Shown here piece by piece: positions 1 through 64,000 of a DNA stretch of 64,000 nucleotides. How positions within the stretch are numbered: the first letter of the stretch is position 1; every line of letters begins with the position of its first letter. The translations under genes and the position numbers were made by a program. Where the stretch lies: contig CBFHKH010000001.1 in NCBI GenBank assembly GCA_965656375.1, positions 644,291-708,290 of the forward strand. The letters are read 5' to 3'. The notes beneath the pieces are model-generated. The model did no database searches. It saw only the letters and a program-made list of their open reading frames with translations, and had not been told where the DNA came from. Source of the DNA: Minisyncoccia bacterium (GTDB lineage: Bacteria; Patescibacteriota; Minisyncoccia; Phycocordibacterales; UBA9973).

Positions 1-1203
1 CAAGCGATACCTTCAAGTGAGCAACCAATCGGCACTACAAATAGCCCAACTGTTCCAAATACCAATGAAGTAAAATATGTTCCGGAAGGTTCAATTGCGC
101 CAAACCAAAACATTTACAGTACAGAAGCAGGAAATACAACTAACTTCAGTAATCAAAGTACGTTAAACGGTGAGCCAAACGCAAGCAATGGCTTTACTCG
201 GGAAGTTCCAATGACAAAGACTGAGGAATATGAATACACTACTGAGTATGAAAATAAGACTGAGTACACTCCTCGAAATATTAACAATAATGAAGGGAAT
301 AAGATATATGAAGTCGGAAGCGAGAGTGGTAATCAAAGCATAGAGAATGATCCACGACATCTAGAGACAGCAAAAGATCTGCGCAAAGAGATTGGCCGCT
401 ATAACTATAAGAACAACACAGTAATCGAGAAACCGCTTGATATCAATAACAATGCACTTCAGATTAACGATCTTCCATACAAAGATGTACATAAAGCGAT
501 TGATTACAACTTTGATCAGAACAATGTAAAGTTCAAATCATACGAGATGTACGAGCGAGAGCGAGAAATGCAGTTATTGTTTGGTAAGAATTTTTATAAT
601 ACAGATACCGAGACTATCCGTGTACACTATTTCCGTTCAATGCCTGAGTGGAACATTCTAAAAAAGATTCCAGCAAAATATTTCTTTGAAGATCTTGCAA
701 CTGCAAAATCATTAAGTGGCACTACGCTTACAAATATTCCTCAAGCAGATCTCGATAAACTGGTACGTGCAGGAATAGTGACAGATCAAGTCGATGAAAT
801 CGAAGGCGTCTTAACTCATAGATATGTACTTGCAAATCAAACAGAATTACTCCGTCTCTCCGACATATATGAAAAGTCAGGTCTTTCAAATCCACGCCCA
901 CTAGATAACGAGACAATAGCAAATTACATGAACAGAGTAATGTCGAAAGTACACGAAACAGATGATGGAACACTCTTTGTCCTCAAAAATGATGTACAGA
1001 TCACAAGTAGTGCAGTAGAGAATACCGATGGCAGTGTAGTCCAGTCTGAGAGAATTCCGTCAAATACTATGAGAAGAGCGACTGTAGTTTCTCCGCGAAC
1101 CAATTCCTATCCAGGATCGTATAGCCCGAATCGTCCACTCGCAGTGAGGACCGCCGAATACTTTATGAGAAGTGCAAGTAGTCCAGTTCGGATGTTTAGA
1201 TAA
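1..1203 (+). CDS. hypothetical protein, 5'-partial (ORF open from window edge), N/Q/T-rich
   Basis: Frame 1 has no stop from nt 1 to the TAA at 1201-1203. The track ORF 211..1203 is its internal-Met portion. No recognisable domain. Confidence 0.5.
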   Translation, partial: QAIPSSEQPIGTTNSPTVPNTNEVKYVPEGSIAPNQNIYSTEAGNTTNFSNQSTLNGEPNASNGFTREVPMTKTEEYEYTTEYENKTEYTPRNINNNEGNKIYEVGSESGNQSIENDPRHLETAKDLRKEIGRYNYKNNTVIEKPLDINNNALQINDLPYKDVHKAIDYNFDQNNVKFKSYEMYEREREMQLLFGKNFYNTDTETIRVHYFRSMPEWNILKKIPAKYFFEDLATAKSLSGTTLTNIPQADLDKLVRAGIVTDQVDEIEGVLTHRYVLANQTELLRLSDIYEKSGLSNPRPLDNETIANYMNRVMSKVHETDDGTLFVLKNDVQITSSAVENTDGSVVQSERIPSNTMRRATVVSPRTNSYPGSYSPNRPLAVRTAEYFMRSASSPVRMFR

Positions 1204-1248
1204 GTAACATCTGTGCTATAATTATCATGTAATCCTAATATAAAGAAT

Positions 1249-1560
1249 ATGTTCGACACTACGAATAAAAATATAATAAAAATCCTCGGTATCGATGCAC
1301 TCCCTGTAGAACAGCAAAAAGAAGCAATGGAGAAACTTGGTGCTATTGTTTACCAGGAAGTGATGCTCCGCGTACTTGATATCATGAGTGATGAAGATAA
1401 AAATGCATTTGAAGCATTGATAGAAAAAAACCCTGATCCGGAAGCAATGTTCGCATATCTTGCTGAAAAAGTCCCAAATATTGATCAAATCGTTGCTGAA
1501 GAAGCAGAAAGCTTGCGGGAAGAGAGCGCCGAAATACTGGCTGATCTTGGGAAAAATTAG
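1249..1560 (+). CDS. small acidic hypothetical protein
   Basis: 103-aa ORF in the intergenic space before uvrD, with a TAnnnT box just upstream. No recognisable motif. Confidence 0.4.
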   Translation: MFDTTNKNIIKILGIDALPVEQQKEAMEKLGAIVYQEVMLRVLDIMSDEDKNAFEALIEKNPDPEAMFAYLAEKVPNIDQIVAEEAESLREESAEILADLGKN

Positions 1561-1587
1561 TTTTCAAATAATGCTATACTAGGATTC

Positions 1588-3507
1588 ATGCACTATCTCG
1601 AATCCTTAAATGACAAACAGAAAGAGGCCGTACTGTATACAGATGGGCCTCTTTTGATTGTAGCGGGGGCAGGAGCAGGAAAAACAAAGACAATCACGCA
1701 TCGCATCATCCATCTTATTCACCAGGGTGTTACACCATCATCGATCCTTGCAGTTACATTTACAAATAAAGCAGCGAAGGAGATGCGAGATCGAGTACAT
1801 GGACTCCTTGAGCATTCGATCCATGGTACCGCACCGTCGGAACTGCCATTTGTTTCAACATTTCATGCGCTCGGGGTACACATCCTAAAGGAAAATGCTC
1901 ATCTCTTAGGGCTTACAAAGCATTTCGCTATTGCCGACGAACACGATGCGCTTGTGATTATAAAAGATGCAATGAAAACGCGTGATATAGATCCAAAACA
2001 GTACGAACCTCGTAAAATAAAAAGTATTATTTCAAGATCAAAAGGAGATTTTATTACAGTCGATGCATATAGAGAGAATGCTACAAGTGCTCTTAGTAGT
2101 GTGGTCGCAGCAATTTGGCGTGACTATGAACAAGCTCTTAAAAAAGAGAAGGCTCTCGATTTTGACGATCTTCTCCTTGAGACAGTGCTGATACTAAAGA
2201 AGTATCCGGAGATACGGAAGAAATATCAAGAACGATGGAAATATATACACATTGATGAATACCAAGATACGAATGAAGTTCAGTATGAACTGACTAAATT
2301 GCTTGTTGGTATAAACGAGAATATTTGTGTCGTCGGAGATACTGATCAAAATATCTACAGTTGGCGAGGGGCAAACATTAAAAATATGCTTCATTTTGAG
2401 AAAGATTATCCAAATACAAAAGTCATACTTCTTGAACAAAACTATCGTTCCACAAAAAATATTATCGAAGCCGCAAATGCAATTATTGATAAGAATACCT
2501 ATCGTGTTGCAAAAACATTATTCACTGAGAATAAATTGGGTGACCACATCAGTATTTATGAAGCATACGATGAGGCGAGTGAAGCATACTTTGTAGCCGA
2601 TACCATTACTGAACTTCTTAAAGACACTGATCCGACAGATATTGCAATACTCTATCGAGCAAATTTCCAATCCCGTGTTATAGAAGAAGCTTTGCTTTCT
2701 AAACAGATTCCATATCAAGTCCTCGGAGTAAAATTCTTTGATCGAAAAGAAATTAAAGATGTGCTTTCATATATTCGAGCGGCGTATAACAAAGAATGTC
2801 TCTCTGATATAAAACGCATCATCAACACTCCGACACGCGGAATCGGGAAGGTGACACTCCTAAAGCTTTTTGCAAATCAGTTTTCTGATTTACCAAGCGC
2901 AATGCAGCTGAAAATAAATACATTCTATGCGCTGCTTGAAGAGATTCGCGAATATGCAGATGCGCACACACCATCTGAAACGATCAAATTCGTTATAAAA
3001 GAAAGCAGGCTTGAGGAAACACTCGGCCAAGGTACTAGTGATGAACAAGAACGTTTAGAAAATATGAAAGAATTGGTGACACTTGCAACAAAATATGACG
3101 CATTACCACAAGGGATAGGTATAGAAAAGCTCCTTGAAGATGCATCACTCGCAAGCGACCAGGATACGTTACTGCACAAGACTAAGGGAGTACGAATGAT
3201 GACAGTCCACGCATCAAAAGGACTCGAGTTTAAATACGTATTCATCACCGGGCTTGAACAGGATTTATTCCCTCATACACACGGAGGTACAAAATCGAGA
3301 GAAGATGCTGAAGAAGAACGTAGGCTGTTTTACGTCGCACTCACGCGCGCCGAACACAAATTATATTTATCATACGCGCAACTGCGAACCATATTCGGAA
3401 TGAGGCAAGTGAATACTCCAAGTGAATTTATTTATGACATCCCCGAACATTTAACAGAATTCACTCAAGGAGGACCTATGAGTGGAGAGACAGTGGTATA
3501 CCTATAA
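1588..3507 (+). CDS. uvrD: ATP-dependent DNA helicase UvrD/PcrA family
   Basis: Walker A AGAGAGKTKTITHR, TFTNKAAKEMRDR, DEYQDTN (motif II) and the VHASKGLEF/ALTRA C-terminal helicase motifs are present. Confidence 0.9.
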   Translation: MHYLESLNDKQKEAVLYTDGPLLIVAGAGAGKTKTITHRIIHLIHQGVTPSSILAVTFTNKAAKEMRDRVHGLLEHSIHGTAPSELPFVSTFHALGVHILKENAHLLGLTKHFAIADEHDALVIIKDAMKTRDIDPKQYEPRKIKSIISRSKGDFITVDAYRENATSALSSVVAAIWRDYEQALKKEKALDFDDLLLETVLILKKYPEIRKKYQERWKYIHIDEYQDTNEVQYELTKLLVGINENICVVGDTDQNIYSWRGANIKNMLHFEKDYPNTKVILLEQNYRSTKNIIEAANAIIDKNTYRVAKTLFTENKLGDHISIYEAYDEASEAYFVADTITELLKDTDPTDIAILYRANFQSRVIEEALLSKQIPYQVLGVKFFDRKEIKDVLSYIRAAYNKECLSDIKRIINTPTRGIGKVTLLKLFANQFSDLPSAMQLKINTFYALLEEIREYADAHTPSETIKFVIKESRLEETLGQGTSDEQERLENMKELVTLATKYDALPQGIGIEKLLEDASLASDQDTLLHKTKGVRMMTVHASKGLEFKYVFITGLEQDLFPHTHGGTKSREDAEEERRLFYVALTRAEHKLYLSYAQLRTIFGMRQVNTPSEFIYDIPEHLTEFTQGGPMSGETVVYL

Positions 3508-3676
3508 AGATTTTTACTCCATACGCGGTAACATCCACGGACTCACTACGCATAAACGTGCTCGGTTTTTGCTTTTCTCACGCCGTCGCGTTGCGAAGAG
3601 AGTCGCTCGTAGGTATTTTCGCTCCTGGAATAATAAATGTTACTATAATAACGTGATTCACAAAGCAAAAAAATCA

Positions 3677-4456
3677 ATGGGGCAAAACTTTTTGAAATCA
3701 GAGCCCGCTTTGCGAATGATGCTTGAGGCAGGCAGTGTTACAGGTACAGATGTAATTCTCGAGATCGGCCCTGGCAAAGGAGTACTTACTGAAAGATTAC
3801 TTGCAAACGCAAAAAAAGTTATTGCTATAGAAAAAGATCGCGACCTGATAGAAATTCTCAAAGAGAAGTTTAAAGAAGAGATCGCACAAAAAAGATTAGA
3901 ACTTATCCTAGGGGATTGTCTTCTATTTGATCCAAATGATCATAATATTAAATCAGGAACATATAAACTCATCGCAAATATTCCTTACAATATTACTGGA
4001 GCAATTATAAAAAAATTCCTCGCTGAAGTTGTACAACCAAATACTATGGTGCTTTTAGTACAAAAAGAAGTTGCAGAGCGTATCGTTGCTCGAGATAATA
4101 AAGAAAGCATTCTATCACTAAGTGTAAAAGCATACGGAGATCCAAAGTACATGATGAAGGTTGGAAAACGTTTCTTTTCTCCGAGTCCAAAAGTTGATTC
4201 TGCTATTGTAGCGATCACTAACATTACAAAAGATCGATTTAGATCAAAAAAAGAGGAAGAATACTTTTTCACAATTGTAAAAGCAGGGTTTGCTCATAAG
4301 CGTAAGGTTTTACGCAAGAATTTAGAAGAAATAGCACCCAAGAGTAGGATAGACATAATGTTTGAAGCACTTACTCTAGGAGTAACTACCCGGGCTGAAG
4401 ATATTCCTATTACTCTCTGGTTTAAAATTCAGAGCTATCTATCCACACATATATAG
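3677..4456 (+). CDS. rsmA: 16S rRNA (adenine1518/1519-N6)-dimethyltransferase RsmA/KsgA
   Basis: MGQNFLKS...ILEIGPGKGVLTERL SAM-binding motif. Start moved to the internal ATG at 3677; the track ORF begins at 3482, overlapping the uvrD end. Confidence 0.85.
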   Translation: MGQNFLKSEPALRMMLEAGSVTGTDVILEIGPGKGVLTERLLANAKKVIAIEKDRDLIEILKEKFKEEIAQKRLELILGDCLLFDPNDHNIKSGTYKLIANIPYNITGAIIKKFLAEVVQPNTMVLLVQKEVAERIVARDNKESILSLSVKAYGDPKYMMKVGKRFFSPSPKVDSAIVAITNITKDRFRSKKEEEYFFTIVKAGFAHKRKVLRKNLEEIAPKSRIDIMFEALTLGVTTRAEDIPITLWFKIQSYLSTHI

Positions 4457-4490
4457 TATATTTACCCTATACACTGTATAATGGGCATAT

Positions 4491-4892
4491 ATGAAGAAGG
4501 AATTGTTAAAAATTGCAGTCGTACTACCACTTCTTGCGATATTGCTCGTCGCATTCAATTACGTACATGCTGCTTCATCTCAAAATCCCTTCGGTGGAGT
4601 GATAATAAACACGAAAGCAACAGAGATACAGCAAAAGGAAGCTCAAAATTTCAAGTGTATCGTACCTGGACAAACGATAACCATCCGCCCAAAGGGTAGA
4701 AATTCAAGAACAACCTTCTTCATCCCCGCTGCAGTAAAACAAAGAGGTGGGTCATCACTCCGAGCTAATCAGAACATACTTGGATATTTCAGCCAATCAA
4801 TGACAACAATATCGTGCATATATCAGGGCTATCCTACACGAACAGAAACTGTAACTCTTCCCTCTATAACTCTATTTGGAACCAACAAGTAA
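4491..4892 (+). CDS. secreted hypothetical protein (signal peptide)
   Basis: N-terminal MKKELLKIAVVLPLLAILLVAFNYVHA signal-like segment. First gene of the T4SS-like cluster. Confidence 0.5.
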   Translation: MKKELLKIAVVLPLLAILLVAFNYVHAASSQNPFGGVIINTKATEIQQKEAQNFKCIVPGQTITIRPKGRNSRTTFFIPAAVKQRGGSSLRANQNILGYFSQSMTTISCIYQGYPTRTETVTLPSITLFGTNK

Positions 4893-4893
4893 C

Positions 4894-5766
4894 ATGAATA
4901 AATATCTTCCAAGCAGACAATTCGTAATTCGCGTGATTGTGATTGTAGTCCTTCTTATCCTTGCGATCAGCATATATAAGATCACGATATTTATAAAAGG
5001 AAAGCTTAGCCAAAAAAAACAAACAGAGCTTATTGTAAAAGCAGATGTTATTCAGAAAGACAGCAATGACAATGGGATACCTGATTGGGAAGAATCACTC
5101 TGGGGACTTGATCCAAAGAAAAACGGACAATCAAATAAAGAATATATCCTTACAAAGCGCGAAGCACTTGCTCGAGAAAATAATATTCCTTTAGAAAGCA
5201 ACGAATCCTTATCTGAAAACGAGACATTAGCTCGAGAATTCTTTTCTATTATCATGTCCCTTCAAGAGTCTGGTAATCTTGATGAAACATCTATGCAATC
5301 AATAGGAGATACGATAGGACAAAAGATTGTAGCAACACCAATTCCAGACATTTATACTGAAAATATGCTTTCAACCATAAAAGCAAATTCTGCAACCACG
5401 AGTAAATACTCTGATTCACTACTCTCCTTAATAAATTCTTATAAAAGTACCGATTTAGGAAAAGAACTCACATTTATAAGCGTCGGCCTTACCAATAGCG
5501 ACCCACAGGCACTCGTAGAAGCTGGGAATGTTGCTACCCTCTATCGAACATTTGGTAAAAATCTCTTAAAAATACAAGTTCCGAATACATTTATTGCAGC
5601 TCATTTATCACTTGCAAATGATTATGAAAAAGTGGCTCAGTCTATAGAAGGTATGTCTAAATTACTGATCGATCCGATAATAGGTATGAAAGCTATTGTA
5701 AACTATAAGAAATACACAGATGGAATCGTAACTGATTTTGATACACTTTCAAAGAATTTGGAATAG
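4894..5766 (+). CDS. membrane-anchored hypothetical protein
   Basis: ATG at 4894 lies immediately after the stop of the preceding gene. N-terminal TM (VIRVIVIVVLLILAISIY), then a soluble domain. Confidence 0.5.
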   Translation: MNKYLPSRQFVIRVIVIVVLLILAISIYKITIFIKGKLSQKKQTELIVKADVIQKDSNDNGIPDWEESLWGLDPKKNGQSNKEYILTKREALARENNIPLESNESLSENETLAREFFSIIMSLQESGNLDETSMQSIGDTIGQKIVATPIPDIYTENMLSTIKANSATTSKYSDSLLSLINSYKSTDLGKELTFISVGLTNSDPQALVEAGNVATLYRTFGKNLLKIQVPNTFIAAHLSLANDYEKVAQSIEGMSKLLIDPIIGMKAIVNYKKYTDGIVTDFDTLSKNLE

Positions 5767-5791
5767 ATGATATACTAAAGGCATTACTCTA

Positions 5792-8260
5792 ATGAATAAA
5801 CCACTGATTCAAAAAATAACATCCTTCCTAATTATAGGCCTATTTTTGTTGCAGCTACTTTCTCCATCTTCCTTATATGCTGCACCCCTTAATTATGATA
5901 ATCCGAATAAAAGTGGAAATAACCCTTACCAACTTTCTCTCAAGGGTGTAGTTAGTAGCGGTTTACTTACATCTGTTGTCGGTTGTACTGGGATAGTTGA
6001 TAAAGTTGCCAAAGTTACAACAGATTTTGCTCAAAAACTAGCCGTAAAAAAAGCAAAGTCAAAAGCAACTAGTGCCGAAGCAAAAAGCCATCAGTCTGAT
6101 TCGGTCCCAGTCGTAGACTCTACAAGTATCAAAACCGAAGAACAAGGACACAACGACACACAAACAGATATCGAAAAAGATTCGTATACAGAAAATTGTT
6201 TAAAAGGTATTGCTATAACACTTGCCAAGAATCAGCTAACTGCAATGACAAAATACACCATGAACTGGATCACAACTGGATTCAATGGTGACCCGCTCTA
6301 CGTACGTGATGTAAATTCATATATGGACAGCCTTACGACAGATATCCTTGAGAAAGAAAATGAACTTTTCAAAGATCCAGATAACGCAGATGAATATCCA
6401 TGGGCGCGGAGTTATACACAAGGACAAGTAAATATATATAAATCTGCAAAAGACGCATACGGATCATTACGACAAGATTTAACCAATTACCTCACTCCTG
6501 GTTCGACTCCAGAGAGCTTCGCAAATGACTTTTCTCAAGGAGGATGGAATGGGTGGCTTGCGCTTACCCAGCGCCCTGAGAATAATCCACTTGGTTTTAA
6601 TATAGTAGCGACTGAAAATCTTAATAAACAAAAAAACAACGCAGTAGAAACAGCAAGAGCAGAAATACAAAGAGGCAATGGAGTTCTTGATCAGAAAAAA
6701 TGCGTTGAATATGAAAAGATAACCTTCTCAGGTGCTCGTACCTGTAATGGAGGAATTCCAGAAGATGAACTTATGCCTGGTACGACATGTATTCCTGACA
6801 AACCAAATAAAACTCCTACAAACAACGCGCCACGATGTATCAAATACGAAACTGTTACTCCAGGATCAGTTATCAAATCAAAGATCGATACATATATCAA
6901 CTCACCTGAGCGTCAGATAGAACTCGCTAATACAATTAATAGTGCACTTAATGCTCTTTTTGCTGCACTTATCACGAAATTTGAAGACCAAGGTCTATCA
7001 AGTCTTGGCTCAAAGGTCAACAATTTCTCATCACCAACAATAAGTGGCGGCTTTGGATCTAATCGTCTTTTTGATTCACTCGGAAATCCAATTTCATCGA
7101 CAAATATTTTTAATAATACAAGTAATGATGCAAGTGTTAATCAATCATTTGATATTACAAGAGATCTTGGTAATAAGTACGTCGAGGCACTCAATAGTGG
7201 TTCATGGGATGCTGATACGAATACTCCTGAGATCATTCCTGGAAAGGGTATAAAGCATCAGTATTATACTGTCTCAAAAGCAGGTGATACAAAACTTTTC
7301 CCTGGAACTCATCACTTTACTGTCGGAGAGAAAGTGTACTTTGACGGTACACTATGGAAAGTAGGAGTGCCAAAATACATTATAGGTACAAAAGGAGTCT
7401 TTCAAATACAAAAGGATTACGGAGCGTCAATCGCAAAAGCTGAAACTATTCTTCCACAAGTCATTCCTGCATTGGGTGAACTCGACTATTGTATTCCAGG
7501 TCCAAACCAAAATTGGATGATGACATCTACTGATGCGAAGGATGCATATAGTGATTATTTGAGTGGAGTAACTACCGAATATATACGTGATGTGTATGAT
7601 GAGTGTCCATTTATCGGATGTGACGGTATTCAATTTATCGGGGGATTACTCAATGGGGGACTTGATCACTCATACAATGTTATCTCTCTTCCTGATGAAA
7701 CTGAATACAAGGATTTATTCGATGATGCACGAAATCTCTGGGACAAGATCGTACAAGAAGAATTCTTCTGGATAGCTCGCAATGATATACATATGCGTTA
7801 CACATTCTCTTCAGACCATTGGGCGGTTGACCCGGCATACGTAGACAGACAAGTCGCAAAATGGACTGAGCTTTCGAAAAATGCATGGGCTGAATACATT
7901 ACAAAGGCAAAGGCTCTCTATGGTATCGGCAGCCCAATGCAAAGTGAATTTACATTTAATGGAGATTACAACACCTCCTACCTACCGATGGCTCAGGCAG
8001 GGCTTGATCTTGCAAAAGATATAGTAACAAATGCAAGCGACATCAAAGAAGCTATTGAAACGAATGAAACGAATATTGCTCAATCAAGTGCTACTGTATA
8101 TAAACTCACAACTATCAAAGACAAAGTCAACAAAATCATCCTTGCTGCACAAAAGCGTCGCAAAGATAAGAGAGATGCAGATGGATTAGGAGCTATACCC
8201 CAGATCTGTCTTGATAATGAACAAGTAACCTACATCGAAAATGGTGTACTTAAACGATAA
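5792..8260 (+). CDS. large secreted hypothetical protein (822 aa), T4SS-cluster associated
   Basis: Signal peptide MNKPLIQKITSFLIIGLFLLQLLSPSSLYA; long ORF. Has the size and position of Gram-positive T4SS surface/adhesin proteins, but no motif was recognised. Confidence 0.5.
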   Translation: MNKPLIQKITSFLIIGLFLLQLLSPSSLYAAPLNYDNPNKSGNNPYQLSLKGVVSSGLLTSVVGCTGIVDKVAKVTTDFAQKLAVKKAKSKATSAEAKSHQSDSVPVVDSTSIKTEEQGHNDTQTDIEKDSYTENCLKGIAITLAKNQLTAMTKYTMNWITTGFNGDPLYVRDVNSYMDSLTTDILEKENELFKDPDNADEYPWARSYTQGQVNIYKSAKDAYGSLRQDLTNYLTPGSTPESFANDFSQGGWNGWLALTQRPENNPLGFNIVATENLNKQKNNAVETARAEIQRGNGVLDQKKCVEYEKITFSGARTCNGGIPEDELMPGTTCIPDKPNKTPTNNAPRCIKYETVTPGSVIKSKIDTYINSPERQIELANTINSALNALFAALITKFEDQGLSSLGSKVNNFSSPTISGGFGSNRLFDSLGNPISSTNIFNNTSNDASVNQSFDITRDLGNKYVEALNSGSWDADTNTPEIIPGKGIKHQYYTVSKAGDTKLFPGTHHFTVGEKVYFDGTLWKVGVPKYIIGTKGVFQIQKDYGASIAKAETILPQVIPALGELDYCIPGPNQNWMMTSTDAKDAYSDYLSGVTTEYIRDVYDECPFIGCDGIQFIGGLLNGGLDHSYNVISLPDETEYKDLFDDARNLWDKIVQEEFFWIARNDIHMRYTFSSDHWAVDPAYVDRQVAKWTELSKNAWAEYITKAKALYGIGSPMQSEFTFNGDYNTSYLPMAQAGLDLAKDIVTNASDIKEAIETNETNIAQSSATVYKLTTIKDKVNKIILAAQKRRKDKRDADGLGAIPQICLDNEQVTYIENGVLKR

Positions 8261-8264
8261 TTAT

Positions 8265-9197
8265 ATGGAACATCATCCTAGAAAAACAAAAGCATTCATC
8301 ATAACTTTCATTGCGATACTTATTCTTTTGATCGTTGGATATTTAGTATTCAGAAACACTGGTACTATCTTTGGGATAAAGAGTAGTGGGAATACGAATA
8401 AGATATTTTCTCCACTTCTTGGAACATCTAAACAAAACACAGTGGATGTGAAACCCGTAAATACAGGTGGAGATACTCCAATAAACAATACTTCGACAAC
8501 GTTACCAACAACAAACCTCTCTGTCACAGATCCGAGTGGCATAGCTCCAGGCTCAGTTTCTGCTCCGATAGGTCAAGGTGGAACAACTAATCCAAATGGC
8601 GCGCCGGTTATCACACCACCATTTAACCCGCTCCCAACACCTACAACTGACTGTGTTGATGCAAGCGGTAATCTGATTCAATGTAACAATACTCCTACGA
8701 TCACAAATCCAGAGTGTTCAGACTCTATAGATAATGATAAGGATGGGTTAAGTGACGCAGCTGATTCAAGCTGTCATACGGATTATAATGCTTCGAATAT
8801 GCTTTCGTACGACAAGAATATCAACGATGAATCTCGTTTGCAGCCAATAACTGGAGATACAGAAATATCAATGTGTCCGGATGATCCACTTGTATTTACT
8901 GAAGAAGAAAAAGTTGAACTTGCGACACTACTCCGACAATATTACTTGCTTGCACCAACACTCAAGATTGAAGACGACGTTACTCTTGTAGACTATGACA
9001 ACCAAACAAATGAAGAACTGGTCAAGCAGGCAACTTCGCTTACGAATGATTGTAATGCCCAGAAGGCATCTCCTGGATACACGGGGCCACAGGCAATCAA
9101 AGACAATCCATATTATCAAAATCCAGTGGCAAACAGCGGTGCAAAAGAGTACATACCAGGATACAGCTTGTATGAATTGATGTTCAATATCTGGTAA
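8265..9197 (+). CDS. membrane-anchored Thr/Pro/Cys-rich hypothetical protein
   Basis: N-terminal TM AFIITFIAILILLIVGYLVF, then a T/P-rich linker and a Cys-containing domain. Start taken at the ATG at 8265 after the upstream stop. Confidence 0.45.
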   Translation: MEHHPRKTKAFIITFIAILILLIVGYLVFRNTGTIFGIKSSGNTNKIFSPLLGTSKQNTVDVKPVNTGGDTPINNTSTTLPTTNLSVTDPSGIAPGSVSAPIGQGGTTNPNGAPVITPPFNPLPTPTTDCVDASGNLIQCNNTPTITNPECSDSIDNDKDGLSDAADSSCHTDYNASNMLSYDKNINDESRLQPITGDTEISMCPDDPLVFTEEEKVELATLLRQYYLLAPTLKIEDDVTLVDYDNQTNEELVKQATSLTNDCNAQKASPGYTGPQAIKDNPYYQNPVANSGAKEYIPGYSLYELMFNIW

Positions 9198-9267
9198 GTA
9201 GCTATTTCCTCAGGTACTGGAGAGGAAAAGTACTGGGATTTACTAGGAAAATTGGTATAATACTTGT

Positions 9268-11982
9268 GTGAGCAAAAAAACTCTCCCCCTCATTCTCATA
9301 CTTCTCATCATCGCGCAAATGTTTGTGCCTTTTACTGTAGGACGTGACAAAAACAACATTCCCACAATAAAGAAATCTGTAACAGAAGCAGCAATAATGC
9401 AGGTAGCAGTTGACTATACGAGCACGAGTACCGCTATAGATCTTACATTTAGAATTCATCGAGAAACGTCAGATAATCATGGTGTTTTTTACATGATTAC
9501 AAATAATCCGGGAACGACACTAAATCCTAATAAGGATTTTTCATGTACGATATCAACAGGACAAATCTCTACAGTTATTCCCTGCGACTTGAAAGGTGTC
9601 GTTGAAAATGAAAATGCAGATACAGAGATAACATCAGCAAGCCAAGTGTTTGTTCCTGCAAGTGGATCAACAGCGATGGTTACTGATCGAATAAGTAACA
9701 ATCAATTAACCGCTGCTCCAGAAACAACAGGCAGTGATGGAAAAACATACAAGGATGTAACTATAAAGAAAGTTATAAGCCCACTTACTGCAAATACTAC
9801 GTACTACTTGAATGTCTGGGCGTATAATGGAAATCTGGTACCTGAAGGAATTTCATTCTTCTTAGATAAAAAAATAACAACGTCAGTTGCAGGTCAAACT
9901 AATCAGACACCTACTACAGTCGGAACTGTCGAAACAACAGGCGATGGCATGCCAAGTTGTGTATTTGCGCACCCAATAGATGGAACATTTGTAGGATGTA
10001 TAGCGCAGCTTATATATTACGTAGTATTCGTTCCTACTTCATATATATTTGGACTTGCAGGAATGTTTTTCGATACAACGTTTAATTATTCTATACAAGA
10101 CAAATCGTACAACAATTCATTCGTGGTGGAAGGGTGGGGGATCATACGTGATTTCTGCAACATTTTCTTCATATTCGTACTTCTCTATGTAGCATTCTCT
10201 ACAATACTCGGTCTTGGTCATAGTAAACCAAAGGAGATGATTGTAAATGTAGTAATTATAGGGCTTCTGATCAACTTCAGTCTTTTTACCGCTCAAGTCA
10301 TTATAGATACTTCGAACATTTTAGCTCGAGTCTTTTATAATTCCGACGCAGTCAAAGTCACTAAAGATGGAGTGGATCAAGCAGGTGCAAATGGCGTTAT
10401 ACCGATATCAGCCTCGATAGTGAGTAAGGTTGATCCGCAACAACTTATCATAAATTCGAGTAGAGTTTCTGTCTTAAACAAAGCAACCGGAGAAGAAGCA
10501 AGTGCAGGAAATAAAAATTCCACACTTGGAGTAGGAGGATTTATATTGATAACACTCCTTGCAAGTGCGGTTAACGTTGTAGGATTCATTGTATTTCTCA
10601 TGGTTGGAATTATGCTTGTATCTCGAGTTATCGGACTTTGGTTTGCAATGATCTTTGCTCCGCTTGCCTTCTTCTCATATACCGTACCTCAGATGCAAGG
10701 TATGTCGATGGTGGGTTGGAAACATTGGTGGCCGGAAACAATCAAGCTCGCCTTTCTTGCGCCTATTTTCATATTCTTTCTCTACCTCATCCTCAGATTC
10801 ATAGAGTTAGGATTCGGATTAGGAGATGCGGCAAAAGAATCAGGTATCAACTTTGTCCTTCTTACTATGATTCCGTTTATATTTATAATGGTTCTTCTTT
10901 GGAAAGCAAAAGATGTAGCAAAAGATCTGTCCGGCAAGCTTGGGCAAGGAATAACCGGTGGTATATCTGCAGTGGGAGGTATGGCTCTTGGCGGAGCGGC
11001 ACTTGGAGCTGCATTTGCAGGAAGAAAGCTTATTGGAAGTACCGTAGCTCGAGCATCACGAGGAGATACTCTTTCTCAAAGATATGAAGATCCTACAAAG
11101 AGAGCAAAGATGAATGTACTTCAAAAGAGCTTTGGATACATGGGTTCAAAAGTGGGACTCGGAAAAGTATTTGGTAATACATATGACGCAAAAACTCGAA
11201 CAGTCGATAGTGGTATCGGTGGAGTTTTAAATAAGAAACAAAGAAAAGTGGGTGAAATTGACCATGCTCGACACGAGATGGATGCAATTAAAGAAAAAGC
11301 TGGTCTCAAAGGAGTTGATGATGATAGGATTTCTGGCGTAAATGAACAGAAGATGAAGGATACATATGTCAAAGAGAAGAAATCTATGGTTGAATCGGAA
11401 CTTAGAAAGAATGGTGGAGTGGTTGGCGGACAGAAGGTTGAAAGTGAAAATGAATTCAAGGCAAATAATCGAAATCAACTGGTCACAAAAGCGATGAACG
11501 ATCCAAACAACCTAGAGGCTAATGGTACTCTAAAGGATGAGGCAAAGAAACAGATTGAGAATACTCTCAATGCAAATTATGAAATCTATATTAAACCACA
11601 AGTTGAAGCAAAGGCTGCTCAGGATTATGGTCACCTTCGAGATGAATCGAAAACAAAAGTTAATCCACTCGATAGAACAATCGCTCGGTCAAATACTGCT
11701 TCATATGATGCTCGCAATATCTCACAGATGAAAGCGGATAAACGTGAAGGTATATTTACCAGAATGAGTGCAGGATTGATAGCTGGAATCGCTATGGGGG
11801 TACGTACAGGGCTCAAGAATAGTGGAATCAATCATGGTTCTGGCCAAAGTGACTTCCTTAAGGATATTGGACATACTATTACAGAAGCAATGAAGAGCGC
11901 AAAATTTAATGTGAAAGTAGAAGAAAGTCATGGACATGACGCGGGAGGTGATCATGGGCACGGCGGTGGAGGTCATCACTAA
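9268..11982 (+). CDS. VirB6/TrbL-like polytopic membrane protein with long charged C-terminal domain and His/Gly-rich tail
   Basis: GTG start. N-terminal signal plus ~230-aa extracytoplasmic domain, a central block of at least six hydrophobic helices (aa ~240-560), then a charged K/E-rich domain ending HGHDAGGDHGHGGGGHH. The architecture resembles PrgH/TcpH-type VirB6 proteins. Confidence 0.5.
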   Translation: MSKKTLPLILILLIIAQMFVPFTVGRDKNNIPTIKKSVTEAAIMQVAVDYTSTSTAIDLTFRIHRETSDNHGVFYMITNNPGTTLNPNKDFSCTISTGQISTVIPCDLKGVVENENADTEITSASQVFVPASGSTAMVTDRISNNQLTAAPETTGSDGKTYKDVTIKKVISPLTANTTYYLNVWAYNGNLVPEGISFFLDKKITTSVAGQTNQTPTTVGTVETTGDGMPSCVFAHPIDGTFVGCIAQLIYYVVFVPTSYIFGLAGMFFDTTFNYSIQDKSYNNSFVVEGWGIIRDFCNIFFIFVLLYVAFSTILGLGHSKPKEMIVNVVIIGLLINFSLFTAQVIIDTSNILARVFYNSDAVKVTKDGVDQAGANGVIPISASIVSKVDPQQLIINSSRVSVLNKATGEEASAGNKNSTLGVGGFILITLLASAVNVVGFIVFLMVGIMLVSRVIGLWFAMIFAPLAFFSYTVPQMQGMSMVGWKHWWPETIKLAFLAPIFIFFLYLILRFIELGFGLGDAAKESGINFVLLTMIPFIFIMVLLWKAKDVAKDLSGKLGQGITGGISAVGGMALGGAALGAAFAGRKLIGSTVARASRGDTLSQRYEDPTKRAKMNVLQKSFGYMGSKVGLGKVFGNTYDAKTRTVDSGIGGVLNKKQRKVGEIDHARHEMDAIKEKAGLKGVDDDRISGVNEQKMKDTYVKEKKSMVESELRKNGGVVGGQKVESENEFKANNRNQLVTKAMNDPNNLEANGTLKDEAKKQIENTLNANYEIYIKPQVEAKAAQDYGHLRDESKTKVNPLDRTIARSNTASYDARNISQMKADKREGIFTRMSAGLIAGIAMGVRTGLKNSGINHGSGQSDFLKDIGHTITEAMKSAKFNVKVEESHGHDAGGDHGHGGGGHH

Positions 11983-11992
11983 ATAAGATATT

Positions 11993-13111
11993 ATGGATCA
12001 AACACAATTACAACAACAAATAGCTCTCTATTACTCAAAACTCTCGCCAGAAATGCAGGCGTCATTTTCGAGCATGCAGTGGATGGAATCACTCAGAGAA
12101 ATTAGTAGGATATACAAACTGACTGAAAATCAGATAGTTACACTCGGAACCGAAACAACCCTTGTTTTACTTGGGATAATATCCACAGAAGAATATGAAG
12201 CTACATTGAAAGATGAGATAAAAATAGACGATGCCGGAATGAAATCAATGCTTGCCGAGATTGAATCAAAAATACTCGGTGTAAATCGTTCCAGACTTAG
12301 AGAAGCATTTGAAAAGAATGTAGACGAATTAGGACAAGAAAAGTACGGTGGGGTACAGAAACTCGATGAACGATTCCTCAAGCTTCCGCAAGAAGTACAG
12401 CAAGCAATTAGAGAATCGAACTATCAACCTGTACTCTACAAAATTGCAGAAAAACATACACTTTCCATCAATCATATGGCAGCGCTAGAAGAAGCAACCA
12501 CAAAAGTCATGCTTGGCATGATACATCCCGACAAATATGAACAAGAATTACAATCTACTATCGGCATTCCAAAAGAAGAGATTAGAGAAATTGTCAGTGA
12601 AGTAGATGAAGGAGTTTTAAAAAATATTAAAGAAATACTCAAGTCACATTGGGGAAAACAAGAAATAGCAACTACTGCGGATGATGTTCCGATTCCACCG
12701 TATAAAACATCTTCACTAGAGACTTTTTCAAAGGAATCTGACGCGAAAATATACGAGGCGTCTGGAGTTGAAATAGTTAAAGATAGTAAGCCTATACTTT
12801 CAAAACCCGAAGAAAAGAGCGTAACAGAAAGTGAAAGCGGGGTTTTAAATAGTTCGGGAATCAATATCGTACGAGACATTCCCATTGCTCCTTCTGAACA
12901 CATACTTGCAAACAAAGAAACAGAGAAAAAACTCCTTGAAGGACTCGAGCATCCTGCCGATGTAGCAACAAGTATTATTGGGGATAAATTAAGCGGTGCG
13001 ACTAAAAGTAAAGACACGGTTACTGATTATTCACTACCAAAGCTTGGAAAGGATGTAGCGGTGCCTCTGCCCACAAAACCTCACGATCCATACCACGAAC
13101 CAATTGAATAG
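11993..13111 (+). CDS. hypothetical soluble protein (372 aa) inside T4SS-like cluster
   Basis: ORF with no TM segments or recognisable motifs. Confidence 0.4.
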   Translation: MDQTQLQQQIALYYSKLSPEMQASFSSMQWMESLREISRIYKLTENQIVTLGTETTLVLLGIISTEEYEATLKDEIKIDDAGMKSMLAEIESKILGVNRSRLREAFEKNVDELGQEKYGGVQKLDERFLKLPQEVQQAIRESNYQPVLYKIAEKHTLSINHMAALEEATTKVMLGMIHPDKYEQELQSTIGIPKEEIREIVSEVDEGVLKNIKEILKSHWGKQEIATTADDVPIPPYKTSSLETFSKESDAKIYEASGVEIVKDSKPILSKPEEKSVTESESGVLNSSGINIVRDIPIAPSEHILANKETEKKLLEGLEHPADVATSIIGDKLSGATKSKDTVTDYSLPKLGKDVAVPLPTKPHDPYHEPIE

Positions 13112-13130
13112 TTTGTGATACAATATATAC

Positions 13131-13547
13131 ATGCAGTTTAAGGTCCCACAATTCATTGATATTGAGGATAAGCTTTTCGGACCTTTCACGTTCCGTCAAT
13201 TCGTCTATCTAGTCGGTGGTGCAGGAATGATATTCGTTGTGTACAAGCTTTTGCCGCTCTATATTGGTATTTTTCTCATCATACCAATCGCAGGCCTTTC
13301 TGCGCTTTTGACATTTTACAAGATCAACAACAAGCCTTTTATTTATTATCTCCAGGCAGCAACAAATTACGCCATTTCAAGTAAACTCTATGTATGGAAA
13401 CAACGTCTTGCGAAACATACAGACAATATAAATACTGATGATATTGCTCTTTCTCAAAAAGTTTCTACCTTGCCAGTTATGACAGAGAGTAAACTCAAAG
13501 ATCTTTCATGGAGTCTTGATGTACAGGCAAAAGACGAAAATGAATAG
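13131..13547 (+). CDS. PrgI family / VirB3-like small membrane protein
   Basis: MQFKVPQFIDIEDKLFGPFTFRQFVYLVGGAGMIFV... matches the PrgI-family pattern (vP, K, lt.RQ, G) plus two TM helices. It sits directly upstream of the VirB4 gene, as in Gram-positive T4SS operons. Confidence 0.6.
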   Translation: MQFKVPQFIDIEDKLFGPFTFRQFVYLVGGAGMIFVVYKLLPLYIGIFLIIPIAGLSALLTFYKINNKPFIYYLQAATNYAISSKLYVWKQRLAKHTDNINTDDIALSQKVSTLPVMTESKLKDLSWSLDVQAKDENE

Positions 13548-13573
13548 GTAGTAAGTTGTGATATAATTACATT

Positions 13574-14227
13574 ATGGCAATCAACGCGAGGAGCGCACAA
13601 GAATTCGTACCAATCAAAGAAGTTCGCAATGGCGTCATCGTTCTCAAAGACGGAGGTCTTCGTGCAGTTCTTATTGCCTCATCTATCAATCTTTCTCTCA
13701 AATCAAGCGACGAGCAGACTGCTATTATAAATCAATTCCAGTCATTCTTAAATGGTCTTGATTTTCCAACACAAATCGTTATGCAGTCCCGCAGGCTCGA
13801 TATTCGTCCGTATCTTTTAACACTCGAAGAGAGACTCAAACAACAAAATGAGAAGCTTTTGAAGATTCAGACAAAGGAGTATATAGATTTCATCCGCTCA
13901 TTCACAGATGAGGTTAACATCATGACGAAAACATTCTTTGTCATTGTTCCCTATAGTTCGGCAGTACTTAAATCAAGCGATGGGTTGCTCGAAAAGATTG
14001 TCGGTGGAAATGCCGCTAAAAAGCAGATTGAAGATACGAAGAAAGCTATTGACCTCGCATCATTCGAAGAAAAACGAAGTCAGCTCGATCAGCGCGTTGG
14101 GGTTATTATCGGAGGTCTCGGCGGCATTGGTATTCGCTCAAGTCAGCTCAAGACCGAAGAGATCGTAGAGCTTTTTTATAAGACATTCAATCCAGGAGAT
14201 ATTAGTCAGGGAATTAAATTACAATAA
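13574..14227 (+). CDS. VirB4/PrgJ-like ATPase, N-terminal fragment (217 aa)
   Basis: EFVPIKEVRNGVIVLKDGGLRAVLIASSINLSLKSSDEQTAIINQFQSFLNGLDFPTQIVMQSRRLDIRPYL is the typical N-terminus of Gram-positive VirB4 (CagE_TrbE_VirB family). It ends with TAA 8 nt before the next ORF, in a different frame. Confidence 0.6.
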   Translation: MAINARSAQEFVPIKEVRNGVIVLKDGGLRAVLIASSINLSLKSSDEQTAIINQFQSFLNGLDFPTQIVMQSRRLDIRPYLLTLEERLKQQNEKLLKIQTKEYIDFIRSFTDEVNIMTKTFFVIVPYSSAVLKSSDGLLEKIVGGNAAKKQIEDTKKAIDLASFEEKRSQLDQRVGVIIGGLGGIGIRSSQLKTEEIVELFYKTFNPGDISQGIKLQ

Positions 14228-14235
14228 GAATCAGT

Positions 14236-16074
14236 ATGTCGATATTTTCATCACTATTTGGAGGAGGTAAAAACAAGACAGGACCAAAAAGCTCTGTCAT
14301 GCCGGTACTTCCCGCTGAGATCTATAAAGCTGCAACACTCGAGCTTCAAGATATCATCGCGCCATCAGCATTACAAATAACTCCAAAATCTTTAAACTTG
14401 GGCGATAAAATTGCGCGAACATTTTTCGTTATTTCCTACCCCCGATATCTCTCGGATAACTGGTTCTCGCCGATCATCAACCTTGATAAAGTTTTTGATG
14501 TATCTATATTTGTTCATCCGATCGATACCGCAGAAGTTCTCCATATGTTCCAGAAAAAAGTTGCCGAGGTGCAGAGTCAAATCTCTATTCGCGAATCAAA
14601 AGGTCTTGTTCGAGATCCAATGCTTGATACTGCGTATCAAGATTTAGAAGGACTTCGAGATAATCTTATGCAAGCTCAAGAGAAAATGTTTGATGTTGGA
14701 CTCTATATCACCGTATATGCCGATACAGAGAACGATCTGTTCAAAATTGAGAGTGAGATAAAATCCCTTTTAGAATCAAAGCTTATTTACCTAAAACCAG
14801 CCTTATTTCAGCAAGACGAAGCATTTAAAAGTGTTATTCCACTTGGTACAGATATACTCGGTATTCATCAGAAGCTCAATACAGAACCACTGTCTTCGCT
14901 CTTTCCGTTCGTATCATTTGACCTGACATCAGATAAAGGAATACTCTACGGGGTTAATCGTCACAACTCGAGCTTGATAATATTTGATCGATTCTCACTC
15001 CCGAACTACAATTCGATAACATTTGCCACATCCGGTGCAGGAAAATCATACGCGACAAAGCTCGAAATAATCCGCACACTCATGTTTGACACTGAGGTCA
15101 TCGTTATCGACCCTGAGCGTGAATATGAATACCTCTCTGAAGCAGTTGGCGGGCGATATTTCAATATATCTCTTTCGTCAGATCACCATATCAATCCGTT
15201 TGATTTGCCTATACCGTCATCTGATGAAACGGGAGCCGATGTTCTTCGCGCTAACACCATAAACCTGGTTGGACTATTTCGCATTATGCTTGGAGGTCTC
15301 ACTCCAGAAGAGGATTCTATAATCGATAGTGCTATCACTGAAACATACGCACTTAAAGACATTACGGCAGAATCTAATTTTGCAAACATTGAGCCTCCAC
15401 TTCTCTCTGATTTTGAAATGGTACTCGCTGGTATGGAGGGGAGTGGATCACTCATCCAACGTCTTGCAAAATTCACTCACGGATCATGGGCATCATTTCT
15501 AAACCAGGCTTCAAACGTAGATATCAATCGTAAATTCGTCGTGTTCTCTGTTCGCGACATGGAAGACGACCTAAAACCTGTTGCTATGTATATAGTCACA
15601 CACTATATATGGAATGCTGTTCGAAAGAATATAAAGAAACGATTACTTGTCGTCGATGAGGCCTGGTGGATGATGAAATCCGACGATACAGCTTCATTCC
15701 TTTATTCTATTGCTAAGCGCGGGCGTAAGTACTATCTCGGCCTTGCAACCATAACCCAAGACGTAGGAGACTTTATGAAGAGTCCGTATGGTGTGCCAAT
15801 TGTCACAAACTCTTCTATACAATTACTACTCAAACAATCTCCATCAACAGTTGATGTGCTCCAAAAAACTTTTAATCTGACAGATGAGGAAAAATACCTG
15901 CTTCTCGAAGCAAATGTCGGAGAGGGTATATTCTTTGCCGGCCTCAAGCACGTCGCGGTAAAGACTATTGCTTCATATACAGAAGATCAGATCATTACAT
16001 CTGATCCATCGCAAATACTCGCTATCAAGAAAGCAAAGGATGAATTGGCGGCATCTTCTGGGACAGGACGCTAA
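14236..16074 (+). CDS. VirB4/PrgJ-like ATPase, C-terminal portion incl. Walker A/B (612 aa)
   Basis: GDKIARTFFVISYPRYL region; Walker A TSGAGKSYATKLEII; Walker B LLVVDEAWWMM; LATITQDVGDF. Together with the 217-aa fragment this makes ~829 aa, the usual VirB4 length. Confidence 0.75.
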   Translation: MSIFSSLFGGGKNKTGPKSSVMPVLPAEIYKAATLELQDIIAPSALQITPKSLNLGDKIARTFFVISYPRYLSDNWFSPIINLDKVFDVSIFVHPIDTAEVLHMFQKKVAEVQSQISIRESKGLVRDPMLDTAYQDLEGLRDNLMQAQEKMFDVGLYITVYADTENDLFKIESEIKSLLESKLIYLKPALFQQDEAFKSVIPLGTDILGIHQKLNTEPLSSLFPFVSFDLTSDKGILYGVNRHNSSLIIFDRFSLPNYNSITFATSGAGKSYATKLEIIRTLMFDTEVIVIDPEREYEYLSEAVGGRYFNISLSSDHHINPFDLPIPSSDETGADVLRANTINLVGLFRIMLGGLTPEEDSIIDSAITETYALKDITAESNFANIEPPLLSDFEMVLAGMEGSGSLIQRLAKFTHGSWASFLNQASNVDINRKFVVFSVRDMEDDLKPVAMYIVTHYIWNAVRKNIKKRLLVVDEAWWMMKSDDTASFLYSIAKRGRKYYLGLATITQDVGDFMKSPYGVPIVTNSSIQLLLKQSPSTVDVLQKTFNLTDEEKYLLLEANVGEGIFFAGLKHVAVKTIASYTEDQIITSDPSQILAIKKAKDELAASSGTGR

Positions 16075-16133
16075 GAAGGTATTTCCGTGATTACCTACTT
16101 TCTAGTTATAGACAGATACTATATAATAGAGAT

Positions 16134-17129
16134 GTGATTACACAACGAGCAAAAATAGCACTAAGTGTACTTTTCTTGATAAGTATCCTTTACGTAGGTA
16201 AGGAAACTTGGGCAGCAAACGAAATTAATCCAGGTGAAGGAGATATATCAGTCACTACTATTCCAGAGAATCCGGAACCATATCAGGATGTCACAATACA
16301 GCTTTCAAGCTATGCGACAGATCTTAATAGAGCAATGATACAGTGGCAAAGCGGGGCGCGTGTCGTACTCTCAGGATATGGAAAGACAAGTTATTCATTC
16401 AAAACACAGGGTCCAAACACTGCAACTATACTTACTGTCATTATCGCAATACCAGGTACTATCGACAATATCACGAAACAGATATTCATTAATCCGTCAG
16501 AAGTTGAACTTATTTGGGAGGGAGTTGATTCATATACTCCGCCATTTTACAGAGGTAAATCATTTCCGACAGCTGAAAGCCGTATAAAGGTAGTAGCTAT
16601 TCCAAATACCACTACAATCAAACAAGGGAAGGGTTCAGTTTCGTATATATGGAAGTATGGTGATCGCACAGCACAAAGCGCGTCTGGCTACAATAAAGAT
16701 TCATTTGTTTATCAAAATAGTGTACTTAATGATATAGATAAGATCACAGTCACAGCAGAATCTGTGGATGGAGGATACACTGCAACAAAAAGTATACAAA
16801 TACCGATAAGAGAACCAAAACTCCTTTTCTATAAAAAGTCTCCAACTGAAGGGGTATTGTATAATCAAGCACTCGAGTCTGGATCATTTATTGAGGAAGA
16901 GGAAGCAACGTTTGTTGCAGTACCATATTTCCTTGCACTTTCTGGTAATGAGAATAATTTCAATTACACATGGAAGATAAATGGAAAAGAGATCGAAACT
17001 CCATCGAAAAAAACAGAACTCACTATTCGTCCAGCTGCTCGTGGGGGATATGCCACTATTGATGTACTTTTTGAGAACCTAGATACAATTTATCAGAGTG
17101 TGAAAGGTAGTCTTAAAATAACCCTCTAA
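16134..17129 (+). CDS. secreted hypothetical protein
   Basis: GTG start with a TATATAAT box just upstream. Signal peptide ALSVLFLISILYVGKETWA. Confidence 0.45.
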   Translation: MITQRAKIALSVLFLISILYVGKETWAANEINPGEGDISVTTIPENPEPYQDVTIQLSSYATDLNRAMIQWQSGARVVLSGYGKTSYSFKTQGPNTATILTVIIAIPGTIDNITKQIFINPSEVELIWEGVDSYTPPFYRGKSFPTAESRIKVVAIPNTTTIKQGKGSVSYIWKYGDRTAQSASGYNKDSFVYQNSVLNDIDKITVTAESVDGGYTATKSIQIPIREPKLLFYKKSPTEGVLYNQALESGSFIEEEEATFVAVPYFLALSGNENNFNYTWKINGKEIETPSKKTELTIRPAARGGYATIDVLFENLDTIYQSVKGSLKITL

Positions 17130-17130
17130 T

Positions 17131-18579
17131 ATGAAAAGATTTTCATCATTGCTAGTCCTCACACTTCTTGCAATAAACACTTTTGTGCCATTTGGTATAT
17201 CACTATCTTCTAATTTTTTACCAGAGATAGTGAAAAATACAGTTTCTGCTGATACCTGCACGATACTCTCAGCAGAATGGAGTCCGGCTGGTGAACAGAG
17301 CAAAAGTACTTTCTATAGAGACGGAAAGACGGCAGCAAATATCGTAGTGGGGACAAAGGGTTGTGTCGACCAACCAGGAATAACGCTTACTGTTTTTGAA
17401 TCGGATAGCTGTCCTCAGAATTGTGATGATGCATTGATTGATTCGAATCTATTGCGAAGACAGATAAAGGTTCCGAGTGATAATTTCACTATACGCATTA
17501 GATTAGGAGAAGAAGAATGCGAAGCTGGATTATCCGGAAGCATCGGCTATGACTGTGATTTATTCTTCTATATAAGACAAGGTGATACCACGCTCTATAA
17601 TTCATCTGGGAAAACCAATGGTGACATCTACTATGAATGTGACGGGCTTTGTTTTGACAATGCTGAATTATTGAAAATCTATGCCCAGGGATCAGACAGC
17701 AACCCAACCACTGTAGATATCAATACGAGCGCAATAAACGAAGATGTATATACTCTTCTTGCTCCTATCGGTAACATAAACTGTGTAAGTGATACTGGGA
17801 TGGATAAGGATGGTAATCAGAACTGCATTGTGGGCAATGGAATCGGATACTATCTGAATGCAATTTTCCTCCTTGCTATCGGTCTTTGTGGAGCGCTCGC
17901 AGTTATTATGATCATCATAAGTGGTATTCAGTACATGGGTGATGAATCAGTATTCGGTAAAACTGAAGCAAAGAGCAAGATATTTGCTGCAATACTTGGT
18001 CTTTTGATCGCACTTGGTTCATATGCATTGCTTCGAACTATTAATCCTGATCTCACTGGTTCAGACGGAGTATCGATAAGCCAAGTTGAGGCTGAAATAG
18101 ATGATCAACCGATACTCTCTGATGAAAATACAGTTGCTCCAATAGGAACAAATATTGCTAAGTGTCCGGAAGGAGTGGAACCAACACAAACTGCAACTGT
18201 AAAATTCATTACTTGTAAATCGATTTCAGTAAAGTTTAAACAAATGATTTCTGATGCATTAGCAGCAGGAATGAAAATAACTGGGGGAGGATTCAGAACC
18301 CGTGCTGAGCAAGTTGCTCTGTATCAAAAGAATTGTGGAGGTGGTACAAGAAAATGTAATCCACCTACAGCAAAACCAGGAAGTTCTATGCACGAAAGTG
18401 GGCTCGCATTTGATTTGAAATGCGATGGAAATTTAATCAATTTTGACGGAAATCAAAGAAAATTCCCAATTGTTACATCTACAAAAAAATGTTTTGATTG
18501 GTTAGCCGCAAATGCCTATAAATACGGACTACAAAATTTTAAAAGAGAAAATTGGCACTGGTCTACAAACGGTCACTAA
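17131..18579 (+). CDS. secreted Cys-rich domain + VirB2/TrbC-like TM hairpin + C-terminal peptidase M15 (VanY/CwlK-type) peptidoglycan hydrolase
   Basis: Signal peptide. Two hydrophobic helices separated by a short charged loop (LNAIFLLAIGLCGALAVIMIIISGIQYMGDESVFGKTEAKSKIFAAILGLLIALGSYALL). C-terminal SSMHESGLAFDL (SxHxxGxAxD) and ENWHW (ExxH) zinc-peptidase motifs. Confidence 0.6.
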   Translation: MKRFSSLLVLTLLAINTFVPFGISLSSNFLPEIVKNTVSADTCTILSAEWSPAGEQSKSTFYRDGKTAANIVVGTKGCVDQPGITLTVFESDSCPQNCDDALIDSNLLRRQIKVPSDNFTIRIRLGEEECEAGLSGSIGYDCDLFFYIRQGDTTLYNSSGKTNGDIYYECDGLCFDNAELLKIYAQGSDSNPTTVDINTSAINEDVYTLLAPIGNINCVSDTGMDKDGNQNCIVGNGIGYYLNAIFLLAIGLCGALAVIMIIISGIQYMGDESVFGKTEAKSKIFAAILGLLIALGSYALLRTINPDLTGSDGVSISQVEAEIDDQPILSDENTVAPIGTNIAKCPEGVEPTQTATVKFITCKSISVKFKQMISDALAAGMKITGGGFRTRAEQVALYQKNCGGGTRKCNPPTAKPGSSMHESGLAFDLKCDGNLINFDGNQRKFPIVTSTKKCFDWLAANAYKYGLQNFKRENWHWSTNGH

Positions 18580-18589
18580 TAAATAATAT

Positions 18590-19927
18590 ATGCCTAGAAA
18601 AACAAAAATTATCTTCATAATCGTGTTTGCAGTCATCGGGATGGGAACGTTGAGTGCATATTTCTACATTAATCGTGCAAAAACAACCGGATCAACTGAT
18701 GGTGCTTCATCTGGCTACAAACCGTTCTTTGGTAGTAGTAATACACCCGATACAGAAACAACATCACAAGATCAAACAGGAAACACCGATACCAATGTAA
18801 ATACAGAATCAGCCGAAACCATAAATGCGACACCATCAGGTTCTTCTCGATTCAGTCAGATTGCTAATTTCGCAGTTGCAGGAGCGGTATTTTTCGAAGA
18901 TACCCGACCAATACCCGAAGATGAAGTAGCCCTACCGGGAGGTGAAGAGCCAGCTAAAGAACCTTCTCCAGTGAAAGCTAAAACAAAGACAGCTCCTGTG
19001 AAACCACAAGCACCTAAATTTGAAATAGTACCGAGTCTTCGGTATGTAGAGCGCGCTACAGGGCATATACATCAGATGTATCTGGACACAAAAGTAACTG
19101 GACAAGTCTCTAATGGAACAATACCAACAGTATATGAAGCTCTCTTTGATGGTAAAGCAAACTCGCTTTTGTATCGCTATATCGGAGATGATGGACGGAG
19201 TATTACAAGTTTCTTAGCAACACTCGGAAGTGCAAATGGTGAATTTTTGCCGGCAGATATCCTCGATGTAAGCGTTTCTCCCGATAAAAGCAAATTCTTT
19301 TATTTGACAAAGACTGCTCAAGGGGTAGTCGGCACAACTCGGTCATTTAGAGATACGAAAAAAACCCAAATATTTAGCTCTTCTCTTACAGAACTTCTTT
19401 CAGAGTGGGTAACCGACCAGAAGGTATTTTTAACGACAAAAGCTGATTCCTCGGTAAACGGAAGTGTATTTAGTCTAAATACTGGGACTGGAGTCCTTAC
19501 AAAGATCCTAGGAGGGGTAAAGGGGCTTACAACCCTTGCAAACAACGATGGGTCATTCGTCCTTTACAGTGTCTCAACAAATAGTGGTCCGAGGTTAGGT
19601 ATTTTTGATGTTAAAAATCATACCTCAAAAGACCTCAATATAAATGGGCTTCCAGAAAAATGTATTTGGAAGGATACTTTTATTTATTGCGCTATTCCTA
19701 ACAATGCTACAGGTACCGGATATCCAGAACTATGGTACCGAGGACAAGTATCATTTACTGATCATTTTGTTAAGATAAATACAACAACATATGAAAGCAC
19801 TACGTTGGCGGATTCAGCATACGAGATACCTATCGATGGTACTCATCTTTTCTTGGATGATACAGATACGACTCTCTTCTTCATAAACAAGAAAGACTCC
19901 ACTCTTTGGAGTCTTAACCTAAAGTAA
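18590..19927 (+). CDS. membrane-anchored hypothetical protein, probable beta-propeller-like extracytoplasmic domain
   Basis: N-terminal TM IIFIIVFAVIGMGTLSAYFYI. Last gene of the cluster, convergent with jag. Confidence 0.4.
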   Translation: MPRKTKIIFIIVFAVIGMGTLSAYFYINRAKTTGSTDGASSGYKPFFGSSNTPDTETTSQDQTGNTDTNVNTESAETINATPSGSSRFSQIANFAVAGAVFFEDTRPIPEDEVALPGGEEPAKEPSPVKAKTKTAPVKPQAPKFEIVPSLRYVERATGHIHQMYLDTKVTGQVSNGTIPTVYEALFDGKANSLLYRYIGDDGRSITSFLATLGSANGEFLPADILDVSVSPDKSKFFYLTKTAQGVVGTTRSFRDTKKTQIFSSSLTELLSEWVTDQKVFLTTKADSSVNGSVFSLNTGTGVLTKILGGVKGLTTLANNDGSFVLYSVSTNSGPRLGIFDVKNHTSKDLNINGLPEKCIWKDTFIYCAIPNNATGTGYPELWYRGQVSFTDHFVKINTTTYESTTLADSAYEIPIDGTHLFLDDTDTTLFFINKKDSTLWSLNLK

Positions 19928-19945
19928 TTGCAACTTAGTTAGGAG

Positions 19946-20404
19946 TTATTCAGCGATATATTTTATAACTACCCGTCGATTTGGACCGGATCCTTCAGAT
20001 TCAGTTTTAATATCTTTTGCTCCTTCAAGGAACATATGAACAATACGACGCTCATATGCAGGCATTGGGTCTATTTCAATGCTTGATTTAAAGTATCGTG
20101 CTCGCTCAGCCATCATATGTGCAATGGTTTTTAGATTATCAAAACGCTTTTTCTGGTATTCGTTCACATCAATAAAAAGCTTTGCTGATTGCTCCTCGCC
20201 AACTGTTTTCTCAACCATCTTTCTAACAAGATGATTGAGTGAGCGAAGTGTCTCGCCATCGCGACCGATCATAAATCGTGAGTCTGGAGTACTAATCATG
20301 CACCAGAGCATACCGTTTTCATCCGAGAATTCACATGTTGAAATAGTACACCCGGTTTGTGTAAATATTTCTTCTATGATCTTTTTAACAATATCTTTAT
20401 CCAT
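19946..20404 (-). CDS. jag: Jag/KhpB RNA-binding protein (KH + R3H)
   Basis: R3H-like PMPAYERRIVHMFL...GSGPNRRVVIKY, located directly downstream of yidC. Confidence 0.75.
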   Translation of the reverse strand: MDKDIVKKIIEEIFTQTGCTISTCEFSDENGMLWCMISTPDSRFMIGRDGETLRSLNHLVRKMVEKTVGEEQSAKLFIDVNEYQKKRFDNLKTIAHMMAERARYFKSSIEIDPMPAYERRIVHMFLEGAKDIKTESEGSGPNRRVVIKYIAE

Positions 20405-20407
20405 ATA

Positions 20408-21166
20408 TTATATGACTATTTTAGCAAGTGAGCGTCTGACATACCATTCTTGAATTATCGTGAATATATTACTTGTAATCCAATAGAGTGCAACTGCAGC
20501 CGATATTTGATACGCAATGAATGCAATAAAGACAGGAAGAATATATCGAACATTCATTTGCATACTATCTGAAAGCTGCTCTTGGAATGTTTTCGGTTCA
20601 GGTGTTTCCATTTCTTTTACTACTTCAACTTTTGGCTTTATTGGGGTTGCAAGATAGCCTTGGATAAATTGTGTTATTCCAGCAACAATAGCAAGAATAA
20701 TACTTTTGCCATGAACATCGAATACTCCGAGGAAATTTGTATGAACAGTAAGTGGCATCTTTACAAAAGAGTATAGTGGACCTGCATCAAGAGAAAGGCC
20801 TTTGTAAAACACGTAATAGAGAGCAAAGATGACTGGAAGTTGCAACAGTACTACCAGACAGCCAGAGAATGGATTAACACCGTATTTTTTATATAATTCA
20901 AAGGTTTTCTTTGCTTGCTCTTCTTTATTTGGAAATTCTTTCTTGACCCGTTTTAGTTCAGGTTCAATCTTTTTCATAAGAATTTGACTCTTGATTGATT
21001 TCTTTGTAAGCGGGAAGAGGATGAACTTGACGATAATCGTAAGTATGATAATAGCAAACCCGACATCACCCCAGGTAATGTGGTGTACTATAAAAATAAG
21101 GGCATTATAGATTGGTTGGTAAAAAAGAGTATTCCATAGTGTGTGCATTGGTCTATTGTAGCTCAA
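20408..21166 (-). CDS. yidC: membrane protein insertase YidC (short, Gram-positive/Oxa1-like form)
   Basis: Multi-TM protein with the conserved IILTIIVKFILFPLTKKS helix-1 region, inside the rnpA-yidD-yidC-jag synteny. Confidence 0.8.
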   Translation of the reverse strand: MSYNRPMHTLWNTLFYQPIYNALIFIVHHITWGDVGFAIIILTIIVKFILFPLTKKSIKSQILMKKIEPELKRVKKEFPNKEEQAKKTFELYKKYGVNPFSGCLVVLLQLPVIFALYYVFYKGLSLDAGPLYSFVKMPLTVHTNFLGVFDVHGKSIILAIVAGITQFIQGYLATPIKPKVEVVKEMETPEPKTFQEQLSDSMQMNVRYILPVFIAFIAYQISAAVALYWITSNIFTIIQEWYVRRSLAKIVI

Positions 21167-21190
21167 AAATGCCCGTAATCAAAGAGGCGC

Positions 21191-21397
21191 TTATGTGAGG
21201 GGATCGTACCGATTTTTCTGCCATGGGTGGCATCGAGAGATCCGTCTTAGCCCGTAATAGACTCCCGTAAGAAGACCATATTTATTAATCGCTTCTTTTG
21301 TATATTCTGAACAAGTAGGTAAGAATACACATGATGCGTGAGACCTAAGTGGGGTTTTCTGATAGAGGAATATAAGCCAAAGAACAAACTTTTTCAT
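21191..21397 (-). CDS. yidD: membrane protein insertion efficiency factor YidD
   Basis: LIFLYQKTPLRSHASCVFLPTCSEYTKEAINKYGLLTGVYYGLRRISRCHPW. Start taken at the internal Met MKKFVLW; the track ORF extends to 21424, overlapping rnpA. Confidence 0.8.
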   Translation of the reverse strand: MKKFVLWLIFLYQKTPLRSHASCVFLPTCSEYTKEAINKYGLLTGVYYGLRRISRCHPWQKNRYDPLT

Positions 21398-21401
21398 AGA
21401 G

Positions 21402-21722
21402 TTATAGTATTCGAGCTTTCGCAAGAATGTATGCGATATCTTTTTTCATGTCCTCTCTGTGGGCATTTTTCCCTTCTTTTTTGTAAAAAAATATACCGGC
21501 AGCAGTTTTAATAGGGAACGAACGGAGGATTGCATACCCACGCCTTCTGAGTAAATTCCTCTCTACCGCCTTTTTAGCAAGGTTTTTAGGGACTACGAAA
21601 GCATAGTGAGGGGTGGTATGATTGTCGTATCGAAAAATAAAAAACGAGCCAGAGATACTTTTCCCGTGCTTGAGTAAGCTCTGGAATAGCTCTTTGGTAA
21701 CCCGCTTTTTCTTTGGAACCAT
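21402..21722 (-). CDS. rnpA: ribonuclease P protein component
   Basis: Basic ~106-aa protein with AVERNLLRRR; position between rpmH and yidD. Confidence 0.8.
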   Translation of the reverse strand: MVPKKKRVTKELFQSLLKHGKSISGSFFIFRYDNHTTPHYAFVVPKNLAKKAVERNLLRRRGYAILRSFPIKTAAGIFFYKKEGKNAHREDMKKDIAYILAKARIL

Positions 21723-21728
21723 AGGAAT

Positions 21729-21869
21729 CTATTTTTTTATAGAGACTTTTGCCCGACCCTTTTGACGTCTACGAGCAGTAACCTTTCTACCTCCTGGAGT
21801 TTTCGCTCGCACGAGGAATCCGTGAGATTTTGCTCTTTTACGTGTGTTTGGCTGATATGTTTGAGACAT
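21729..21869 (-). CDS. rpmH: 50S ribosomal protein L34
   Basis: Hand-translated minus-strand ORF below the 60-aa track cutoff: [46 protein letters not shown] (46 aa), the classic L34 sequence. Confidence 0.85.
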
Positions 21870-21990
21870 ATGCAAAATATATACTAAAATAGGGTTTAAT
21901 GCAATATTCCTAATATTGAAAAACTATCCACACGTTGTTAACAGGTTAATCCAGGTCTCTTTAGTATCAGCAATGTAAGAATAGAGTATA
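21870..21990. promoter_or_regulatory. rpmH-dnaA divergent intergenic region with DnaA-box-like site (CTATCCACA) and leaderless dnaA promoter (TATAAT abutting ATG)
   Basis: aactATCCACAcg matches the TTATCCACA consensus at 8/9 positions. gagTATAATgtcc sits immediately before the dnaA ATG at 21991. Confidence 0.5.
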
Positions 21991-23352
21991 ATGTCCACTA
22001 TGAACACAAACGAGCTCTGGAATAACTGTCTTTCAGAAATTGAATCAGGAATATCAAAAGCCAATTTTACTACATGGTTTAAAAATACATCAATAGTAAA
22101 AGAGGATAATGGTACTGTCTATATCGGTGTCCCAAATGAATTTGTAAAAGATTGGCTCTATAATAAATTTCACAAGCTTATACTCAAAACAATAATTACT
22201 CACGAAGAGAGTATCCGAGGAATCGAATATATAATCTCTAAGCACGAGCACACAGCACAACGACAGAACGAAGAAAAGAATATGCCTCTTGTACAAGTAA
22301 ACAAAGAGCTTCCGCTTAATGATCTCTATATAAATAAAGACGATAATCTAAACCCTAAGTATAATTTTAATTCTTTTGTTGTAGGGCCATTCAACGAACT
22401 TGCCTACGCTGTCGCTCAAGCGATTATAACTAACCCTGGTCAGAACTATAATCCATTTTTTATTTATGGGGGTACTGGCCTTGGAAAAACTCATATTATT
22501 CAAGCGATTGGCAATACAATTAAAACTAAACATCCATCAAAAAAGATCTATTATGTGAGTCTTGAACGATTCGCGATTGATTACATAAATTCGATACAAA
22601 ACAAGAATCCTAACTCTTTCAAAGAAAAATATCGAAAATACGACGTGATTATTATGGATGACATCCAATTCATCTCAGGCAAAGATAAGACCCAGGAAGA
22701 ACTTTTCCATCTTTTCAATACACTCTATGAGAGTAATAAGCAAATAGTGTTTTCTTCAGATAAGCATCCGAATTTTATCCCTGGTCTTGAAGATAGACTT
22801 AAATCTCGTTTCGCCTCTGGAATGATCGTGCAAATCGTAGAGCCTGATTATGAATCTCGAGTCGCTATTATAAAAGCAAAGTTCGAAACAACAAACTCTA
22901 TTGTAGATAAAGATGTGATAGCATATCTCGCTGAATCACTCGAAGGTAATATTCGAGAGCTCGAAGGAAGCTTAAATACTGTTATCGTCCAATCTCAATT
23001 AAAAGGTAAAACTCTTTCAGTCGCTGAGGTTAAAACTCTTATAAAAAATAACATAAAACCCAAAAAGACTGTTGCAATTAAGGATATTGTTCGTATTATC
23101 GCACTCCAATATGGAATCTCAGAAGATGTTATTTACGAGAAAACACGCAGAAGAGAGATTGTCCGAGCTCGCCAAGTAGCTATGTATATCTTGCGTGAAG
23201 ATTTCAATATCTCATATCCACTCATAGGACAGAAAATGGGTGGACGGGATCACACAACCGTCATACACTCTCATCTAAAAATACGAGATGACCTTAAAAC
23301 AGATCCGTCATTACTCCAAGAAATAGAAAAAATTAGAATTATGTTTAAATAG
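21991..23352 (+). CDS. dnaA: chromosomal replication initiator protein DnaA
   Basis: AAA+ Walker A GGTGLGKTHIIQAIGN, the FNSFVVGPFNELAYA box and a C-terminal DNA-binding domain (VAMYILRE...IGQKMGGRDHTTVIH). Confidence 0.92.
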   Translation: MSTMNTNELWNNCLSEIESGISKANFTTWFKNTSIVKEDNGTVYIGVPNEFVKDWLYNKFHKLILKTIITHEESIRGIEYIISKHEHTAQRQNEEKNMPLVQVNKELPLNDLYINKDDNLNPKYNFNSFVVGPFNELAYAVAQAIITNPGQNYNPFFIYGGTGLGKTHIIQAIGNTIKTKHPSKKIYYVSLERFAIDYINSIQNKNPNSFKEKYRKYDVIIMDDIQFISGKDKTQEELFHLFNTLYESNKQIVFSSDKHPNFIPGLEDRLKSRFASGMIVQIVEPDYESRVAIIKAKFETTNSIVDKDVIAYLAESLEGNIRELEGSLNTVIVQSQLKGKTLSVAEVKTLIKNNIKPKKTVAIKDIVRIIALQYGISEDVIYEKTRRREIVRARQVAMYILREDFNISYPLIGQKMGGRDHTTVIHSHLKIRDDLKTDPSLLQEIEKIRIMFK

Positions 23353-23558
23353 TGTGGAAAAGGTATGTATAAAAAAGTGGAGAAATGTGGAAAATATAGA
23401 ACAGTGTATAAAAATTAAAAATTATGCACAGAAGTTGTTTTTATAAGAAAATAAAATTAATAAAAATATATTTATAAAACAATGACTAGATCACAATCCA
23501 CATATTCACATCACTAATAGTAATAGTAATGTATTAATAGATAATTAGTAACATATAT
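23353..23558. promoter_or_regulatory. putative oriC (dnaA-dnaN intergenic, AT-rich, multiple DnaA-box-like 9-mers)
   Basis: TGTGGAAAA occurs twice and AATCCACAT once; each matches the TTATCCACA consensus at 7/9 positions. A very AT-rich tract (ataaaattaataaaaatatatttataaaa) could be a DNA-unwinding element. Confidence 0.55.
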
Positions 23559-24656
23559 ATGAAACTCGAATGCGGAATAGAAAAAATAAAAAAAGCACTC
23601 ACAACAGTAGAACGCATTACTGGTAAAAATCTAACACTCCCTGTACTCAGTTCGATACTTTGGATTGCATCGGGAAAAACACTAAAACTTCGAGCTACTA
23701 ATCTTAATATTGGTATTGAGATTGATATTCCTGCAAAGATAGAAAAAGAAGGCACTATTGCAATTCGAGGTGATATACTTTCTTCTTTATTTTCAGTTCT
23801 AGAAGGAGGTTCAACTGTTTATTTTGAATCAGTAAACGGAAATATGGTTGTTAAGACAAAAACAAACACTATTTTACTTAAAAGCATTCCACATGAAGAT
23901 TTCCCTACAATTCCGATTGTTGAAGGTGATACATTTACTCTTTCTTCAAAAAAACTCATCGAAGGTATTAAATCCGTTTACTACAGTGCGTCTGTATCAG
24001 AGGTAAAACCAGAGATTGGAAGTATCTATATCTATCCAGAAGATGATATGCTTGTATTTGTTGCAACAGACTCTTTCCGACTTGCAGAAAAGAAGGTAAA
24101 GATAAAACAAAAACTATCATTTAACGGGATATTAATACCATTTAAAAATACTACAGAGATTTTAAAAGTATTTGATAGTATTGATGACGATATTAAAATC
24201 TGCCTACAAAAGAATCAAATATCTTTTTCAAGTGAAAATATATATCTCACATCGCGGGTAATAGATGGAACATTCCCTGACTATAAACAAATCATACCCA
24301 AGAATTCAACTACACAGGCAGTGGTTTTGAAACAAGACTTTATCGCATCTCTGAAAATTTCAAATATTTTTTCTGATAAATTAAATCAAATAACTATCGA
24401 TATACACCCAAAAGAAAAAGTCTTTGAATTACAATCTAAAAATACAGATATTGGCGAAAACACTACACATATAAACGGAGCACTTACTGGAGAGGTGGTT
24501 TCCGCAAACTTCAACTATAAATATATTGTTGATTGCTTTTTGTCTATCTCTCTCGATAGTTTAACTCTCGAACTCAATGGAAACAATAAACCTATGATCA
24601 TTCGTGCTGTTGGAGATAATTCATTCATGTATCTTGTGATGCCAATGAATAGATAA
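23559..24656 (+). CDS. dnaN: DNA polymerase III beta subunit (sliding clamp)
   Basis: 365 aa, directly after dnaA. Typical N-terminus MKLECGIEKIKKALTTVERI and three-domain length. Confidence 0.88.
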   Translation: MKLECGIEKIKKALTTVERITGKNLTLPVLSSILWIASGKTLKLRATNLNIGIEIDIPAKIEKEGTIAIRGDILSSLFSVLEGGSTVYFESVNGNMVVKTKTNTILLKSIPHEDFPTIPIVEGDTFTLSSKKLIEGIKSVYYSASVSEVKPEIGSIYIYPEDDMLVFVATDSFRLAEKKVKIKQKLSFNGILIPFKNTTEILKVFDSIDDDIKICLQKNQISFSSENIYLTSRVIDGTFPDYKQIIPKNSTTQAVVLKQDFIASLKISNIFSDKLNQITIDIHPKEKVFELQSKNTDIGENTTHINGALTGEVVSANFNYKYIVDCFLSISLDSLTLELNGNNKPMIIRAVGDNSFMYLVMPMNR

Positions 24657-24657
24657 T

Positions 24658-24921
24658 ATGGATTACAATCATGTAACCTTATTTTTAGAAAAGTTCAAAA
24701 AACTCCTATTCCAAAAAGAGGGGTATACGCGCGTTATTGCGGAGACTATTACAAAGCATATTGGAACACCTATAGATATATCTTCAATTTCTACAAAAGG
24801 TTCTATAATCCATATACAAGGGTCACCAGTACTTCGTAATGAAGTCTTGATACATAAACAAGGTATTCTCTCGGATCTCGAGATGCTGATCTCAGGAGCT
24901 CGATTTACTGATATTCGCTAA
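24658..24921 (+). CDS. DUF721-like small protein (DciA/Zn-ribbon-like family often found beside dnaN)
   Basis: 87 aa; the C-terminal pattern IIHIQGSPVLRNEVLIHKQGILSDLEMLISGARFTDIR resembles the DUF721 consensus. Confidence 0.45.
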   Translation: MDYNHVTLFLEKFKKLLFQKEGYTRVIAETITKHIGTPIDISSISTKGSIIHIQGSPVLRNEVLIHKQGILSDLEMLISGARFTDIR

Positions 24922-27485
24922 GAAGAAAACCCACTACTCACTAAAAACGTCGTAGTATATTCTCCAGTATTGCCTGCTACATCGTAGCCAATAATACGTA
25001 TTGTGTTTTTATCTTTTATTGTATTTACCTCGCTTGGAATGAACGATACTTTAAATGGATATGATTTAAGTGATGTTATATAGGTATCGTTTACGAATAC
25101 ATCGACTTTTCTCATTTGATTTTGACTTATAGGTGTAATTGAAAATGAGACTGCCTCATTTTTTTTATATGCGCCACTATTTAGCCCGGTAGTTGTAAAA
25201 TTGATTCTCGATGTATTTGTGTGAATTCCATCATAAATGTTTGGCTGGTTTGCACTTGTGATTATTTTATATTTTCCACTATTTGCACTCCACCATTTTT
25301 GCACTCCATATTCCCAATTTGAATACTGTGAGTCACTTTCTGGGTTTTCTGGTCGCGGGCCCAAAGGATTATTTTTGTTGATCCAATAGAGGATAGTGTG
25401 CACATTTGTAATAGACTGCTCTGTTCGTGTAGTACTCGGAGTAAGGTCAGTCGCAAGTCCACCCGATACGCGATCAGTGGTGAATGTTTCACCTCCTTGC
25501 CAAAAACCGCGCAGTATAGGAGGAAGCGATGGATCTATAGGATCTGGTTTGTTAAAAGATTCTGCAGGTATATTTTTTAAGGCTTCTGATATAACTCCAT
25601 TCCATATTGGACCGGCAAGAGCGGCACCTCCTTTTTTCATAGGAGTGTTGTCGTTATTACCGACCCATACTCCGACAGCAACCCCGGGAGTATATCCAAT
25701 CGTCCACGCATCCTTGTTGCTGTTTGTGGTACCGGTTTTTACAGCGACCTCTTGCCCAGGAACTACAAGGCTTGAATTTGCTCCAAATGTCGGTGTACGA
25801 GCTGCGTTATCAGAAAGAATATCGGCAAGTACTCGAGTAATATTAGGTTCAAGAACTTTGTACGGTGCTTCCTTGTATTCTTCAAGGATTTCGCCATTAC
25901 TATTTTCTACGGAAAGTATACCTGTGTAAGGATTTCTAACTCCCTCATTAGCAAATACACTATATGCCGATGTCATATCGAGAAGAGTGGTTTCTCCACC
26001 TCCGATAACAAGTGTTAGTCCATATCGTGTTGGATCATTTAGTGTGCTTATACCGAGATCATGAGCCATTTTAATCGAATCAGGTACACCTACAAGGTAT
26101 AAGAGTTTTACTGCTACTACGTTTATAGATTGAGCTAACGCATCTTTCAAATTCATTGGACCACGGAAGCTATTATCATAATTGTCCGGATGATAACAAT
26201 TACTTCCTCCCGTTCCGAGTGGACTACACGAGCTGTTGAATTCAGTTTTTACATCAAAGAGTACCGTATCTTCTGTATATCCTTCCTTAAATGCTTCAGC
26301 ATATACAATAGGCTTGAATGACGACCCTGGCTGGCGCGCAGCGGTAGCTACGTTGAAGTTGCCATCGATCGTTTTATCAAAGTAATCTCGAGATCCAACC
26401 ATAGAAAGTATTTGGCCAGTTTTTGGGTCAATAACTACAACAGCTGCATTTTCTCCATTCCAACTCTTTTCATTTTCTTTCGCATTCTTGAGGGTGATTT
26501 CTTCTGCTTTTTTCTGCAATTCATAATCGATTGTTGTTATGATTTTTAGTCCTCCTAAAGAAATAGCTTCATCACCATATTTCTTCTCGAGATAATCCAT
26601 GATAAAGAATACAAAGTGCGGTGCCGATATATGAGTTGGTTGTTGCGGCATGAATACCACTTGTTCGTTCAATGCATCTACATACTCGGCATTCGTTATA
26701 AATTTCAGATCTACCATTCTCTTGAGTACGAGATTTTTGCGTTCATCAAGCCGAGCCTTATTTTTTCCGTATGGAGAATAGTAAGTAGGATAATTGGGAA
26801 TTGCAGCCAGATATGCTGCTTCAGCCAATGTAAGATCTATAGGTTCTTTTCCAAAGAATGTTTTTGATGCTTCTTCGATTCCATAAATGTTTCCTCCGTA
26901 TGGCGCAGCATTAAGATATAGCGCGAGAATATCATCCTTTTCCATAACACGTTCAAGCTTGATTGCTAGAATCCACTCTTTTATCTTGCGAGAAGGAGTT
27001 CTTTTTGGCGTAAGTAAGGTATTCTTGATCAATTGCTGAGTAATCGTTGATCCGCCGGTAACTCTTTTCCCAGTTAATTTTGCCCAGATTGTTGCACGAA
27101 AAATTGATTTGAGGCGAATACCTTTATGTTGATAGAATTCTGAGTCTTCAATAGCAACAGCAGCATTTCTAATGTTGACCCCCATCGCTTCATAGGGAAT
27201 TATTGTACGTTTTAAGTCTTGATTAGCGTTATAAAGAAGTATTTTTCCTGTTCGGTCGTATATCTTGGTAGAGCTCTGAATTTTTTGTTCTGTGAATGTT
27301 TTGAAATCCGGTAATTTGAGTAAACTCACCCATATTATAAATATACCTATAACAAGTATCCAAAAACTGGCAATTCCAAGAATCCAACTTCGCAGAGAGA
27401 CCTTTTTTAATTTTTTGCCAATAATTTTGGTATATTTGCTGACTGTCCGGTGGAATTTTTTAAAATATTTCTTTGCGATATCCAT
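24918..27485 (-). CDS. mrcA: class A penicillin-binding protein (glycosyltransferase GT51 + transpeptidase), with C-terminal extension
   Basis: N-terminal TM; GT51 motifs EDSEFYQHKGI and GGSTITQQLIKN; transpeptidase SSFKP, SIN and KTGTT motifs. Confidence 0.88.
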   Translation of the reverse strand: MDIAKKYFKKFHRTVSKYTKIIGKKLKKVSLRSWILGIASFWILVIGIFIIWVSLLKLPDFKTFTEQKIQSSTKIYDRTGKILLYNANQDLKRTIIPYEAMGVNIRNAAVAIEDSEFYQHKGIRLKSIFRATIWAKLTGKRVTGGSTITQQLIKNTLLTPKRTPSRKIKEWILAIKLERVMEKDDILALYLNAAPYGGNIYGIEEASKTFFGKEPIDLTLAEAAYLAAIPNYPTYYSPYGKNKARLDERKNLVLKRMVDLKFITNAEYVDALNEQVVFMPQQPTHISAPHFVFFIMDYLEKKYGDEAISLGGLKIITTIDYELQKKAEEITLKNAKENEKSWNGENAAVVVIDPKTGQILSMVGSRDYFDKTIDGNFNVATAARQPGSSFKPIVYAEAFKEGYTEDTVLFDVKTEFNSSCSPLGTGGSNCYHPDNYDNSFRGPMNLKDALAQSINVVAVKLLYLVGVPDSIKMAHDLGISTLNDPTRYGLTLVIGGGETTLLDMTSAYSVFANEGVRNPYTGILSVENSNGEILEEYKEAPYKVLEPNITRVLADILSDNAARTPTFGANSSLVVPGQEVAVKTGTTNSNKDAWTIGYTPGVAVGVWVGNNDNTPMKKGGAALAGPIWNGVISEALKNIPAESFNKPDPIDPSLPPILRGFWQGGETFTTDRVSGGLATDLTPSTTRTEQSITNVHTILYWINKNNPLGPRPENPESDSQYSNWEYGVQKWWSANSGKYKIITSANQPNIYDGIHTNTSRINFTTTGLNSGAYKKNEAVSFSITPISQNQMRKVDVFVNDTYITSLKSYPFKVSFIPSEVNTIKDKNTIRIIGYDVAGNTGEYTTTFLVSSGFSS

Positions 27486-27553
27486 ATAGTACTATCATAT
27501 CATAGTTGGCAATGCCTACGGACAAAGCAAGCTTTTTATGATAGTATGCCTGT

Positions 27554-28942
27554 ATGAGCAAGGTTATAAATACAAATATGATAGATGAGCTTCTTTCGCG
27601 CGGAGTGGGTGAATTTATTGATCCTGATGGTAAATTTCGCACAAATCTTGAGACTAATCCAGAAAAAGTAGTTATAAAATTTGGCGTTGATCCCACACGG
27701 CCTGACCTCCACCTTGGCCATGCAGTAGTGCTTCGCAAACTCAGACAATTTCAAGATCTCGGATGCAAGGTCGTTTTTCTTATTGGAGATTATACCGGGC
27801 AGATCGGTGACCCGACTGGTAAAAATGTTGTCCGACCGGAAGTAGATTTCATGGAAATAGAAAAGAATATGAAGACCTATCTTACCCAAGTCGGTAAAAT
27901 CTTACGAGAAGACCCGGCTGTATTTTCTTGGATACGAAACTCAGATTGGTTTACATCTGTTTCTGATGTTATGCCAGGACCAGATTCGAAAACAACAATA
28001 GAGATACAAGAAGAAGATACGAAAAAAGTCATAGAGATAGCACCAGATTCGTTCCTTGGTAAAGCAATACTCCTTGATAATTCAAGGATGCAGAAGACGC
28101 AATTACAAAACAATCAAATTCAAAGTATCTCACTCTCAGGAGTATTAAGAACGTTACGGCACATAACTCATTCGCGATTGATAGCACGTGATATGTTCAA
28201 AGACCGCTTAAGTAAAGGTGAAGAGCTCTATATGCACGAGATGTTATATCCAGTTCTCCAAGGGCTCGATTCGCATGTTCTCGAAAAAGTTTATAATTCA
28301 TGCGATCTAGAGATTGGCGGTACGGATCAGACATTTAATATGTTGATAGGGCGTGATGTTATGAAGATGTACGGACAAAAAGAACAGTCGGTCATGTCTA
28401 TCAAGATTCTTGAAGGACTTGATGGCAAGGAAAAGATGTCTAAGAGTCTTGATAACTATGTAGGTATCACAGATGAACCATCAGATATGTATGGAAAGAT
28501 TATGTCTATACCCGATTCTTCAATAGTAAATTATTTCGAACTCTGCACGTTTTCTTCTATGAGCGAAGTAGAGAATATTCGAAACGGACTTACAAATAAC
28601 TCTCTTCATCCGAAAGAAGTAAAAATGAGTCTCGCGAAACAGATTGTATCGATTTATCATGGTGAACAAGAAGCAATGAAGGCAGAGGAAAATTTCATCA
28701 ATACATTCCAGAAAAACGAAATCCCTACAGATATAGAAGCTATTTCCGTAGAACCTGACACATTACTTGTTGATGCCTTTCTTTCGACTGGAATTGTTTC
28801 ATCAAAGAGTGATTTCCGTAGATTGGTAGATGAAAATGCTATTACTTATCTTGATACAGATGAGAAAATATCATCTCATACTGCGCTTGCAACTAGCGGA
28901 GTATATAGAATAGGAAAGAAACGATTCTGTAAAATTAAATAA
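27554..28942 (+). CDS. tyrS: tyrosine--tRNA ligase
   Basis: HIGH-region PDLHLGHAVVL, IGDYTGQIGDPTGK, KMSKS, and a C-terminal S4-like domain. Confidence 0.85.
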   Translation: MSKVINTNMIDELLSRGVGEFIDPDGKFRTNLETNPEKVVIKFGVDPTRPDLHLGHAVVLRKLRQFQDLGCKVVFLIGDYTGQIGDPTGKNVVRPEVDFMEIEKNMKTYLTQVGKILREDPAVFSWIRNSDWFTSVSDVMPGPDSKTTIEIQEEDTKKVIEIAPDSFLGKAILLDNSRMQKTQLQNNQIQSISLSGVLRTLRHITHSRLIARDMFKDRLSKGEELYMHEMLYPVLQGLDSHVLEKVYNSCDLEIGGTDQTFNMLIGRDVMKMYGQKEQSVMSIKILEGLDGKEKMSKSLDNYVGITDEPSDMYGKIMSIPDSSIVNYFELCTFSSMSEVENIRNGLTNNSLHPKEVKMSLAKQIVSIYHGEQEAMKAEENFINTFQKNEIPTDIEAISVEPDTLLVDAFLSTGIVSSKSDFRRLVDENAITYLDTDEKISSHTALATSGVYRIGKKRFCKIK

Positions 28943-28945
28943 TAT

Positions 28946-28975
28946 AAAATCCCCACAGCTCTTGTGGGGATTTTA
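28946..28975. terminator. bidirectional rho-independent terminator hairpin (AAAATCCCCACAG...CTTGTGGGGATTTT)
   Basis: Near-perfect inverted repeat flanked by A and T runs, between tyrS and a small minus-strand ORF. Confidence 0.6.
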
Positions 28976-28979
28976 TATT

Positions 28980-29144
28980 TTAATATTCAGAGCCATCAAG
29001 ACCAGCCATGCCTTCGTCGTCATCCATATCGTCCGCGATCATATCATCATCAAGCATTGGATCTTTTAGATCATCATCTAGATCAAGATCATCATCTTCA
29101 CCTAGGTCTGGTATTTTTACTTCTTCATCATCACTATAACTCAT
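28980..29144 (-). CDS. possible small highly acidic protein (54 aa, D/E-rich)
   Basis: Hand-translated minus-strand ORF MSYSDDEEVKIPDLGEDDDLDLDDDLKDPMLDDDMIADDMDDDEGMAGLDGSEY. The opposite-strand 60-aa track ORF (His-rich) looks spurious. Confidence 0.3.
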   Translation of the reverse strand: MSYSDDEEVKIPDLGEDDDLDLDDDLKDPMLDDDMIADDMDDDEGMAGLDGSEY

Positions 29145-29240
29145 AGACTATGTTATATACCTACACTAAAATTGTAATGCATTATTTGTAACAAAATATT
29201 ATTTTCTTTGCAATAATTTATACCTGTGGAAAACGCAAAA

Positions 29241-29717
29241 TTAGAATTTTTCGCATGCAAAACAGGTAAGTCCTATTGCGATAGCATCTAATTCATCGTC
29301 TGATGTAGATGTAGTACCCATGGATATAAGCTTTGGAACCATACTCATAACCATATTTTTATCAGCTTTTCCGTAGCCAGTAACTGCTACTTTTATCTCG
29401 GGTGGTGTGTATTCAAATATGTCGAGTCCTTCACGTGATGCACTATACACAATTACTCCTCGGGCTTCGGCTACGCCCATAACTGTCTTTTGATTATTGG
29501 TGAGGTATAGTTTTTCTATAGCAAGTGCCGTAGGCTTATATTTTTGTATTATGTCCTCAATTTCTTTCCCGATAGCGAGAAGTCGTTCGTGAAATGGGAT
29601 TTTAGAAGAGGTTTTAAAACATGTCGAATATACGAGTATATCTTTTTGTTTTGGTATTCGTTCGAGTATGGCAATACCAACTCGCTCAAAACCTGGATCA
29701 ATAGCCAGTATCTTCAT
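29241..29717 (-). CDS. ruvC: crossover junction endodeoxyribonuclease RuvC
   Basis: MKILAIDPGFERVGIAILE RNase H-like N-terminus, directly downstream of ruvB. Confidence 0.85.
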   Translation of the reverse strand: MKILAIDPGFERVGIAILERIPKQKDILVYSTCFKTSSKIPFHERLLAIGKEIEDIIQKYKPTALAIEKLYLTNNQKTVMGVAEARGVIVYSASREGLDIFEYTPPEIKVAVTGYGKADKNMVMSMVPKLISMGTTSTSDDELDAIAIGLTCFACEKF

Positions 29718-29719
29718 AG

Positions 29720-30709
29720 TTATGGAGTGTATTCAAATCCTAAGTGTTCGTATCCTTTTTGTGTAACAGTTCGGCCACGCGTAGTACGCTCTAGGAGTCC
29801 GAGCTGAATAAGATATGGTTCGATTACTTCTTCAATCGTTGCTTCCTCTTCACTTGTTGCAGCAGCAATAGTCTTGAGTCCTACTGGTCCACCATCAAAT
29901 TTTGAGATTATTACCTCAAGGATTCTTCTGTCAGAAGCTGAAAGTCCCAGTTCATCGATCTCAAGAAGTGCAAGAGCTTTTTTTACGGCATCTTTTGAAA
30001 GTGGCATCTTATGTACTTGTGCATAATCGCGACAACGCTTGAGGAAATAATTGGCGGTTCGAGGTGTGAATCGTGCACGGGACGCAATTTCATCGAGTGC
30101 ATCATCGTCGAGTGTAACTCCCAATATTTCTCCTGAACGTGCAAGAATTTTCTTTATCTCATCATGAGTATAGAATTCGAGTCGAAATACTCCGCCAGAA
30201 AAACGTGAACGAAGCGGGGAAGAGAGAAGTGCGATGCGAGTTGTAGCAGCGATGAGCGTAAAGGGTGGAAGCTCGAGCTGGATAGTACGGGCTGATGGGC
30301 CCTTGCCGATAATAATATCAAGAACACCGGACTCCATCGCAGGATAGAGAACTTCTTCAACCATTTTGTTGAGTCGGTGAATCTCGTCGATAAAGACAAT
30401 ATCGCCAGGAGCAAGATTGGTAAGTATTGAGGCGAGGTCCCCAACCTTTTCAATAGCAGGCCCCGATGTAATTTTGATCTGTCTCTTTGTTTCGCGAGCT
30501 ACAAGATGGGCAAGTGTAGTCTTACCGAGGCCTGGAGGACCATAAAAAAGTATATGTTCCGCAGGATGTGAGCGTTCTTCGGCTGCTGTAAGGAGAATTT
30601 TGAGGTTTGCCTTAATATTTTCTTGACCAATGTAATCATTCCAAACACTTGGACGGAGAGTTTGGTCCAGGAATCCCTCATCTTTTGTTGTGGAATCAAT
30701 GCTTGACAT
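29720..30709 (-). CDS. ruvB: Holliday junction branch migration ATPase RuvB
   Basis: LRPSVWNDYIGQE...HILFYGPPGLGKTTLAHLVARE; sensor motifs; C-terminal winged helix. Confidence 0.92.
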   Translation of the reverse strand: MSSIDSTTKDEGFLDQTLRPSVWNDYIGQENIKANLKILLTAAEERSHPAEHILFYGPPGLGKTTLAHLVARETKRQIKITSGPAIEKVGDLASILTNLAPGDIVFIDEIHRLNKMVEEVLYPAMESGVLDIIIGKGPSARTIQLELPPFTLIAATTRIALLSSPLRSRFSGGVFRLEFYTHDEIKKILARSGEILGVTLDDDALDEIASRARFTPRTANYFLKRCRDYAQVHKMPLSKDAVKKALALLEIDELGLSASDRRILEVIISKFDGGPVGLKTIAAATSEEEATIEEVIEPYLIQLGLLERTTRGRTVTQKGYEHLGFEYTP

Positions 30710-30977
30710 TATTTTTTTAGTATGCTATACTCTCTCTAGAAATAAATTATCTTGTTTTACTAAATTAGTATAGCATTTAAGTGAAGAGGACATAAATCTC
30801 TAAGCAATCAGCCCCGTGCTCTATATATGTGCGTAGGACGTTCTGGTTGTATTTATACGTACTGGGTCTATCCTGTAATCATACGTTACTTTAATTACGC
30901 ATGTTTTTAAAGGATTGTTTAGAGATTTATGTCCTTTTTTGTACCTCATTCTTTTAAAATTTAAAAACGTTTCAATT

Positions 30978-31457
30978 ATGAAAAAAATTCTGTTAATGCT
31001 CGTAATTTTTTCAATTTCTATTAATGAAGCTATATCTCAATTCACCGTCCGTGTTGGAGGCGGGGCAGTAATGGCCAAGAATTTTACCTACAAAGGAAAT
31101 CTTTTCCTGGACGTGGGCGCAGGGGTTATGTACAGAGACCATATGTACGTAAACCAACGTTTTTCAGTTGAAGGTAACATGCGGGTTACTTTGTCCGCTC
31201 GCAATTTTTCGAATATTGGAGGGGCTGTAACATACGGCCACCAAATGAAAAAGTGGACACTGTCAGCTGTTGTCGGTTATGCATATAATGTAATGTCCAG
31301 CAACAATGACAAAACTGAGAAAGATGTTAGCAATACCGTTTTTTCCTACGGAGGAAGGATAAGCTACAAAGATTTTTGGTATTTACAAGGAACAACCAGC
31401 ACTAATGCAGATCAAAAAAGGATTCAAATAGGGGCCGGCTTCCATTTCACCTTTTAA
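30978..31457 (+). CDS. small beta-barrel outer-membrane-protein-like protein (signal peptide, alternating amphipathic strands, C-terminal aromatic)
   Basis: MKKILLMLVIFSISINEAISQ signal; Gly/Tyr-rich alternating pattern; ends GAGFHFTF. Codons locally richer in G/C than surrounding genes. Confidence 0.45.
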   Translation: MKKILLMLVIFSISINEAISQFTVRVGGGAVMAKNFTYKGNLFLDVGAGVMYRDHMYVNQRFSVEGNMRVTLSARNFSNIGGAVTYGHQMKKWTLSAVVGYAYNVMSSNNDKTEKDVSNTVFSYGGRISYKDFWYLQGTTSTNADQKRIQIGAGFHFTF

Positions 31458-31511
31458 AATTTTTAAAACTAAAAACAAAAAGCATCTCTTTATGAGATGC
31501 TTTTTACTATC

Positions 31512-33266
31512 TTATTCTTCGTAGAAATCGACGACCGATCCAACTTCTGAATATGAGGTGATACCTTTGAGAACTTTTACAATGCCATCTTCACGCATAT
31601 CAAGCGAGCCTTGATTTTGCGCCACTTCCTTGATTTGGCGTTCGCTTGGATTCTGTGGAATGAGTGCTTCGATTGCTGCATCGTTGTGAATCGCTTCAAA
31701 GATTCCCATTCGTCCTTTGTAGCCAGTGTTATTGCATTCGAGGCATCCGACTGGCTCATATATCTTGATCGGAGCATTCATATCAACGCCATACGTATTG
31801 AAATCCTTTCCATGAGCCTTGGCATTATCAGCTACGCTTTTTATAATACGCATTTCTTCATCAGTAATCTTTTCTTCTTTCTTGCAATGGACGCAGAGTT
31901 TACGTACTAAACGTTGTGCGATTGAGAGCGACAATGCTGAAACAAGTATCTTTGGATTAACATCAAGGTCGATCAAGCGGGGGATAACACCCGCTGCATT
32001 GTTTGTGTGGAGGGTCGAGAAAACGAGGTGACCAGTAAGCGCAGATTCAACTGCGATCTTTGCTGTTTCTCCGTCTCGAATTTCTCCAACCATGATCACG
32101 TCAGGATCCTGACGAAGTGCAGAGCGTAGTCCTTCGAGGAATGTATAGCCTTTCTCGCTTTCTGTTTGGGTTTGGGTTATGCCCGCGAGGTGATATTCGA
32201 TCGGGTCTTCGATGGTGATGATCTTGATCTCTGTCGAATAAATCTTTTGGAGGAAAGAATAAAGCGTCGTAGTCTTACCGGAACCAGTCGGACCCGTAAG
32301 GAGTATCATTCCGTTTGGTTTCTTGATTTCACGCATAAATATCTCAAAAAGCTTTGACTCGATTCCCATATCTTCAAGTTTTACTTGGATAGATTTTGGA
32401 TTTAAGATACGCATCACGATTGACTCGCCGTATGCACCTGGAATGAGTGAGACGCGAAGGCTGATCTCATCTTTATCGAGAAATATACTGAAACGGCCAT
32501 CTTGGGCGATAGATTGCGCGGTAATTTTGAGACCGGAAAGGAGTTTAATGCGAGAATTTATGAACTTATGAATGACTGGAGGAATTTCCATTACGGTATG
32601 AAGAATTCCGTCGAGGCGAAAACGAAGGCGGACTGTATTTTCTTCAGGTTCGAAGTGAAGGTCAGATGCATTGATCGCGATAGCACCAGCAAGTGCGATC
32701 TCAAGGATATGCGATGTCATATGCGATTTATCTTTTTGTACTTCAATAATGGATTTCTTGATATCTTCGATATTTTTTATGTTTTCCATTATTCGCTTGA
32801 GAGATTCACCCGATATCCCCATGCTTCCTGCTTGTGACTCGGATGCATATGAGATTTCTTTGTAGCGATCCCATGCTTTCTCGAGACTCGCAAGTGATGC
32901 CATATAAAAGTGGGGAGTATACCCATGTTCTTGGTAGTACTCGGTCATTCTATCGAGTCTGTCCGGCTGTGGAGAATGCACTGCGATATGAACATCTTTA
33001 CCGAGCATTTTGAACGGCGCAACTTGTTCTTCCCGGGCATTTTTTTCGAGAATTGTGCGAAGAGCGTTGTTGTCTATGGGCATGCTTGCGAGGTTTACAG
33101 CAGGGATACCATATTTAGACTCTGCAAGAACTTGCACTAAGTCCTCTTCTTCTTGCCTTCGTAAATCAGCGAGATTTTTATCCTCTTTATCTTCATCAAA
33201 AATGACTGTCATATGAGCCTTATTATAGCGTACGGAGCCTATATATAGGTCCTTGACATTTGTCAA
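31512..33266 (-). CDS. pilB: type IV pilus assembly / type II secretion ATPase PilB/GspE
   Basis: Walker A LLTGPTGSGKTTTLYS, Asp box, Walker B/His box, and a tetracysteine CVHC...CLEC motif. Confidence 0.9.
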   Translation of the reverse strand: MTNVKDLYIGSVRYNKAHMTVIFDEDKEDKNLADLRRQEEEDLVQVLAESKYGIPAVNLASMPIDNNALRTILEKNAREEQVAPFKMLGKDVHIAVHSPQPDRLDRMTEYYQEHGYTPHFYMASLASLEKAWDRYKEISYASESQAGSMGISGESLKRIMENIKNIEDIKKSIIEVQKDKSHMTSHILEIALAGAIAINASDLHFEPEENTVRLRFRLDGILHTVMEIPPVIHKFINSRIKLLSGLKITAQSIAQDGRFSIFLDKDEISLRVSLIPGAYGESIVMRILNPKSIQVKLEDMGIESKLFEIFMREIKKPNGMILLTGPTGSGKTTTLYSFLQKIYSTEIKIITIEDPIEYHLAGITQTQTESEKGYTFLEGLRSALRQDPDVIMVGEIRDGETAKIAVESALTGHLVFSTLHTNNAAGVIPRLIDLDVNPKILVSALSLSIAQRLVRKLCVHCKKEEKITDEEMRIIKSVADNAKAHGKDFNTYGVDMNAPIKIYEPVGCLECNNTGYKGRMGIFEAIHNDAAIEALIPQNPSERQIKEVAQNQGSLDMREDGIVKVLKGITSYSEVGSVVDFYEE

Positions 33267-33413
33267 GCATTATGATATGATACTGGCAAATGGGTTTTCT
33301 CTAGTTAGTGATTGTTTCCACATGTTTTTCTCCGTTCCTGAGGAGAATATGTGGAAATAATCACTCAACATATAGAAAAATAAATTTTAAACAAATTTTA
33401 TAAACCCAACATT

Positions 33414-34370
33414 ATGAAGCACATTGTAATTATGATTTTAGCCCTCTTATTGTTGGGCAAATCAACAAACGCACAAGTTCAGAACAAAGGCCAATGGACC
33501 GTATTCGAAAACAATAAGTACCGTCCGACATTGGATGATATTGTTCAAATTGCCAAAGGTATGCCGCACATGAAGGATGGAGGCTACTACAAACTTAAGA
33601 ACGGAGAAAAATTTTGGGTTTTCTGTCCTGAAAAATGGACACCCTTAATGCAACAAATCCTATCAAAAGTAAAAGGGTCACCAGTGACCGATGTAGCAGC
33701 CGAGCTTGCCACAGGTAAGATCATACCCTGGGATGACAACATTTCAACGAAAACCCGCAACTACGCAGTTACAAATTGCAAAGTGTGGATTGTAGATGAA
33801 AATTATGGAGGAGGAGACGATGTTGACGGGTTGAATTACCTCGGATACATGGTTTTAAAAACCTTCCATGCATGTTGTAATCCTGAGGATCCTAAAATTG
33901 CAGCTTCCATTTCTGGTATTGCGAACGATATTCCTGGAGATTCTGTTGTGACTTTATATGGTTCGAATGGTCAACCCATTCAAATCACATTTAGTCCGCA
34001 AATAACAGTAAATGGTGGCGACGCTACCGCTACTGTAAATGGATCTGGAAATAGTACTAACGATATCAAAATTGAAACACCTGAGGAATCATTCGAAGGT
34101 GGCTCGACTGACTACAAAGACGAACCAGAAGATCGTCCAGTGTACAGGAAGGTTTGCAGGCCCCAACCGCAATTCGGACGGCCGGCACCAAGGTATGTAA
34201 AAGTATACAGACCTAAACCTCGTCCAATGTACCGTCAAAGACCGCAACAGCAACCAAGAGGGTATATGGGAAATCCACGTGCTGGAGTTACAACAACTAA
34301 CGGCCGTGGCTCTATGGGTGATGGTGCAGGAAGCAACAATGGCAACGAAGGTGGTAGCCGGGAAAACTAA
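33414..34370 (+). CDS. secreted hypothetical protein with Pro/Arg/Gln-rich low-complexity C-terminus
   Basis: Signal MKHIVIMILALLLLGKSTNAQ. C-terminus RPQPQFGRPAPRYVKVYRPKPRPMYRQRPQQQPRGY, encoded by locally GC-richer DNA. Confidence 0.45.
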   Translation: MKHIVIMILALLLLGKSTNAQVQNKGQWTVFENNKYRPTLDDIVQIAKGMPHMKDGGYYKLKNGEKFWVFCPEKWTPLMQQILSKVKGSPVTDVAAELATGKIIPWDDNISTKTRNYAVTNCKVWIVDENYGGGDDVDGLNYLGYMVLKTFHACCNPEDPKIAASISGIANDIPGDSVVTLYGSNGQPIQITFSPQITVNGGDATATVNGSGNSTNDIKIETPEESFEGGSTDYKDEPEDRPVYRKVCRPQPQFGRPAPRYVKVYRPKPRPMYRQRPQQQPRGYMGNPRAGVTTTNGRGSMGDGAGSNNGNEGGSREN

Positions 34371-34495
34371 TTTCTTTGTTCTTTGGGGTAAATAATGTAA
34401 GTGGAGAAAATATTTTTTCTCCCTTACTTTTTTAAGTCTTTAACGTCTCGAACACGTTGAAGGTTTAAAATTGTAAGTTTAATTAATAGTTTAGT

Positions 34496-36484
34496 ATGAA
34501 AAATTATATGAAAAAAATAATAGTCGGATTTTCAGCGCTTGCGCTCCTTTTCATCGGAGCAAATAGTGCAGTTGCTTCAGGGCCATTCAATGGTCAAGCT
34601 GGAGATTGTTCACCTACCATCGGAATAGGTAACTATTCTACTGGTAACATTCCACGTGACGGATATGGTTGCTGGACTGCGAGTTCTATAACAGCAGGCC
34701 CTGGCGACACTATCAATGTCGGAATGTATTATCATAACAATACGAATAGCACGCTTTCAAATGTGAGAGCAGTCGTTTCTCGATCTGGATCAGGTCCAGC
34801 AAATTCGTACTCATTTACAGGAACTCTTTCTTCAAGTCAGGGAACACAAACATTGGGTACAGTAACATTGAACCTTTCAAGTTCACAGACACTGACCTAT
34901 AGTTCTACACATCTTATGAAGGGGAAGAATGCAGTTCTTTCTGATACAGATACTTCTGTAGTAACAAATGAAGGAGGAATAGATATCGGCAGTGTCCCTC
35001 CAGGTTGGGATGATTATGGTACTGTTATCTTTGTTTACAAGGTTGGTACAAACAGTAATACAAATGACTGTGTCATCAACAACTTCACTATCAATGGTGG
35101 AAGTTCAACAAATATTTCATCAGGTAACTCTGCAACTCTTAACTGGAATACATCTGGTTGTACATCAGTAAACGTTTCAGGTCCGAACTTCTCAAGTTCA
35201 AGTCCAAGTGATTCACGAACAGTATATCCAAATTATTCAGGTGACTACACACTTACCGCATATAGCTCAACTGGAGGAACTCAAACTCGAACTGTCCATG
35301 TGTATGTAAATGACAACAATACGTACTGTACAATTTCAAACTTCACCGTTAATGGTTCGAGCACTGCAAATATCGCATCAGGTAGCCCTGTTACTCTTTC
35401 ATGGAGTACAAACGGATACAACTCAGTTACAGTTTCAGGTCCGAACTTCTCAAGTTCAAACCTAAGTGATACACGTACTATATACCCAAATATTTCTGGC
35501 CAGTATACTATCACAGCAAGCGGATCAAACTGTCAGAATAACTACCAGACTCGGGTGGTATATGTAAACGTAACTACTATTCAGCCACCAGTTATCAATG
35601 ATTGTGCAGTTACAACACTTGCGACAAATATTAATCAGAACTCTGCAATACTTAACGGTCTTCTTTCGAACTCAAGTGGTATCTCATACTTCCAGTACGG
35701 TACAACTGTTAACTTGGGCTCGCAGACAGTATCACGTGTAGGATCAGGTACATTTAGCGAAGTGATCACAGGTCTTCTTCCGAATACTATCTACTACTTC
35801 CGTTTCGTATCGCAGTGTGGAAACGGTCTCTCATACGGTCAAACACAGGTATTCCGTACACTCGGAGCAGTTACCACGACAACAAATACCGTACGTGTTG
35901 TTCAAGGTACAACAGTCATTGGTACACAGTCACCAATCATGCTTAAGATCGAAAACAGATACCAGCAGATCGGTGTAGGTGATATCGTTGATTACACAGT
36001 GACATACAAAAACATCGGTAAGACGCTTCTTACACGTCCAGTTCTTCAGGTCATCCTCCCACCAGGAATCACAGTTATAAACTCTTCACGAGGTACATAT
36101 GCAGCTGACACAAATACACTTACCGTTCAGCTCGAAGATCTCGTTCCAGGAGGTGAGGGAGTTGTATATCTACAGGGTCGCGTTGATCTCATCACATCTG
36201 GCGTTGCTCAGATCGTGACGACAGCAATCCTTGTCTATACAAGCCCAAGTGGTGCGCAAGAAAACGCAATTGCCTATGTGCTCAATAGTCCACGGGACAT
36301 TGGGAATGTGCTCGGTGCATCAGCTTTCTGGTCAGGTTTATGGAATATGGGTCTTATAGGATGGTTACTCCTTATTATCTTGATCCTTCTCATCATTCTC
36401 CTTACTCGAAGATACTATGGTAGTTCATCAGTCGTTCGTACGACAAATCCTGGAGGATCAAGTACAACAACTACTCATTACTAA
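34496..36484 (+). CDS. large surface protein with tandem Ig/FN3-like repeats and C-terminal TM anchor
   Basis: Signal peptide. Two ~85-aa near-identical repeats (CT..NFT.NG.SS.NI.SG...TL.W.T.G..SV.VSGPNFSSS). C-terminal hydrophobic helix followed by RRYY. Confidence 0.5.
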   Translation: MKNYMKKIIVGFSALALLFIGANSAVASGPFNGQAGDCSPTIGIGNYSTGNIPRDGYGCWTASSITAGPGDTINVGMYYHNNTNSTLSNVRAVVSRSGSGPANSYSFTGTLSSSQGTQTLGTVTLNLSSSQTLTYSSTHLMKGKNAVLSDTDTSVVTNEGGIDIGSVPPGWDDYGTVIFVYKVGTNSNTNDCVINNFTINGGSSTNISSGNSATLNWNTSGCTSVNVSGPNFSSSSPSDSRTVYPNYSGDYTLTAYSSTGGTQTRTVHVYVNDNNTYCTISNFTVNGSSTANIASGSPVTLSWSTNGYNSVTVSGPNFSSSNLSDTRTIYPNISGQYTITASGSNCQNNYQTRVVYVNVTTIQPPVINDCAVTTLATNINQNSAILNGLLSNSSGISYFQYGTTVNLGSQTVSRVGSGTFSEVITGLLPNTIYYFRFVSQCGNGLSYGQTQVFRTLGAVTTTTNTVRVVQGTTVIGTQSPIMLKIENRYQQIGVGDIVDYTVTYKNIGKTLLTRPVLQVILPPGITVINSSRGTYAADTNTLTVQLEDLVPGGEGVVYLQGRVDLITSGVAQIVTTAILVYTSPSGAQENAIAYVLNSPRDIGNVLGASAFWSGLWNMGLIGWLLLIILILLIILLTRRYYGSSSVVRTTNPGGSSTTTTHY

Positions 36485-36495
36485 TAGCTAACAAT

Positions 36496-36527
36496 AAAAT
36501 CCCCCTGACATATGTCAGGGGGATTTT
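36496..36527. terminator. perfect 15-bp-arm hairpin terminator AAAATCCCCCTGACA-TA-TGTCAGGGGGATTTT
   Basis: Perfect palindrome immediately after the stop of the 662-aa surface protein. Confidence 0.65.
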
Positions 36528-36667
36528 ATTGTTTACGATGGATATGAATCCCGTTAGAGATTTGTTGTTAGGAACTTGTGATATAGTGTAAAGATAGATA
36601 TGGTTGATATATTACTTATGGCAATTAATAAGATACGGAAGACCAAAGGCTTCCTATCTCTAACGGG

Positions 36668-37111
36668 ATGAAAATGACTCTCGAAACAATTCCAGATATC
36701 GCACGATCTCTCCTAGAGAAAGCGATCGATATACAAACTGATGAAAGTACTCTTATTACTCTAGAGGGTGATCTTGGTGCTGGTAAAACTACGCTTACGC
36801 AACAGATTGCACGAGAGCTCGGTGTGAAAGCAAATCTTATCTCACCGACGTTTGTGATTATGAAAAAGTATGACCTGCCTGAGCAGGCAGGAGCAAGACA
36901 TAAGAAATTCAAGTACCTAGTTCATATTGATGTGTATCGACTCAGTAAAAGTGAAGAGTTACTCAAACTCGGATGGCTAGAAATTGTAAAAGAAAAAGAT
37001 ACCCTTATTATTCTCGAATGGCCGGAAAATGTGCCAGAATGTATCCCTACAAATGCTCTTAAAGTAAAGCTTACTCACCAAGATGACACTACTCGGGCGA
37101 TAGAATTTTAG
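36668..37111 (+). CDS. tsaE: tRNA threonylcarbamoyladenosine biosynthesis protein TsaE (YjeE)
   Basis: LEGDLGAGKTTLTQQIARELGV...SPTFVIMKKY P-loop signature. Contains an in-frame copy of the GC-rich palindrome (LPEQAG). Confidence 0.75.
   Translation: MKMTLETIPDIARSLLEKAIDIQTDESTLITLEGDLGAGKTTLTQQIARELGVKANLISPTFVIMKKYDLPEQAGARHKKFKYLVHIDVYRLSKSEELLKLGWLEIVKEKDTLIILEWPENVPECIPTNALKVKLTHQDDTTRAIEF
36874..36895. repeat. GC-rich palindromic element copy 1 (GACCTGCCTGAGCAGGCAGGAG), in-frame within tsaE
   Basis: cctgcctgAgcaggcagg differs by one central base from the palindrome at 51035 and 55222. Confidence 0.6.
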
Positions 37112-37187
37112 GATTGATTTTGTAGAAATTTGTGGTAGTATTGTCTGCAAAGTTTACTATCATTCTTCAAATCTAAATTTTAAAATT

Positions 37188-38237
37188 ATGAGCCTTTTAA
37201 AAAGTAAGGTCAGGTTGGCATTTTTTGTCTATCTGATGCCAGCAGTTATTTGTTGGTTGATTTTCAGGCTTGTGACTTTTATTTTAGAGCCAAGCCACAG
37301 TATTGAAAACAGCCTCATTGCATTTGCAGTATATATTGCACTCATCATCGGTTCTTTTATTGTTAGCTATATAATGGCAATATTTGAACTTTCAGCAAGT
37401 TGGGAGGTAAGATTCTTCTTCACATTGATTTCATGTATTTTATTCTTACCCATCATTTTAATTATAGCGCCAATCGCCGCAGCATGTATATGGGTAAGTT
37501 CAAAATTCAAGAATTCCAAATGGGGATGCAATATAACTTCAATACTCGGTCTTATTGCAATGTTTTCTGTATCTCTTTTTGTGAGGCAAAAAGGAAACGT
37601 GAAAGCATTCCGCAACGCAAAGAAAGGTATAGTTGTTTTCAATCACAGAAGTTCAGCTGATTACTTTATCACTGGGTTTATAGGACTTTTCAGAAATTGG
37701 CGCGCAATGATTGGAGCCAATCTATGGAATTGGAGAATCTTCCACTGGTTCTTTAATGCAGTTGGTGTTCCTATTGCTCGTGAAAAAGAAAAGGCAGATG
37801 AACGGGCAAAGGCTGTGAATATTTCAAAAGAGTTTTTGTCTTCGAAAGGTGAAGCAATCCTGATCCTGTATCCGGAAGGTACGAGAAATCGCGGTGAAGG
37901 GGTACTTTCGTTTCATAATGGAGCTTTCAGAATTGCATGCGATCTTTCTGTAGATATATATCCAATTGTACTTTTGAGAGCAGATATGTGGAGGAAACCT
38001 GGAAAGCAGAATACATCTTCTTTTGTAAAAAAGAAAAATATAAGTATGCGGTCAGTATTTCAAAAGGGAATTGGTCTCGTTAAAAGGATCTTTCAAGAAG
38101 GTATCAATCCTACAATTGTTAAGATGCATTATCTTGATCCAATTTCTCCGATAGGCAAAACATTTGAAGAATTGAAAATAGAAGTTCATAAAAAAATGTC
38201 TGATTTCTATTCTCTCTATTCGCAGGGGCATATATAA
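37188..38237 (+). CDS. plsC: membrane-bound lysophospholipid acyltransferase (PlsC/AGPAT family) with N-terminal multi-TM extension
   Basis: HxxxxD motif (FNHRSSADY) and YPEGTRN motif, after ~150 aa of TM helices. Confidence 0.65.
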   Translation: MSLLKSKVRLAFFVYLMPAVICWLIFRLVTFILEPSHSIENSLIAFAVYIALIIGSFIVSYIMAIFELSASWEVRFFFTLISCILFLPIILIIAPIAAACIWVSSKFKNSKWGCNITSILGLIAMFSVSLFVRQKGNVKAFRNAKKGIVVFNHRSSADYFITGFIGLFRNWRAMIGANLWNWRIFHWFFNAVGVPIAREKEKADERAKAVNISKEFLSSKGEAILILYPEGTRNRGEGVLSFHNGAFRIACDLSVDIYPIVLLRADMWRKPGKQNTSSFVKKKNISMRSVFQKGIGLVKRIFQEGINPTIVKMHYLDPISPIGKTFEELKIEVHKKMSDFYSLYSQGHI

Positions 38238-38297
38238 AAATAAAAAGGCTATCCTATGGATGGCCTTTTTCAATACCTAAAATGCTATACTATATCT

Positions 38298-40706
38298 ATG
38301 CCAAAGGCTAAAACTGCTGCAAAAAAGCTTATATTACTTGATACTCACGCGATTATTCATCGTGCCTACCATGCATTGCCAGAATTCATGAATTCTAAAG
38401 GAGAGCCAACTGGGGCACTGTATGGTCTTGCTACGATGCTCTTTAAGATTATTACGGAGCTTGAGCCAGACTATATTGTCGCATGCTACGATCTTCCAAA
38501 ACCGACATTCCGCCACGAAGCATATGACAACTACAAAGCGGGGAGAGCAAAGACTGATGATGCACTCGTCGCCCAACTTACACGATCGCGAGAATTTTTT
38601 GAAGCACTTTCTATACCAATGTATGAATCAAGTGGATTCGAAGCTGATGATTTGTTGGGTACAATTGCCGAGCAAGTAAAAAAAGAAAAAGATCTCGATG
38701 TTATCATCGCCTCAGGAGATATGGATACACTTCAATTAGTCGATGATGATCGCGTTCGCGTATATACCCTTAAAAAAGGAATCAACGATACTATTATATA
38801 TAACGAGAAACAAGTAGAAAGCCGTTTCGGATTCCTACCAAAACATTTACCGGACTACAAAGGTCTGCGTGGCGATCCATCAGACAATATCATCGGGATA
38901 AAAGGCATTGGTGAGAAGACAGCCACGATACTTATATCAGCATATGGAACGATCGAGGAAATGTATAAAGTTCTCAAAAAGAATCCCGAAAAAGTAAAAG
39001 CACTTGGTATTACTGATCGCATCCTTTCTCTTTTGAAGGATGGGGAGGAAGAAGCGCTTTTTTCAAAAACGCTTGCTACTATCCGTCGTGATGCACCGAT
39101 CAAGTTTGTAATGCCAAAGAGTATATGGAAAGAAACAGTTGTTCCAGATGCAGTTGCAGCTTTTTTCCGCACAATGGAATTCAAAAGTCTGCAGAATAGA
39201 TTTCTTGCTGTTGTGAAAGGAGAAGATTTTGTTATCTCAAAAGAGAGCGCAAAAAAAACTAGCGATGACACAAAAGAAGAAATCTATTCAGAAGAAGATC
39301 AGGAGAAAATAATAAAAGCAAAGATCGCATTCTGGCTTCTTGATTCAGAACAGACTGACCCAAGTATTGACGATATTATTCACTATAAGGGTGCAAATAC
39401 ACTAGGTGAAGCATATTTGAAATTGGAAGCTGATATAGAGAAAGAAAAGCTTGGCTATGTATACAAAGAGATAGAATTGCCACTTATACCGATCATAAAT
39501 GAAATGGAAAAAACAGGGATACGGGTTGATGTCGAATATTTGAAAAAATTATCAAAAGAATACCATGCCGATTTATCAAAGATAGAGAAAGCGATATGGA
39601 AACACGCAGGTCGGGAATTCAATATCAATTCCCCGAAGCAGCTTGGTGAAATTCTTTTCGACGAACTGGGACTTACAGTAAAGGGTATGAAAAAAAGCGC
39701 AGGAGGTGCGCGATCTACTCGTGAGAGCGAGCTCGAGAAACTCCGCGACCTCCACCCGATCATAGATGAGATTCTGAAATATCGCGAACTTCAGAAACTA
39801 CTTTCGACATACATAGATACTATTCCAGAGTATGTCGCAAACGATGGCCGGTTGCACGCTCACTTCATACAAGCGGGAAGTACGACAGGTAGATTTTCCG
39901 CAAGCAATCCAAACCTGCAAAATATCCCCATCAAAACTGAAAAAGGAAAAAACATTCGAAATGCATTTATCGCAGAGCCAGGAAATGTTCTTGCATCATT
40001 TGATTATTCCCAGATCGAACTTCGTGTTGCTGCTCTCTTGTCACAGGATTCGTACTTCTTGCAAGTATTTAAAGATAAAAAAGACATTCATACTGCGGTG
40101 GCGATGAAAGTATTTGGAGTTACTGAGAGTGAAGTTACTCATGATATGCGTCGTAGAGCAAAAGTTATAAACTTTGGTATCCTTTATGGTATGGGAGTCA
40201 ATGCGCTTCGTGCTAATCTTGGTACTGATCGCAAAGAAGCACAAGAATTTTATGACAATTACTTTGCACAATTCCCAACGATCGCTGCATATTTAGAAAG
40301 CATCAAGAATTTTGCAAAAGCGCATGGATATACAGAAACTCTTTTTGGTCGCAAACGATATTTCCCTAGTATTCGCTCTCCGCTTCCATTTATCCGAGCA
40401 ATGGCAGAACGCATGGCAACAAATGCTCCGATTCAAGGTACTGCAACAGCAGATATTATAAAAATTGGGATGAAAAATGCGCGATTAGAACTTGAGAAAA
40501 GAGGGTTACTTAAGAAGGTGCGGTTGCTACTGCAAGTTCATGATGAACTCGTGTATGAGATCAAAGAAGATGTCCTCACGGAAGCAACTGAAATTATCGA
40601 GTATGCAATGAAAAATGCAATACCGAGCGAATTCTTGGAGAATAGAGAGCCTGTACCCCTTGAAGTTTCATACGGGTATGGGCCTACATGGGGAAGTTTG
40701 AAATAG
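38298..40706 (+). CDS. polA: DNA polymerase I (5'-3' exonuclease + polymerase domains)
   Basis: Start moved to ATG 38298 (MPKAK). N-terminal 5'-nuclease LILLDTHAIIHRAYHAL; C-terminal pol motifs (RRRAKVINFGILYGMG, QVHDELV). Confidence 0.88.
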   Translation: MPKAKTAAKKLILLDTHAIIHRAYHALPEFMNSKGEPTGALYGLATMLFKIITELEPDYIVACYDLPKPTFRHEAYDNYKAGRAKTDDALVAQLTRSREFFEALSIPMYESSGFEADDLLGTIAEQVKKEKDLDVIIASGDMDTLQLVDDDRVRVYTLKKGINDTIIYNEKQVESRFGFLPKHLPDYKGLRGDPSDNIIGIKGIGEKTATILISAYGTIEEMYKVLKKNPEKVKALGITDRILSLLKDGEEEALFSKTLATIRRDAPIKFVMPKSIWKETVVPDAVAAFFRTMEFKSLQNRFLAVVKGEDFVISKESAKKTSDDTKEEIYSEEDQEKIIKAKIAFWLLDSEQTDPSIDDIIHYKGANTLGEAYLKLEADIEKEKLGYVYKEIELPLIPIINEMEKTGIRVDVEYLKKLSKEYHADLSKIEKAIWKHAGREFNINSPKQLGEILFDELGLTVKGMKKSAGGARSTRESELEKLRDLHPIIDEILKYRELQKLLSTYIDTIPEYVANDGRLHAHFIQAGSTTGRFSASNPNLQNIPIKTEKGKNIRNAFIAEPGNVLASFDYSQIELRVAALLSQDSYFLQVFKDKKDIHTAVAMKVFGVTESEVTHDMRRRAKVINFGILYGMGVNALRANLGTDRKEAQEFYDNYFAQFPTIAAYLESIKNFAKAHGYTETLFGRKRYFPSIRSPLPFIRAMAERMATNAPIQGTATADIIKIGMKNARLELEKRGLLKKVRLLLQVHDELVYEIKEDVLTEATEIIEYAMKNAIPSEFLENREPVPLEVSYGYGPTWGSLK

Positions 40707-40742
40707 TAGCGAAAATAAAGTTCGAGTGATAGGATTGAGTAT

Positions 40743-41243
40743 ATGACTAAAAGAAAAACACATGATGGGCATGATAGAGAATCACTCCGCCTCGGAATGG
40801 TACATTTTATCCTTTCCCATTCATATAGTGTATTTCTTATTGCGGTGATAGCAGGGGCAATTTGCCATAGCATCTTTACAATAAGTTTATTTGAAAATCC
40901 AATATACCCCTATGTTGGGTTAATTATGATCATACTCGGATCGGCCTTGATCTATTGGGCACAGACTACCTCGAATCGAACAAGTAAAGAAGTGATGAAT
41001 GGAATACGAACAGAACGCGATTTTGAACGTGGACCGTATAAATATACGCGAAGCCCAACACACAGCGGACTCGCTATTATGATTTTAGGGCTGAGTATTA
41101 TTCTCAACTCTTTCTTCACCTTTATTTTTGTAGTTATCGCTACGATACTGACAAAACGTATCTTTTTGAAAAAAGAAGAAGCATTGCTTGAAAAGCGCTA
41201 CGGTGATATCTATAGAGAGTATAAAGAAAAAGTAAGGATATAG
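40743..41243 (+). CDS. isoprenylcysteine carboxyl methyltransferase (ICMT)/phospholipid methyltransferase family membrane protein
   Basis: Multi-TM; ERGPYKYTRSPTHSGLAIMILG matches the RHPxY-G motif region of the ICMT/PEMT family. Confidence 0.6.
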   Translation: MTKRKTHDGHDRESLRLGMVHFILSHSYSVFLIAVIAGAICHSIFTISLFENPIYPYVGLIMIILGSALIYWAQTTSNRTSKEVMNGIRTERDFERGPYKYTRSPTHSGLAIMILGLSIILNSFFTFIFVVIATILTKRIFLKKEEALLEKRYGDIYREYKEKVRI

Positions 41244-41245
41244 AT

Positions 41246-41881
41246 ATGATATATATACTCGAGGGTAATGATCTAAAGAAAAAGAGCACACGTCTTTTGG
41301 CACTCGTAGGACCACGAAATACTATTCAACTCCGAGAAGAAGACAGTAAAAGAGAATCGCTCCTCGAATATGCCGAGAGCATAAGCCTCTTTGGTGATTC
41401 GCCGATTGTTGTAATTAAGGATGTGCTTTCAGAGAAAAGCTTCTCTCTCTCGGCGAAAGATCTTACTTTTCTTGAATCTTCACAAACACTTTTTATTTTT
41501 CTCGAAGATACACTGAAAGCAGCAGATAAGAAGAAATATGAGAAATATGCATCGATCGAATCGATGAACACACAAAAAATTGCAAAAGCACCGACGGTAA
41601 ACACATTTGCGATTGCCGATAGTTTTGCGCGTCGAGACAAGATAGGCACCTGGGTTCTCTATCATGAAGCGATCAATACTGGAGCTCTACCTGAAATGAT
41701 CTCAGGGATGCTTTTTTGGAAGATAAAAACCCTTATCCTTGGTACAAGTACAGTATTTACAAAAGAAGAACTAAAAAAGCAATCAAGCTCTATTGTATCT
41801 CTGTATCATCAAGCTCATAGAGGCGAGAAGGATTTCATTATAGGGCTCGAGCAGTTCATTCTTTCATCCTTATCGAAATAG
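41246..41881 (+). CDS. holA: DNA polymerase III delta subunit (HolA)-like, short form
   Basis: MIYILEGND start; overall pattern resembling HolA domains I-III; position next to polA. Weak. Confidence 0.4.
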   Translation: MIYILEGNDLKKKSTRLLALVGPRNTIQLREEDSKRESLLEYAESISLFGDSPIVVIKDVLSEKSFSLSAKDLTFLESSQTLFIFLEDTLKAADKKKYEKYASIESMNTQKIAKAPTVNTFAIADSFARRDKIGTWVLYHEAINTGALPEMISGMLFWKIKTLILGTSTVFTKEELKKQSSSIVSLYHQAHRGEKDFIIGLEQFILSSLSK

Positions 41882-41897
41882 GTGATATACTAGAGGT

Positions 41898-42155
41898 ATG
41901 GAATCCATAATCAAATCTGATATATTTTTCTTCATTACATCTATCTCTGTCGTTGTTCTCACGGTATTCCTTGGTATCATTGGATTCTATATAGTAAGGA
42001 TAGTGAGGAATTTTTCTCACATATCAGAAACCCTGAAAAATTCAGTGGACGATGCTGATAGTGAGGTTCGCGAGATGGTTGAACATGTGAAGGAAAGTGC
42101 TGTTTTTAATTTTATTTTTGGTAAAAAGAAAAAACACACGAAAAGTCGCAATTAA
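41898..42155 (+). CDS. small membrane protein, hypothetical
   Basis: One TM, ISVVVLTVFLGIIGFYIV. Confidence 0.35.
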   Translation: MESIIKSDIFFFITSISVVVLTVFLGIIGFYIVRIVRNFSHISETLKNSVDDADSEVREMVEHVKESAVFNFIFGKKKKHTKSRN

Positions 42156-42178
42156 TAACTAATAGGTATATATACATT

Positions 42179-42613
42179 ATGAAAAAACAAACAGTAAAAA
42201 AGGGAATGTCTACAGGTGCAAAGATCGGTATTGGGGCAACTGTTGCAGCAGCAGGAGTAGCAGCATATCTTCTCCTTGGTCCGGATGGGAAGAAGAATCG
42301 TAAGAAGGTTAGTGCATGGACAGACAAGATGGAGAAAGAAGTGATTAAAAAGGTTAAATCTGCAAAGGCTCTCTCAGAAGCGACATATCATGATCTCATC
42401 GACGATGTCCTTGCGAAATACAAGACCATACAAGGAGTCAATAAAAAAGAACTTATTGCTCTTGCGTCTGAATTGCGCAATCATTGGAAAGCAATTTCAA
42501 ATAGTGCAAAACCAAAGAAGGTAGTAAAGAAAGTTGTAAAGGCAAAAGTTAAGAGTGCTTTAAAACCAAAGAAAGCGACAAAAGCTACATCAAAACAAAA
42601 AGCAAAAAAGTAA
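42179..42613 (+). CDS. lysine-rich hypothetical protein with N-terminal hydrophobic segment
   Basis: K-rich C-terminus (KPKKVVKKVVKAKVKSALKPKKATKATSKQKAKK). Confidence 0.4.
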   Translation: MKKQTVKKGMSTGAKIGIGATVAAAGVAAYLLLGPDGKKNRKKVSAWTDKMEKEVIKKVKSAKALSEATYHDLIDDVLAKYKTIQGVNKKELIALASELRNHWKAISNSAKPKKVVKKVVKAKVKSALKPKKATKATSKQKAKK

Positions 42614-42616
42614 TAG

Positions 42617-42666
42617 ACTCATATTAAAATCCCCCGATTTCTGTCGGGGGATTTTAATATGAGTTT
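42617..42666. terminator. extended hairpin terminator (ACTCATATTAAAATCCCCCGA...TGTCGGGGGATTTTAATATGAGT)
   Basis: ~23-bp inverted-repeat arms, between convergent genes. Confidence 0.6.
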
Positions 42667-42818
42667 TATGCAACAGGATTCTTACCTTTGATGACTCGTA
42701 CGAGCAACATGATTATCGCTACCACAAGAAGGATATGGATAAAGCCGCTGATAGTATATGAAGTGACCAATCCGAGAATCCACAAAATGATAAGGATTAC
42801 TGCAATTGTAGTAAGCAT
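42666..42818 (-). CDS. lmo0937-family small membrane protein (50 aa)
   Basis: Hand-translated ORF, not in the track: MLTTIAVILIILWILGLVTSYTISGFIHILLVVAIIMLLVRVIKGKNPVA. GFIHILLV.AII is the family signature. Confidence 0.55.
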   Translation of the reverse strand: MLTTIAVILIILWILGLVTSYTISGFIHILLVVAIIMLLVRVIKGKNPVA

Positions 42819-43294
42819 GATATATATTCGTTAATAAATAATATGATATGAAGGAGACGATTCGATCATATCTCTCACATTTCCAGTATAACTTTCTTTT
42901 TGGCAAAAAGAAAAGGCCTAGGAGTTAACTCTCGAGTTATTCGAGACCTAGCTCCTAAGCCTTTGGCTTTAGATTAAAGAACATTCTGCACAGTATAATA
43001 CTAGAGTGCATATTTTCTATGATATATCGGACAATATTTACTTTAAAACCCCTCTATCGTCGGGTGAAACGAATATGCCGCTTATCAAACTACCTTGTTC
43101 TTATTATACAACTACTATCCACAGTCATCAAATAAAGATGTGGATAACTCTTGGTAGGAAATCTCGCTGACGGCGCGTGATTGGTGGTTTGCATGCAAAC
43201 AGCACCAATCTTTCGATTCCTACACGCACGACATGCAGATGTCGTGCTCGAGGGCACATATGAAAAAGAACACTCTAGAGTGTTCTTTTTCATA

Positions 43295-43336
43295 TGTGCC
43301 CTCGGTAGGAATCGAACCTACGACCATCTCCTTAAA
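43295..43336 (-). repeat. 42-nt duplicate of the 3' half of tRNA-Lys(UUU) (anticodon loop to acceptor end), att-like direct repeat
   Basis: tgtgccctcggtaggaatcgaacctacgaccatctccttaaa is identical to 44710..44751 of the intact tRNA-Lys. Confidence 0.7.
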
Positions 43337-44073
43337 TAATATATTTTCATTAAATAATAAAAGTTATTCTAAGTCAATGGCTAAATTCTTGCAAAAGTTT
43401 TTTTCGACGTGATACAATGAACGCAAGGATATAAGATATCCAAAAACAAATATAAAGTTTCTCTATTAGCGTGGAGAAGCAGGCAATCATTCAGTATTCC
43501 AAAAAACTGAAAAATACCTTAAAGGGGCATGTGAGACTCCCAGGAGTCTCATCACGCTAAAACAATGGGACACTGGATTAATTTTCAGAGTTCACATGCG
43601 CCTTTAGGGTATTTTTATTTGTAAGTGTTCTCTGAGAGCAACCGTTCTGGTTGGTTGTTTATCAGGGTACGTTTATAAGTAACTTTGGGAGTGTTGTTGT
43701 ACCTAAAACTCCACGTCGCAGGACATAAAACTGATGTGCCATGAACACTATTTCTTGCACATGTGCCTTAATCTGTGTTGCCTACGTGACTCGGAAAGGT
43801 GGTTGGCGTGACTATGCTCGCAAACGCGGGTTCAAATGTTGGCCAATTACTGACTCTCGATCGTGTGAGTTACACAACAAAAAAGCCCTCAAACCATAAC
43901 AAGTTTTAAAGGCTAAAATGAAAGCTTCTTTGTTTTCTTTCTCCCCATTTCCACAAGAATGGGGATTTTCTTTTAATAGATATATTATACCAACAAGGGA
44001 AGCAAATTTGAATAGGAAATACCCCTTGTTAACCGTGTGCATATCTTACTCGATTGAGGGAATTTATGCAACC

Positions 44074-44107
44074 TAAAATCCCCTTGATATATCAAGGGGA
44101 TTTTAGC
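44074..44107. terminator. perfect palindromic hairpin CTAAAATCCCCTTGATA-TATCAAGGGGATTTTAG
   Basis: Perfect 17-bp arms; same AAAATCCCC stem family. Confidence 0.55.
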
Positions 44108-44215
44108 TTCTGAACCTTTGGCGTTTTAGTTGGTCGATACTGGCCAGTCTTCTTCAAATACTCAACCATACCTTTCCGACCAGCCTTCGATAATTTTTCT
44201 GTAACTTTTTTCATA

Positions 44216-44479
44216 CTAATCAAAATAAATTCCGCCATGTCTGAATCCAAGCCACATCAGGAAACAGATCATAATTAAGAGAGCCGGGAGTTTCCACCAT
44301 GAAAGCTTTTTCTCAGTAAATAGTTGGCTTGTGAATGCCAAACCAATAGTGAGGAATCCTGTGATGGTAAGCGAGGTTTCAAAGTTCACGAAATACATGA
44401 GAACAAAAAAGAGAGCACCGAGGAGTAGAATCGATATTCGAAAGAATGATCGAGCTTCCTCATCTTGAGGTATATGCAT
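44216..44479 (-). CDS. small 3-TM membrane protein, hypothetical
   Basis: Three hydrophobic helices; lies within the att-like-bounded island. Confidence 0.4.
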   Translation of the reverse strand: MHIPQDEEARSFFRISILLLGALFFVLMYFVNFETSLTITGFLTIGLAFTSQLFTEKKLSWWKLPALLIMICFLMWLGFRHGGIYFD

Positions 44480-44711
44480 GGGCGAGGTCGTTTAACTAAT
44501 AACGCAAAACACCATCCTGGAAATGGCCGACCTCGCGAGTAGACCACTCCAAGATGGAGCTTTATACGCGAGGTCTTTATTTGTTTTGCCCTTTAATTGT
44601 AGCATAAATAGGCAGAGGGCGTACAAGAAACCGCCTAACGGCGGTTTCTTGTACGCAACATGTGGATAAGTACGTATTCTTCTCTTTCCTACTTTCCTTT
44701 TACTTATACTG

Positions 44712-44784
44712 TGCCCTCGGTAGGAATCGAACCTACGACCATCTCCTTAAAAGGGAGCTGCTCTACCGACTGAGCTACGAGGGC
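44712..44784 (-). tRNA. tRNA-Lys (anticodon UUU)
   Basis: Hand-folded cloverleaf: acceptor GCCCTCG/CGAGGGC, D-arm GCTCAGTCGGTAGAGC, anticodon loop CUUUUAA, T-arm GTAGGTTCGATTCCTAC. No encoded CCA. Confidence 0.8.
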
Positions 44785-44836
44785 ATTTGCTTGTATAAAA
44801 TTCATTTTACAAGTACACTCAAAAATATCACATTTT

Positions 44837-45334
44837 ATGGAAAAAATCAATAAAACAAAGAATAAACCAGAAGTCATCTTGATTCTCCCTGATATCAGAT
44901 CTGCAATAAATGTCGGTTCAATATTTCGAACGGCAGATGCTGCTGGAGTAGGGAAAATCTATCTCACTGGGTATACGCCGCGTCCAACTGATACATTTGG
45001 CCGAATACAAAAGGATATAGCAAAAAGTGCGCTCGGAGCTGAAACATGGATTCCCTGGGAATACAAAAAAAGTGTATCTGCCCTCATTTCAAAATTACAA
45101 AAAGATGGATACAGCATTGTTGCTCTTGAACAAGATGAGAAGTCAATTGATTACAAGAAATTCAAAACGCCTACAAAGATGGCCCTCATTGTCGGTTCAG
45201 AAGTGGAAGGCTTGAACAAGAAAATAGTAAATACATGTGACTCTGTAATAGAAATACCGATGTACGGTAAGAAAGAGTCTCTCAATGTGGGAGTTGCCGC
45301 TGGGATCGTGTTGTTTCGAATACTCGAACGCTAG
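44837..45334 (+). CDS. SpoU/TrmH-family RNA 2'-O-methyltransferase
   Basis: ILILPDIRSAINVGSIFRTADAAGV...LIVGSEVEGL...IPMYGKKESLNVGVAAGIVLF are SPOUT motifs. Confidence 0.7.
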   Translation: MEKINKTKNKPEVILILPDIRSAINVGSIFRTADAAGVGKIYLTGYTPRPTDTFGRIQKDIAKSALGAETWIPWEYKKSVSALISKLQKDGYSIVALEQDEKSIDYKKFKTPTKMALIVGSEVEGLNKKIVNTCDSVIEIPMYGKKESLNVGVAAGIVLFRILER

Positions 45335-45531
45335 TTTGGTTTTTCACCTGGACCGTAGACTTGAAGCGGAGCTTCTGTATCATTGCCCGGAGTTATGAAT
45401 GGCTTATCTGTTGAAACATTATTCTCAGGTCCTCCGGTGAGAACCCAAATGACGAATATAGCCACAATGAAAAGGAGAATCATTACAAGGAAATCCATTT
45501 CACCTTTTTGATAGTTAATTCTTTTATTCAT
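45331..45531 (-). CDS. small membrane protein, hypothetical
   Basis: One TM FLVMILLFIVAIFVIWVL; translationally coupled to mutM. Confidence 0.35.
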   Translation of the reverse strand: MNKRINYQKGEMDFLVMILLFIVAIFVIWVLTGGPENNVSTDKPFITPGNDTEAPLQVYGPGEKPN

Positions 45532-45533
45532 AT

Positions 45534-46469
45534 TTATAAAAATATTTTCTGGTGCTTACTGCAAAAGTGAGCACTGCGACCACTGATAACTTTTCTTAGT
45601 ATAACACCTGTGCAACCTTTTTTACTACATCGCTCTTTGGTCTTACGGTATGCGTTATGATGACCTTGGAACTTCCCACGATTACCATTTATATCCCGGT
45701 AATCAGATGTCGAGTCTCCGCCAAAATCGATACCTTTTCTAAGAACGTCTCCCATACTTTTATATAAAATCTTTAATTGACGTGTCGGAATCTTGCTCGG
45801 TTTTGATTCGGGATGAATAGAAGCGCGCCAGAGCATTTCATCAGAGTATATATTGCCGATGCCTGCAATGATTGACTGATCCATAAGTACAGTTTTAATA
45901 GCACCGTGTGGACGTCGGAACAAACACTCCTTGAACTTTGAAAGTGTGAAATTCTTTTCAAGTGGTTCAGGGCCAAGAGATCCGAGATGAGAACTTGTAA
46001 TGATTTCTTTTGTCGGGATTACAGTTATCTTGGCAAATTTTCGCATATCAGAAAGAACGATATGCTTGCCATTATCGAGTGTAAAAACGACATGAAGGAA
46101 TTTATTGAACCGATCCCGAAGTGCTTCGTTTTTCTCATCGAAATCAGGTGCCCATTGTTTTACCTTTTTGTCGTATTGATACAGTCCATACATGATATGG
46201 CCTGTCATCTTCATATGGATAAGGATCGTTTCTCCGTTTTCCATGTTGACGAGGATATTCTTCCCTCGTCGCTCTACAGTCGAGACAGGTATCCCGATTA
46301 CTTTTTTTCTAAATAAAGAGAAGTAATTCTGATCTTTTAATGTATCTCTATGATGAGCACGCGATACTTTTTTCATCCCAAGATCAGTCCAAATATCGAC
46401 AATTGATCGCCCTTTTAAAACTTTTTTGAGTCCTTGTACTGTGGTAGTAACTTCTGGTAGTTCTGGCAT
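45534..46469 (-). CDS. mutM: formamidopyrimidine-DNA glycosylase (Fpg/Nei family)
   Basis: N-terminal MPELPEV with catalytic Pro2/Glu; C-terminal zinc finger C...C...C..C. Confidence 0.8.
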   Translation of the reverse strand: MPELPEVTTTVQGLKKVLKGRSIVDIWTDLGMKKVSRAHHRDTLKDQNYFSLFRKKVIGIPVSTVERRGKNILVNMENGETILIHMKMTGHIMYGLYQYDKKVKQWAPDFDEKNEALRDRFNKFLHVVFTLDNGKHIVLSDMRKFAKITVIPTKEIITSSHLGSLGPEPLEKNFTLSKFKECLFRRPHGAIKTVLMDQSIIAGIGNIYSDEMLWRASIHPESKPSKIPTRQLKILYKSMGDVLRKGIDFGGDSTSDYRDINGNRGKFQGHHNAYRKTKERCSKKGCTGVILRKVISGRSAHFCSKHQKIFL

Positions 46470-46472
46470 AGT

Positions 46473-47057
46473 TTACTTTCCGCCTAATATCTTAAGCGCT
46501 TCTTTGATTCGAGCGTTGGTTGTATCGATAGAAGCGGGAACTTGCTTGAGAGCATCCCGAGCCTCTACGTGAGAGTACCCGAGAGTCTTGAGTGCCTCGA
46601 GTGCATCACTCTCACCCCTGAGCATCGATGAAGTATTTCCTTCACCGGTATGTGCATGTAATTTATCCCGAAGTTCGAGGACAATCTTCTCCGCTGTTTT
46701 TCTGCCGATGCCAGATACTTTATTTAAATAACTCGTATCACCTGTAGCAATTGCTTTTTTAAGCGTATCAGTTGATGCAACTGCAAGGATGGAGAGTGCT
46801 GATTTAGGACCGATACCTGAGACATCAAGAAGAAGTTCAAAGAATCCGAGTTCATCATTAGTAGTGAACCCGTAGAGATCAATAGAATTCTCTCGAACAG
46901 CAGTATAAATCCACAGTGATACTTTCTCATCCATATGTATGGAATTCATAGTATCGAGTGTAGTAAAAACCTTGTATCCTACTCCTGATACGTCAATAAT
47001 TGCAAATTTATCAGTTTTATATAGGACAGTGCCTACCAGATGTGAAATCATAGCCAC
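46473..47057 (-). CDS. ruvA: Holliday junction DNA helicase RuvA
   Basis: MISHLVGTVLYKTDKFAIIDVSGVGYKV OB-fold; HhH motifs LLDVSGIGPKSA and VSGIGRKTAEKI. Confidence 0.88.
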   Translation of the reverse strand: MAMISHLVGTVLYKTDKFAIIDVSGVGYKVFTTLDTMNSIHMDEKVSLWIYTAVRENSIDLYGFTTNDELGFFELLLDVSGIGPKSALSILAVASTDTLKKAIATGDTSYLNKVSGIGRKTAEKIVLELRDKLHAHTGEGNTSSMLRGESDALEALKTLGYSHVEARDALKQVPASIDTTNARIKEALKILGGK

Positions 47058-47181
47058 AGTATAGCAAATTTGATAATTCTCTGCTTTTCTGGTATTATAG
47101 GACTATTCAGTTTTACCTGTGTCTCGGGGAAGTTGAATTTGATTCATAATTAGTATTTGTTAATTCATCATTATCTAGAAT

Positions 47182-55898: not shown

Positions 55899-55946
55899 CA
55901 TCTATTCCTTTTATATAGTCTTTAACTATCGTATAATAAAATAGTA

Positions 55947-57566
55947 ATGAGTAAATTATACAGTCGCTATTTCCCAACGCCAGCATATCTGGCTATGAGT
56001 TCATGCGCGCTTGATATTTCTGATCAATCCATCAAATATGGCGAACTCATCGCAACAGCTCACGGCTTGCGTCTTGGTCGCTATGGCCAAGAGAAAATAC
56101 CTCCTGGTGTTGTTGTATCTGGCAAGATTGAAAATGAAGCGAAACTTGTAGAGATTCTCAAGGCTTTGGCAGCGCGCGAACGACTGCACTTTGTCCGTGT
56201 ATCACTCCCCGAAGAGCAAATGTATCTTTTTACTCTGTCGCTTCCAAAAACTACAACAGGAGATCTTCGCGAGGCGATCTTGCTTCAGCTCGAAGAGCAT
56301 ATACCGCTACTTGCAATTGATACTATCTTTGACTTCAATATCATTTCAGAAACGAATCAAACTCTCTTTATAGAAGTCCTTGCTATTGCAACCTCTGTCA
56401 TAGAAAGTTATCTTTCATTGTTTAAAAAGGCTGGTCTTGCTCCGATTTCGTTTGAACTTGAAGCGCAAGCCATTGCACGTGCTGTGATACCACATGGAGA
56501 CATGAATCCAGTAATGATCGTCGACTTTGGAGAATCACGAACCGGGGTTTCCATTGCAGATGAAGGACGAGTACTTTTCACTACAACACTCGATATCGGT
56601 GGAATTACGCTTACCAATATGATTGCGAAGAATTTCTCTGTCTCATTTGAAGAAGCAGAAAAAATGAAGCGCTCATATAAGCTCGATGGAGATGCGAATA
56701 CCGATAGTATATTTCCTGTAATTTTGAACGGCATCTCAGTTCTTCGCGATGAACTCGTCAAACAGGACACATACTGGAAAACGCACGATAGAGAGAATAA
56801 AAAACATGAAGACATCAATCGTATTATTCTCTGTGGTGGAGATGCAAATCTCTCAGGCCTTTCTGATTATTTGGAAGCAAGTATGAAGATAAAAGTAGAA
56901 AATGCGAATGCATGGGTAAATATCTCTGATATGAAGATATCAGTTCCTGATATGACATTTGAAGAATCATTCGGCTACGCAACGGTGCTCGGGCTTGCGC
57001 TTGCGGATTATACAAAGGCGAGAACTATGATTAATGTCTTGCCAAAGGAAGAAAAGAAAGCCCTTAAAAGGGAATACTGGTTGCGTTTTGCAAGTGTGAC
57101 GTTTTCTTTACTTTCTATCATTGGTGTTATCGCAACTCTTCTCCTTCTTCCTTCATACTTCTTTTCAATCTCAAAAATGGCGCTTGCCGAAGAAAAACTC
57201 GAAACATTTAATCGTGCGAACCCTGACATTGCGACATATGACATCAACACCACAATTTTAACTATCAATTCCAAACTCGGACTTCTTGTTGTAAAAGATC
57301 AAGCGCAACCAGTAAGTGAAAAGATCATGACCACTATTTTAGGAAATTTACCCTCAGGTATAACAATAGAAAATATTCTCTATACCGAAACCGAAGCGAA
57401 AGACACCATAATAGAAGTACATGGTATCGCATCTGACCGTACAGCGTTGCGTACATACCAATCTACATTGAAAGAAAATCCTGCCATAAAAGAAGCAGAT
57501 GTACCATTATCGGACTTCTTGGGTAAATCGGATATTGATTTTACCATGACCATTACGTTGAAATAA
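55947..57566 (+). CDS. pilM: type IV pilus assembly protein PilM fused to PilN-like TM/periplasmic domain
   Basis: N-terminal actin-like PilM pattern (LDISDQSIKYGEL...GVVVSGKIENEAKLVEIL). C-terminal TM WLRFASVTFSLLSIIGVIATLLLL followed by a PilN-like domain. Confidence 0.65.
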   Translation: MSKLYSRYFPTPAYLAMSSCALDISDQSIKYGELIATAHGLRLGRYGQEKIPPGVVVSGKIENEAKLVEILKALAARERLHFVRVSLPEEQMYLFTLSLPKTTTGDLREAILLQLEEHIPLLAIDTIFDFNIISETNQTLFIEVLAIATSVIESYLSLFKKAGLAPISFELEAQAIARAVIPHGDMNPVMIVDFGESRTGVSIADEGRVLFTTTLDIGGITLTNMIAKNFSVSFEEAEKMKRSYKLDGDANTDSIFPVILNGISVLRDELVKQDTYWKTHDRENKKHEDINRIILCGGDANLSGLSDYLEASMKIKVENANAWVNISDMKISVPDMTFEESFGYATVLGLALADYTKARTMINVLPKEEKKALKREYWLRFASVTFSLLSIIGVIATLLLLPSYFFSISKMALAEEKLETFNRANPDIATYDINTTILTINSKLGLLVVKDQAQPVSEKIMTTILGNLPSGITIENILYTETEAKDTIIEVHGIASDRTALRTYQSTLKENPAIKEADVPLSDFLGKSDIDFTMTITLK

Positions 57567-57567
57567 T

Positions 57568-58125
57568 ATGAAAAAGAATCGTACAACAATTACATTCATA
57601 ATTTCACTCATCATCGCGGTGCTTGTTCTCGGAGTATTCTTTTTCTTCTTTACAATAGTAAAAAATAAAAACAAGCATACATCAGTTGTCCTTACCACAC
57701 TCGAGAACAAGATCGTAAAAAAGCGTAACGCAAGTGTGATCACACAAAAGATTGAAGAGGTAAATAGAACTGCAAGTCTCATAAATAGTTATTTTGCCGA
57801 TCCGAATCAGATTGATTCTTTTGTGAGTTATCTTGAGGAAATAGGTACGAGTGCGGACACAACAGTAAAAGTTGAAACTGTAGAAATCGCATCCCAGGTA
57901 AAGAATACGCTTTCGGTGACGGTTTCTCTAGAAGGGAATTTCTCAAATGTAATACGCACAGTAAAGCTTTTGGAGAATGCCCCATACAAGATCCATATCG
58001 GAAGAATGGCTCTCGATAAGCGCTCAAAGACGACTACAACACTCGATGTGAAAGGGGCGCCTACATCGCGAGAAGTTACCGTCTGGCATGCAGAAATCTC
58101 TTTTACTATTCTTAGTTCGTCATAA
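57568..58125 (+). CDS. PilO-like pilus assembly protein (TM + periplasmic domain)
   Basis: N-terminal TM ITFIISLIIAVLVLGVFFFFF; size and position after pilMN. Confidence 0.45.
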   Translation: MKKNRTTITFIISLIIAVLVLGVFFFFFTIVKNKNKHTSVVLTTLENKIVKKRNASVITQKIEEVNRTASLINSYFADPNQIDSFVSYLEEIGTSADTTVKVETVEIASQVKNTLSVTVSLEGNFSNVIRTVKLLENAPYKIHIGRMALDKRSKTTTTLDVKGAPTSREVTVWHAEISFTILSSS

Positions 58126-58127
58126 GT

Positions 58128-58445
58128 ATGATCAAATTATTTTCAAAAAACAAAAATAACTCAAAGTATAAAGACATAGGATCTGTGCTTGATCCTCATA
58201 AGCATTGGATCTTGCTCTTATGGATGTTCCTCGTACTTGTCGCGACCTTAATTCTCTTTAGTTTATATTTGTTGTTCCAAATACGTAATGATCAAGTATT
58301 CCAAGTCAAAGCAACGCTCGATGATAAGCCAGCAATCCTAAAAGATGATCTTCTTAAAAAAGTAACCGATTCATTTGAAGAAAAATCAAAAAAAGAAGCG
58401 GAACTTAAAACAAACCCTCCTTCGTATGAGGATCCAAGCACATAA
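58128..58445 (+). CDS. small single-TM protein, hypothetical (pilus operon member)
   Basis: WILLLWMFLVLVATLILFSLYLLF. Confidence 0.35.
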   Translation: MIKLFSKNKNNSKYKDIGSVLDPHKHWILLLWMFLVLVATLILFSLYLLFQIRNDQVFQVKATLDDKPAILKDDLLKKVTDSFEEKSKKEAELKTNPPSYEDPST

Positions 58446-58505
58446 TCTGATGTGATATTCCGTATCCATTTGATAAAACAGCAAGTGCGACTTGCTGTTT
58501 TTGTA

Positions 58506-58952
58506 TTATTTATAATTTTGTATAAAATCAAGCATATATCCTTTAAGGAGTGGACCTTCTTTACAGGGAAGATGTCCGTCACTAAAGACTGTATACTGGT
58601 TTCTCTTTATACCATAGAGAGAAAGGATTTTTTCCTTCTTTTCTTGATCGTGATCGCAGAGTATAAAATAAAGAGATTCTTTTTTAGAAGTAAATGAAGT
58701 ACAGGCAAGTTCAATAATCTCAAGAGTTCCCGATGATTCTTTACCCGCAAAGATAATAATATGCTCAAGGCTTTCTGTATGTTTGACCAATTCCATCCAA
58801 TTCGTATCACAGGGGAGCACACTTTTTGGTCCCTTTGGATTGAAACTAAGTGGCAAAAATAATACTGGTATCGTTTCTATGTTTCTAATTCCGATCCCAT
58901 ACGGGAAAAGTTCATTGTAGGTTACTACTGCTATGACCGGTTTTGATTCCAT
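58506..58952 (-). CDS. hypothetical protein
   Basis: 148-aa ORF with no recognised motif. Confidence 0.35.
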   Translation of the reverse strand: MESKPVIAVVTYNELFPYGIGIRNIETIPVLFLPLSFNPKGPKSVLPCDTNWMELVKHTESLEHIIIFAGKESSGTLEIIELACTSFTSKKESLYFILCDHDQEKKEKILSLYGIKRNQYTVFSDGHLPCKEGPLLKGYMLDFIQNYK

Positions 58953-59095
58953 AAAATATTTTTTTAAGTATATGAAAAAAGAACAATTTATCTTCAGTGT
59001 AGATAATTCAATTTAAAATATTTTTAAACAAAAATTAAATTTTTGTAGCAAGTGTATTTCGTAAGTTTTTTCAAACTTGCTATACTAAGCCTACA

Positions 59096-59761
59096 ATGAA
59101 AATATTAGTAATAGAAGATGAGGAAGCAATATCAACTTTTATAAAACGAGGTCTAGAAGCCGAATTATGCATTGTCGAGGTAGCATATACAGGAACTCGG
59201 GGTATTGAAATGGCCCATATGAATACGTATGATGTCATTGTTCTTGATTTTCATTTGCCTGATATGCTTGGTAGCGAAATCTCTGCCGAAATCCGTAAAC
59301 AAAAACCATCAGTTCCGATACTCGTATTATCTGTAGAAAATGATATGGATATAAAGCTCGATATGCTTTCTATCTGCGATGACTACATGACAAAGCCGTT
59401 TGCACTTCGCGAACTTGCAGTTCGACTGAAAGCACTGAACCGTCGTGGAGAAGTTCTTCATGGTAATGTTCTTGAAATCGGCGGTCTTGTCCTTGATTCA
59501 GTCAAATACATAGTTAAACTCGACGATAAAATTATTCCCCTTCGCAATAAAGAATTTGCACTCCTTGAGTATCTCATGCGCAATGAAGGAATAGTTGTTT
59601 CTCGAGAAATGATGCTTGAGCATGTATGGGATATGAATACTGATCCATTCACGAATACTGTAGATACTCATATTAGACTTTTACGTAAAAAGTTAGAAAG
59701 CAAAAAGCGCACATTTATCCAAACAGTGCCCAAACGTGGGTATTGTTTTACCGCTCGCTAA
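59096..59761 (+). CDS. OmpR/PhoB-family response regulator (receiver + winged helix)
   Basis: MKILVIEDEEAI...DVIVLDFHLPDMLG...; C-terminal ...RLLRKKLE...VPKRGYCF. Confidence 0.85.
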   Translation: MKILVIEDEEAISTFIKRGLEAELCIVEVAYTGTRGIEMAHMNTYDVIVLDFHLPDMLGSEISAEIRKQKPSVPILVLSVENDMDIKLDMLSICDDYMTKPFALRELAVRLKALNRRGEVLHGNVLEIGGLVLDSVKYIVKLDDKIIPLRNKEFALLEYLMRNEGIVVSREMMLEHVWDMNTDPFTNTVDTHIRLLRKKLESKKRTFIQTVPKRGYCFTAR

Positions 59762-59857
59762 TTTATAAATATTTTAAATTAGATTTAGAAATTGTTTATA
59801 TTGTGTTGATTAAAATACAATCAAGAATTGTTATTTTTAAACTTAAATTTTTAAATC

Positions 59858-60823
59858 ATGAAAAAAATCAATTGCACAACGCTTCCGGCTACGCCAGAAG
59901 CAGGCACCGTGTATTATCTTTTGCCACGGAAAGAACCAGACAAATTTTATTATGAAAGAACTGATAGGAATATCGGCTGGATTACAAAAGAAGAACAGGA
60001 GATTTTAAAAAATGCTGTAGTCGGCATTGCAGGATGCGGCGGGATGGGAGGTCTCGTTGCCTCTACGCTTTTACGTCTCGGCGTAGGCGAGATTAGAATT
60101 GCTGATAGTGAATGCTTTGACATCTCAAACCTTAATCGTCAGTACGGAGCTACTCAAAAAACAGTAGGGAAATCAAAAGCCTTCGAAACTGCACGTTTCC
60201 TTCGGGATATCGCCGATGATACGACGATCGTCGTCTATCCAAGCGGTATTACAGAGGAGACTGCTGATTCGTTTACAAACGGTTGCAATATTATCTGCGA
60301 CGAAATAGAATTTTGGGCCGTCGGTTCACGCATCTTACTACATCAAGCAATGCGAGCGTACAAGAGCCTCATACTCAATTCTCCCACAATAGGGCACCGG
60401 GTCTACGTGTTTAAATTTACACACGATTCACTGACTGTAGAATCCATGCTCCATATCGGGTACAAAAGCGCAATTGTCTTACAGCAAAAGATCCAAAGTG
60501 GGAATGCTACAGAAAGTGAGATACATACAGTTATGGATATGATGTTACAATTTGCAGCGCCGGAATTGCCAGAATATTCTCTAGATGAAAGAGAATACAG
60601 CACAGTCGTTGAGGTCAAAAAACGACTTCTGACTGAAACGACGGCTTCTATTATTGCTACGAATCCACCGATGGCATCAGGATTCCTTGCAAATCAAATA
60701 CTGTTTGAACTGCTCAAGGCATCAACGATCAAGAGGAACTTCGTCACTGTACCACGTATGCCTGGATATTTGATGTTTGATGCAGGATTATTCATTACTA
60801 AAAAAAAGGAGGGAATACTATGA
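59858..60823 (+). CDS. ThiF/MoeB/HesA-family E1-like adenylyltransferase with N-terminal extension
   Basis: VVGIAGCGGMGGLVASTLLRLGVGEIRIADSECFDISNLNRQ (GxGxxG Rossmann plus NLNRQ). Not TcdA-sized; no rhodanese or JAB domain. Confidence 0.7.
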   Translation: MKKINCTTLPATPEAGTVYYLLPRKEPDKFYYERTDRNIGWITKEEQEILKNAVVGIAGCGGMGGLVASTLLRLGVGEIRIADSECFDISNLNRQYGATQKTVGKSKAFETARFLRDIADDTTIVVYPSGITEETADSFTNGCNIICDEIEFWAVGSRILLHQAMRAYKSLILNSPTIGHRVYVFKFTHDSLTVESMLHIGYKSAIVLQQKIQSGNATESEIHTVMDMMLQFAAPELPEYSLDEREYSTVVEVKKRLLTETTASIIATNPPMASGFLANQILFELLKASTIKRNFVTVPRMPGYLMFDAGLFITKKKEGIL

Positions 60824-61419
60824 CTACCGTAATTATGATTGCATCATCTACTCATGTACGCAGAAAGGTGGTTGCATACACAAATGCAAAATATCTCGAA
60901 TATTTCGGAACAGTTCCCGGAGAGACTACGCTTTATATATATGCAGAAAAAGAAGGGAAGATTGTAGGATCAGCAGGACTCGATTTTTCTAATAAAAATG
61001 GCAAGATGCCACTTGAGTCTCTCTATACTATCAATCGGGAGCTTGTACCACTTCCTCTCGATTCCTCGAACGGTGTACAGATATGCCGTTTGATTGCAGA
61101 TGATCCAAAAGTATCTTCTCTGCCACTTGTGTATGCTTCATGTATGTATTCTATGCGACTCGGCAAAGTATACGGATGGTTAAACCATGTGGATACAGTA
61201 CATCGCATGTTCGTGCAGAAAGGGTTAGAGTTCATCTCGATACCAGATGCTGAACTTATAATAGAAAACATTCCGGAAGGTGATCGACCATTCTATATAA
61301 AACCACCATACGCAAAGTGTTATATCATGCCGCTCAAAGCCGCTTCGGTTGCACTCTTACCTCGAATGGAGATATTATTACGTAATAAAACAATTGCCTT
61401 TTCAAGCGATTTTTCTTAA
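60820..61419 (+). CDS. GNAT-fold-like N-acyltransferase candidate (FeeM/LuxI-like or hemolysin-like), translationally coupled to ThiF gene
   Basis: ATGA overlap with the upstream gene; SD AGGAGGG. Pattern GKIVGSAGLDF...VQICRLIADD resembles acyltransferase cores. Low certainty. Confidence 0.3.
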   Translation: MTTVIMIASSTHVRRKVVAYTNAKYLEYFGTVPGETTLYIYAEKEGKIVGSAGLDFSNKNGKMPLESLYTINRELVPLPLDSSNGVQICRLIADDPKVSSLPLVYASCMYSMRLGKVYGWLNHVDTVHRMFVQKGLEFISIPDAELIIENIPEGDRPFYIKPPYAKCYIMPLKAASVALLPRMEILLRNKTIAFSSDFS

Positions 61420-61481
61420 ATAATAGGAGCGCCCTTGGTTTATCCAGGCGCTCTTGTTTTAAATACACTGTATACTAGTAT

Positions 61482-63449
61482 ATGGAATCTATGGCCATAC
61501 ATATAAAAATTATACTTCTACTCATTATTGTATCCGTTTTGACGGTTGGTATTTTGGTGATCAAAAAGAATCCTCGATCTATTATCAATCGTTCTTTTTC
61601 TATCTTTCTCTTGGGCATAGTGTTTTTTATCGGAGGATTTCTACTTATGGGCACTCGATGTTCATTTGATATTTTCGATAAGACAATCCATTATGGAGGG
61701 CTTACTCTTCTTTTAGGGTTATTTCTCTTTTCCCAAGTGTTTCCGAACAGAGAGACTCTTCCACAGAAAAGATGGCCACTCTATATTCCGTTTATAGTTA
61801 TAGCGGTAGGGGTAATCCCATTTGATCTTCTTATTAAAGAAGCTCCTTTTAGTGGAGGGGAAGTTATTCCAAGCAATGGGCCGTTACTATTTCCCTACAT
61901 GATATTTTGGGGAGTTTATTTTCTTCTCTCGGTATATTTCTTGATACGAACGTATATTGCTACAACCGGAAAAATGAGAATGCAGATGAAATATCTTTTC
62001 ACGGGGATCATTATTGTGCTCGTATGTTTTTTTATCTTTGACTTGGTTTTCCCACTTGCAGGAATTTCATCGCTCGCACTGATCGGTCCAGTGTCTTCTG
62101 TTATTCTTGTGTGGCTTGCTGGATACGCTATTATTAAACATCAACTTCTTGATATTCGTATCATTATACAGCGCGGACTAATCTATATTGTTCTGTTTTC
62201 TATCATTTTCAGTTCATATGTGATCCTTCTACAGCTGCTCGGCTATTTGCTCCATAAGGCTGCAGGGATGACAGCAGTACTTAGTGCAGGTATTGTTATG
62301 ATAGGGGGGATATTTCTTGTTCGACCGCTCGAAGATTATTTCCGAAAAATAACAGACTCAATATTTTTCAAAGATAAATACGACTATCCTGATGCGCTTC
62401 ATAAACTAAGCAAGGTACTCCATACAAATGTAAGCGCAGGTGATATTATTCAAAATTCCTCTACGCTTCTCAAAGCGATATTGAAAACAGAATGGGTAGC
62501 ATTTCGATTACTCGAAAATGGAGAGATACGATCAGATCCAGGGGCTCTCGTATCAACAAATATTGTCTTTGAGGGGAAACGCATTGGAGTTCTTGAGCTT
62601 GGCCCAAAAAAATCAGGTGATCACTATACACCTTCTGATATGAAGCTCCTCGATACATTCGCATTTCAGGCTGCGGTTGCTCTTGAGAAGGGAAAACTAT
62701 ATGAAAGAGTCGAAGATTACAATACGCGATTGGAACAATTGGTAGAGAAGCGGACGCTCGAGATCAAAAAATTACAAGAAGATCAAAAGCAGGCTATGAT
62801 CGATATTTCCCACAATCTTCAAACACCACTCGCTGTCATAAAAGGGGAGATAGATCTTCTGTCGAACACACCACTCTATACCGACAAAATAAAAACAGTA
62901 AAAAAGTCTATAACACATGTTTCTCTCTTTATTCGACAACTTCTTCATTTGTCCAAGCTTGATCATGCAGCATTCCATGTGACACTGACTCAGATTGATC
63001 TATCGTTACTTATACGTGAGCAGATTGAATACTTCGAAGTAATGGCTGCTGAAAAGGGAATACGCATCACCACATCTCTTATGGAAAAAGTAACGATACG
63101 AGGAAATAAACGATTGCTGAACGAACTCCTCACTAATTTGATAAGTAATGCAATAAAGTACAGCAAGAATAATTCTAAAGAAAATACAATAGAGATTTTT
63201 CTATCTGAAGATACTGATGGAGTCCGTCTTATCATCACCGACGACGGGGTTGGAATTTCGGAGAAAGATCTACCGGATATATTTACTCGATTTTATCGGG
63301 GATCTCGTAATTCCAATACCGCTGGTACTGGTCTTGGACTTGCTATCTCTAAAAAGATTGTTGAAAAGCATAAAGGTACTATCAAAGCCGAGAGTGCACT
63401 TGGGGAGTATACTTCTTTCACTATCCTCTTTCCACTTTCCAAGAAATAA
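61482..63449 (+). CDS. sensor histidine kinase with N-terminal ~7-TM domain
   Basis: Seven hydrophobic helices. H-box ISHNLQTPLAVIKGEIDLL. N, G1 and G2 boxes (LTNLISNAIKYS, DDGVGIS, GTGLGLAI). Confidence 0.85.
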   Translation: MESMAIHIKIILLLIIVSVLTVGILVIKKNPRSIINRSFSIFLLGIVFFIGGFLLMGTRCSFDIFDKTIHYGGLTLLLGLFLFSQVFPNRETLPQKRWPLYIPFIVIAVGVIPFDLLIKEAPFSGGEVIPSNGPLLFPYMIFWGVYFLLSVYFLIRTYIATTGKMRMQMKYLFTGIIIVLVCFFIFDLVFPLAGISSLALIGPVSSVILVWLAGYAIIKHQLLDIRIIIQRGLIYIVLFSIIFSSYVILLQLLGYLLHKAAGMTAVLSAGIVMIGGIFLVRPLEDYFRKITDSIFFKDKYDYPDALHKLSKVLHTNVSAGDIIQNSSTLLKAILKTEWVAFRLLENGEIRSDPGALVSTNIVFEGKRIGVLELGPKKSGDHYTPSDMKLLDTFAFQAAVALEKGKLYERVEDYNTRLEQLVEKRTLEIKKLQEDQKQAMIDISHNLQTPLAVIKGEIDLLSNTPLYTDKIKTVKKSITHVSLFIRQLLHLSKLDHAAFHVTLTQIDLSLLIREQIEYFEVMAAEKGIRITTSLMEKVTIRGNKRLLNELLTNLISNAIKYSKNNSKENTIEIFLSEDTDGVRLIITDDGVGISEKDLPDIFTRFYRGSRNSNTAGTGLGLAISKKIVEKHKGTIKAESALGEYTSFTILFPLSKK

Positions 63450-63487
63450 GGAGAGTTATTCCCTGGAAATAAACCAAATACGTATTA

Positions 63488-63516
63488 TTGACATATTAAT
63501 CTAGATATGCTATAAT
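63488..63516 (+). promoter_or_regulatory. consensus sigma70-type promoter (TTGACA-17 bp-TATAAT) upstream of lipoprotein gene
   Basis: ttgaca at 63488-93, 17-nt spacer, tataat at 63511-16. A ~150-nt leader follows, containing the inverted repeat GTTTCTCAG...CTGAGAAAC. Confidence 0.55.
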
Positions 63517-63668
63517 AGTACCGATATATAGCCCTTTGATATATGGTTATTTTGGTATTGAGAAGGGTTTCTCAGAGTAATTATCTAGCGCGCAGAGGCT
63601 GATTTTTCTGAGAAACTCTAACTCAATATATATTCACAAAATTAAATAACCAAAATAAAACTAAGAAA

Positions 63669-64000
63669 ATGAAAAAAAATTTCTTTACGATAGTTTTTAC
63701 CATACTGGTAGGAGCTATATTCGCATCATGCAGCAGTTCAAGAAACTCTACTAAAATTGGTGAAACCCCGACGGTAATGTCAGAAGCAGATTTGAAACAA
63801 ATTCTGGGACCGGGGTACTACCAGGATAGTATTATTAAAAAACTGCATTTGTTTAATACCGCCGACGTAGTTTGGCGAGCAGAAAGCCAGGAGAACAAAA
63901 CTTTTGTCGACTTTAAAGACTCAAAAGTTTTATCTACCAAAAATAGAACGAAAGATGTACTATCTGGTTTCTTGCCAGCAGGTACAGAAGGCCAGGTAGA
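63669..64000 (+). CDS. lipoprotein, 3'-partial (runs off window)
   Basis: MKKNFFTIVFTILVGAIFASCSSS is a lipobox-type signal. No stop before the window end. Confidence 0.55.
   Translation, partial: MKKNFFTIVFTILVGAIFASCSSSRNSTKIGETPTVMSEADLKQILGPGYYQDSIIKKLHLFNTADVVWRAESQENKTFVDFKDSKVLSTKNRTKDVLSGFLPAGTEGQV

Follow-up and report, generated by a model that had tools for sequence, protein, structure and literature searches.

The locus lies in a 64,000-nucleotide stretch of a Minisyncoccia bacterium genome, the whole of which we refer to as the window, among genes for TsaE, an acyltransferase, PolA, a SpoU methylase, Fpg, RuvA and S20. Proteins of a pilus or uptake type are also encoded in the window, namely a PilM-like protein and a TraG/VirB4-like ATPase. 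An intact tRNA-Lys(UUU) gene occupies 44711-44784 on the minus strand, where it is called by ARAGORN and by Infernal with the Rfam tRNA model (73.9 bits), and part of it recurs at some distance: positions 43295-43336 and 44710-44751 form a direct repeat that is identical at 42/42 positions, as claimed in the initial annotation. Read in the tRNA sense, the copied block starts at U34, the first base of the anticodon, within the seven-nucleotide loop CUUUUAA of the Infernal alignment, and ends 2 nt past the discriminator, which bears out the earlier description of a segment running from the anticodon loop to the acceptor end. The right-hand, att-like copy lies within the intact gene, and the left-hand copy sits on the 3′ side of that gene and is co-oriented with it. 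No other direct repeat family occurs within 42500-45500, and a 31-mer derived from the repeat, allowing up to 3 mismatches, finds two sites only in the window and none in 100 shuffles of it. At our related loci L003, L005 and L009, which come from other species, these 42 nt are likewise 100% conserved, and the perfect identity of the two copies is for that reason a poor indicator of age.

The two copies enclose an insert of 1,373 bp (43337-44709) that carries no recombinase gene. It had been thought GC-shifted, with a locally higher GC content, but at 39.3% against 38.8% for the window it falls on the 53rd percentile among windows of equal length. The picture of a gene-poor island with two doubtful ORFs likewise has to be revised, as the insert contains three small units bounded by promoters and terminators, one of them with a 52-aa cysteine-rich ORF under purifying selection. 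Its inverted repeats are terminator-like hairpins separating these three small transcription units; the one noted earlier near 43506-43620 is real, with arms at 43510-43534 and 43592-43616 of 25 nt that are 92% complementary.

This hairpin closes the first unit (43389-43628, plus strand), which opens with a promoter-like site at 43389-43418 (TTGCAA-18-TACAAT with the TG of an extended -10) and continues for some 200 nt to the long hairpin (43510-43616) and a T run. From these signals we predict an sRNA or the leader of a small gene, and the unit is approximately 80% conserved at the related locus L004. The second unit holds the cysteine-rich small protein gene (43741-43899, plus strand; 52 aa, CTCAxICVAYxTRKxGWRDYA..GFKCWPI), followed by a terminator-like hairpin and T run at 43942-43965 on the same strand. 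Homologs of this gene occur in two relatives, and comparison of the three copies gave differences by codon position of 14/13/29, 10/7/18 and 8/11/23, mainly at the third position, with 12-18 synonymous codon changes per pair; this is therefore a real small protein gene under purifying selection. Both relatives carry this cargo elsewhere in the genome: the sRNA/small-gene module matches, at 73-81% identity, intergenic sequence that lies between ruvB and another gene in L004, and its ORF part is also found on the Logan contig L060, where it adjoins an IS1595-family transposase gene.

The third unit is read from the minus strand and consists of two ORFs, one of 87 aa that contains three hydrophobic segments (44216-44479) and a basic one of 52 aa (44092-44250) that overlaps the end of the first, the pair being closed by a 20-bp hairpin at 44070-44109. 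Both ORFs are orphans, and no counterpart of the two-ORF unit was seen in any relative examined; among 5.8 billion protein clusters the sole match to the 87-aa ORF was itself, from the NCBI genome. A PADLOC assignment of the basic ORF to 'HEase' (E 0.0025, 15.5 bits) was too weak to be trusted. Near the tRNA end of the insert, 55 nt past the intact tRNA-Lys gene, lies a perfect 17-bp terminator-like hairpin (44619-44656) that is borne by the insert and replaces the original terminator of tRNA-Lys. Reading the minus strand around this hairpin, we find a TTATCCACA box (44661-44669) and a TGCTACAAT -10-like site (approximately 44596-44604). At both gathering and permissive thresholds Rfam gave hairpin-like chance matches only for the island and for the structured element beyond it that is described below. 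Nothing beyond the left-hand fragment is similar to the insert and only the repeat itself is duplicated, so we rejected tandem duplication as the origin of the arrangement.

The ORFs of the island found no convincing match in Pfam, PHROG, PADLOC or NCBIfam, and none of them resembles a recombinase, a transposase or a phage protein. In PHROG none matched below an E value of 0.3, and the structural, packaging and replication genes that would mark a prophage or phage satellite were not among them. Recombinase domains were also absent from the 30 largest ORFs of the 64-kb window, in keeping with the earlier statement that no integrase is present. A BLAST comparison of the island with 50,697 phage records and 72,556 plasmids, the search for phage or mobile-element kin that the initial annotation had proposed, returned no match. 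Neither the att sequence nor the left junction nor a relaxed form of the tRNA-Lys 3′ half had an exact match in IMG/VR, and a degenerate pattern for the small gene had no hit in IMG/VR or in the JGI metagenomes. Across the phages, plasmids, IMG/VR and the JGI metagenomes we thus found neither a parental element nor the gene remnants of one. The host lineage itself seems to be absent from these collections, and the result is compatible with the existence of such a parent. None of the four island ORFs was recorded in an exact look-up of a contig index, which is uninformative on its own because the index also misses the NCBI source genome.

The absence of an integrase from the island and from the largest ORFs of the window raises the question as to whether the insert could have arrived by homology-driven or illegitimate recombination. 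In that case DNA bearing tRNA-Lys, such as a piece from a relative that the cell had imported or a circle excised from the chromosome, would have been inserted by a RecA-dependent, Campbell-type event that duplicated the shared 42 nt. The host-like composition of the insert is consistent with such an origin, as are the occurrence of its conserved module as ordinary chromosomal sequence between ruvB and another gene in L004, the identity of the tRNA sequence across species, which would provide homology to foreign DNA, and the PilM-like protein and TraG/VirB4-like ATPase encoded nearby. Recombination by homology, however, has no need to stop in the anticodon loop and just past the tRNA, which is where the duplicated block ends and what integrases duplicate, and 42 nt is short for efficient RecA recombination. 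We consider this route unlikely.

The left-hand fragment leads directly into structured sequence. A perfect palindrome of 56 nt (43249-43304) overlaps its end and forms the core of a bidirectional terminator, with the fragment's acceptor 3′ strand and the complement of that strand on either side, and beyond it, on the minus strand at 43153-43258, lies a structured element which we term a tRNA tail. Neither the palindrome nor this element figured in the initial annotation. In the Lys tail the complement of the acceptor 3′ strand comes first and is followed by a 9-bp CUGC-loop hairpin; sequence complementary to the T-stem and T-loop (GTAGGAATCGAAAG) is next, then another hairpin and, last in order, GATTTCCTACC. 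Folding of 43100-43340 is far more stable than that of shuffled sequence (z = -11.3). A candidate tmRNA, two-piece or ordinary, at 43240-43326 was rejected, as the 20.5-bit beta_tmRNA match covers the T-arm and acceptor only and ARAGORN calls no tmRNA.

The same architecture is found downstream of the Lys fragment and of two further tRNA genes in the window. It begins with the bidirectional terminator hairpin, continues with the reverse complement of the acceptor 3′ strand of its own tRNA, the 9-bp CUGC-loop hairpin and sequence complementary to the 3′ strand of the T-stem and to the T-loop (GTAGGAATCGAAAG, GCAGGAATCGAAAG or GCGAGATTCGAAAG), and ends, after one to three further hairpins, with an often partial copy of the T-stem and acceptor 3′ strands. 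Following tRNA-Arg(GCG) (48031-48105) the 5′ domain lies at 47943-47993 on the minus strand and is complementary to the 3′ end of that tRNA, and following tRNA-Ser(UGA) (50277-50364) it lies at 50192-50242, also on the minus strand. A covariance model of the 5′ domain gave exactly three matches in the window, these two and 43208-43258 in the Lys tail, each 46-51 nt past a tRNA 3′ end; none fell within the insert (43337-44709). In the whole 0.92 Mb searched the model gave 23 strong matches, and tail elements also follow many Lys, Arg, Ser and Gly tRNA genes in relatives.

When 20 copies of the 5′ domain were compared, 13 were located 46-61 nt past the end of a cognate tRNA, and in 10 of these 13 tRNA-linked copies the acceptor complement matched at 8/8 positions, across nine different acceptor sequences, against a mean of 4.8/8 for non-cognate pairs. 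All nine pairs of the CUGC hairpin carry compensatory changes, with 47 double-change cells, a level reached in none of 500 shuffles; the sequences had been chosen with a pairing filter, yet the hairpin is present at all non-tRNA sites that bear the flanking motif. The fold of complete copies comprises an acceptor-like stem, the hairpin and a T-like stem within which two further hairpins lie. In the Paceibacteria clade the cassettes measure 110-250 nt, with tandem copies in L029, L049 and L009 and orphan copies at L006:11020-11070, L007:21474-21524, L012:21929-21979 and L029:13990-14039. The Lys and Arg tails of the window lack the acceptor part of the 3′ repeat, and their 5′ arms match the upstream tRNA end at 20/20 positions.

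The tail bears directly on the polarity of the arrangement. It stands behind the 42-nt fragment rather than behind the intact gene, from which we conclude that the fragment at 43295-43336 is the original 3′ end of tRNA-Lys, displaced together with its adjoining terminator and tail. The 3′ 41 nt of the present tRNA-Lys gene is accordingly the part that was carried in by the insert, as an integration model predicts. The tail element thus acts as an internal polarity marker, and it may help to map such insertions in related genomes.

A scan based on PolA, with one genome per species, yielded 57 related loci, nearly all from Patescibacteria/Paceibacterota MAGs under labels such as Nomurabacteria and Yonathbacteria, and the closest of these was L003 (PolA 78% identical). 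tRNA-Lys is syntenic in approximately 40 of the related loci, 1.5-4 kb beyond PolA. All 62 tRNA genes in the window and the 57 related loci were examined for a further copy of their 3′ or 5′ part, 28 nt or longer, and an extra 3′ copy of that length was found for the tRNA-Lys of the window only. The duplication is present in none of the approximately 40 related tRNA-Lys loci; relatives sharing the same duplicated arrangement, which would have pointed to an ancestral feature, were thus searched for and not found. In L003 the tRNA-Lys gene has the same orientation and is followed directly by GTTATCCCCA...TTGTATAAT, a downstream sequence also given as ATTTTTAGTTATCCCCAAC...TTGTTGTATAAT, and then by a short unit ending in a terminator. 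The counterpart of this sequence in the window, AAGAGTTATCCACATC...GTAGTTGTATAAT (approximately 43148-43100, minus strand), lies beyond the fragment and the tail element. L012 resembles L003 in that tRNA-Lys runs straight into native downstream sequence, and the empty site anticipated by the initial annotation is therefore found in both. The insertion at tRNA-Lys is derived. A 53-mer reconstructing the empty junction of this genome (CATA, the 42-mer and AGGGAGC) had no match in the JGI metagenomes. Calls of 'tRNA-Stop(tta)' in L013, L014 and L018 proved to be ARAGORN register shifts of ordinary tRNA-Lys and not suppressors.

The surroundings of tRNA-Lys are variable among relatives, with the gene on the plus or the minus strand relative to PolA and with differing neighbours; in L007, L015 and L030 it reads into the SpoU gene. 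Such variation, and the presence of the module at a different locus in L004, would suit an internal rearrangement in which a chromosomal sRNA/small-gene module was moved beside tRNA-Lys with the tRNA 3′ half copied along, an event that may be tied to frequent reorganisation around tRNA-Lys in this lineage. A rearrangement of this kind does not account for a clean duplication of 42 nt with its boundary in the anticodon loop, and the unit of the 87-aa and basic 52-aa ORFs has no counterpart in relatives from which it could be drawn; we regard it as quite improbable.

The Logan assembly of run ERR15116721 contains contigs encoding proteins 100% identical to those on both flanks of the island. In an exact look-up 17 of 19 non-island window proteins were also recorded from Logan, whereas the 87-aa ORF of the island was recorded from the NCBI genome only and no Logan contig carried island ORFs. 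One Logan contig stops at 43278, the centre of the palindrome, another starts at 44750 and none spans the site. This pattern is suggestive of a conspecific population free of the island, although a chance gap in assembly is possible given that 2 of the 19 control proteins were missing as well. The same observations, independent contigs ending near both repeat copies and island ORFs found on none of them, are those to be expected had the insert been misjoined at the repeated tRNA sequence in the source assembly. The source is a single 840-kb contig, and the breaks at 43278 and 44750 can be accounted for by the 56-nt palindrome and by tRNA sequence that is shared between species. Nor would a misjoin produce an additional, partial tRNA with the proper native terminator and tail element behind it, and for this reason an artefact of assembly is very improbable.

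Taken together, the locus is probably an integration scar of the anticodon-loop type around a non-autonomous island resembling the CIMEs of streptococci. We favour this reading because the duplicated block is the one that anticodon-targeting integrases duplicate and is the only block duplicated, because the gene has been regenerated and a terminator brought in with it, and because the insertion is lineage-specific with the native downstream marker behind the fragment. The earlier proposal of integration into the 3′ end of tRNA-Lys is supported by the agreement of the repeat ends, the orientation, the empty relatives and the position of the tail. We infer that an integrase was the cause and that the DNA arrived as a circle. 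A circular element carrying the tRNA-Lys 3′ part, from the anticodon to the 3′ end, would have recombined site-specifically inside the anticodon loop in the mode of the tyrosine integrases of tRNA-targeting islands, its circle junction in this model reading ...CTTTTACTTATAC, the 42-mer and TAATATATTTTC... The copy brought by the element would have completed the functional gene at 44711-44784, and the original 3′ part (43295-43336) would have been displaced by 1.4 kb, still joined to its palindromic terminator and tail. What would remain of the insert is the sRNA/leader unit, the 52-aa cysteine-rich gene, the ORF pair on the opposite strand and a new tRNA terminator. Having no recombinase, the island is CIME-like and would be mobile only with an integrase supplied in trans. 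It may be the decayed remainder of an element that lost its integrase by deletion, or a miniature one that may never have carried an integrase.

Few routes of gene gain are better known than insertion of the integrase type into tRNA genes. Documentation of such insertions is, to our knowledge, poor for the Patescibacteria, and the genomes of this group, at approximately 0.8 Mb, are thought to be poor in mobile elements. A clean, apparently recent insertion free of a recombinase implies that the lineage has, or once had, a cognate recombinase. The cargo that was moved consists of very small genes, an sRNA-like unit and a cysteine-rich protein of 52 aa.

The tail elements are the more novel observation of the two and merit separate study. 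They are apparently an undescribed structured family behind tRNA genes in this lineage: we found no description of such an element in the literature, and in Rfam searches of the window and seven related loci only tRNAs reached threshold, with no family for the tail or for the sRNA-like unit of the island. The tracking of species-specific acceptors by the 5′ arm, together with covariation of the hairpin, points to selection on pairing, which may act in RNA or in single-stranded or cruciform DNA. That the Lys and Arg 5′ arms match at 20/20 positions although their 3′ repeat lacks its acceptor part speaks for pairing with the 3′ half of the tRNA across the terminator. The repeats running from the T loop to the 3′ end are like att duplications of the T-loop type, and with the tandem and orphan copies they suggest that the tails could be miniature cassettes. 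It is conceivable, if rather unlikely, that a system specific to this lineage acts on tRNA 3′ ends and that the island, which would share a hot spot with the tail cassettes, is its largest member. Should this be so, the tails would be either miniature elements moved by a recombinase in trans or tRNA-tailored RNAs controlling 3′ maturation or read-through; in either role they would represent a new kind of tRNA-linked element and the 1.4-kb island a cargo-bearing insertion at their hot spot.

Several known systems can be set beside the island. With the MITEs it shares small size and a non-autonomous nature that would require an enzyme in trans, but in contrast to IS elements and MITEs the ends of the insert have no terminal inverted repeats, and the flanking repeat is 42 nt of the target gene and not a short target-site duplication. 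Tycheposons of Prochlorococcus are defined by a site-specific integrase and replication hallmark genes, and within tycheposon islands newer elements push older ones distally (Hackl et al., 10.1101/2020.12.28.424599). The island has neither an integrase nor the replication hallmark genes, and what it has in common with tycheposons is a streamlined genome, cargo at a tRNA gene and the partial tRNA left behind, as in their integrase-less remnants. Under the Islander definition of tRNA-gene genomic islands (Williams 2002, PMC100330; Hudson et al. 2015, PMC4383910), a 3′ fragment is present in 3,760 of 3,919 islands and 2,083 of them are centred on the anticodon, the crossover subsites being the anticodon loop, the T loop and the T/acceptor junction (PMC4383910). 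Here too an intact tDNA is accompanied by a distal, co-oriented 3′ fragment of the same tDNA, the fragment begins in the anticodon loop at U34, and the insert regenerates the gene, with the target uninterrupted in relatives (L003 and L012). It differs in lacking the integrase gene that Islander requires, and at 1.4 kb it is far under the usual size, with no phage, plasmid or ICE genes.

The nearest likeness is to the CIMEs of streptococci, decayed ICEs or IMEs that keep attL and attR and have lost the genes for integration and transfer (Guedon et al. 2017, PMC5704250). As in these, both att-like copies (42/42) bound an island without recombinase or transfer genes, and it is placed at the 3′ end of a target of the tRNA-Lys type, where further elements can accrete. 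The host here is instead a Patescibacteria genome of about 0.84 Mb, and the island has no recognisable parental element or remnants of its genes. The scar is ordinary in kind although its host is unusual, and the island is best called a very small recombinase-less tRNA island of a known class.

Structured elements of about 110-250 nt lie behind tRNA genes and their terminators, and we refer to these as tail elements. The window contains three, all on the minus strand and each beginning 46-51 nt past a tRNA 3' end, namely that of the duplicated tRNA-Lys fragment (43153-43258), of tRNA-Arg (47770-47993) and of tRNA-Ser (50090-50242), and others are found 3' of many tRNA genes in the loci of related genomes L005-L057 (PolA-based scan, one genome per species). 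The 5' arm of the element is complementary to the acceptor 3' strand and T-arm of the preceding tRNA, a 9-bp hairpin with a CUGC loop shows covariation and is accompanied by additional hairpins, and the 3' end is often a repeat of the segment running from the T-loop to the 3' end of the tRNA. A covariance model gave 23 hits in 0.92 Mb, with some copies in tandem and some orphan, and the element matched no Rfam family and no description in the literature searched. Behind the tRNA-Arg tail element a distal module (GCAGAAAAG.ACCCGCGAC.GTAG.TCGAGAT.ATCC) occurs twice in tandem at 47745-47900 (minus strand), the copies being ~100 nt apart.

At the end of the tRNA-Lys fragment there is a perfect 56-nt palindrome without spacer (43249-43304), in which the fragment's acceptor 3' strand and the complement of that strand flank the core of a bidirectional terminator. 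A similar perfect palindrome of 54 nt lies 3' of tRNA-Lys in L009. The centre of the 56-nt palindrome is where the Logan contig L002 stops.

Between the Lys tail element and the DUF5670 gene we observed a short non-coding unit (about 42900-43110, minus strand) with a promoter-like site (TTGATG-17-TATAAT, 43131-43103, minus strand) and a strong terminator (about 42915-42960, minus strand). Its 3' end is kept in L003, L004, L006, L007, L009 and L011, and we regard the unit as a candidate sRNA. The orientation and neighbours of tRNA-Lys differ among relatives (L003-L058), some of which carry the gene on the plus strand and others on the minus strand with respect to PolA; reading from tRNA-Lys runs directly into the SpoU gene in L007, L015 and L030, but in the window tRNA-Lys and SpoU diverge. 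The tRNA-Lys locus is a rearrangement hot spot. ARAGORN calls of 'tRNA-Stop(tta)' in L013 (15436-15509), L014 (15133-15206) and L018 (14033-14106) raised the question of a suppressor tRNA, which we rejected because the anticodon-loop sequence (CCCTTTTAAGGAG) is identical to that of tRNA-Lys(UUU); the calls are a one-base register shift.

The motif (A)GTTATCCAC(A), which equals the DnaA-box consensus TTATCCACA, recurs ~10 nt upstream of the -35-like hexamers of promoter-like sites. In the window it lies behind tRNA-Lys (43139-43148) and at the right end of the island inserted at this gene (44661-44669), with further occurrences in L003 (14517-14526), L012, L018, L021, L022 and the Logan contig L060 (343-352, 1310-1319). 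It could be a binding site associated with promoters across the lineage. The genes dnaA and dnaN are at 21991-24656, ~20 kb away. L060 carries an IS1595-family DDE transposase gene (400-1263) and, directly downstream, a homologue (1330-1917) of the island's small-gene module, an sRNA/leader-like unit with a Cys-rich ORF; the motif (the AGTTATCCAC box) stands before each.

Immediately upstream of tRNA-Ser is a 79-aa GIY-YIG-like ORF (50374-50613, minus strand) for which, as for the island ORF, the NCBI genome is the only record and the Logan assembly has none; this could mark another variable gene or a chance gap. Elsewhere, a series of large ORFs without Pfam matches (9268-19927) surrounds two ORFs, of which 14236-16074 encodes a TraG/VirB4-like P-loop ATPase and 17131-18579 a protein with a VanY domain; the series may represent a cluster of secretion or DNA-transfer type.

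A further repeat family (...AAAATGG.TTAACCCA.A.AGGAATCGAAC.TTTTG...) is present in L006 in three copies (4690-4740, 6320-6370 and 9800-9850). It shares the T-loop-complement motif with the tail elements but lacks their CUGC hairpin.

Follow-up and report, generated by a model that had tools for sequence, protein, structure and literature searches.

A ThiF-family enzyme and a LuxI/FeeM-like acyltransferase nested in a two-component system of Patescibacteria: a candidate cassette for synthesis and sensing of an N-acyl amino acid-derived signal

The window analyzed here, a 64,000-nt stretch of DNA from a Minisyncoccia bacterium, an ultra-small member of Patescibacteria, carries four consecutive genes that encode a response regulator (RR), a ThiF-family enzyme, a 199-aa protein, and a 7TM-GAF histidine kinase (HK). 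This block had been noted in a preliminary description of the same DNA, and all four open reading frames (ORFs) were found at the positions given there, on the plus strand. They are listed in Table 1 together with a divergent gene upstream of the RR and two predicted RR-binding boxes.

Table 1. Genes and predicted regulatory sites of the locus (window coordinates)
Feature	Coordinates	Strand	Length	Basis or remark
Divergent gene, probable regulon member (accessory fifth gene)	58506..58952	-	148 aa	Conserved position and predicted box
Predicted OmpR-type RR box, three half-sites (TTTAAT, TTTAAA, TTTAAA)	59012..59039	-		11-bp phase; faces the 148-aa gene
OmpR/PhoB-family RR (receiver and winged-helix DNA-binding domains)	59096..59761	+	221 aa	Pfam
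Predicted RR box, four half-sites (TTTATA 59762, TTTAAA 59773, TTTAGA 59784, TTTATA 59795)	59762..59800	+		Exact 11-bp phase
ThiF/E1-family ATP-dependent carboxylate-adenylating enzyme; proposed cyclase/activator of N-acyl amino acid	59858..60823	+	321 aa	Pfam ThiF
LuxI/FeeM-like GNAT-fold acyltransferase (A199); proposed N-acyl amino acid synthase	60820..61419	+	199 aa	Fold model, family matches
Sensor HK: N-terminal polytopic 7TM-type membrane domain, GAF, HisKA, HATPase_c	61482..63449	+	655 aa	Pfam

The RR matches the Pfam domains Response_reg (E = 5e-21) and Trans_reg_C (E = 8e-26), and the ThiF protein matches PF00899 (E = 3.6e-29). The best NCBIfam match of the latter is the uncharacterized family PRK08223 (E = 1e-37, under its cut-off) and not one of the MoeB, ThiF, or TcdA equivalogs, none of whose cut-offs is reached, with all scores far under; its score against the Rv1355c family, 64 bits versus a cut-off of 476, is likewise far below. 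Nucleotide-binding and catalytic residues that are invariant in 22 ThiF homologues include G59/G61/G62/G64, D83, N91/N93/R94/Q95, K107, and D148. By fold, the AlphaFold model (pLDDT 91.9) lies closest to the structures of AclA (9egb), ThiF, and SUMO E1; by profile, TcdA (the best PDB profile match, E = 3e-15) and AclA come nearest. MccB and PaaA give weak matches in both sequence and structure. The N-terminal extension, previously put at 45 aa, amounts to ~30 to 35 aa relative to the Pfam and NCBIfam models and is modeled as a short β-hairpin of ~25 aa; the MccB-type peptide clamp, an N-terminal peptide-binding domain of ~100 aa, is absent from the model. The ThiF sequence contains no CxxC zinc motifs, rhodanese, or any extra domain, and there is no adjacent ThiS/MoaD gene. 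The earlier statement that this enzyme has no rhodanese, JAB, or E2 partner thus holds and extends to ubiquitin-like partners, and the PADLOC E1-E2 matches cover only the Rossmann core.

The 199-aa protein reaches no Pfam gathering threshold, its sole match being a sub-threshold one to FeeM (E = 0.0024). Foldseek searches with its AlphaFold model (pLDDT 96.1) return, as the best PDB fold matches, the acyl-homoserine lactone (AHL) synthases TofI, RpaI, LasI, BjaI, and EsaI, as well as FeeM, with a probability of 1.0, TM scores of 0.5 to 0.64, and sequence identities of 8 to 16% (structures compared: PDB 3p2h, 1ro5, 5w8a, 1k4j, and 2g0b). Members of its family, which comprises 180 clusters at 50% identity, match T_hemolysin (26 of 61) or FeeM (10 of 61) in Pfam. 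On these grounds, the GNAT/LuxI-like candidate of the preliminary description models confidently as a LuxI/FeeM-like GNAT acyltransferase. [quoted passage not shown]

The 199-aa ORF is translationally coupled to ThiF: it shares 4 nt (ATGA) with the end of the ThiF gene, and a Shine-Dalgarno sequence, GGAGG, lies ahead of it at 60808-60812, inside the ThiF gene. Moreover, 12 of the best 120 ThiF homologues (~10%) are ThiF-GNAT fusions that involve two different GNAT subtypes; the A199-type domain is found at the C terminus of ThiF in the fused P0005, P0006, P0026, L014, and L081-L083. The overlap, the internal Shine-Dalgarno sequence, and the fusions argue for functional coupling of the two enzymes. 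Firmicutes relatives show the reverse gene order, GNAT followed by ThiF.

The HK matches HisKA_7TM (33.1 bits versus a cut-off of 28.6), GAF_2, HisKA, and HATPase_c, and has the H-box SHNLQTPL. It had been described as having seven transmembrane (TM) helices, and a 7TM-type domain is indeed present; simple hydropathy, however, shows 8 to 9 hydrophobic segments, two of them beyond that domain. The GAF domain had gone unmentioned. The TM region itself is homologous between cassettes (E = 1e-27 to 1e-85) and includes conserved motifs such as YAIVRHxLMDIRIVIQRGLIY.

We collected, via ThiF, 36 loci from species-representative genomes of Patescibacteria (candidate phyla radiation [CPR]). Gene order and strand are the same in ~30 of them; an RR homologue lies upstream of ThiF in 29, an A199-type GNAT is present in 28, and the 7TM kinase is present in 32. 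The GNAT slot is occupied in 4 further loci by a PF13444/PF00765/FeeM-type GNAT and in 2 by divergent GNAT-sized ORFs. The loci share almost no flanking genes and have no other genes in common beyond these four and the 148-aa gene. Since the order recurs in most of the 36 loci while the flanks are unrelated, the nesting of the enzymes within the two-component system (TCS) is not accidental. Relatives of the kinase without an insert are found only among distant ones, at 27 to 36% identity. With this result and the NCBIfam scores of ThiF, the test that the preliminary description set for its own refutation does not refute it.

The 96-nt spacer between the RR and ThiF genes (59762-59857) is AT-rich, as reported previously, and contains no ATG-initiated ORF. 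No small ORF is conserved in this spacer over 26 loci, and several of the spacers have none of at least 5 aa. With no conserved precursor peptide, no MccB-type N-terminal domain, and no β-grasp gene, the microcin C, RiPP, and ubiquitin-like analogies drawn earlier fail. The spacer opens with direct repeats of TTTAnA in 11-bp phase, typical of OmpR-type sites and predicted to be bound by the RR. They overlap a promoter-like element at its -35 position; the TACAAT of this element lies at 59816-59821. The Gibbs motif information is 10.66 bits, versus 8.2 ± 0.25 in dinucleotide-preserving shuffles (~10 standard deviations higher). In leave-one-out scans of 26 loci, each ~15 kb long, the highest-scoring site lies inside the ~100-bp spacer for 14 loci, and the spacer site ranks among the top three for 21; in 5 loci, the motif is outside the top 4. 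It is also found beside RR genes in metagenome loci outside the training set. Both the motif and the surrounding DNA are AT-rich, which counts against the motif.

The second predicted box points toward the 148-aa gene from ~70 nt upstream of it and has the highest score, 18.1 bits, in a leave-one-out position weight matrix scan of a 14-kb stretch of the window. Homologues of the 148-aa gene lie directly upstream of the RR in 10 of the 36 CPR loci, and equivalent boxes precede those in L001, L003, L004, L018, L030, and L033. The phased repeats upstream of ThiF and of the 148-aa gene predict positive feedback and one output gene. The 148-aa protein has no match in Pfam, NCBIfam, PADLOC, or PDB sequences; invariant residues of its family include a C99/H101 pair (LCDHD in most members) and C130-x-E132.

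The closest known chemistry appears to be that of the oxazolone pathway, in which an N-acyl amino acid synthase is followed by an ATP-dependent ThiF cyclase (TyzABC [PMC10404671]; TrzAS [PMC12856293]), and this pair offers a better analogy than the RiPP and ubiquitin-like systems. [quoted passage not shown] The cassette resembles these systems in its operon-like genes and in the ThiF-centered fusions of its relatives. It differs from them in that the ThiF fusion partner is the acyltransferase and not an oxidase, that the enzyme pair sits inside a TCS, that the host is a CPR bacterium, and that no nitroreductase-superfamily desaturase, the third and defining enzyme of that pathway, is fused or adjacent, so that an unsaturated, tyrazolone-type product is not expected. 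Further, its acyltransferase, at ~200 aa, belongs to a different sequence family (T_hemolysin/FeeM-like) than TyzA (~320 aa). TcdA (the tRNA ct6A dehydratase), MccB, and PaaA also combine carboxylate adenylation on a ThiF fold with intramolecular capture; their substrates, however, are tRNA or peptides, and MccB and PaaA come with an N-terminal peptide-binding domain and a precursor gene, neither of which is present here.

A synthase gene beside a membrane histidine kinase is found in the quorum-sensing circuits LuxM/LuxN, CqsA/CqsS, LqsA-LqsR-LqsS, PhcB/PhcS/PhcR, and AgrBDCA. As in these circuits, the cassette has synthase genes in one operon with an RR and a polytopic membrane sensor kinase, predicted positive autoregulation, and a ligand presumed to be lipophilic or labile. 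Unlike them, it combines GNAT and ThiF synthases with a HisKA_7TM-GAF sensor and encodes an OmpR-type DNA binder first and the enzymes between the RR and the HK.

We think it rather likely that the block is a self-contained cassette for synthesis and sensing of an N-acyl amino acid-derived signal. By analogy with the oxazolone systems, its two enzymes probably make a fatty-acyl amino acid-derived small molecule. The GNAT would N-acylate an amino acid (or a related carboxylate-bearing amine) from an activated acyl donor, and ThiF would use ATP to adenylate the free carboxylate of the resulting N-acyl amino acid. Cyclization to a 5(4H)-oxazolone would follow through attack of the amide oxygen on the adenylate, the reaction described for TyzB, OxzB, and TrzS. 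Because there is no nitroreductase-type desaturase, the oxazolone is expected to be saturated; given the reactivity of saturated 5(4H)-oxazolones, the actual product may differ and could arise instead when the adenylate or oxazolone is trapped by some other nucleophile. In both cases, a neutral, lipophilic, easily hydrolyzed compound would be expected. The 7TM-GAF kinase, next in the operon, could sense this product or its membrane build-up and phosphorylate the OmpR-type regulator, whose binding to the repeats over the -35 region upstream of the ThiF, acyltransferase, and kinase genes would create positive feedback and whose binding upstream of the 148-aa gene would produce the output. To our knowledge, CPR bacteria generally lack de novo fatty acid synthesis, which poses an acyl-donor supply problem for the cassette. 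The preliminary interpretation, partly supported as a whole, had proposed a small-molecule synthesis-sensing module, which fits the conserved nesting and the ThiF-GNAT fusions; a signaling function is inferred. Retained in dozens of related species, the block is a strong candidate for an undescribed circuit of cell-to-cell signaling.

A less likely but serious alternative is that the enzyme pair is a regulated output and there is no autoinducer loop: the kinase would sense an envelope- or host-derived cue, perhaps one unrelated to the enzymes, and the RR would induce the enzymes, whose product, an N-acyl amino acid or an oxazolone lipid, would serve in the membrane of the producing cell, in protection against stress, or as an antimicrobial or host-directed effector. 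The enzymes do lie downstream of a predicted RR box, exactly as expected of an output, and aminolipid synthases are found among the PF13444-type GNATs. Outside CPR, close homologues of the pair, in Legionella norrlandica, a gammaproteobacterial metagenome-assembled genome, and Thermoanaerobaculia, have no adjacent TCS, so the pair can function without a dedicated sensor. Known tyrazolones and tryptazolones are stress-linked lipids of unknown role, the tryptazolones being mostly cell associated (PMC10404671; PMC12856293). On the other hand, the kinase shares an operon with the enzymes and follows them, and the same RR/kinase family is paired, in the same slot, with several unrelated small-molecule modules that tailor amines or amino acids: a methyltransferase with a FeeM-like GNAT, an AdoMet decarboxylase with a GNAT and an NNMT-like methyltransferase, and a pyruvoyl histidine decarboxylase. 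Such pairing would be accounted for more readily if each sensor responded to the product of the module beside it. With a change of GNAT type, divergence is greater in the sensor region than in the kinase core, a weak point that comes from only 4 loci, with phylogeny as a confounder. Finally, the conserved 148-aa gene has its own predicted RR box, so the enzymes are not the sole output.

It is improbable, in our estimate, that the enzymes act in the opposite order, with ThiF adenylating an amino acid or a carboxylic acid, fatty or otherwise, and the GNAT using the adenylate to acylate an amine. The resulting amide, still the signal or effector of the cassette, would form without CoA or acyl carrier protein, which would suit CPR cells given their acyl-donor supply problem. 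Both the gene order and the fusion order place ThiF before the GNAT, and ThiF enzymes generically form acyl-adenylates that are captured by various nucleophiles (PMC12596934). However, sister cassettes L087, L088, L091, L093, and L111 combine the same GNAT types with a methyltransferase only; as these cassettes lack an activating enzyme, their GNATs have to draw on a donor that is already activated. All characterized systems of an N-acyl amino acid synthase and ThiF have an acyltransferase that uses acyl-CoA, with ThiF acting after it (PMC10404671; PMC12856293), and the Firmicutes gene order also argues against the reversal.

Very unlikely is a peptide or protein route, in which ThiF would activate the C terminus of a ribosomal peptide (microcin C or pantocin type) or a ubiquitin-like protein for tailoring by the GNAT, and the kinase would respond to the peptide. 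Although 6-7TM kinases such as AgrC sense peptides and the weakly matching MccB and PaaA are ThiF-family enzymes that perform such activation, the findings given above on the spacers, the shared genes, the N terminus of ThiF, the missing E2, JAB, and β-grasp partners, and the Rossmann-only PADLOC matches all speak against it. Least probable, and effectively refuted by synteny kept in ~30 species-level genomes with varying flanks, is a chance juxtaposition of an unrelated TCS with a MoeB/ThiF cofactor enzyme or a tRNA-modifying, TcdA-like one, which the generic ThiF-family similarity and the TcdA and ThiF matches in PDB might suggest and against which the GNAT fusions, the equivalog scores, and the lack of zinc motifs, rhodanese, and ThiS/MoaD also count.

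The synthesis-and-sensing reading has a precursor in the work of Bernard et al. 2020 (PMC7567580), who described 18 CPR cases of LuxI-like synthase genes beside a sensory kinase and proposed them as complete quorum-sensing systems. These candidates were read there as AHL systems, unlike the cassette described here, and the term ThiF occurs 0 times in the paper; in the parts of it available to us, an A199-type family, an RR box, or interchangeable inserts are not mentioned. The 18 cases probably overlap with the LuxI-type variants of the cassette. Some sister cassettes hold domains that match PF00765, PF13444, or PF21926, and the ThiF cassette itself is joined in some loci by additional methyltransferases or by an ADI/DDAH-like enzyme, as would be expected of a biosynthetic gene cluster.

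The four genes of the cassette (see the table) were confirmed at the positions assigned to them in the preliminary description, all on the plus strand, and no further ORF was found inside the block from the response regulator (RR) to the histidine kinase (HK). The receiver and Trans_reg_C domains of the RR both score above the Pfam gathering cut-offs, as do the HisKA_7TM (33.1 versus 28.6), HisKA (33.7 versus 26.9), and HATPase_c (100 versus 26.4) domains of the HK. By domain content, the two proteins are an OmpR/PhoB-family two-component system (TCS) with a HisKA_7TM sensor kinase. The HK had been credited with seven transmembrane (TM) helices; its assignment as a sensor kinase stands, but simple hydropathy analysis gives 8 to 9 hydrophobic segments. 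The stop codon of the ThiF-like gene overlaps the start codon of the gene for the 199-aa protein (ATGA), and a GGAGG sequence lies 8 nt upstream, within the ThiF gene, which points to translational coupling of the two genes. Between the stop codon of the acyltransferase gene and the start codon of the kinase gene are 62 nt that contain a terminator-like hairpin (GAGCGCC-N13-GGCGCTC, then TTGTTTT); it could attenuate read-through, setting different levels for the enzymes and the kinase. Just past the kinase stop codon, a TG-extended promoter (TTGACA-17-TATAAT) matches the sigma-70 consensus perfectly; it presumably drives the gene that follows and sets the cassette's 3' limit.

Table. Features of the cassette and its surroundings in the window
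Feature	Position	Strand	Description
tRNA-Lys	44711-44784	-	Anticodon TTT
tRNA-Arg	48031-48105	-	Anticodon GCG
tRNA-Ser	50277-50364	-	Anticodon TGA
Upstream gene run	51025-58445	+	Co-directional genes
PilM-like protein	55947-57566	+	539 aa, within the upstream gene run
148-aa ORF	58506-58952	-	No family match (Pfam, NCBIfam, PADLOC, PDB sequences)
Top-scoring RR-box candidate	59012-59039	-	Leave-one-out scan
RR	59096-59761	+	221 aa; Response_reg and Trans_reg_C (Pfam)
RR-ThiF spacer	59762-59857		96 nt
Candidate RR-box half-sites	59762, 59773, 59784, 59795	+	TTTATA, TTTAAA, TTTAGA, TTTATA; exact phase
ThiF-like	59858-60823	+	321 aa, single domain; PF00899, E = 3.6e-29
199-aa ORF	60820-61419	+	Sub-threshold FeeM match only (Pfam)
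Terminator-like hairpin	61427-61460		Between the 199-aa ORF and HK
HK	61482-63449	+	655 aa; HisKA_7TM, GAF, HisKA, HATPase_c (Pfam)
Promoter	63488-63516	+	Sigma-70 consensus

A scan based on a ThiF alignment, with one genome per species, returned 274 relatives; 80 of them were retained, and the window proteins were mapped onto their ORFs. These 80 include 36 loci from the CPR (Patescibacteria), representing Paceibacterota, Nomura-, Azam-, Taylor-, and Adlerbacteria, and others. The RR is encoded in 29 of the 36, the homologous 7TM kinase in 32, and an acyltransferase of the same family as the 199-aa protein (hereafter, A199-type) in 28; the same slot is taken by a GNAT of the PF13444/PF00765/FeeM type in 4 more loci and by divergent GNAT-sized ORFs in 2. 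Order and strand in the CPR loci are always RR, ThiF, GNAT, HK, and conservation among the cassettes extends to the kinase's TM region (E values from 1e-27 to 1e-85). Fusions of ThiF with GNATs of two different subtypes account for 12 of the 120 top ThiF homologs, with genomic cases in L014 and L081 to L083. Homologs of the genes that flank the cassette in the window, including the type IV pilus genes, are found in only 0 to 3 of the 36 loci. The nesting of the enzyme pair in a TCS, noted in the preliminary description, is therefore not accidental, as the gene order is conserved in the CPR loci and the flanks vary, and a chance juxtaposition is essentially excluded. The upstream gene run, which includes a PilM-like protein with a weak PilN-like C terminus, suggests a type IV pilus cluster; a link of the cassette to these genes was dropped because they are not kept beside it in other species. 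One Paceibacteria contig (L015) encodes two tandem 7TM-kinase paralogs (positions 1930 to 4062 and 4068 to 5351) after the ThiF-A199 pair. The three tRNA genes are the sole Rfam matches in the window.

The 199-aa protein lacks a PF00765 match in the Pfam scan and yields zero matches in a search of PDB sequences. A word-indexed homology search gave 3 matches with this protein and 6 with a 61-sequence profile; an exhaustive profile search of representatives revealed a family of ~180 clusters (50% identity level), with lengths of 185 to 210 aa in almost all cases. Some members form the C-terminal domain of ~525-aa ThiF fusions, and others are N-terminal domains joined to a class I methyltransferase. 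This second kind of fusion is seen in the 463- to 468-aa proteins P0187 and P0215, in which an A199-type domain precedes a class I SAM methyltransferase. Among the 61 family members scanned against Pfam, 26 matched T_hemolysin and 10 matched FeeM, both of which are LuxI-like GNAT families. An AlphaFold model built on the family alignment (pLDDT 96.1, pTM 0.92) has as its best matches among solved structures the acyl-homoserine lactone (AHL) synthases TofI, RpaI, LasI, MesI, BjaI, and EsaI, with FeeM likewise matched (probability 1.0, TM score of about 0.6). On these structural matches, the 199-aa protein is predicted to be a LuxI/FeeM-type acyltransferase, the likeness to LuxI being at the fold level only.

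The ThiF-like protein is harder to place. Its best NCBIfam match is the uncharacterized family PRK08223 (E = 1e-37, under the cut-off of that model); the ThiF and MoeB models give 50 to 73 bits against cut-offs of 152 to 450, and the Rv1355c-family model gives 64 bits against 476. The protein thus falls far under the equivalog cut-offs of ThiF, MoeB, MoeZ, TcdA, and SAMP-E1. Its translated sequence contains no CxxC zinc sites, rhodanese domain, or extra domain, and no gene for a ThiS/MoaD-type partner is found within the four-gene block; with these features and the low scores, a MoeB/ThiF-type sulfur carrier-activating enzyme was rejected. The GxGxxG motif, D83, the NxNRQ motif at positions 91 to 95 (with R94), K107, and D148 are invariant across 22 homologs. 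From the ThiF/TcdA alignment, we infer that D148 is the counterpart of the catalytic Asp mutated in the D217A variant of TrzS, the ThiF-type enzyme of a known oxazolone pathway. Profile comparison puts TcdA and AclA in the lead, and the structures nearest to the model (pLDDT 91.9) are those of AclA from Tenacibaculum discolor (9egb), ThiF, SUMO E1, and MoeB; a literature search on this AclA found nothing. This looks like an active adenylating enzyme that is about equidistant from all characterized clades. The N-terminal extension reported earlier does exist, but its length, given as 45 aa, comes to about 30 to 35 aa when set against the family models.

In the reverse test, a metagenome scan with the 7TM-GAF region of the kinase, 39 loci were collected. 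All kinases with at least about 35% identity and enough upstream sequence are preceded by a GNAT-containing insert, most commonly ThiF plus A199. The alternative is a class I methyltransferase with a FeeM/LuxI-type GNAT, either separate (L087, L091, and L093) or fused (L088 and L111). Among the more distant kinases, an AdoMet decarboxylase with a GNAT-like ORF is found in L096, L101, and L109; L101 additionally has an NNMT/PNMT-like methyltransferase, and in both L101 and L109 the module is preceded by a membrane protein (weakly MtN3-like in L109). L102 carries a pyruvoyl histidine decarboxylase and a 227-aa protein, and L099 and L100, grouped with the more distant kinases (27% and 36% identity), have no insert at all. 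These alternative inserts suggest a modular family of cassettes for signals derived from amines or amino acids. Some ThiF cassettes have also gained tailoring genes between the RR and the HK: one class I methyltransferase each in L005 (6083 to 6814) and L040 (6151 to 6858), and, in L016, two methyltransferases together with an ADI/DDAH-like (arginine deiminase-like) enzyme (6155 to 6940, 7945 to 8730, and 9356 to 10132). The ADI/DDAH-like enzyme is a hint that the L016 lineage uses a substrate derived from arginine. Since L005, L040, and L016 contain both kinds of enzymes, the idea that the methyltransferase merely replaces ThiF on the same carboxylate is weakened. With its swapped inserts and gained tailoring genes, the region resembles in its behavior a small biosynthetic gene cluster for which a conserved RR/HK pair serves as the chassis. 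Where the acyltransferase is of a different type, the TM sensor region shows 0.35 bits per residue versus 0.52 where it is the same (n = 4 versus 28) with kinase cores equally conserved, a comparison that is confounded by phylogeny and gives a weak hint that sensor and synthase co-vary.

Gibbs sampling on the RR-ThiF spacers yielded an 18-nt motif of the type TTTAnn-N5-TTTAGA, in which half-sites, often 3 to 4 of them, recur as direct repeats every 11 bp; its information content is 10.66 bits, compared with 8.2 ± 0.25 for dinucleotide-preserving shuffles. When each ~15-kb locus was scanned on both strands by leave-one-out, the highest-ranked site fell inside the ~100-bp spacer in 14 of 26 loci, and in 21 of 26 a spacer site ranked among the best three. 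In the window, four half-sites lie upstream of a TACAAT sequence at 59816. The motif is also found at RR-proximal promoters in metagenome loci outside the training set, including a 27-bit site in L099 on a contig of 54% GC. Phased direct repeats are the classic type of OmpR/PhoB-family site, and we infer that the RR binds these repeats; their conserved position is where an autoregulatory RR site of a synthase operon would be expected. The top-scoring candidate in the window faces the divergent 148-aa gene from a position ~70 nt upstream of it. In 10 of the 36 CPR loci, a homolog of this gene adjoins the RR on its upstream side, and in 6 of these 10 the leave-one-out scan put a top-ranked site upstream of the homolog and pointing to it, whichever strand the homolog is on; the 148-aa gene may be the output gene of the circuit. 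Its product has an invariant C99/H101 pair (LCDHD in most homologs), an invariant C130-x-E132, and a conserved FAGK-x-SG stretch; a thioredoxin-like identity was rejected, as the weak PDB matches (E values of 0.06 to 0.5) are not significant.

The closest characterized chemistry is that of oxazolone biosynthesis, in which OxzA, TyzA, and TrzA, enzymes of the FeeM/LuxI fold, N-acylate an amino acid from acyl-CoA (bioRxiv 10.1101/2020.06.11.147165; PMC10404671; PMC12856293), and a ThiF-type enzyme then adenylates and cyclizes the product, which is desaturated by a nitroreductase-family oxidase (same papers; reviewed in PMC12596934; related clusters in PMC12479983). In the case of TrzS, the ThiF step by itself gives a saturated cyclized intermediate (PMC12856293). 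The window block resembles the Oxz/Tyz/Trz pathways in having an adjacent FeeM/LuxI-fold acyltransferase, a fold-level match only, and a ThiF with an apparently intact adenylation motif. However, this ThiF has no fused or adjacent nitroreductase-superfamily flavin oxidase, and the only other gene that the 36 loci share is that for the 148-aa protein, which matches no family. Because the oxidase is absent, the cassette is not a strict member of the Oxz/Tyz/Trz group.

Our preferred reading, a tentative one, is that the cassette both makes and senses a small molecule. By analogy with oxazolone biosynthesis, the acyltransferase would form an N-acyl amino acid, and ThiF would adenylate its carboxylate; the product would be a saturated 5(4H)-oxazolone or would arise from a different capture of the adenylate. 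The 7TM-GAF kinase would detect the resulting molecule, and the RR would positively feed back on the operon and induce the 148-aa gene. A farther-reaching reading, which we consider less likely than not, is that the cassettes represent a previously unrecognized family of quorum sensing (QS)-like circuits in Parcubacteria-type CPR, with one RR/7TM-GAF-kinase chassis and swappable modules, in which the autoinducer of the commonest version, that of the window, would be a ThiF-activated N-acyl amino acid derivative, e.g., a saturated 5(4H)-oxazolone. The main alternative, which we consider rather unlikely, is that the enzymes are a mere regulated output and the kinase senses some other cue, such as a membrane or stress lipid. 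It appears improbable that ThiF comes first and hands an acyl-adenylate to the GNAT: the sister cassettes that pair a GNAT with a methyltransferase only indicate that the GNAT uses a pre-activated donor, which favors ThiF acting after it. The ribosomally synthesized peptide (RiPP) or ubiquitin-like route raised in the preliminary description did not hold up. The spacer is real and contains no ATG, and no small ORF is conserved among the RR-ThiF spacers of 26 loci, several of which have no ORF of at least 5 aa, the remainder having unrelated, mostly TTG-initiated ones. No other gene common to the 36 loci could encode a ubiquitin-like or precursor protein, and the extension of the ThiF protein is modeled as just a short β-hairpin of ~25 to 35 aa, so that an MccB/PaaA-type system was rejected and the peptide reading is essentially excluded. 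An anti-phage defense role as a CBASS Cap2 was also rejected, as the PADLOC matches of ThiF are to generic Cap2 E1-E2 models of 430 to 780 aa and are confined to the Rossmann core (residues ~43 to 140), with no meaningful defense partners (nothing for two of the other cassette proteins and weak partial matches for two).

CPR bacteria are ultra-small, mostly uncultured, and host dependent, and little is known of how they perceive either their hosts or the density of their own population; a modular synthase-sensor system of wide distribution would offer a concrete handle on their sensing and communication. Bernard et al. 2020 (PMC7567580) listed 18 CPR "LuxI homologs" beside a sensory kinase as candidate AHL systems; the paper does not mention ThiF. 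Full-text literature searches found nothing tying ThiF or N-acyl amino acid synthases to a histidine kinase in Patescibacteria. Each component belongs to a familiar type; what appears to be new is the way they are combined. An N-acyl amino acid synthase/ThiF pair that lacks the oxidase sits inside a dedicated RR/7TM-HK pair, accompanied by a predicted operator and a putative output gene, and this arrangement is one of several within a modular family. The role of N-acyl oxazolones and N-acyl amino acids is openly stated to be unknown, with signaling merely speculated (PMC12856293; bioRxiv 10.1101/2020.06.11.147165). The cassette ties the synthase/ThiF pair to a dedicated kinase, regulator, predicted operator, and putative output gene, and this hard-wiring to a sensor system makes the signaling hypothesis directly testable with four small genes, a compact route to the function of N-acyl oxazolone-type metabolites. 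If the QS-like reading is true, these bacterial metabolites would for the first time have a receptor and a physiological role, and there would be a new class of autoinducers. A 2025 review names OxzB as the one ThiF-like enzyme with a small-molecule substrate that its authors knew of (PMC12596934); a ThiF working without an oxidase partner would extend this chemistry.

Outside the CPR, overlapping genes for a ThiF (46 to 50% identity) and an A199-type protein are found in Legionella norrlandica (L026), a gammaproteobacterial MAG, and Thermoanaerobaculia (the other loci being L025, L027, and L032), with no TCS adjacent, which may reflect horizontal transfer of the pair alone. In Firmicutes (L045 to L075, from Alkalibacterium, Paenibacillus, Paraliobacillus, and others), there is a conserved pair in reverse order: a ~202-aa GNAT that is weakly LuxI/PF13444-like is followed, usually with an overlap, by a 252-aa ThiF, shorter than that of the window, with no adjacent kinase. 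[quoted passage not shown]
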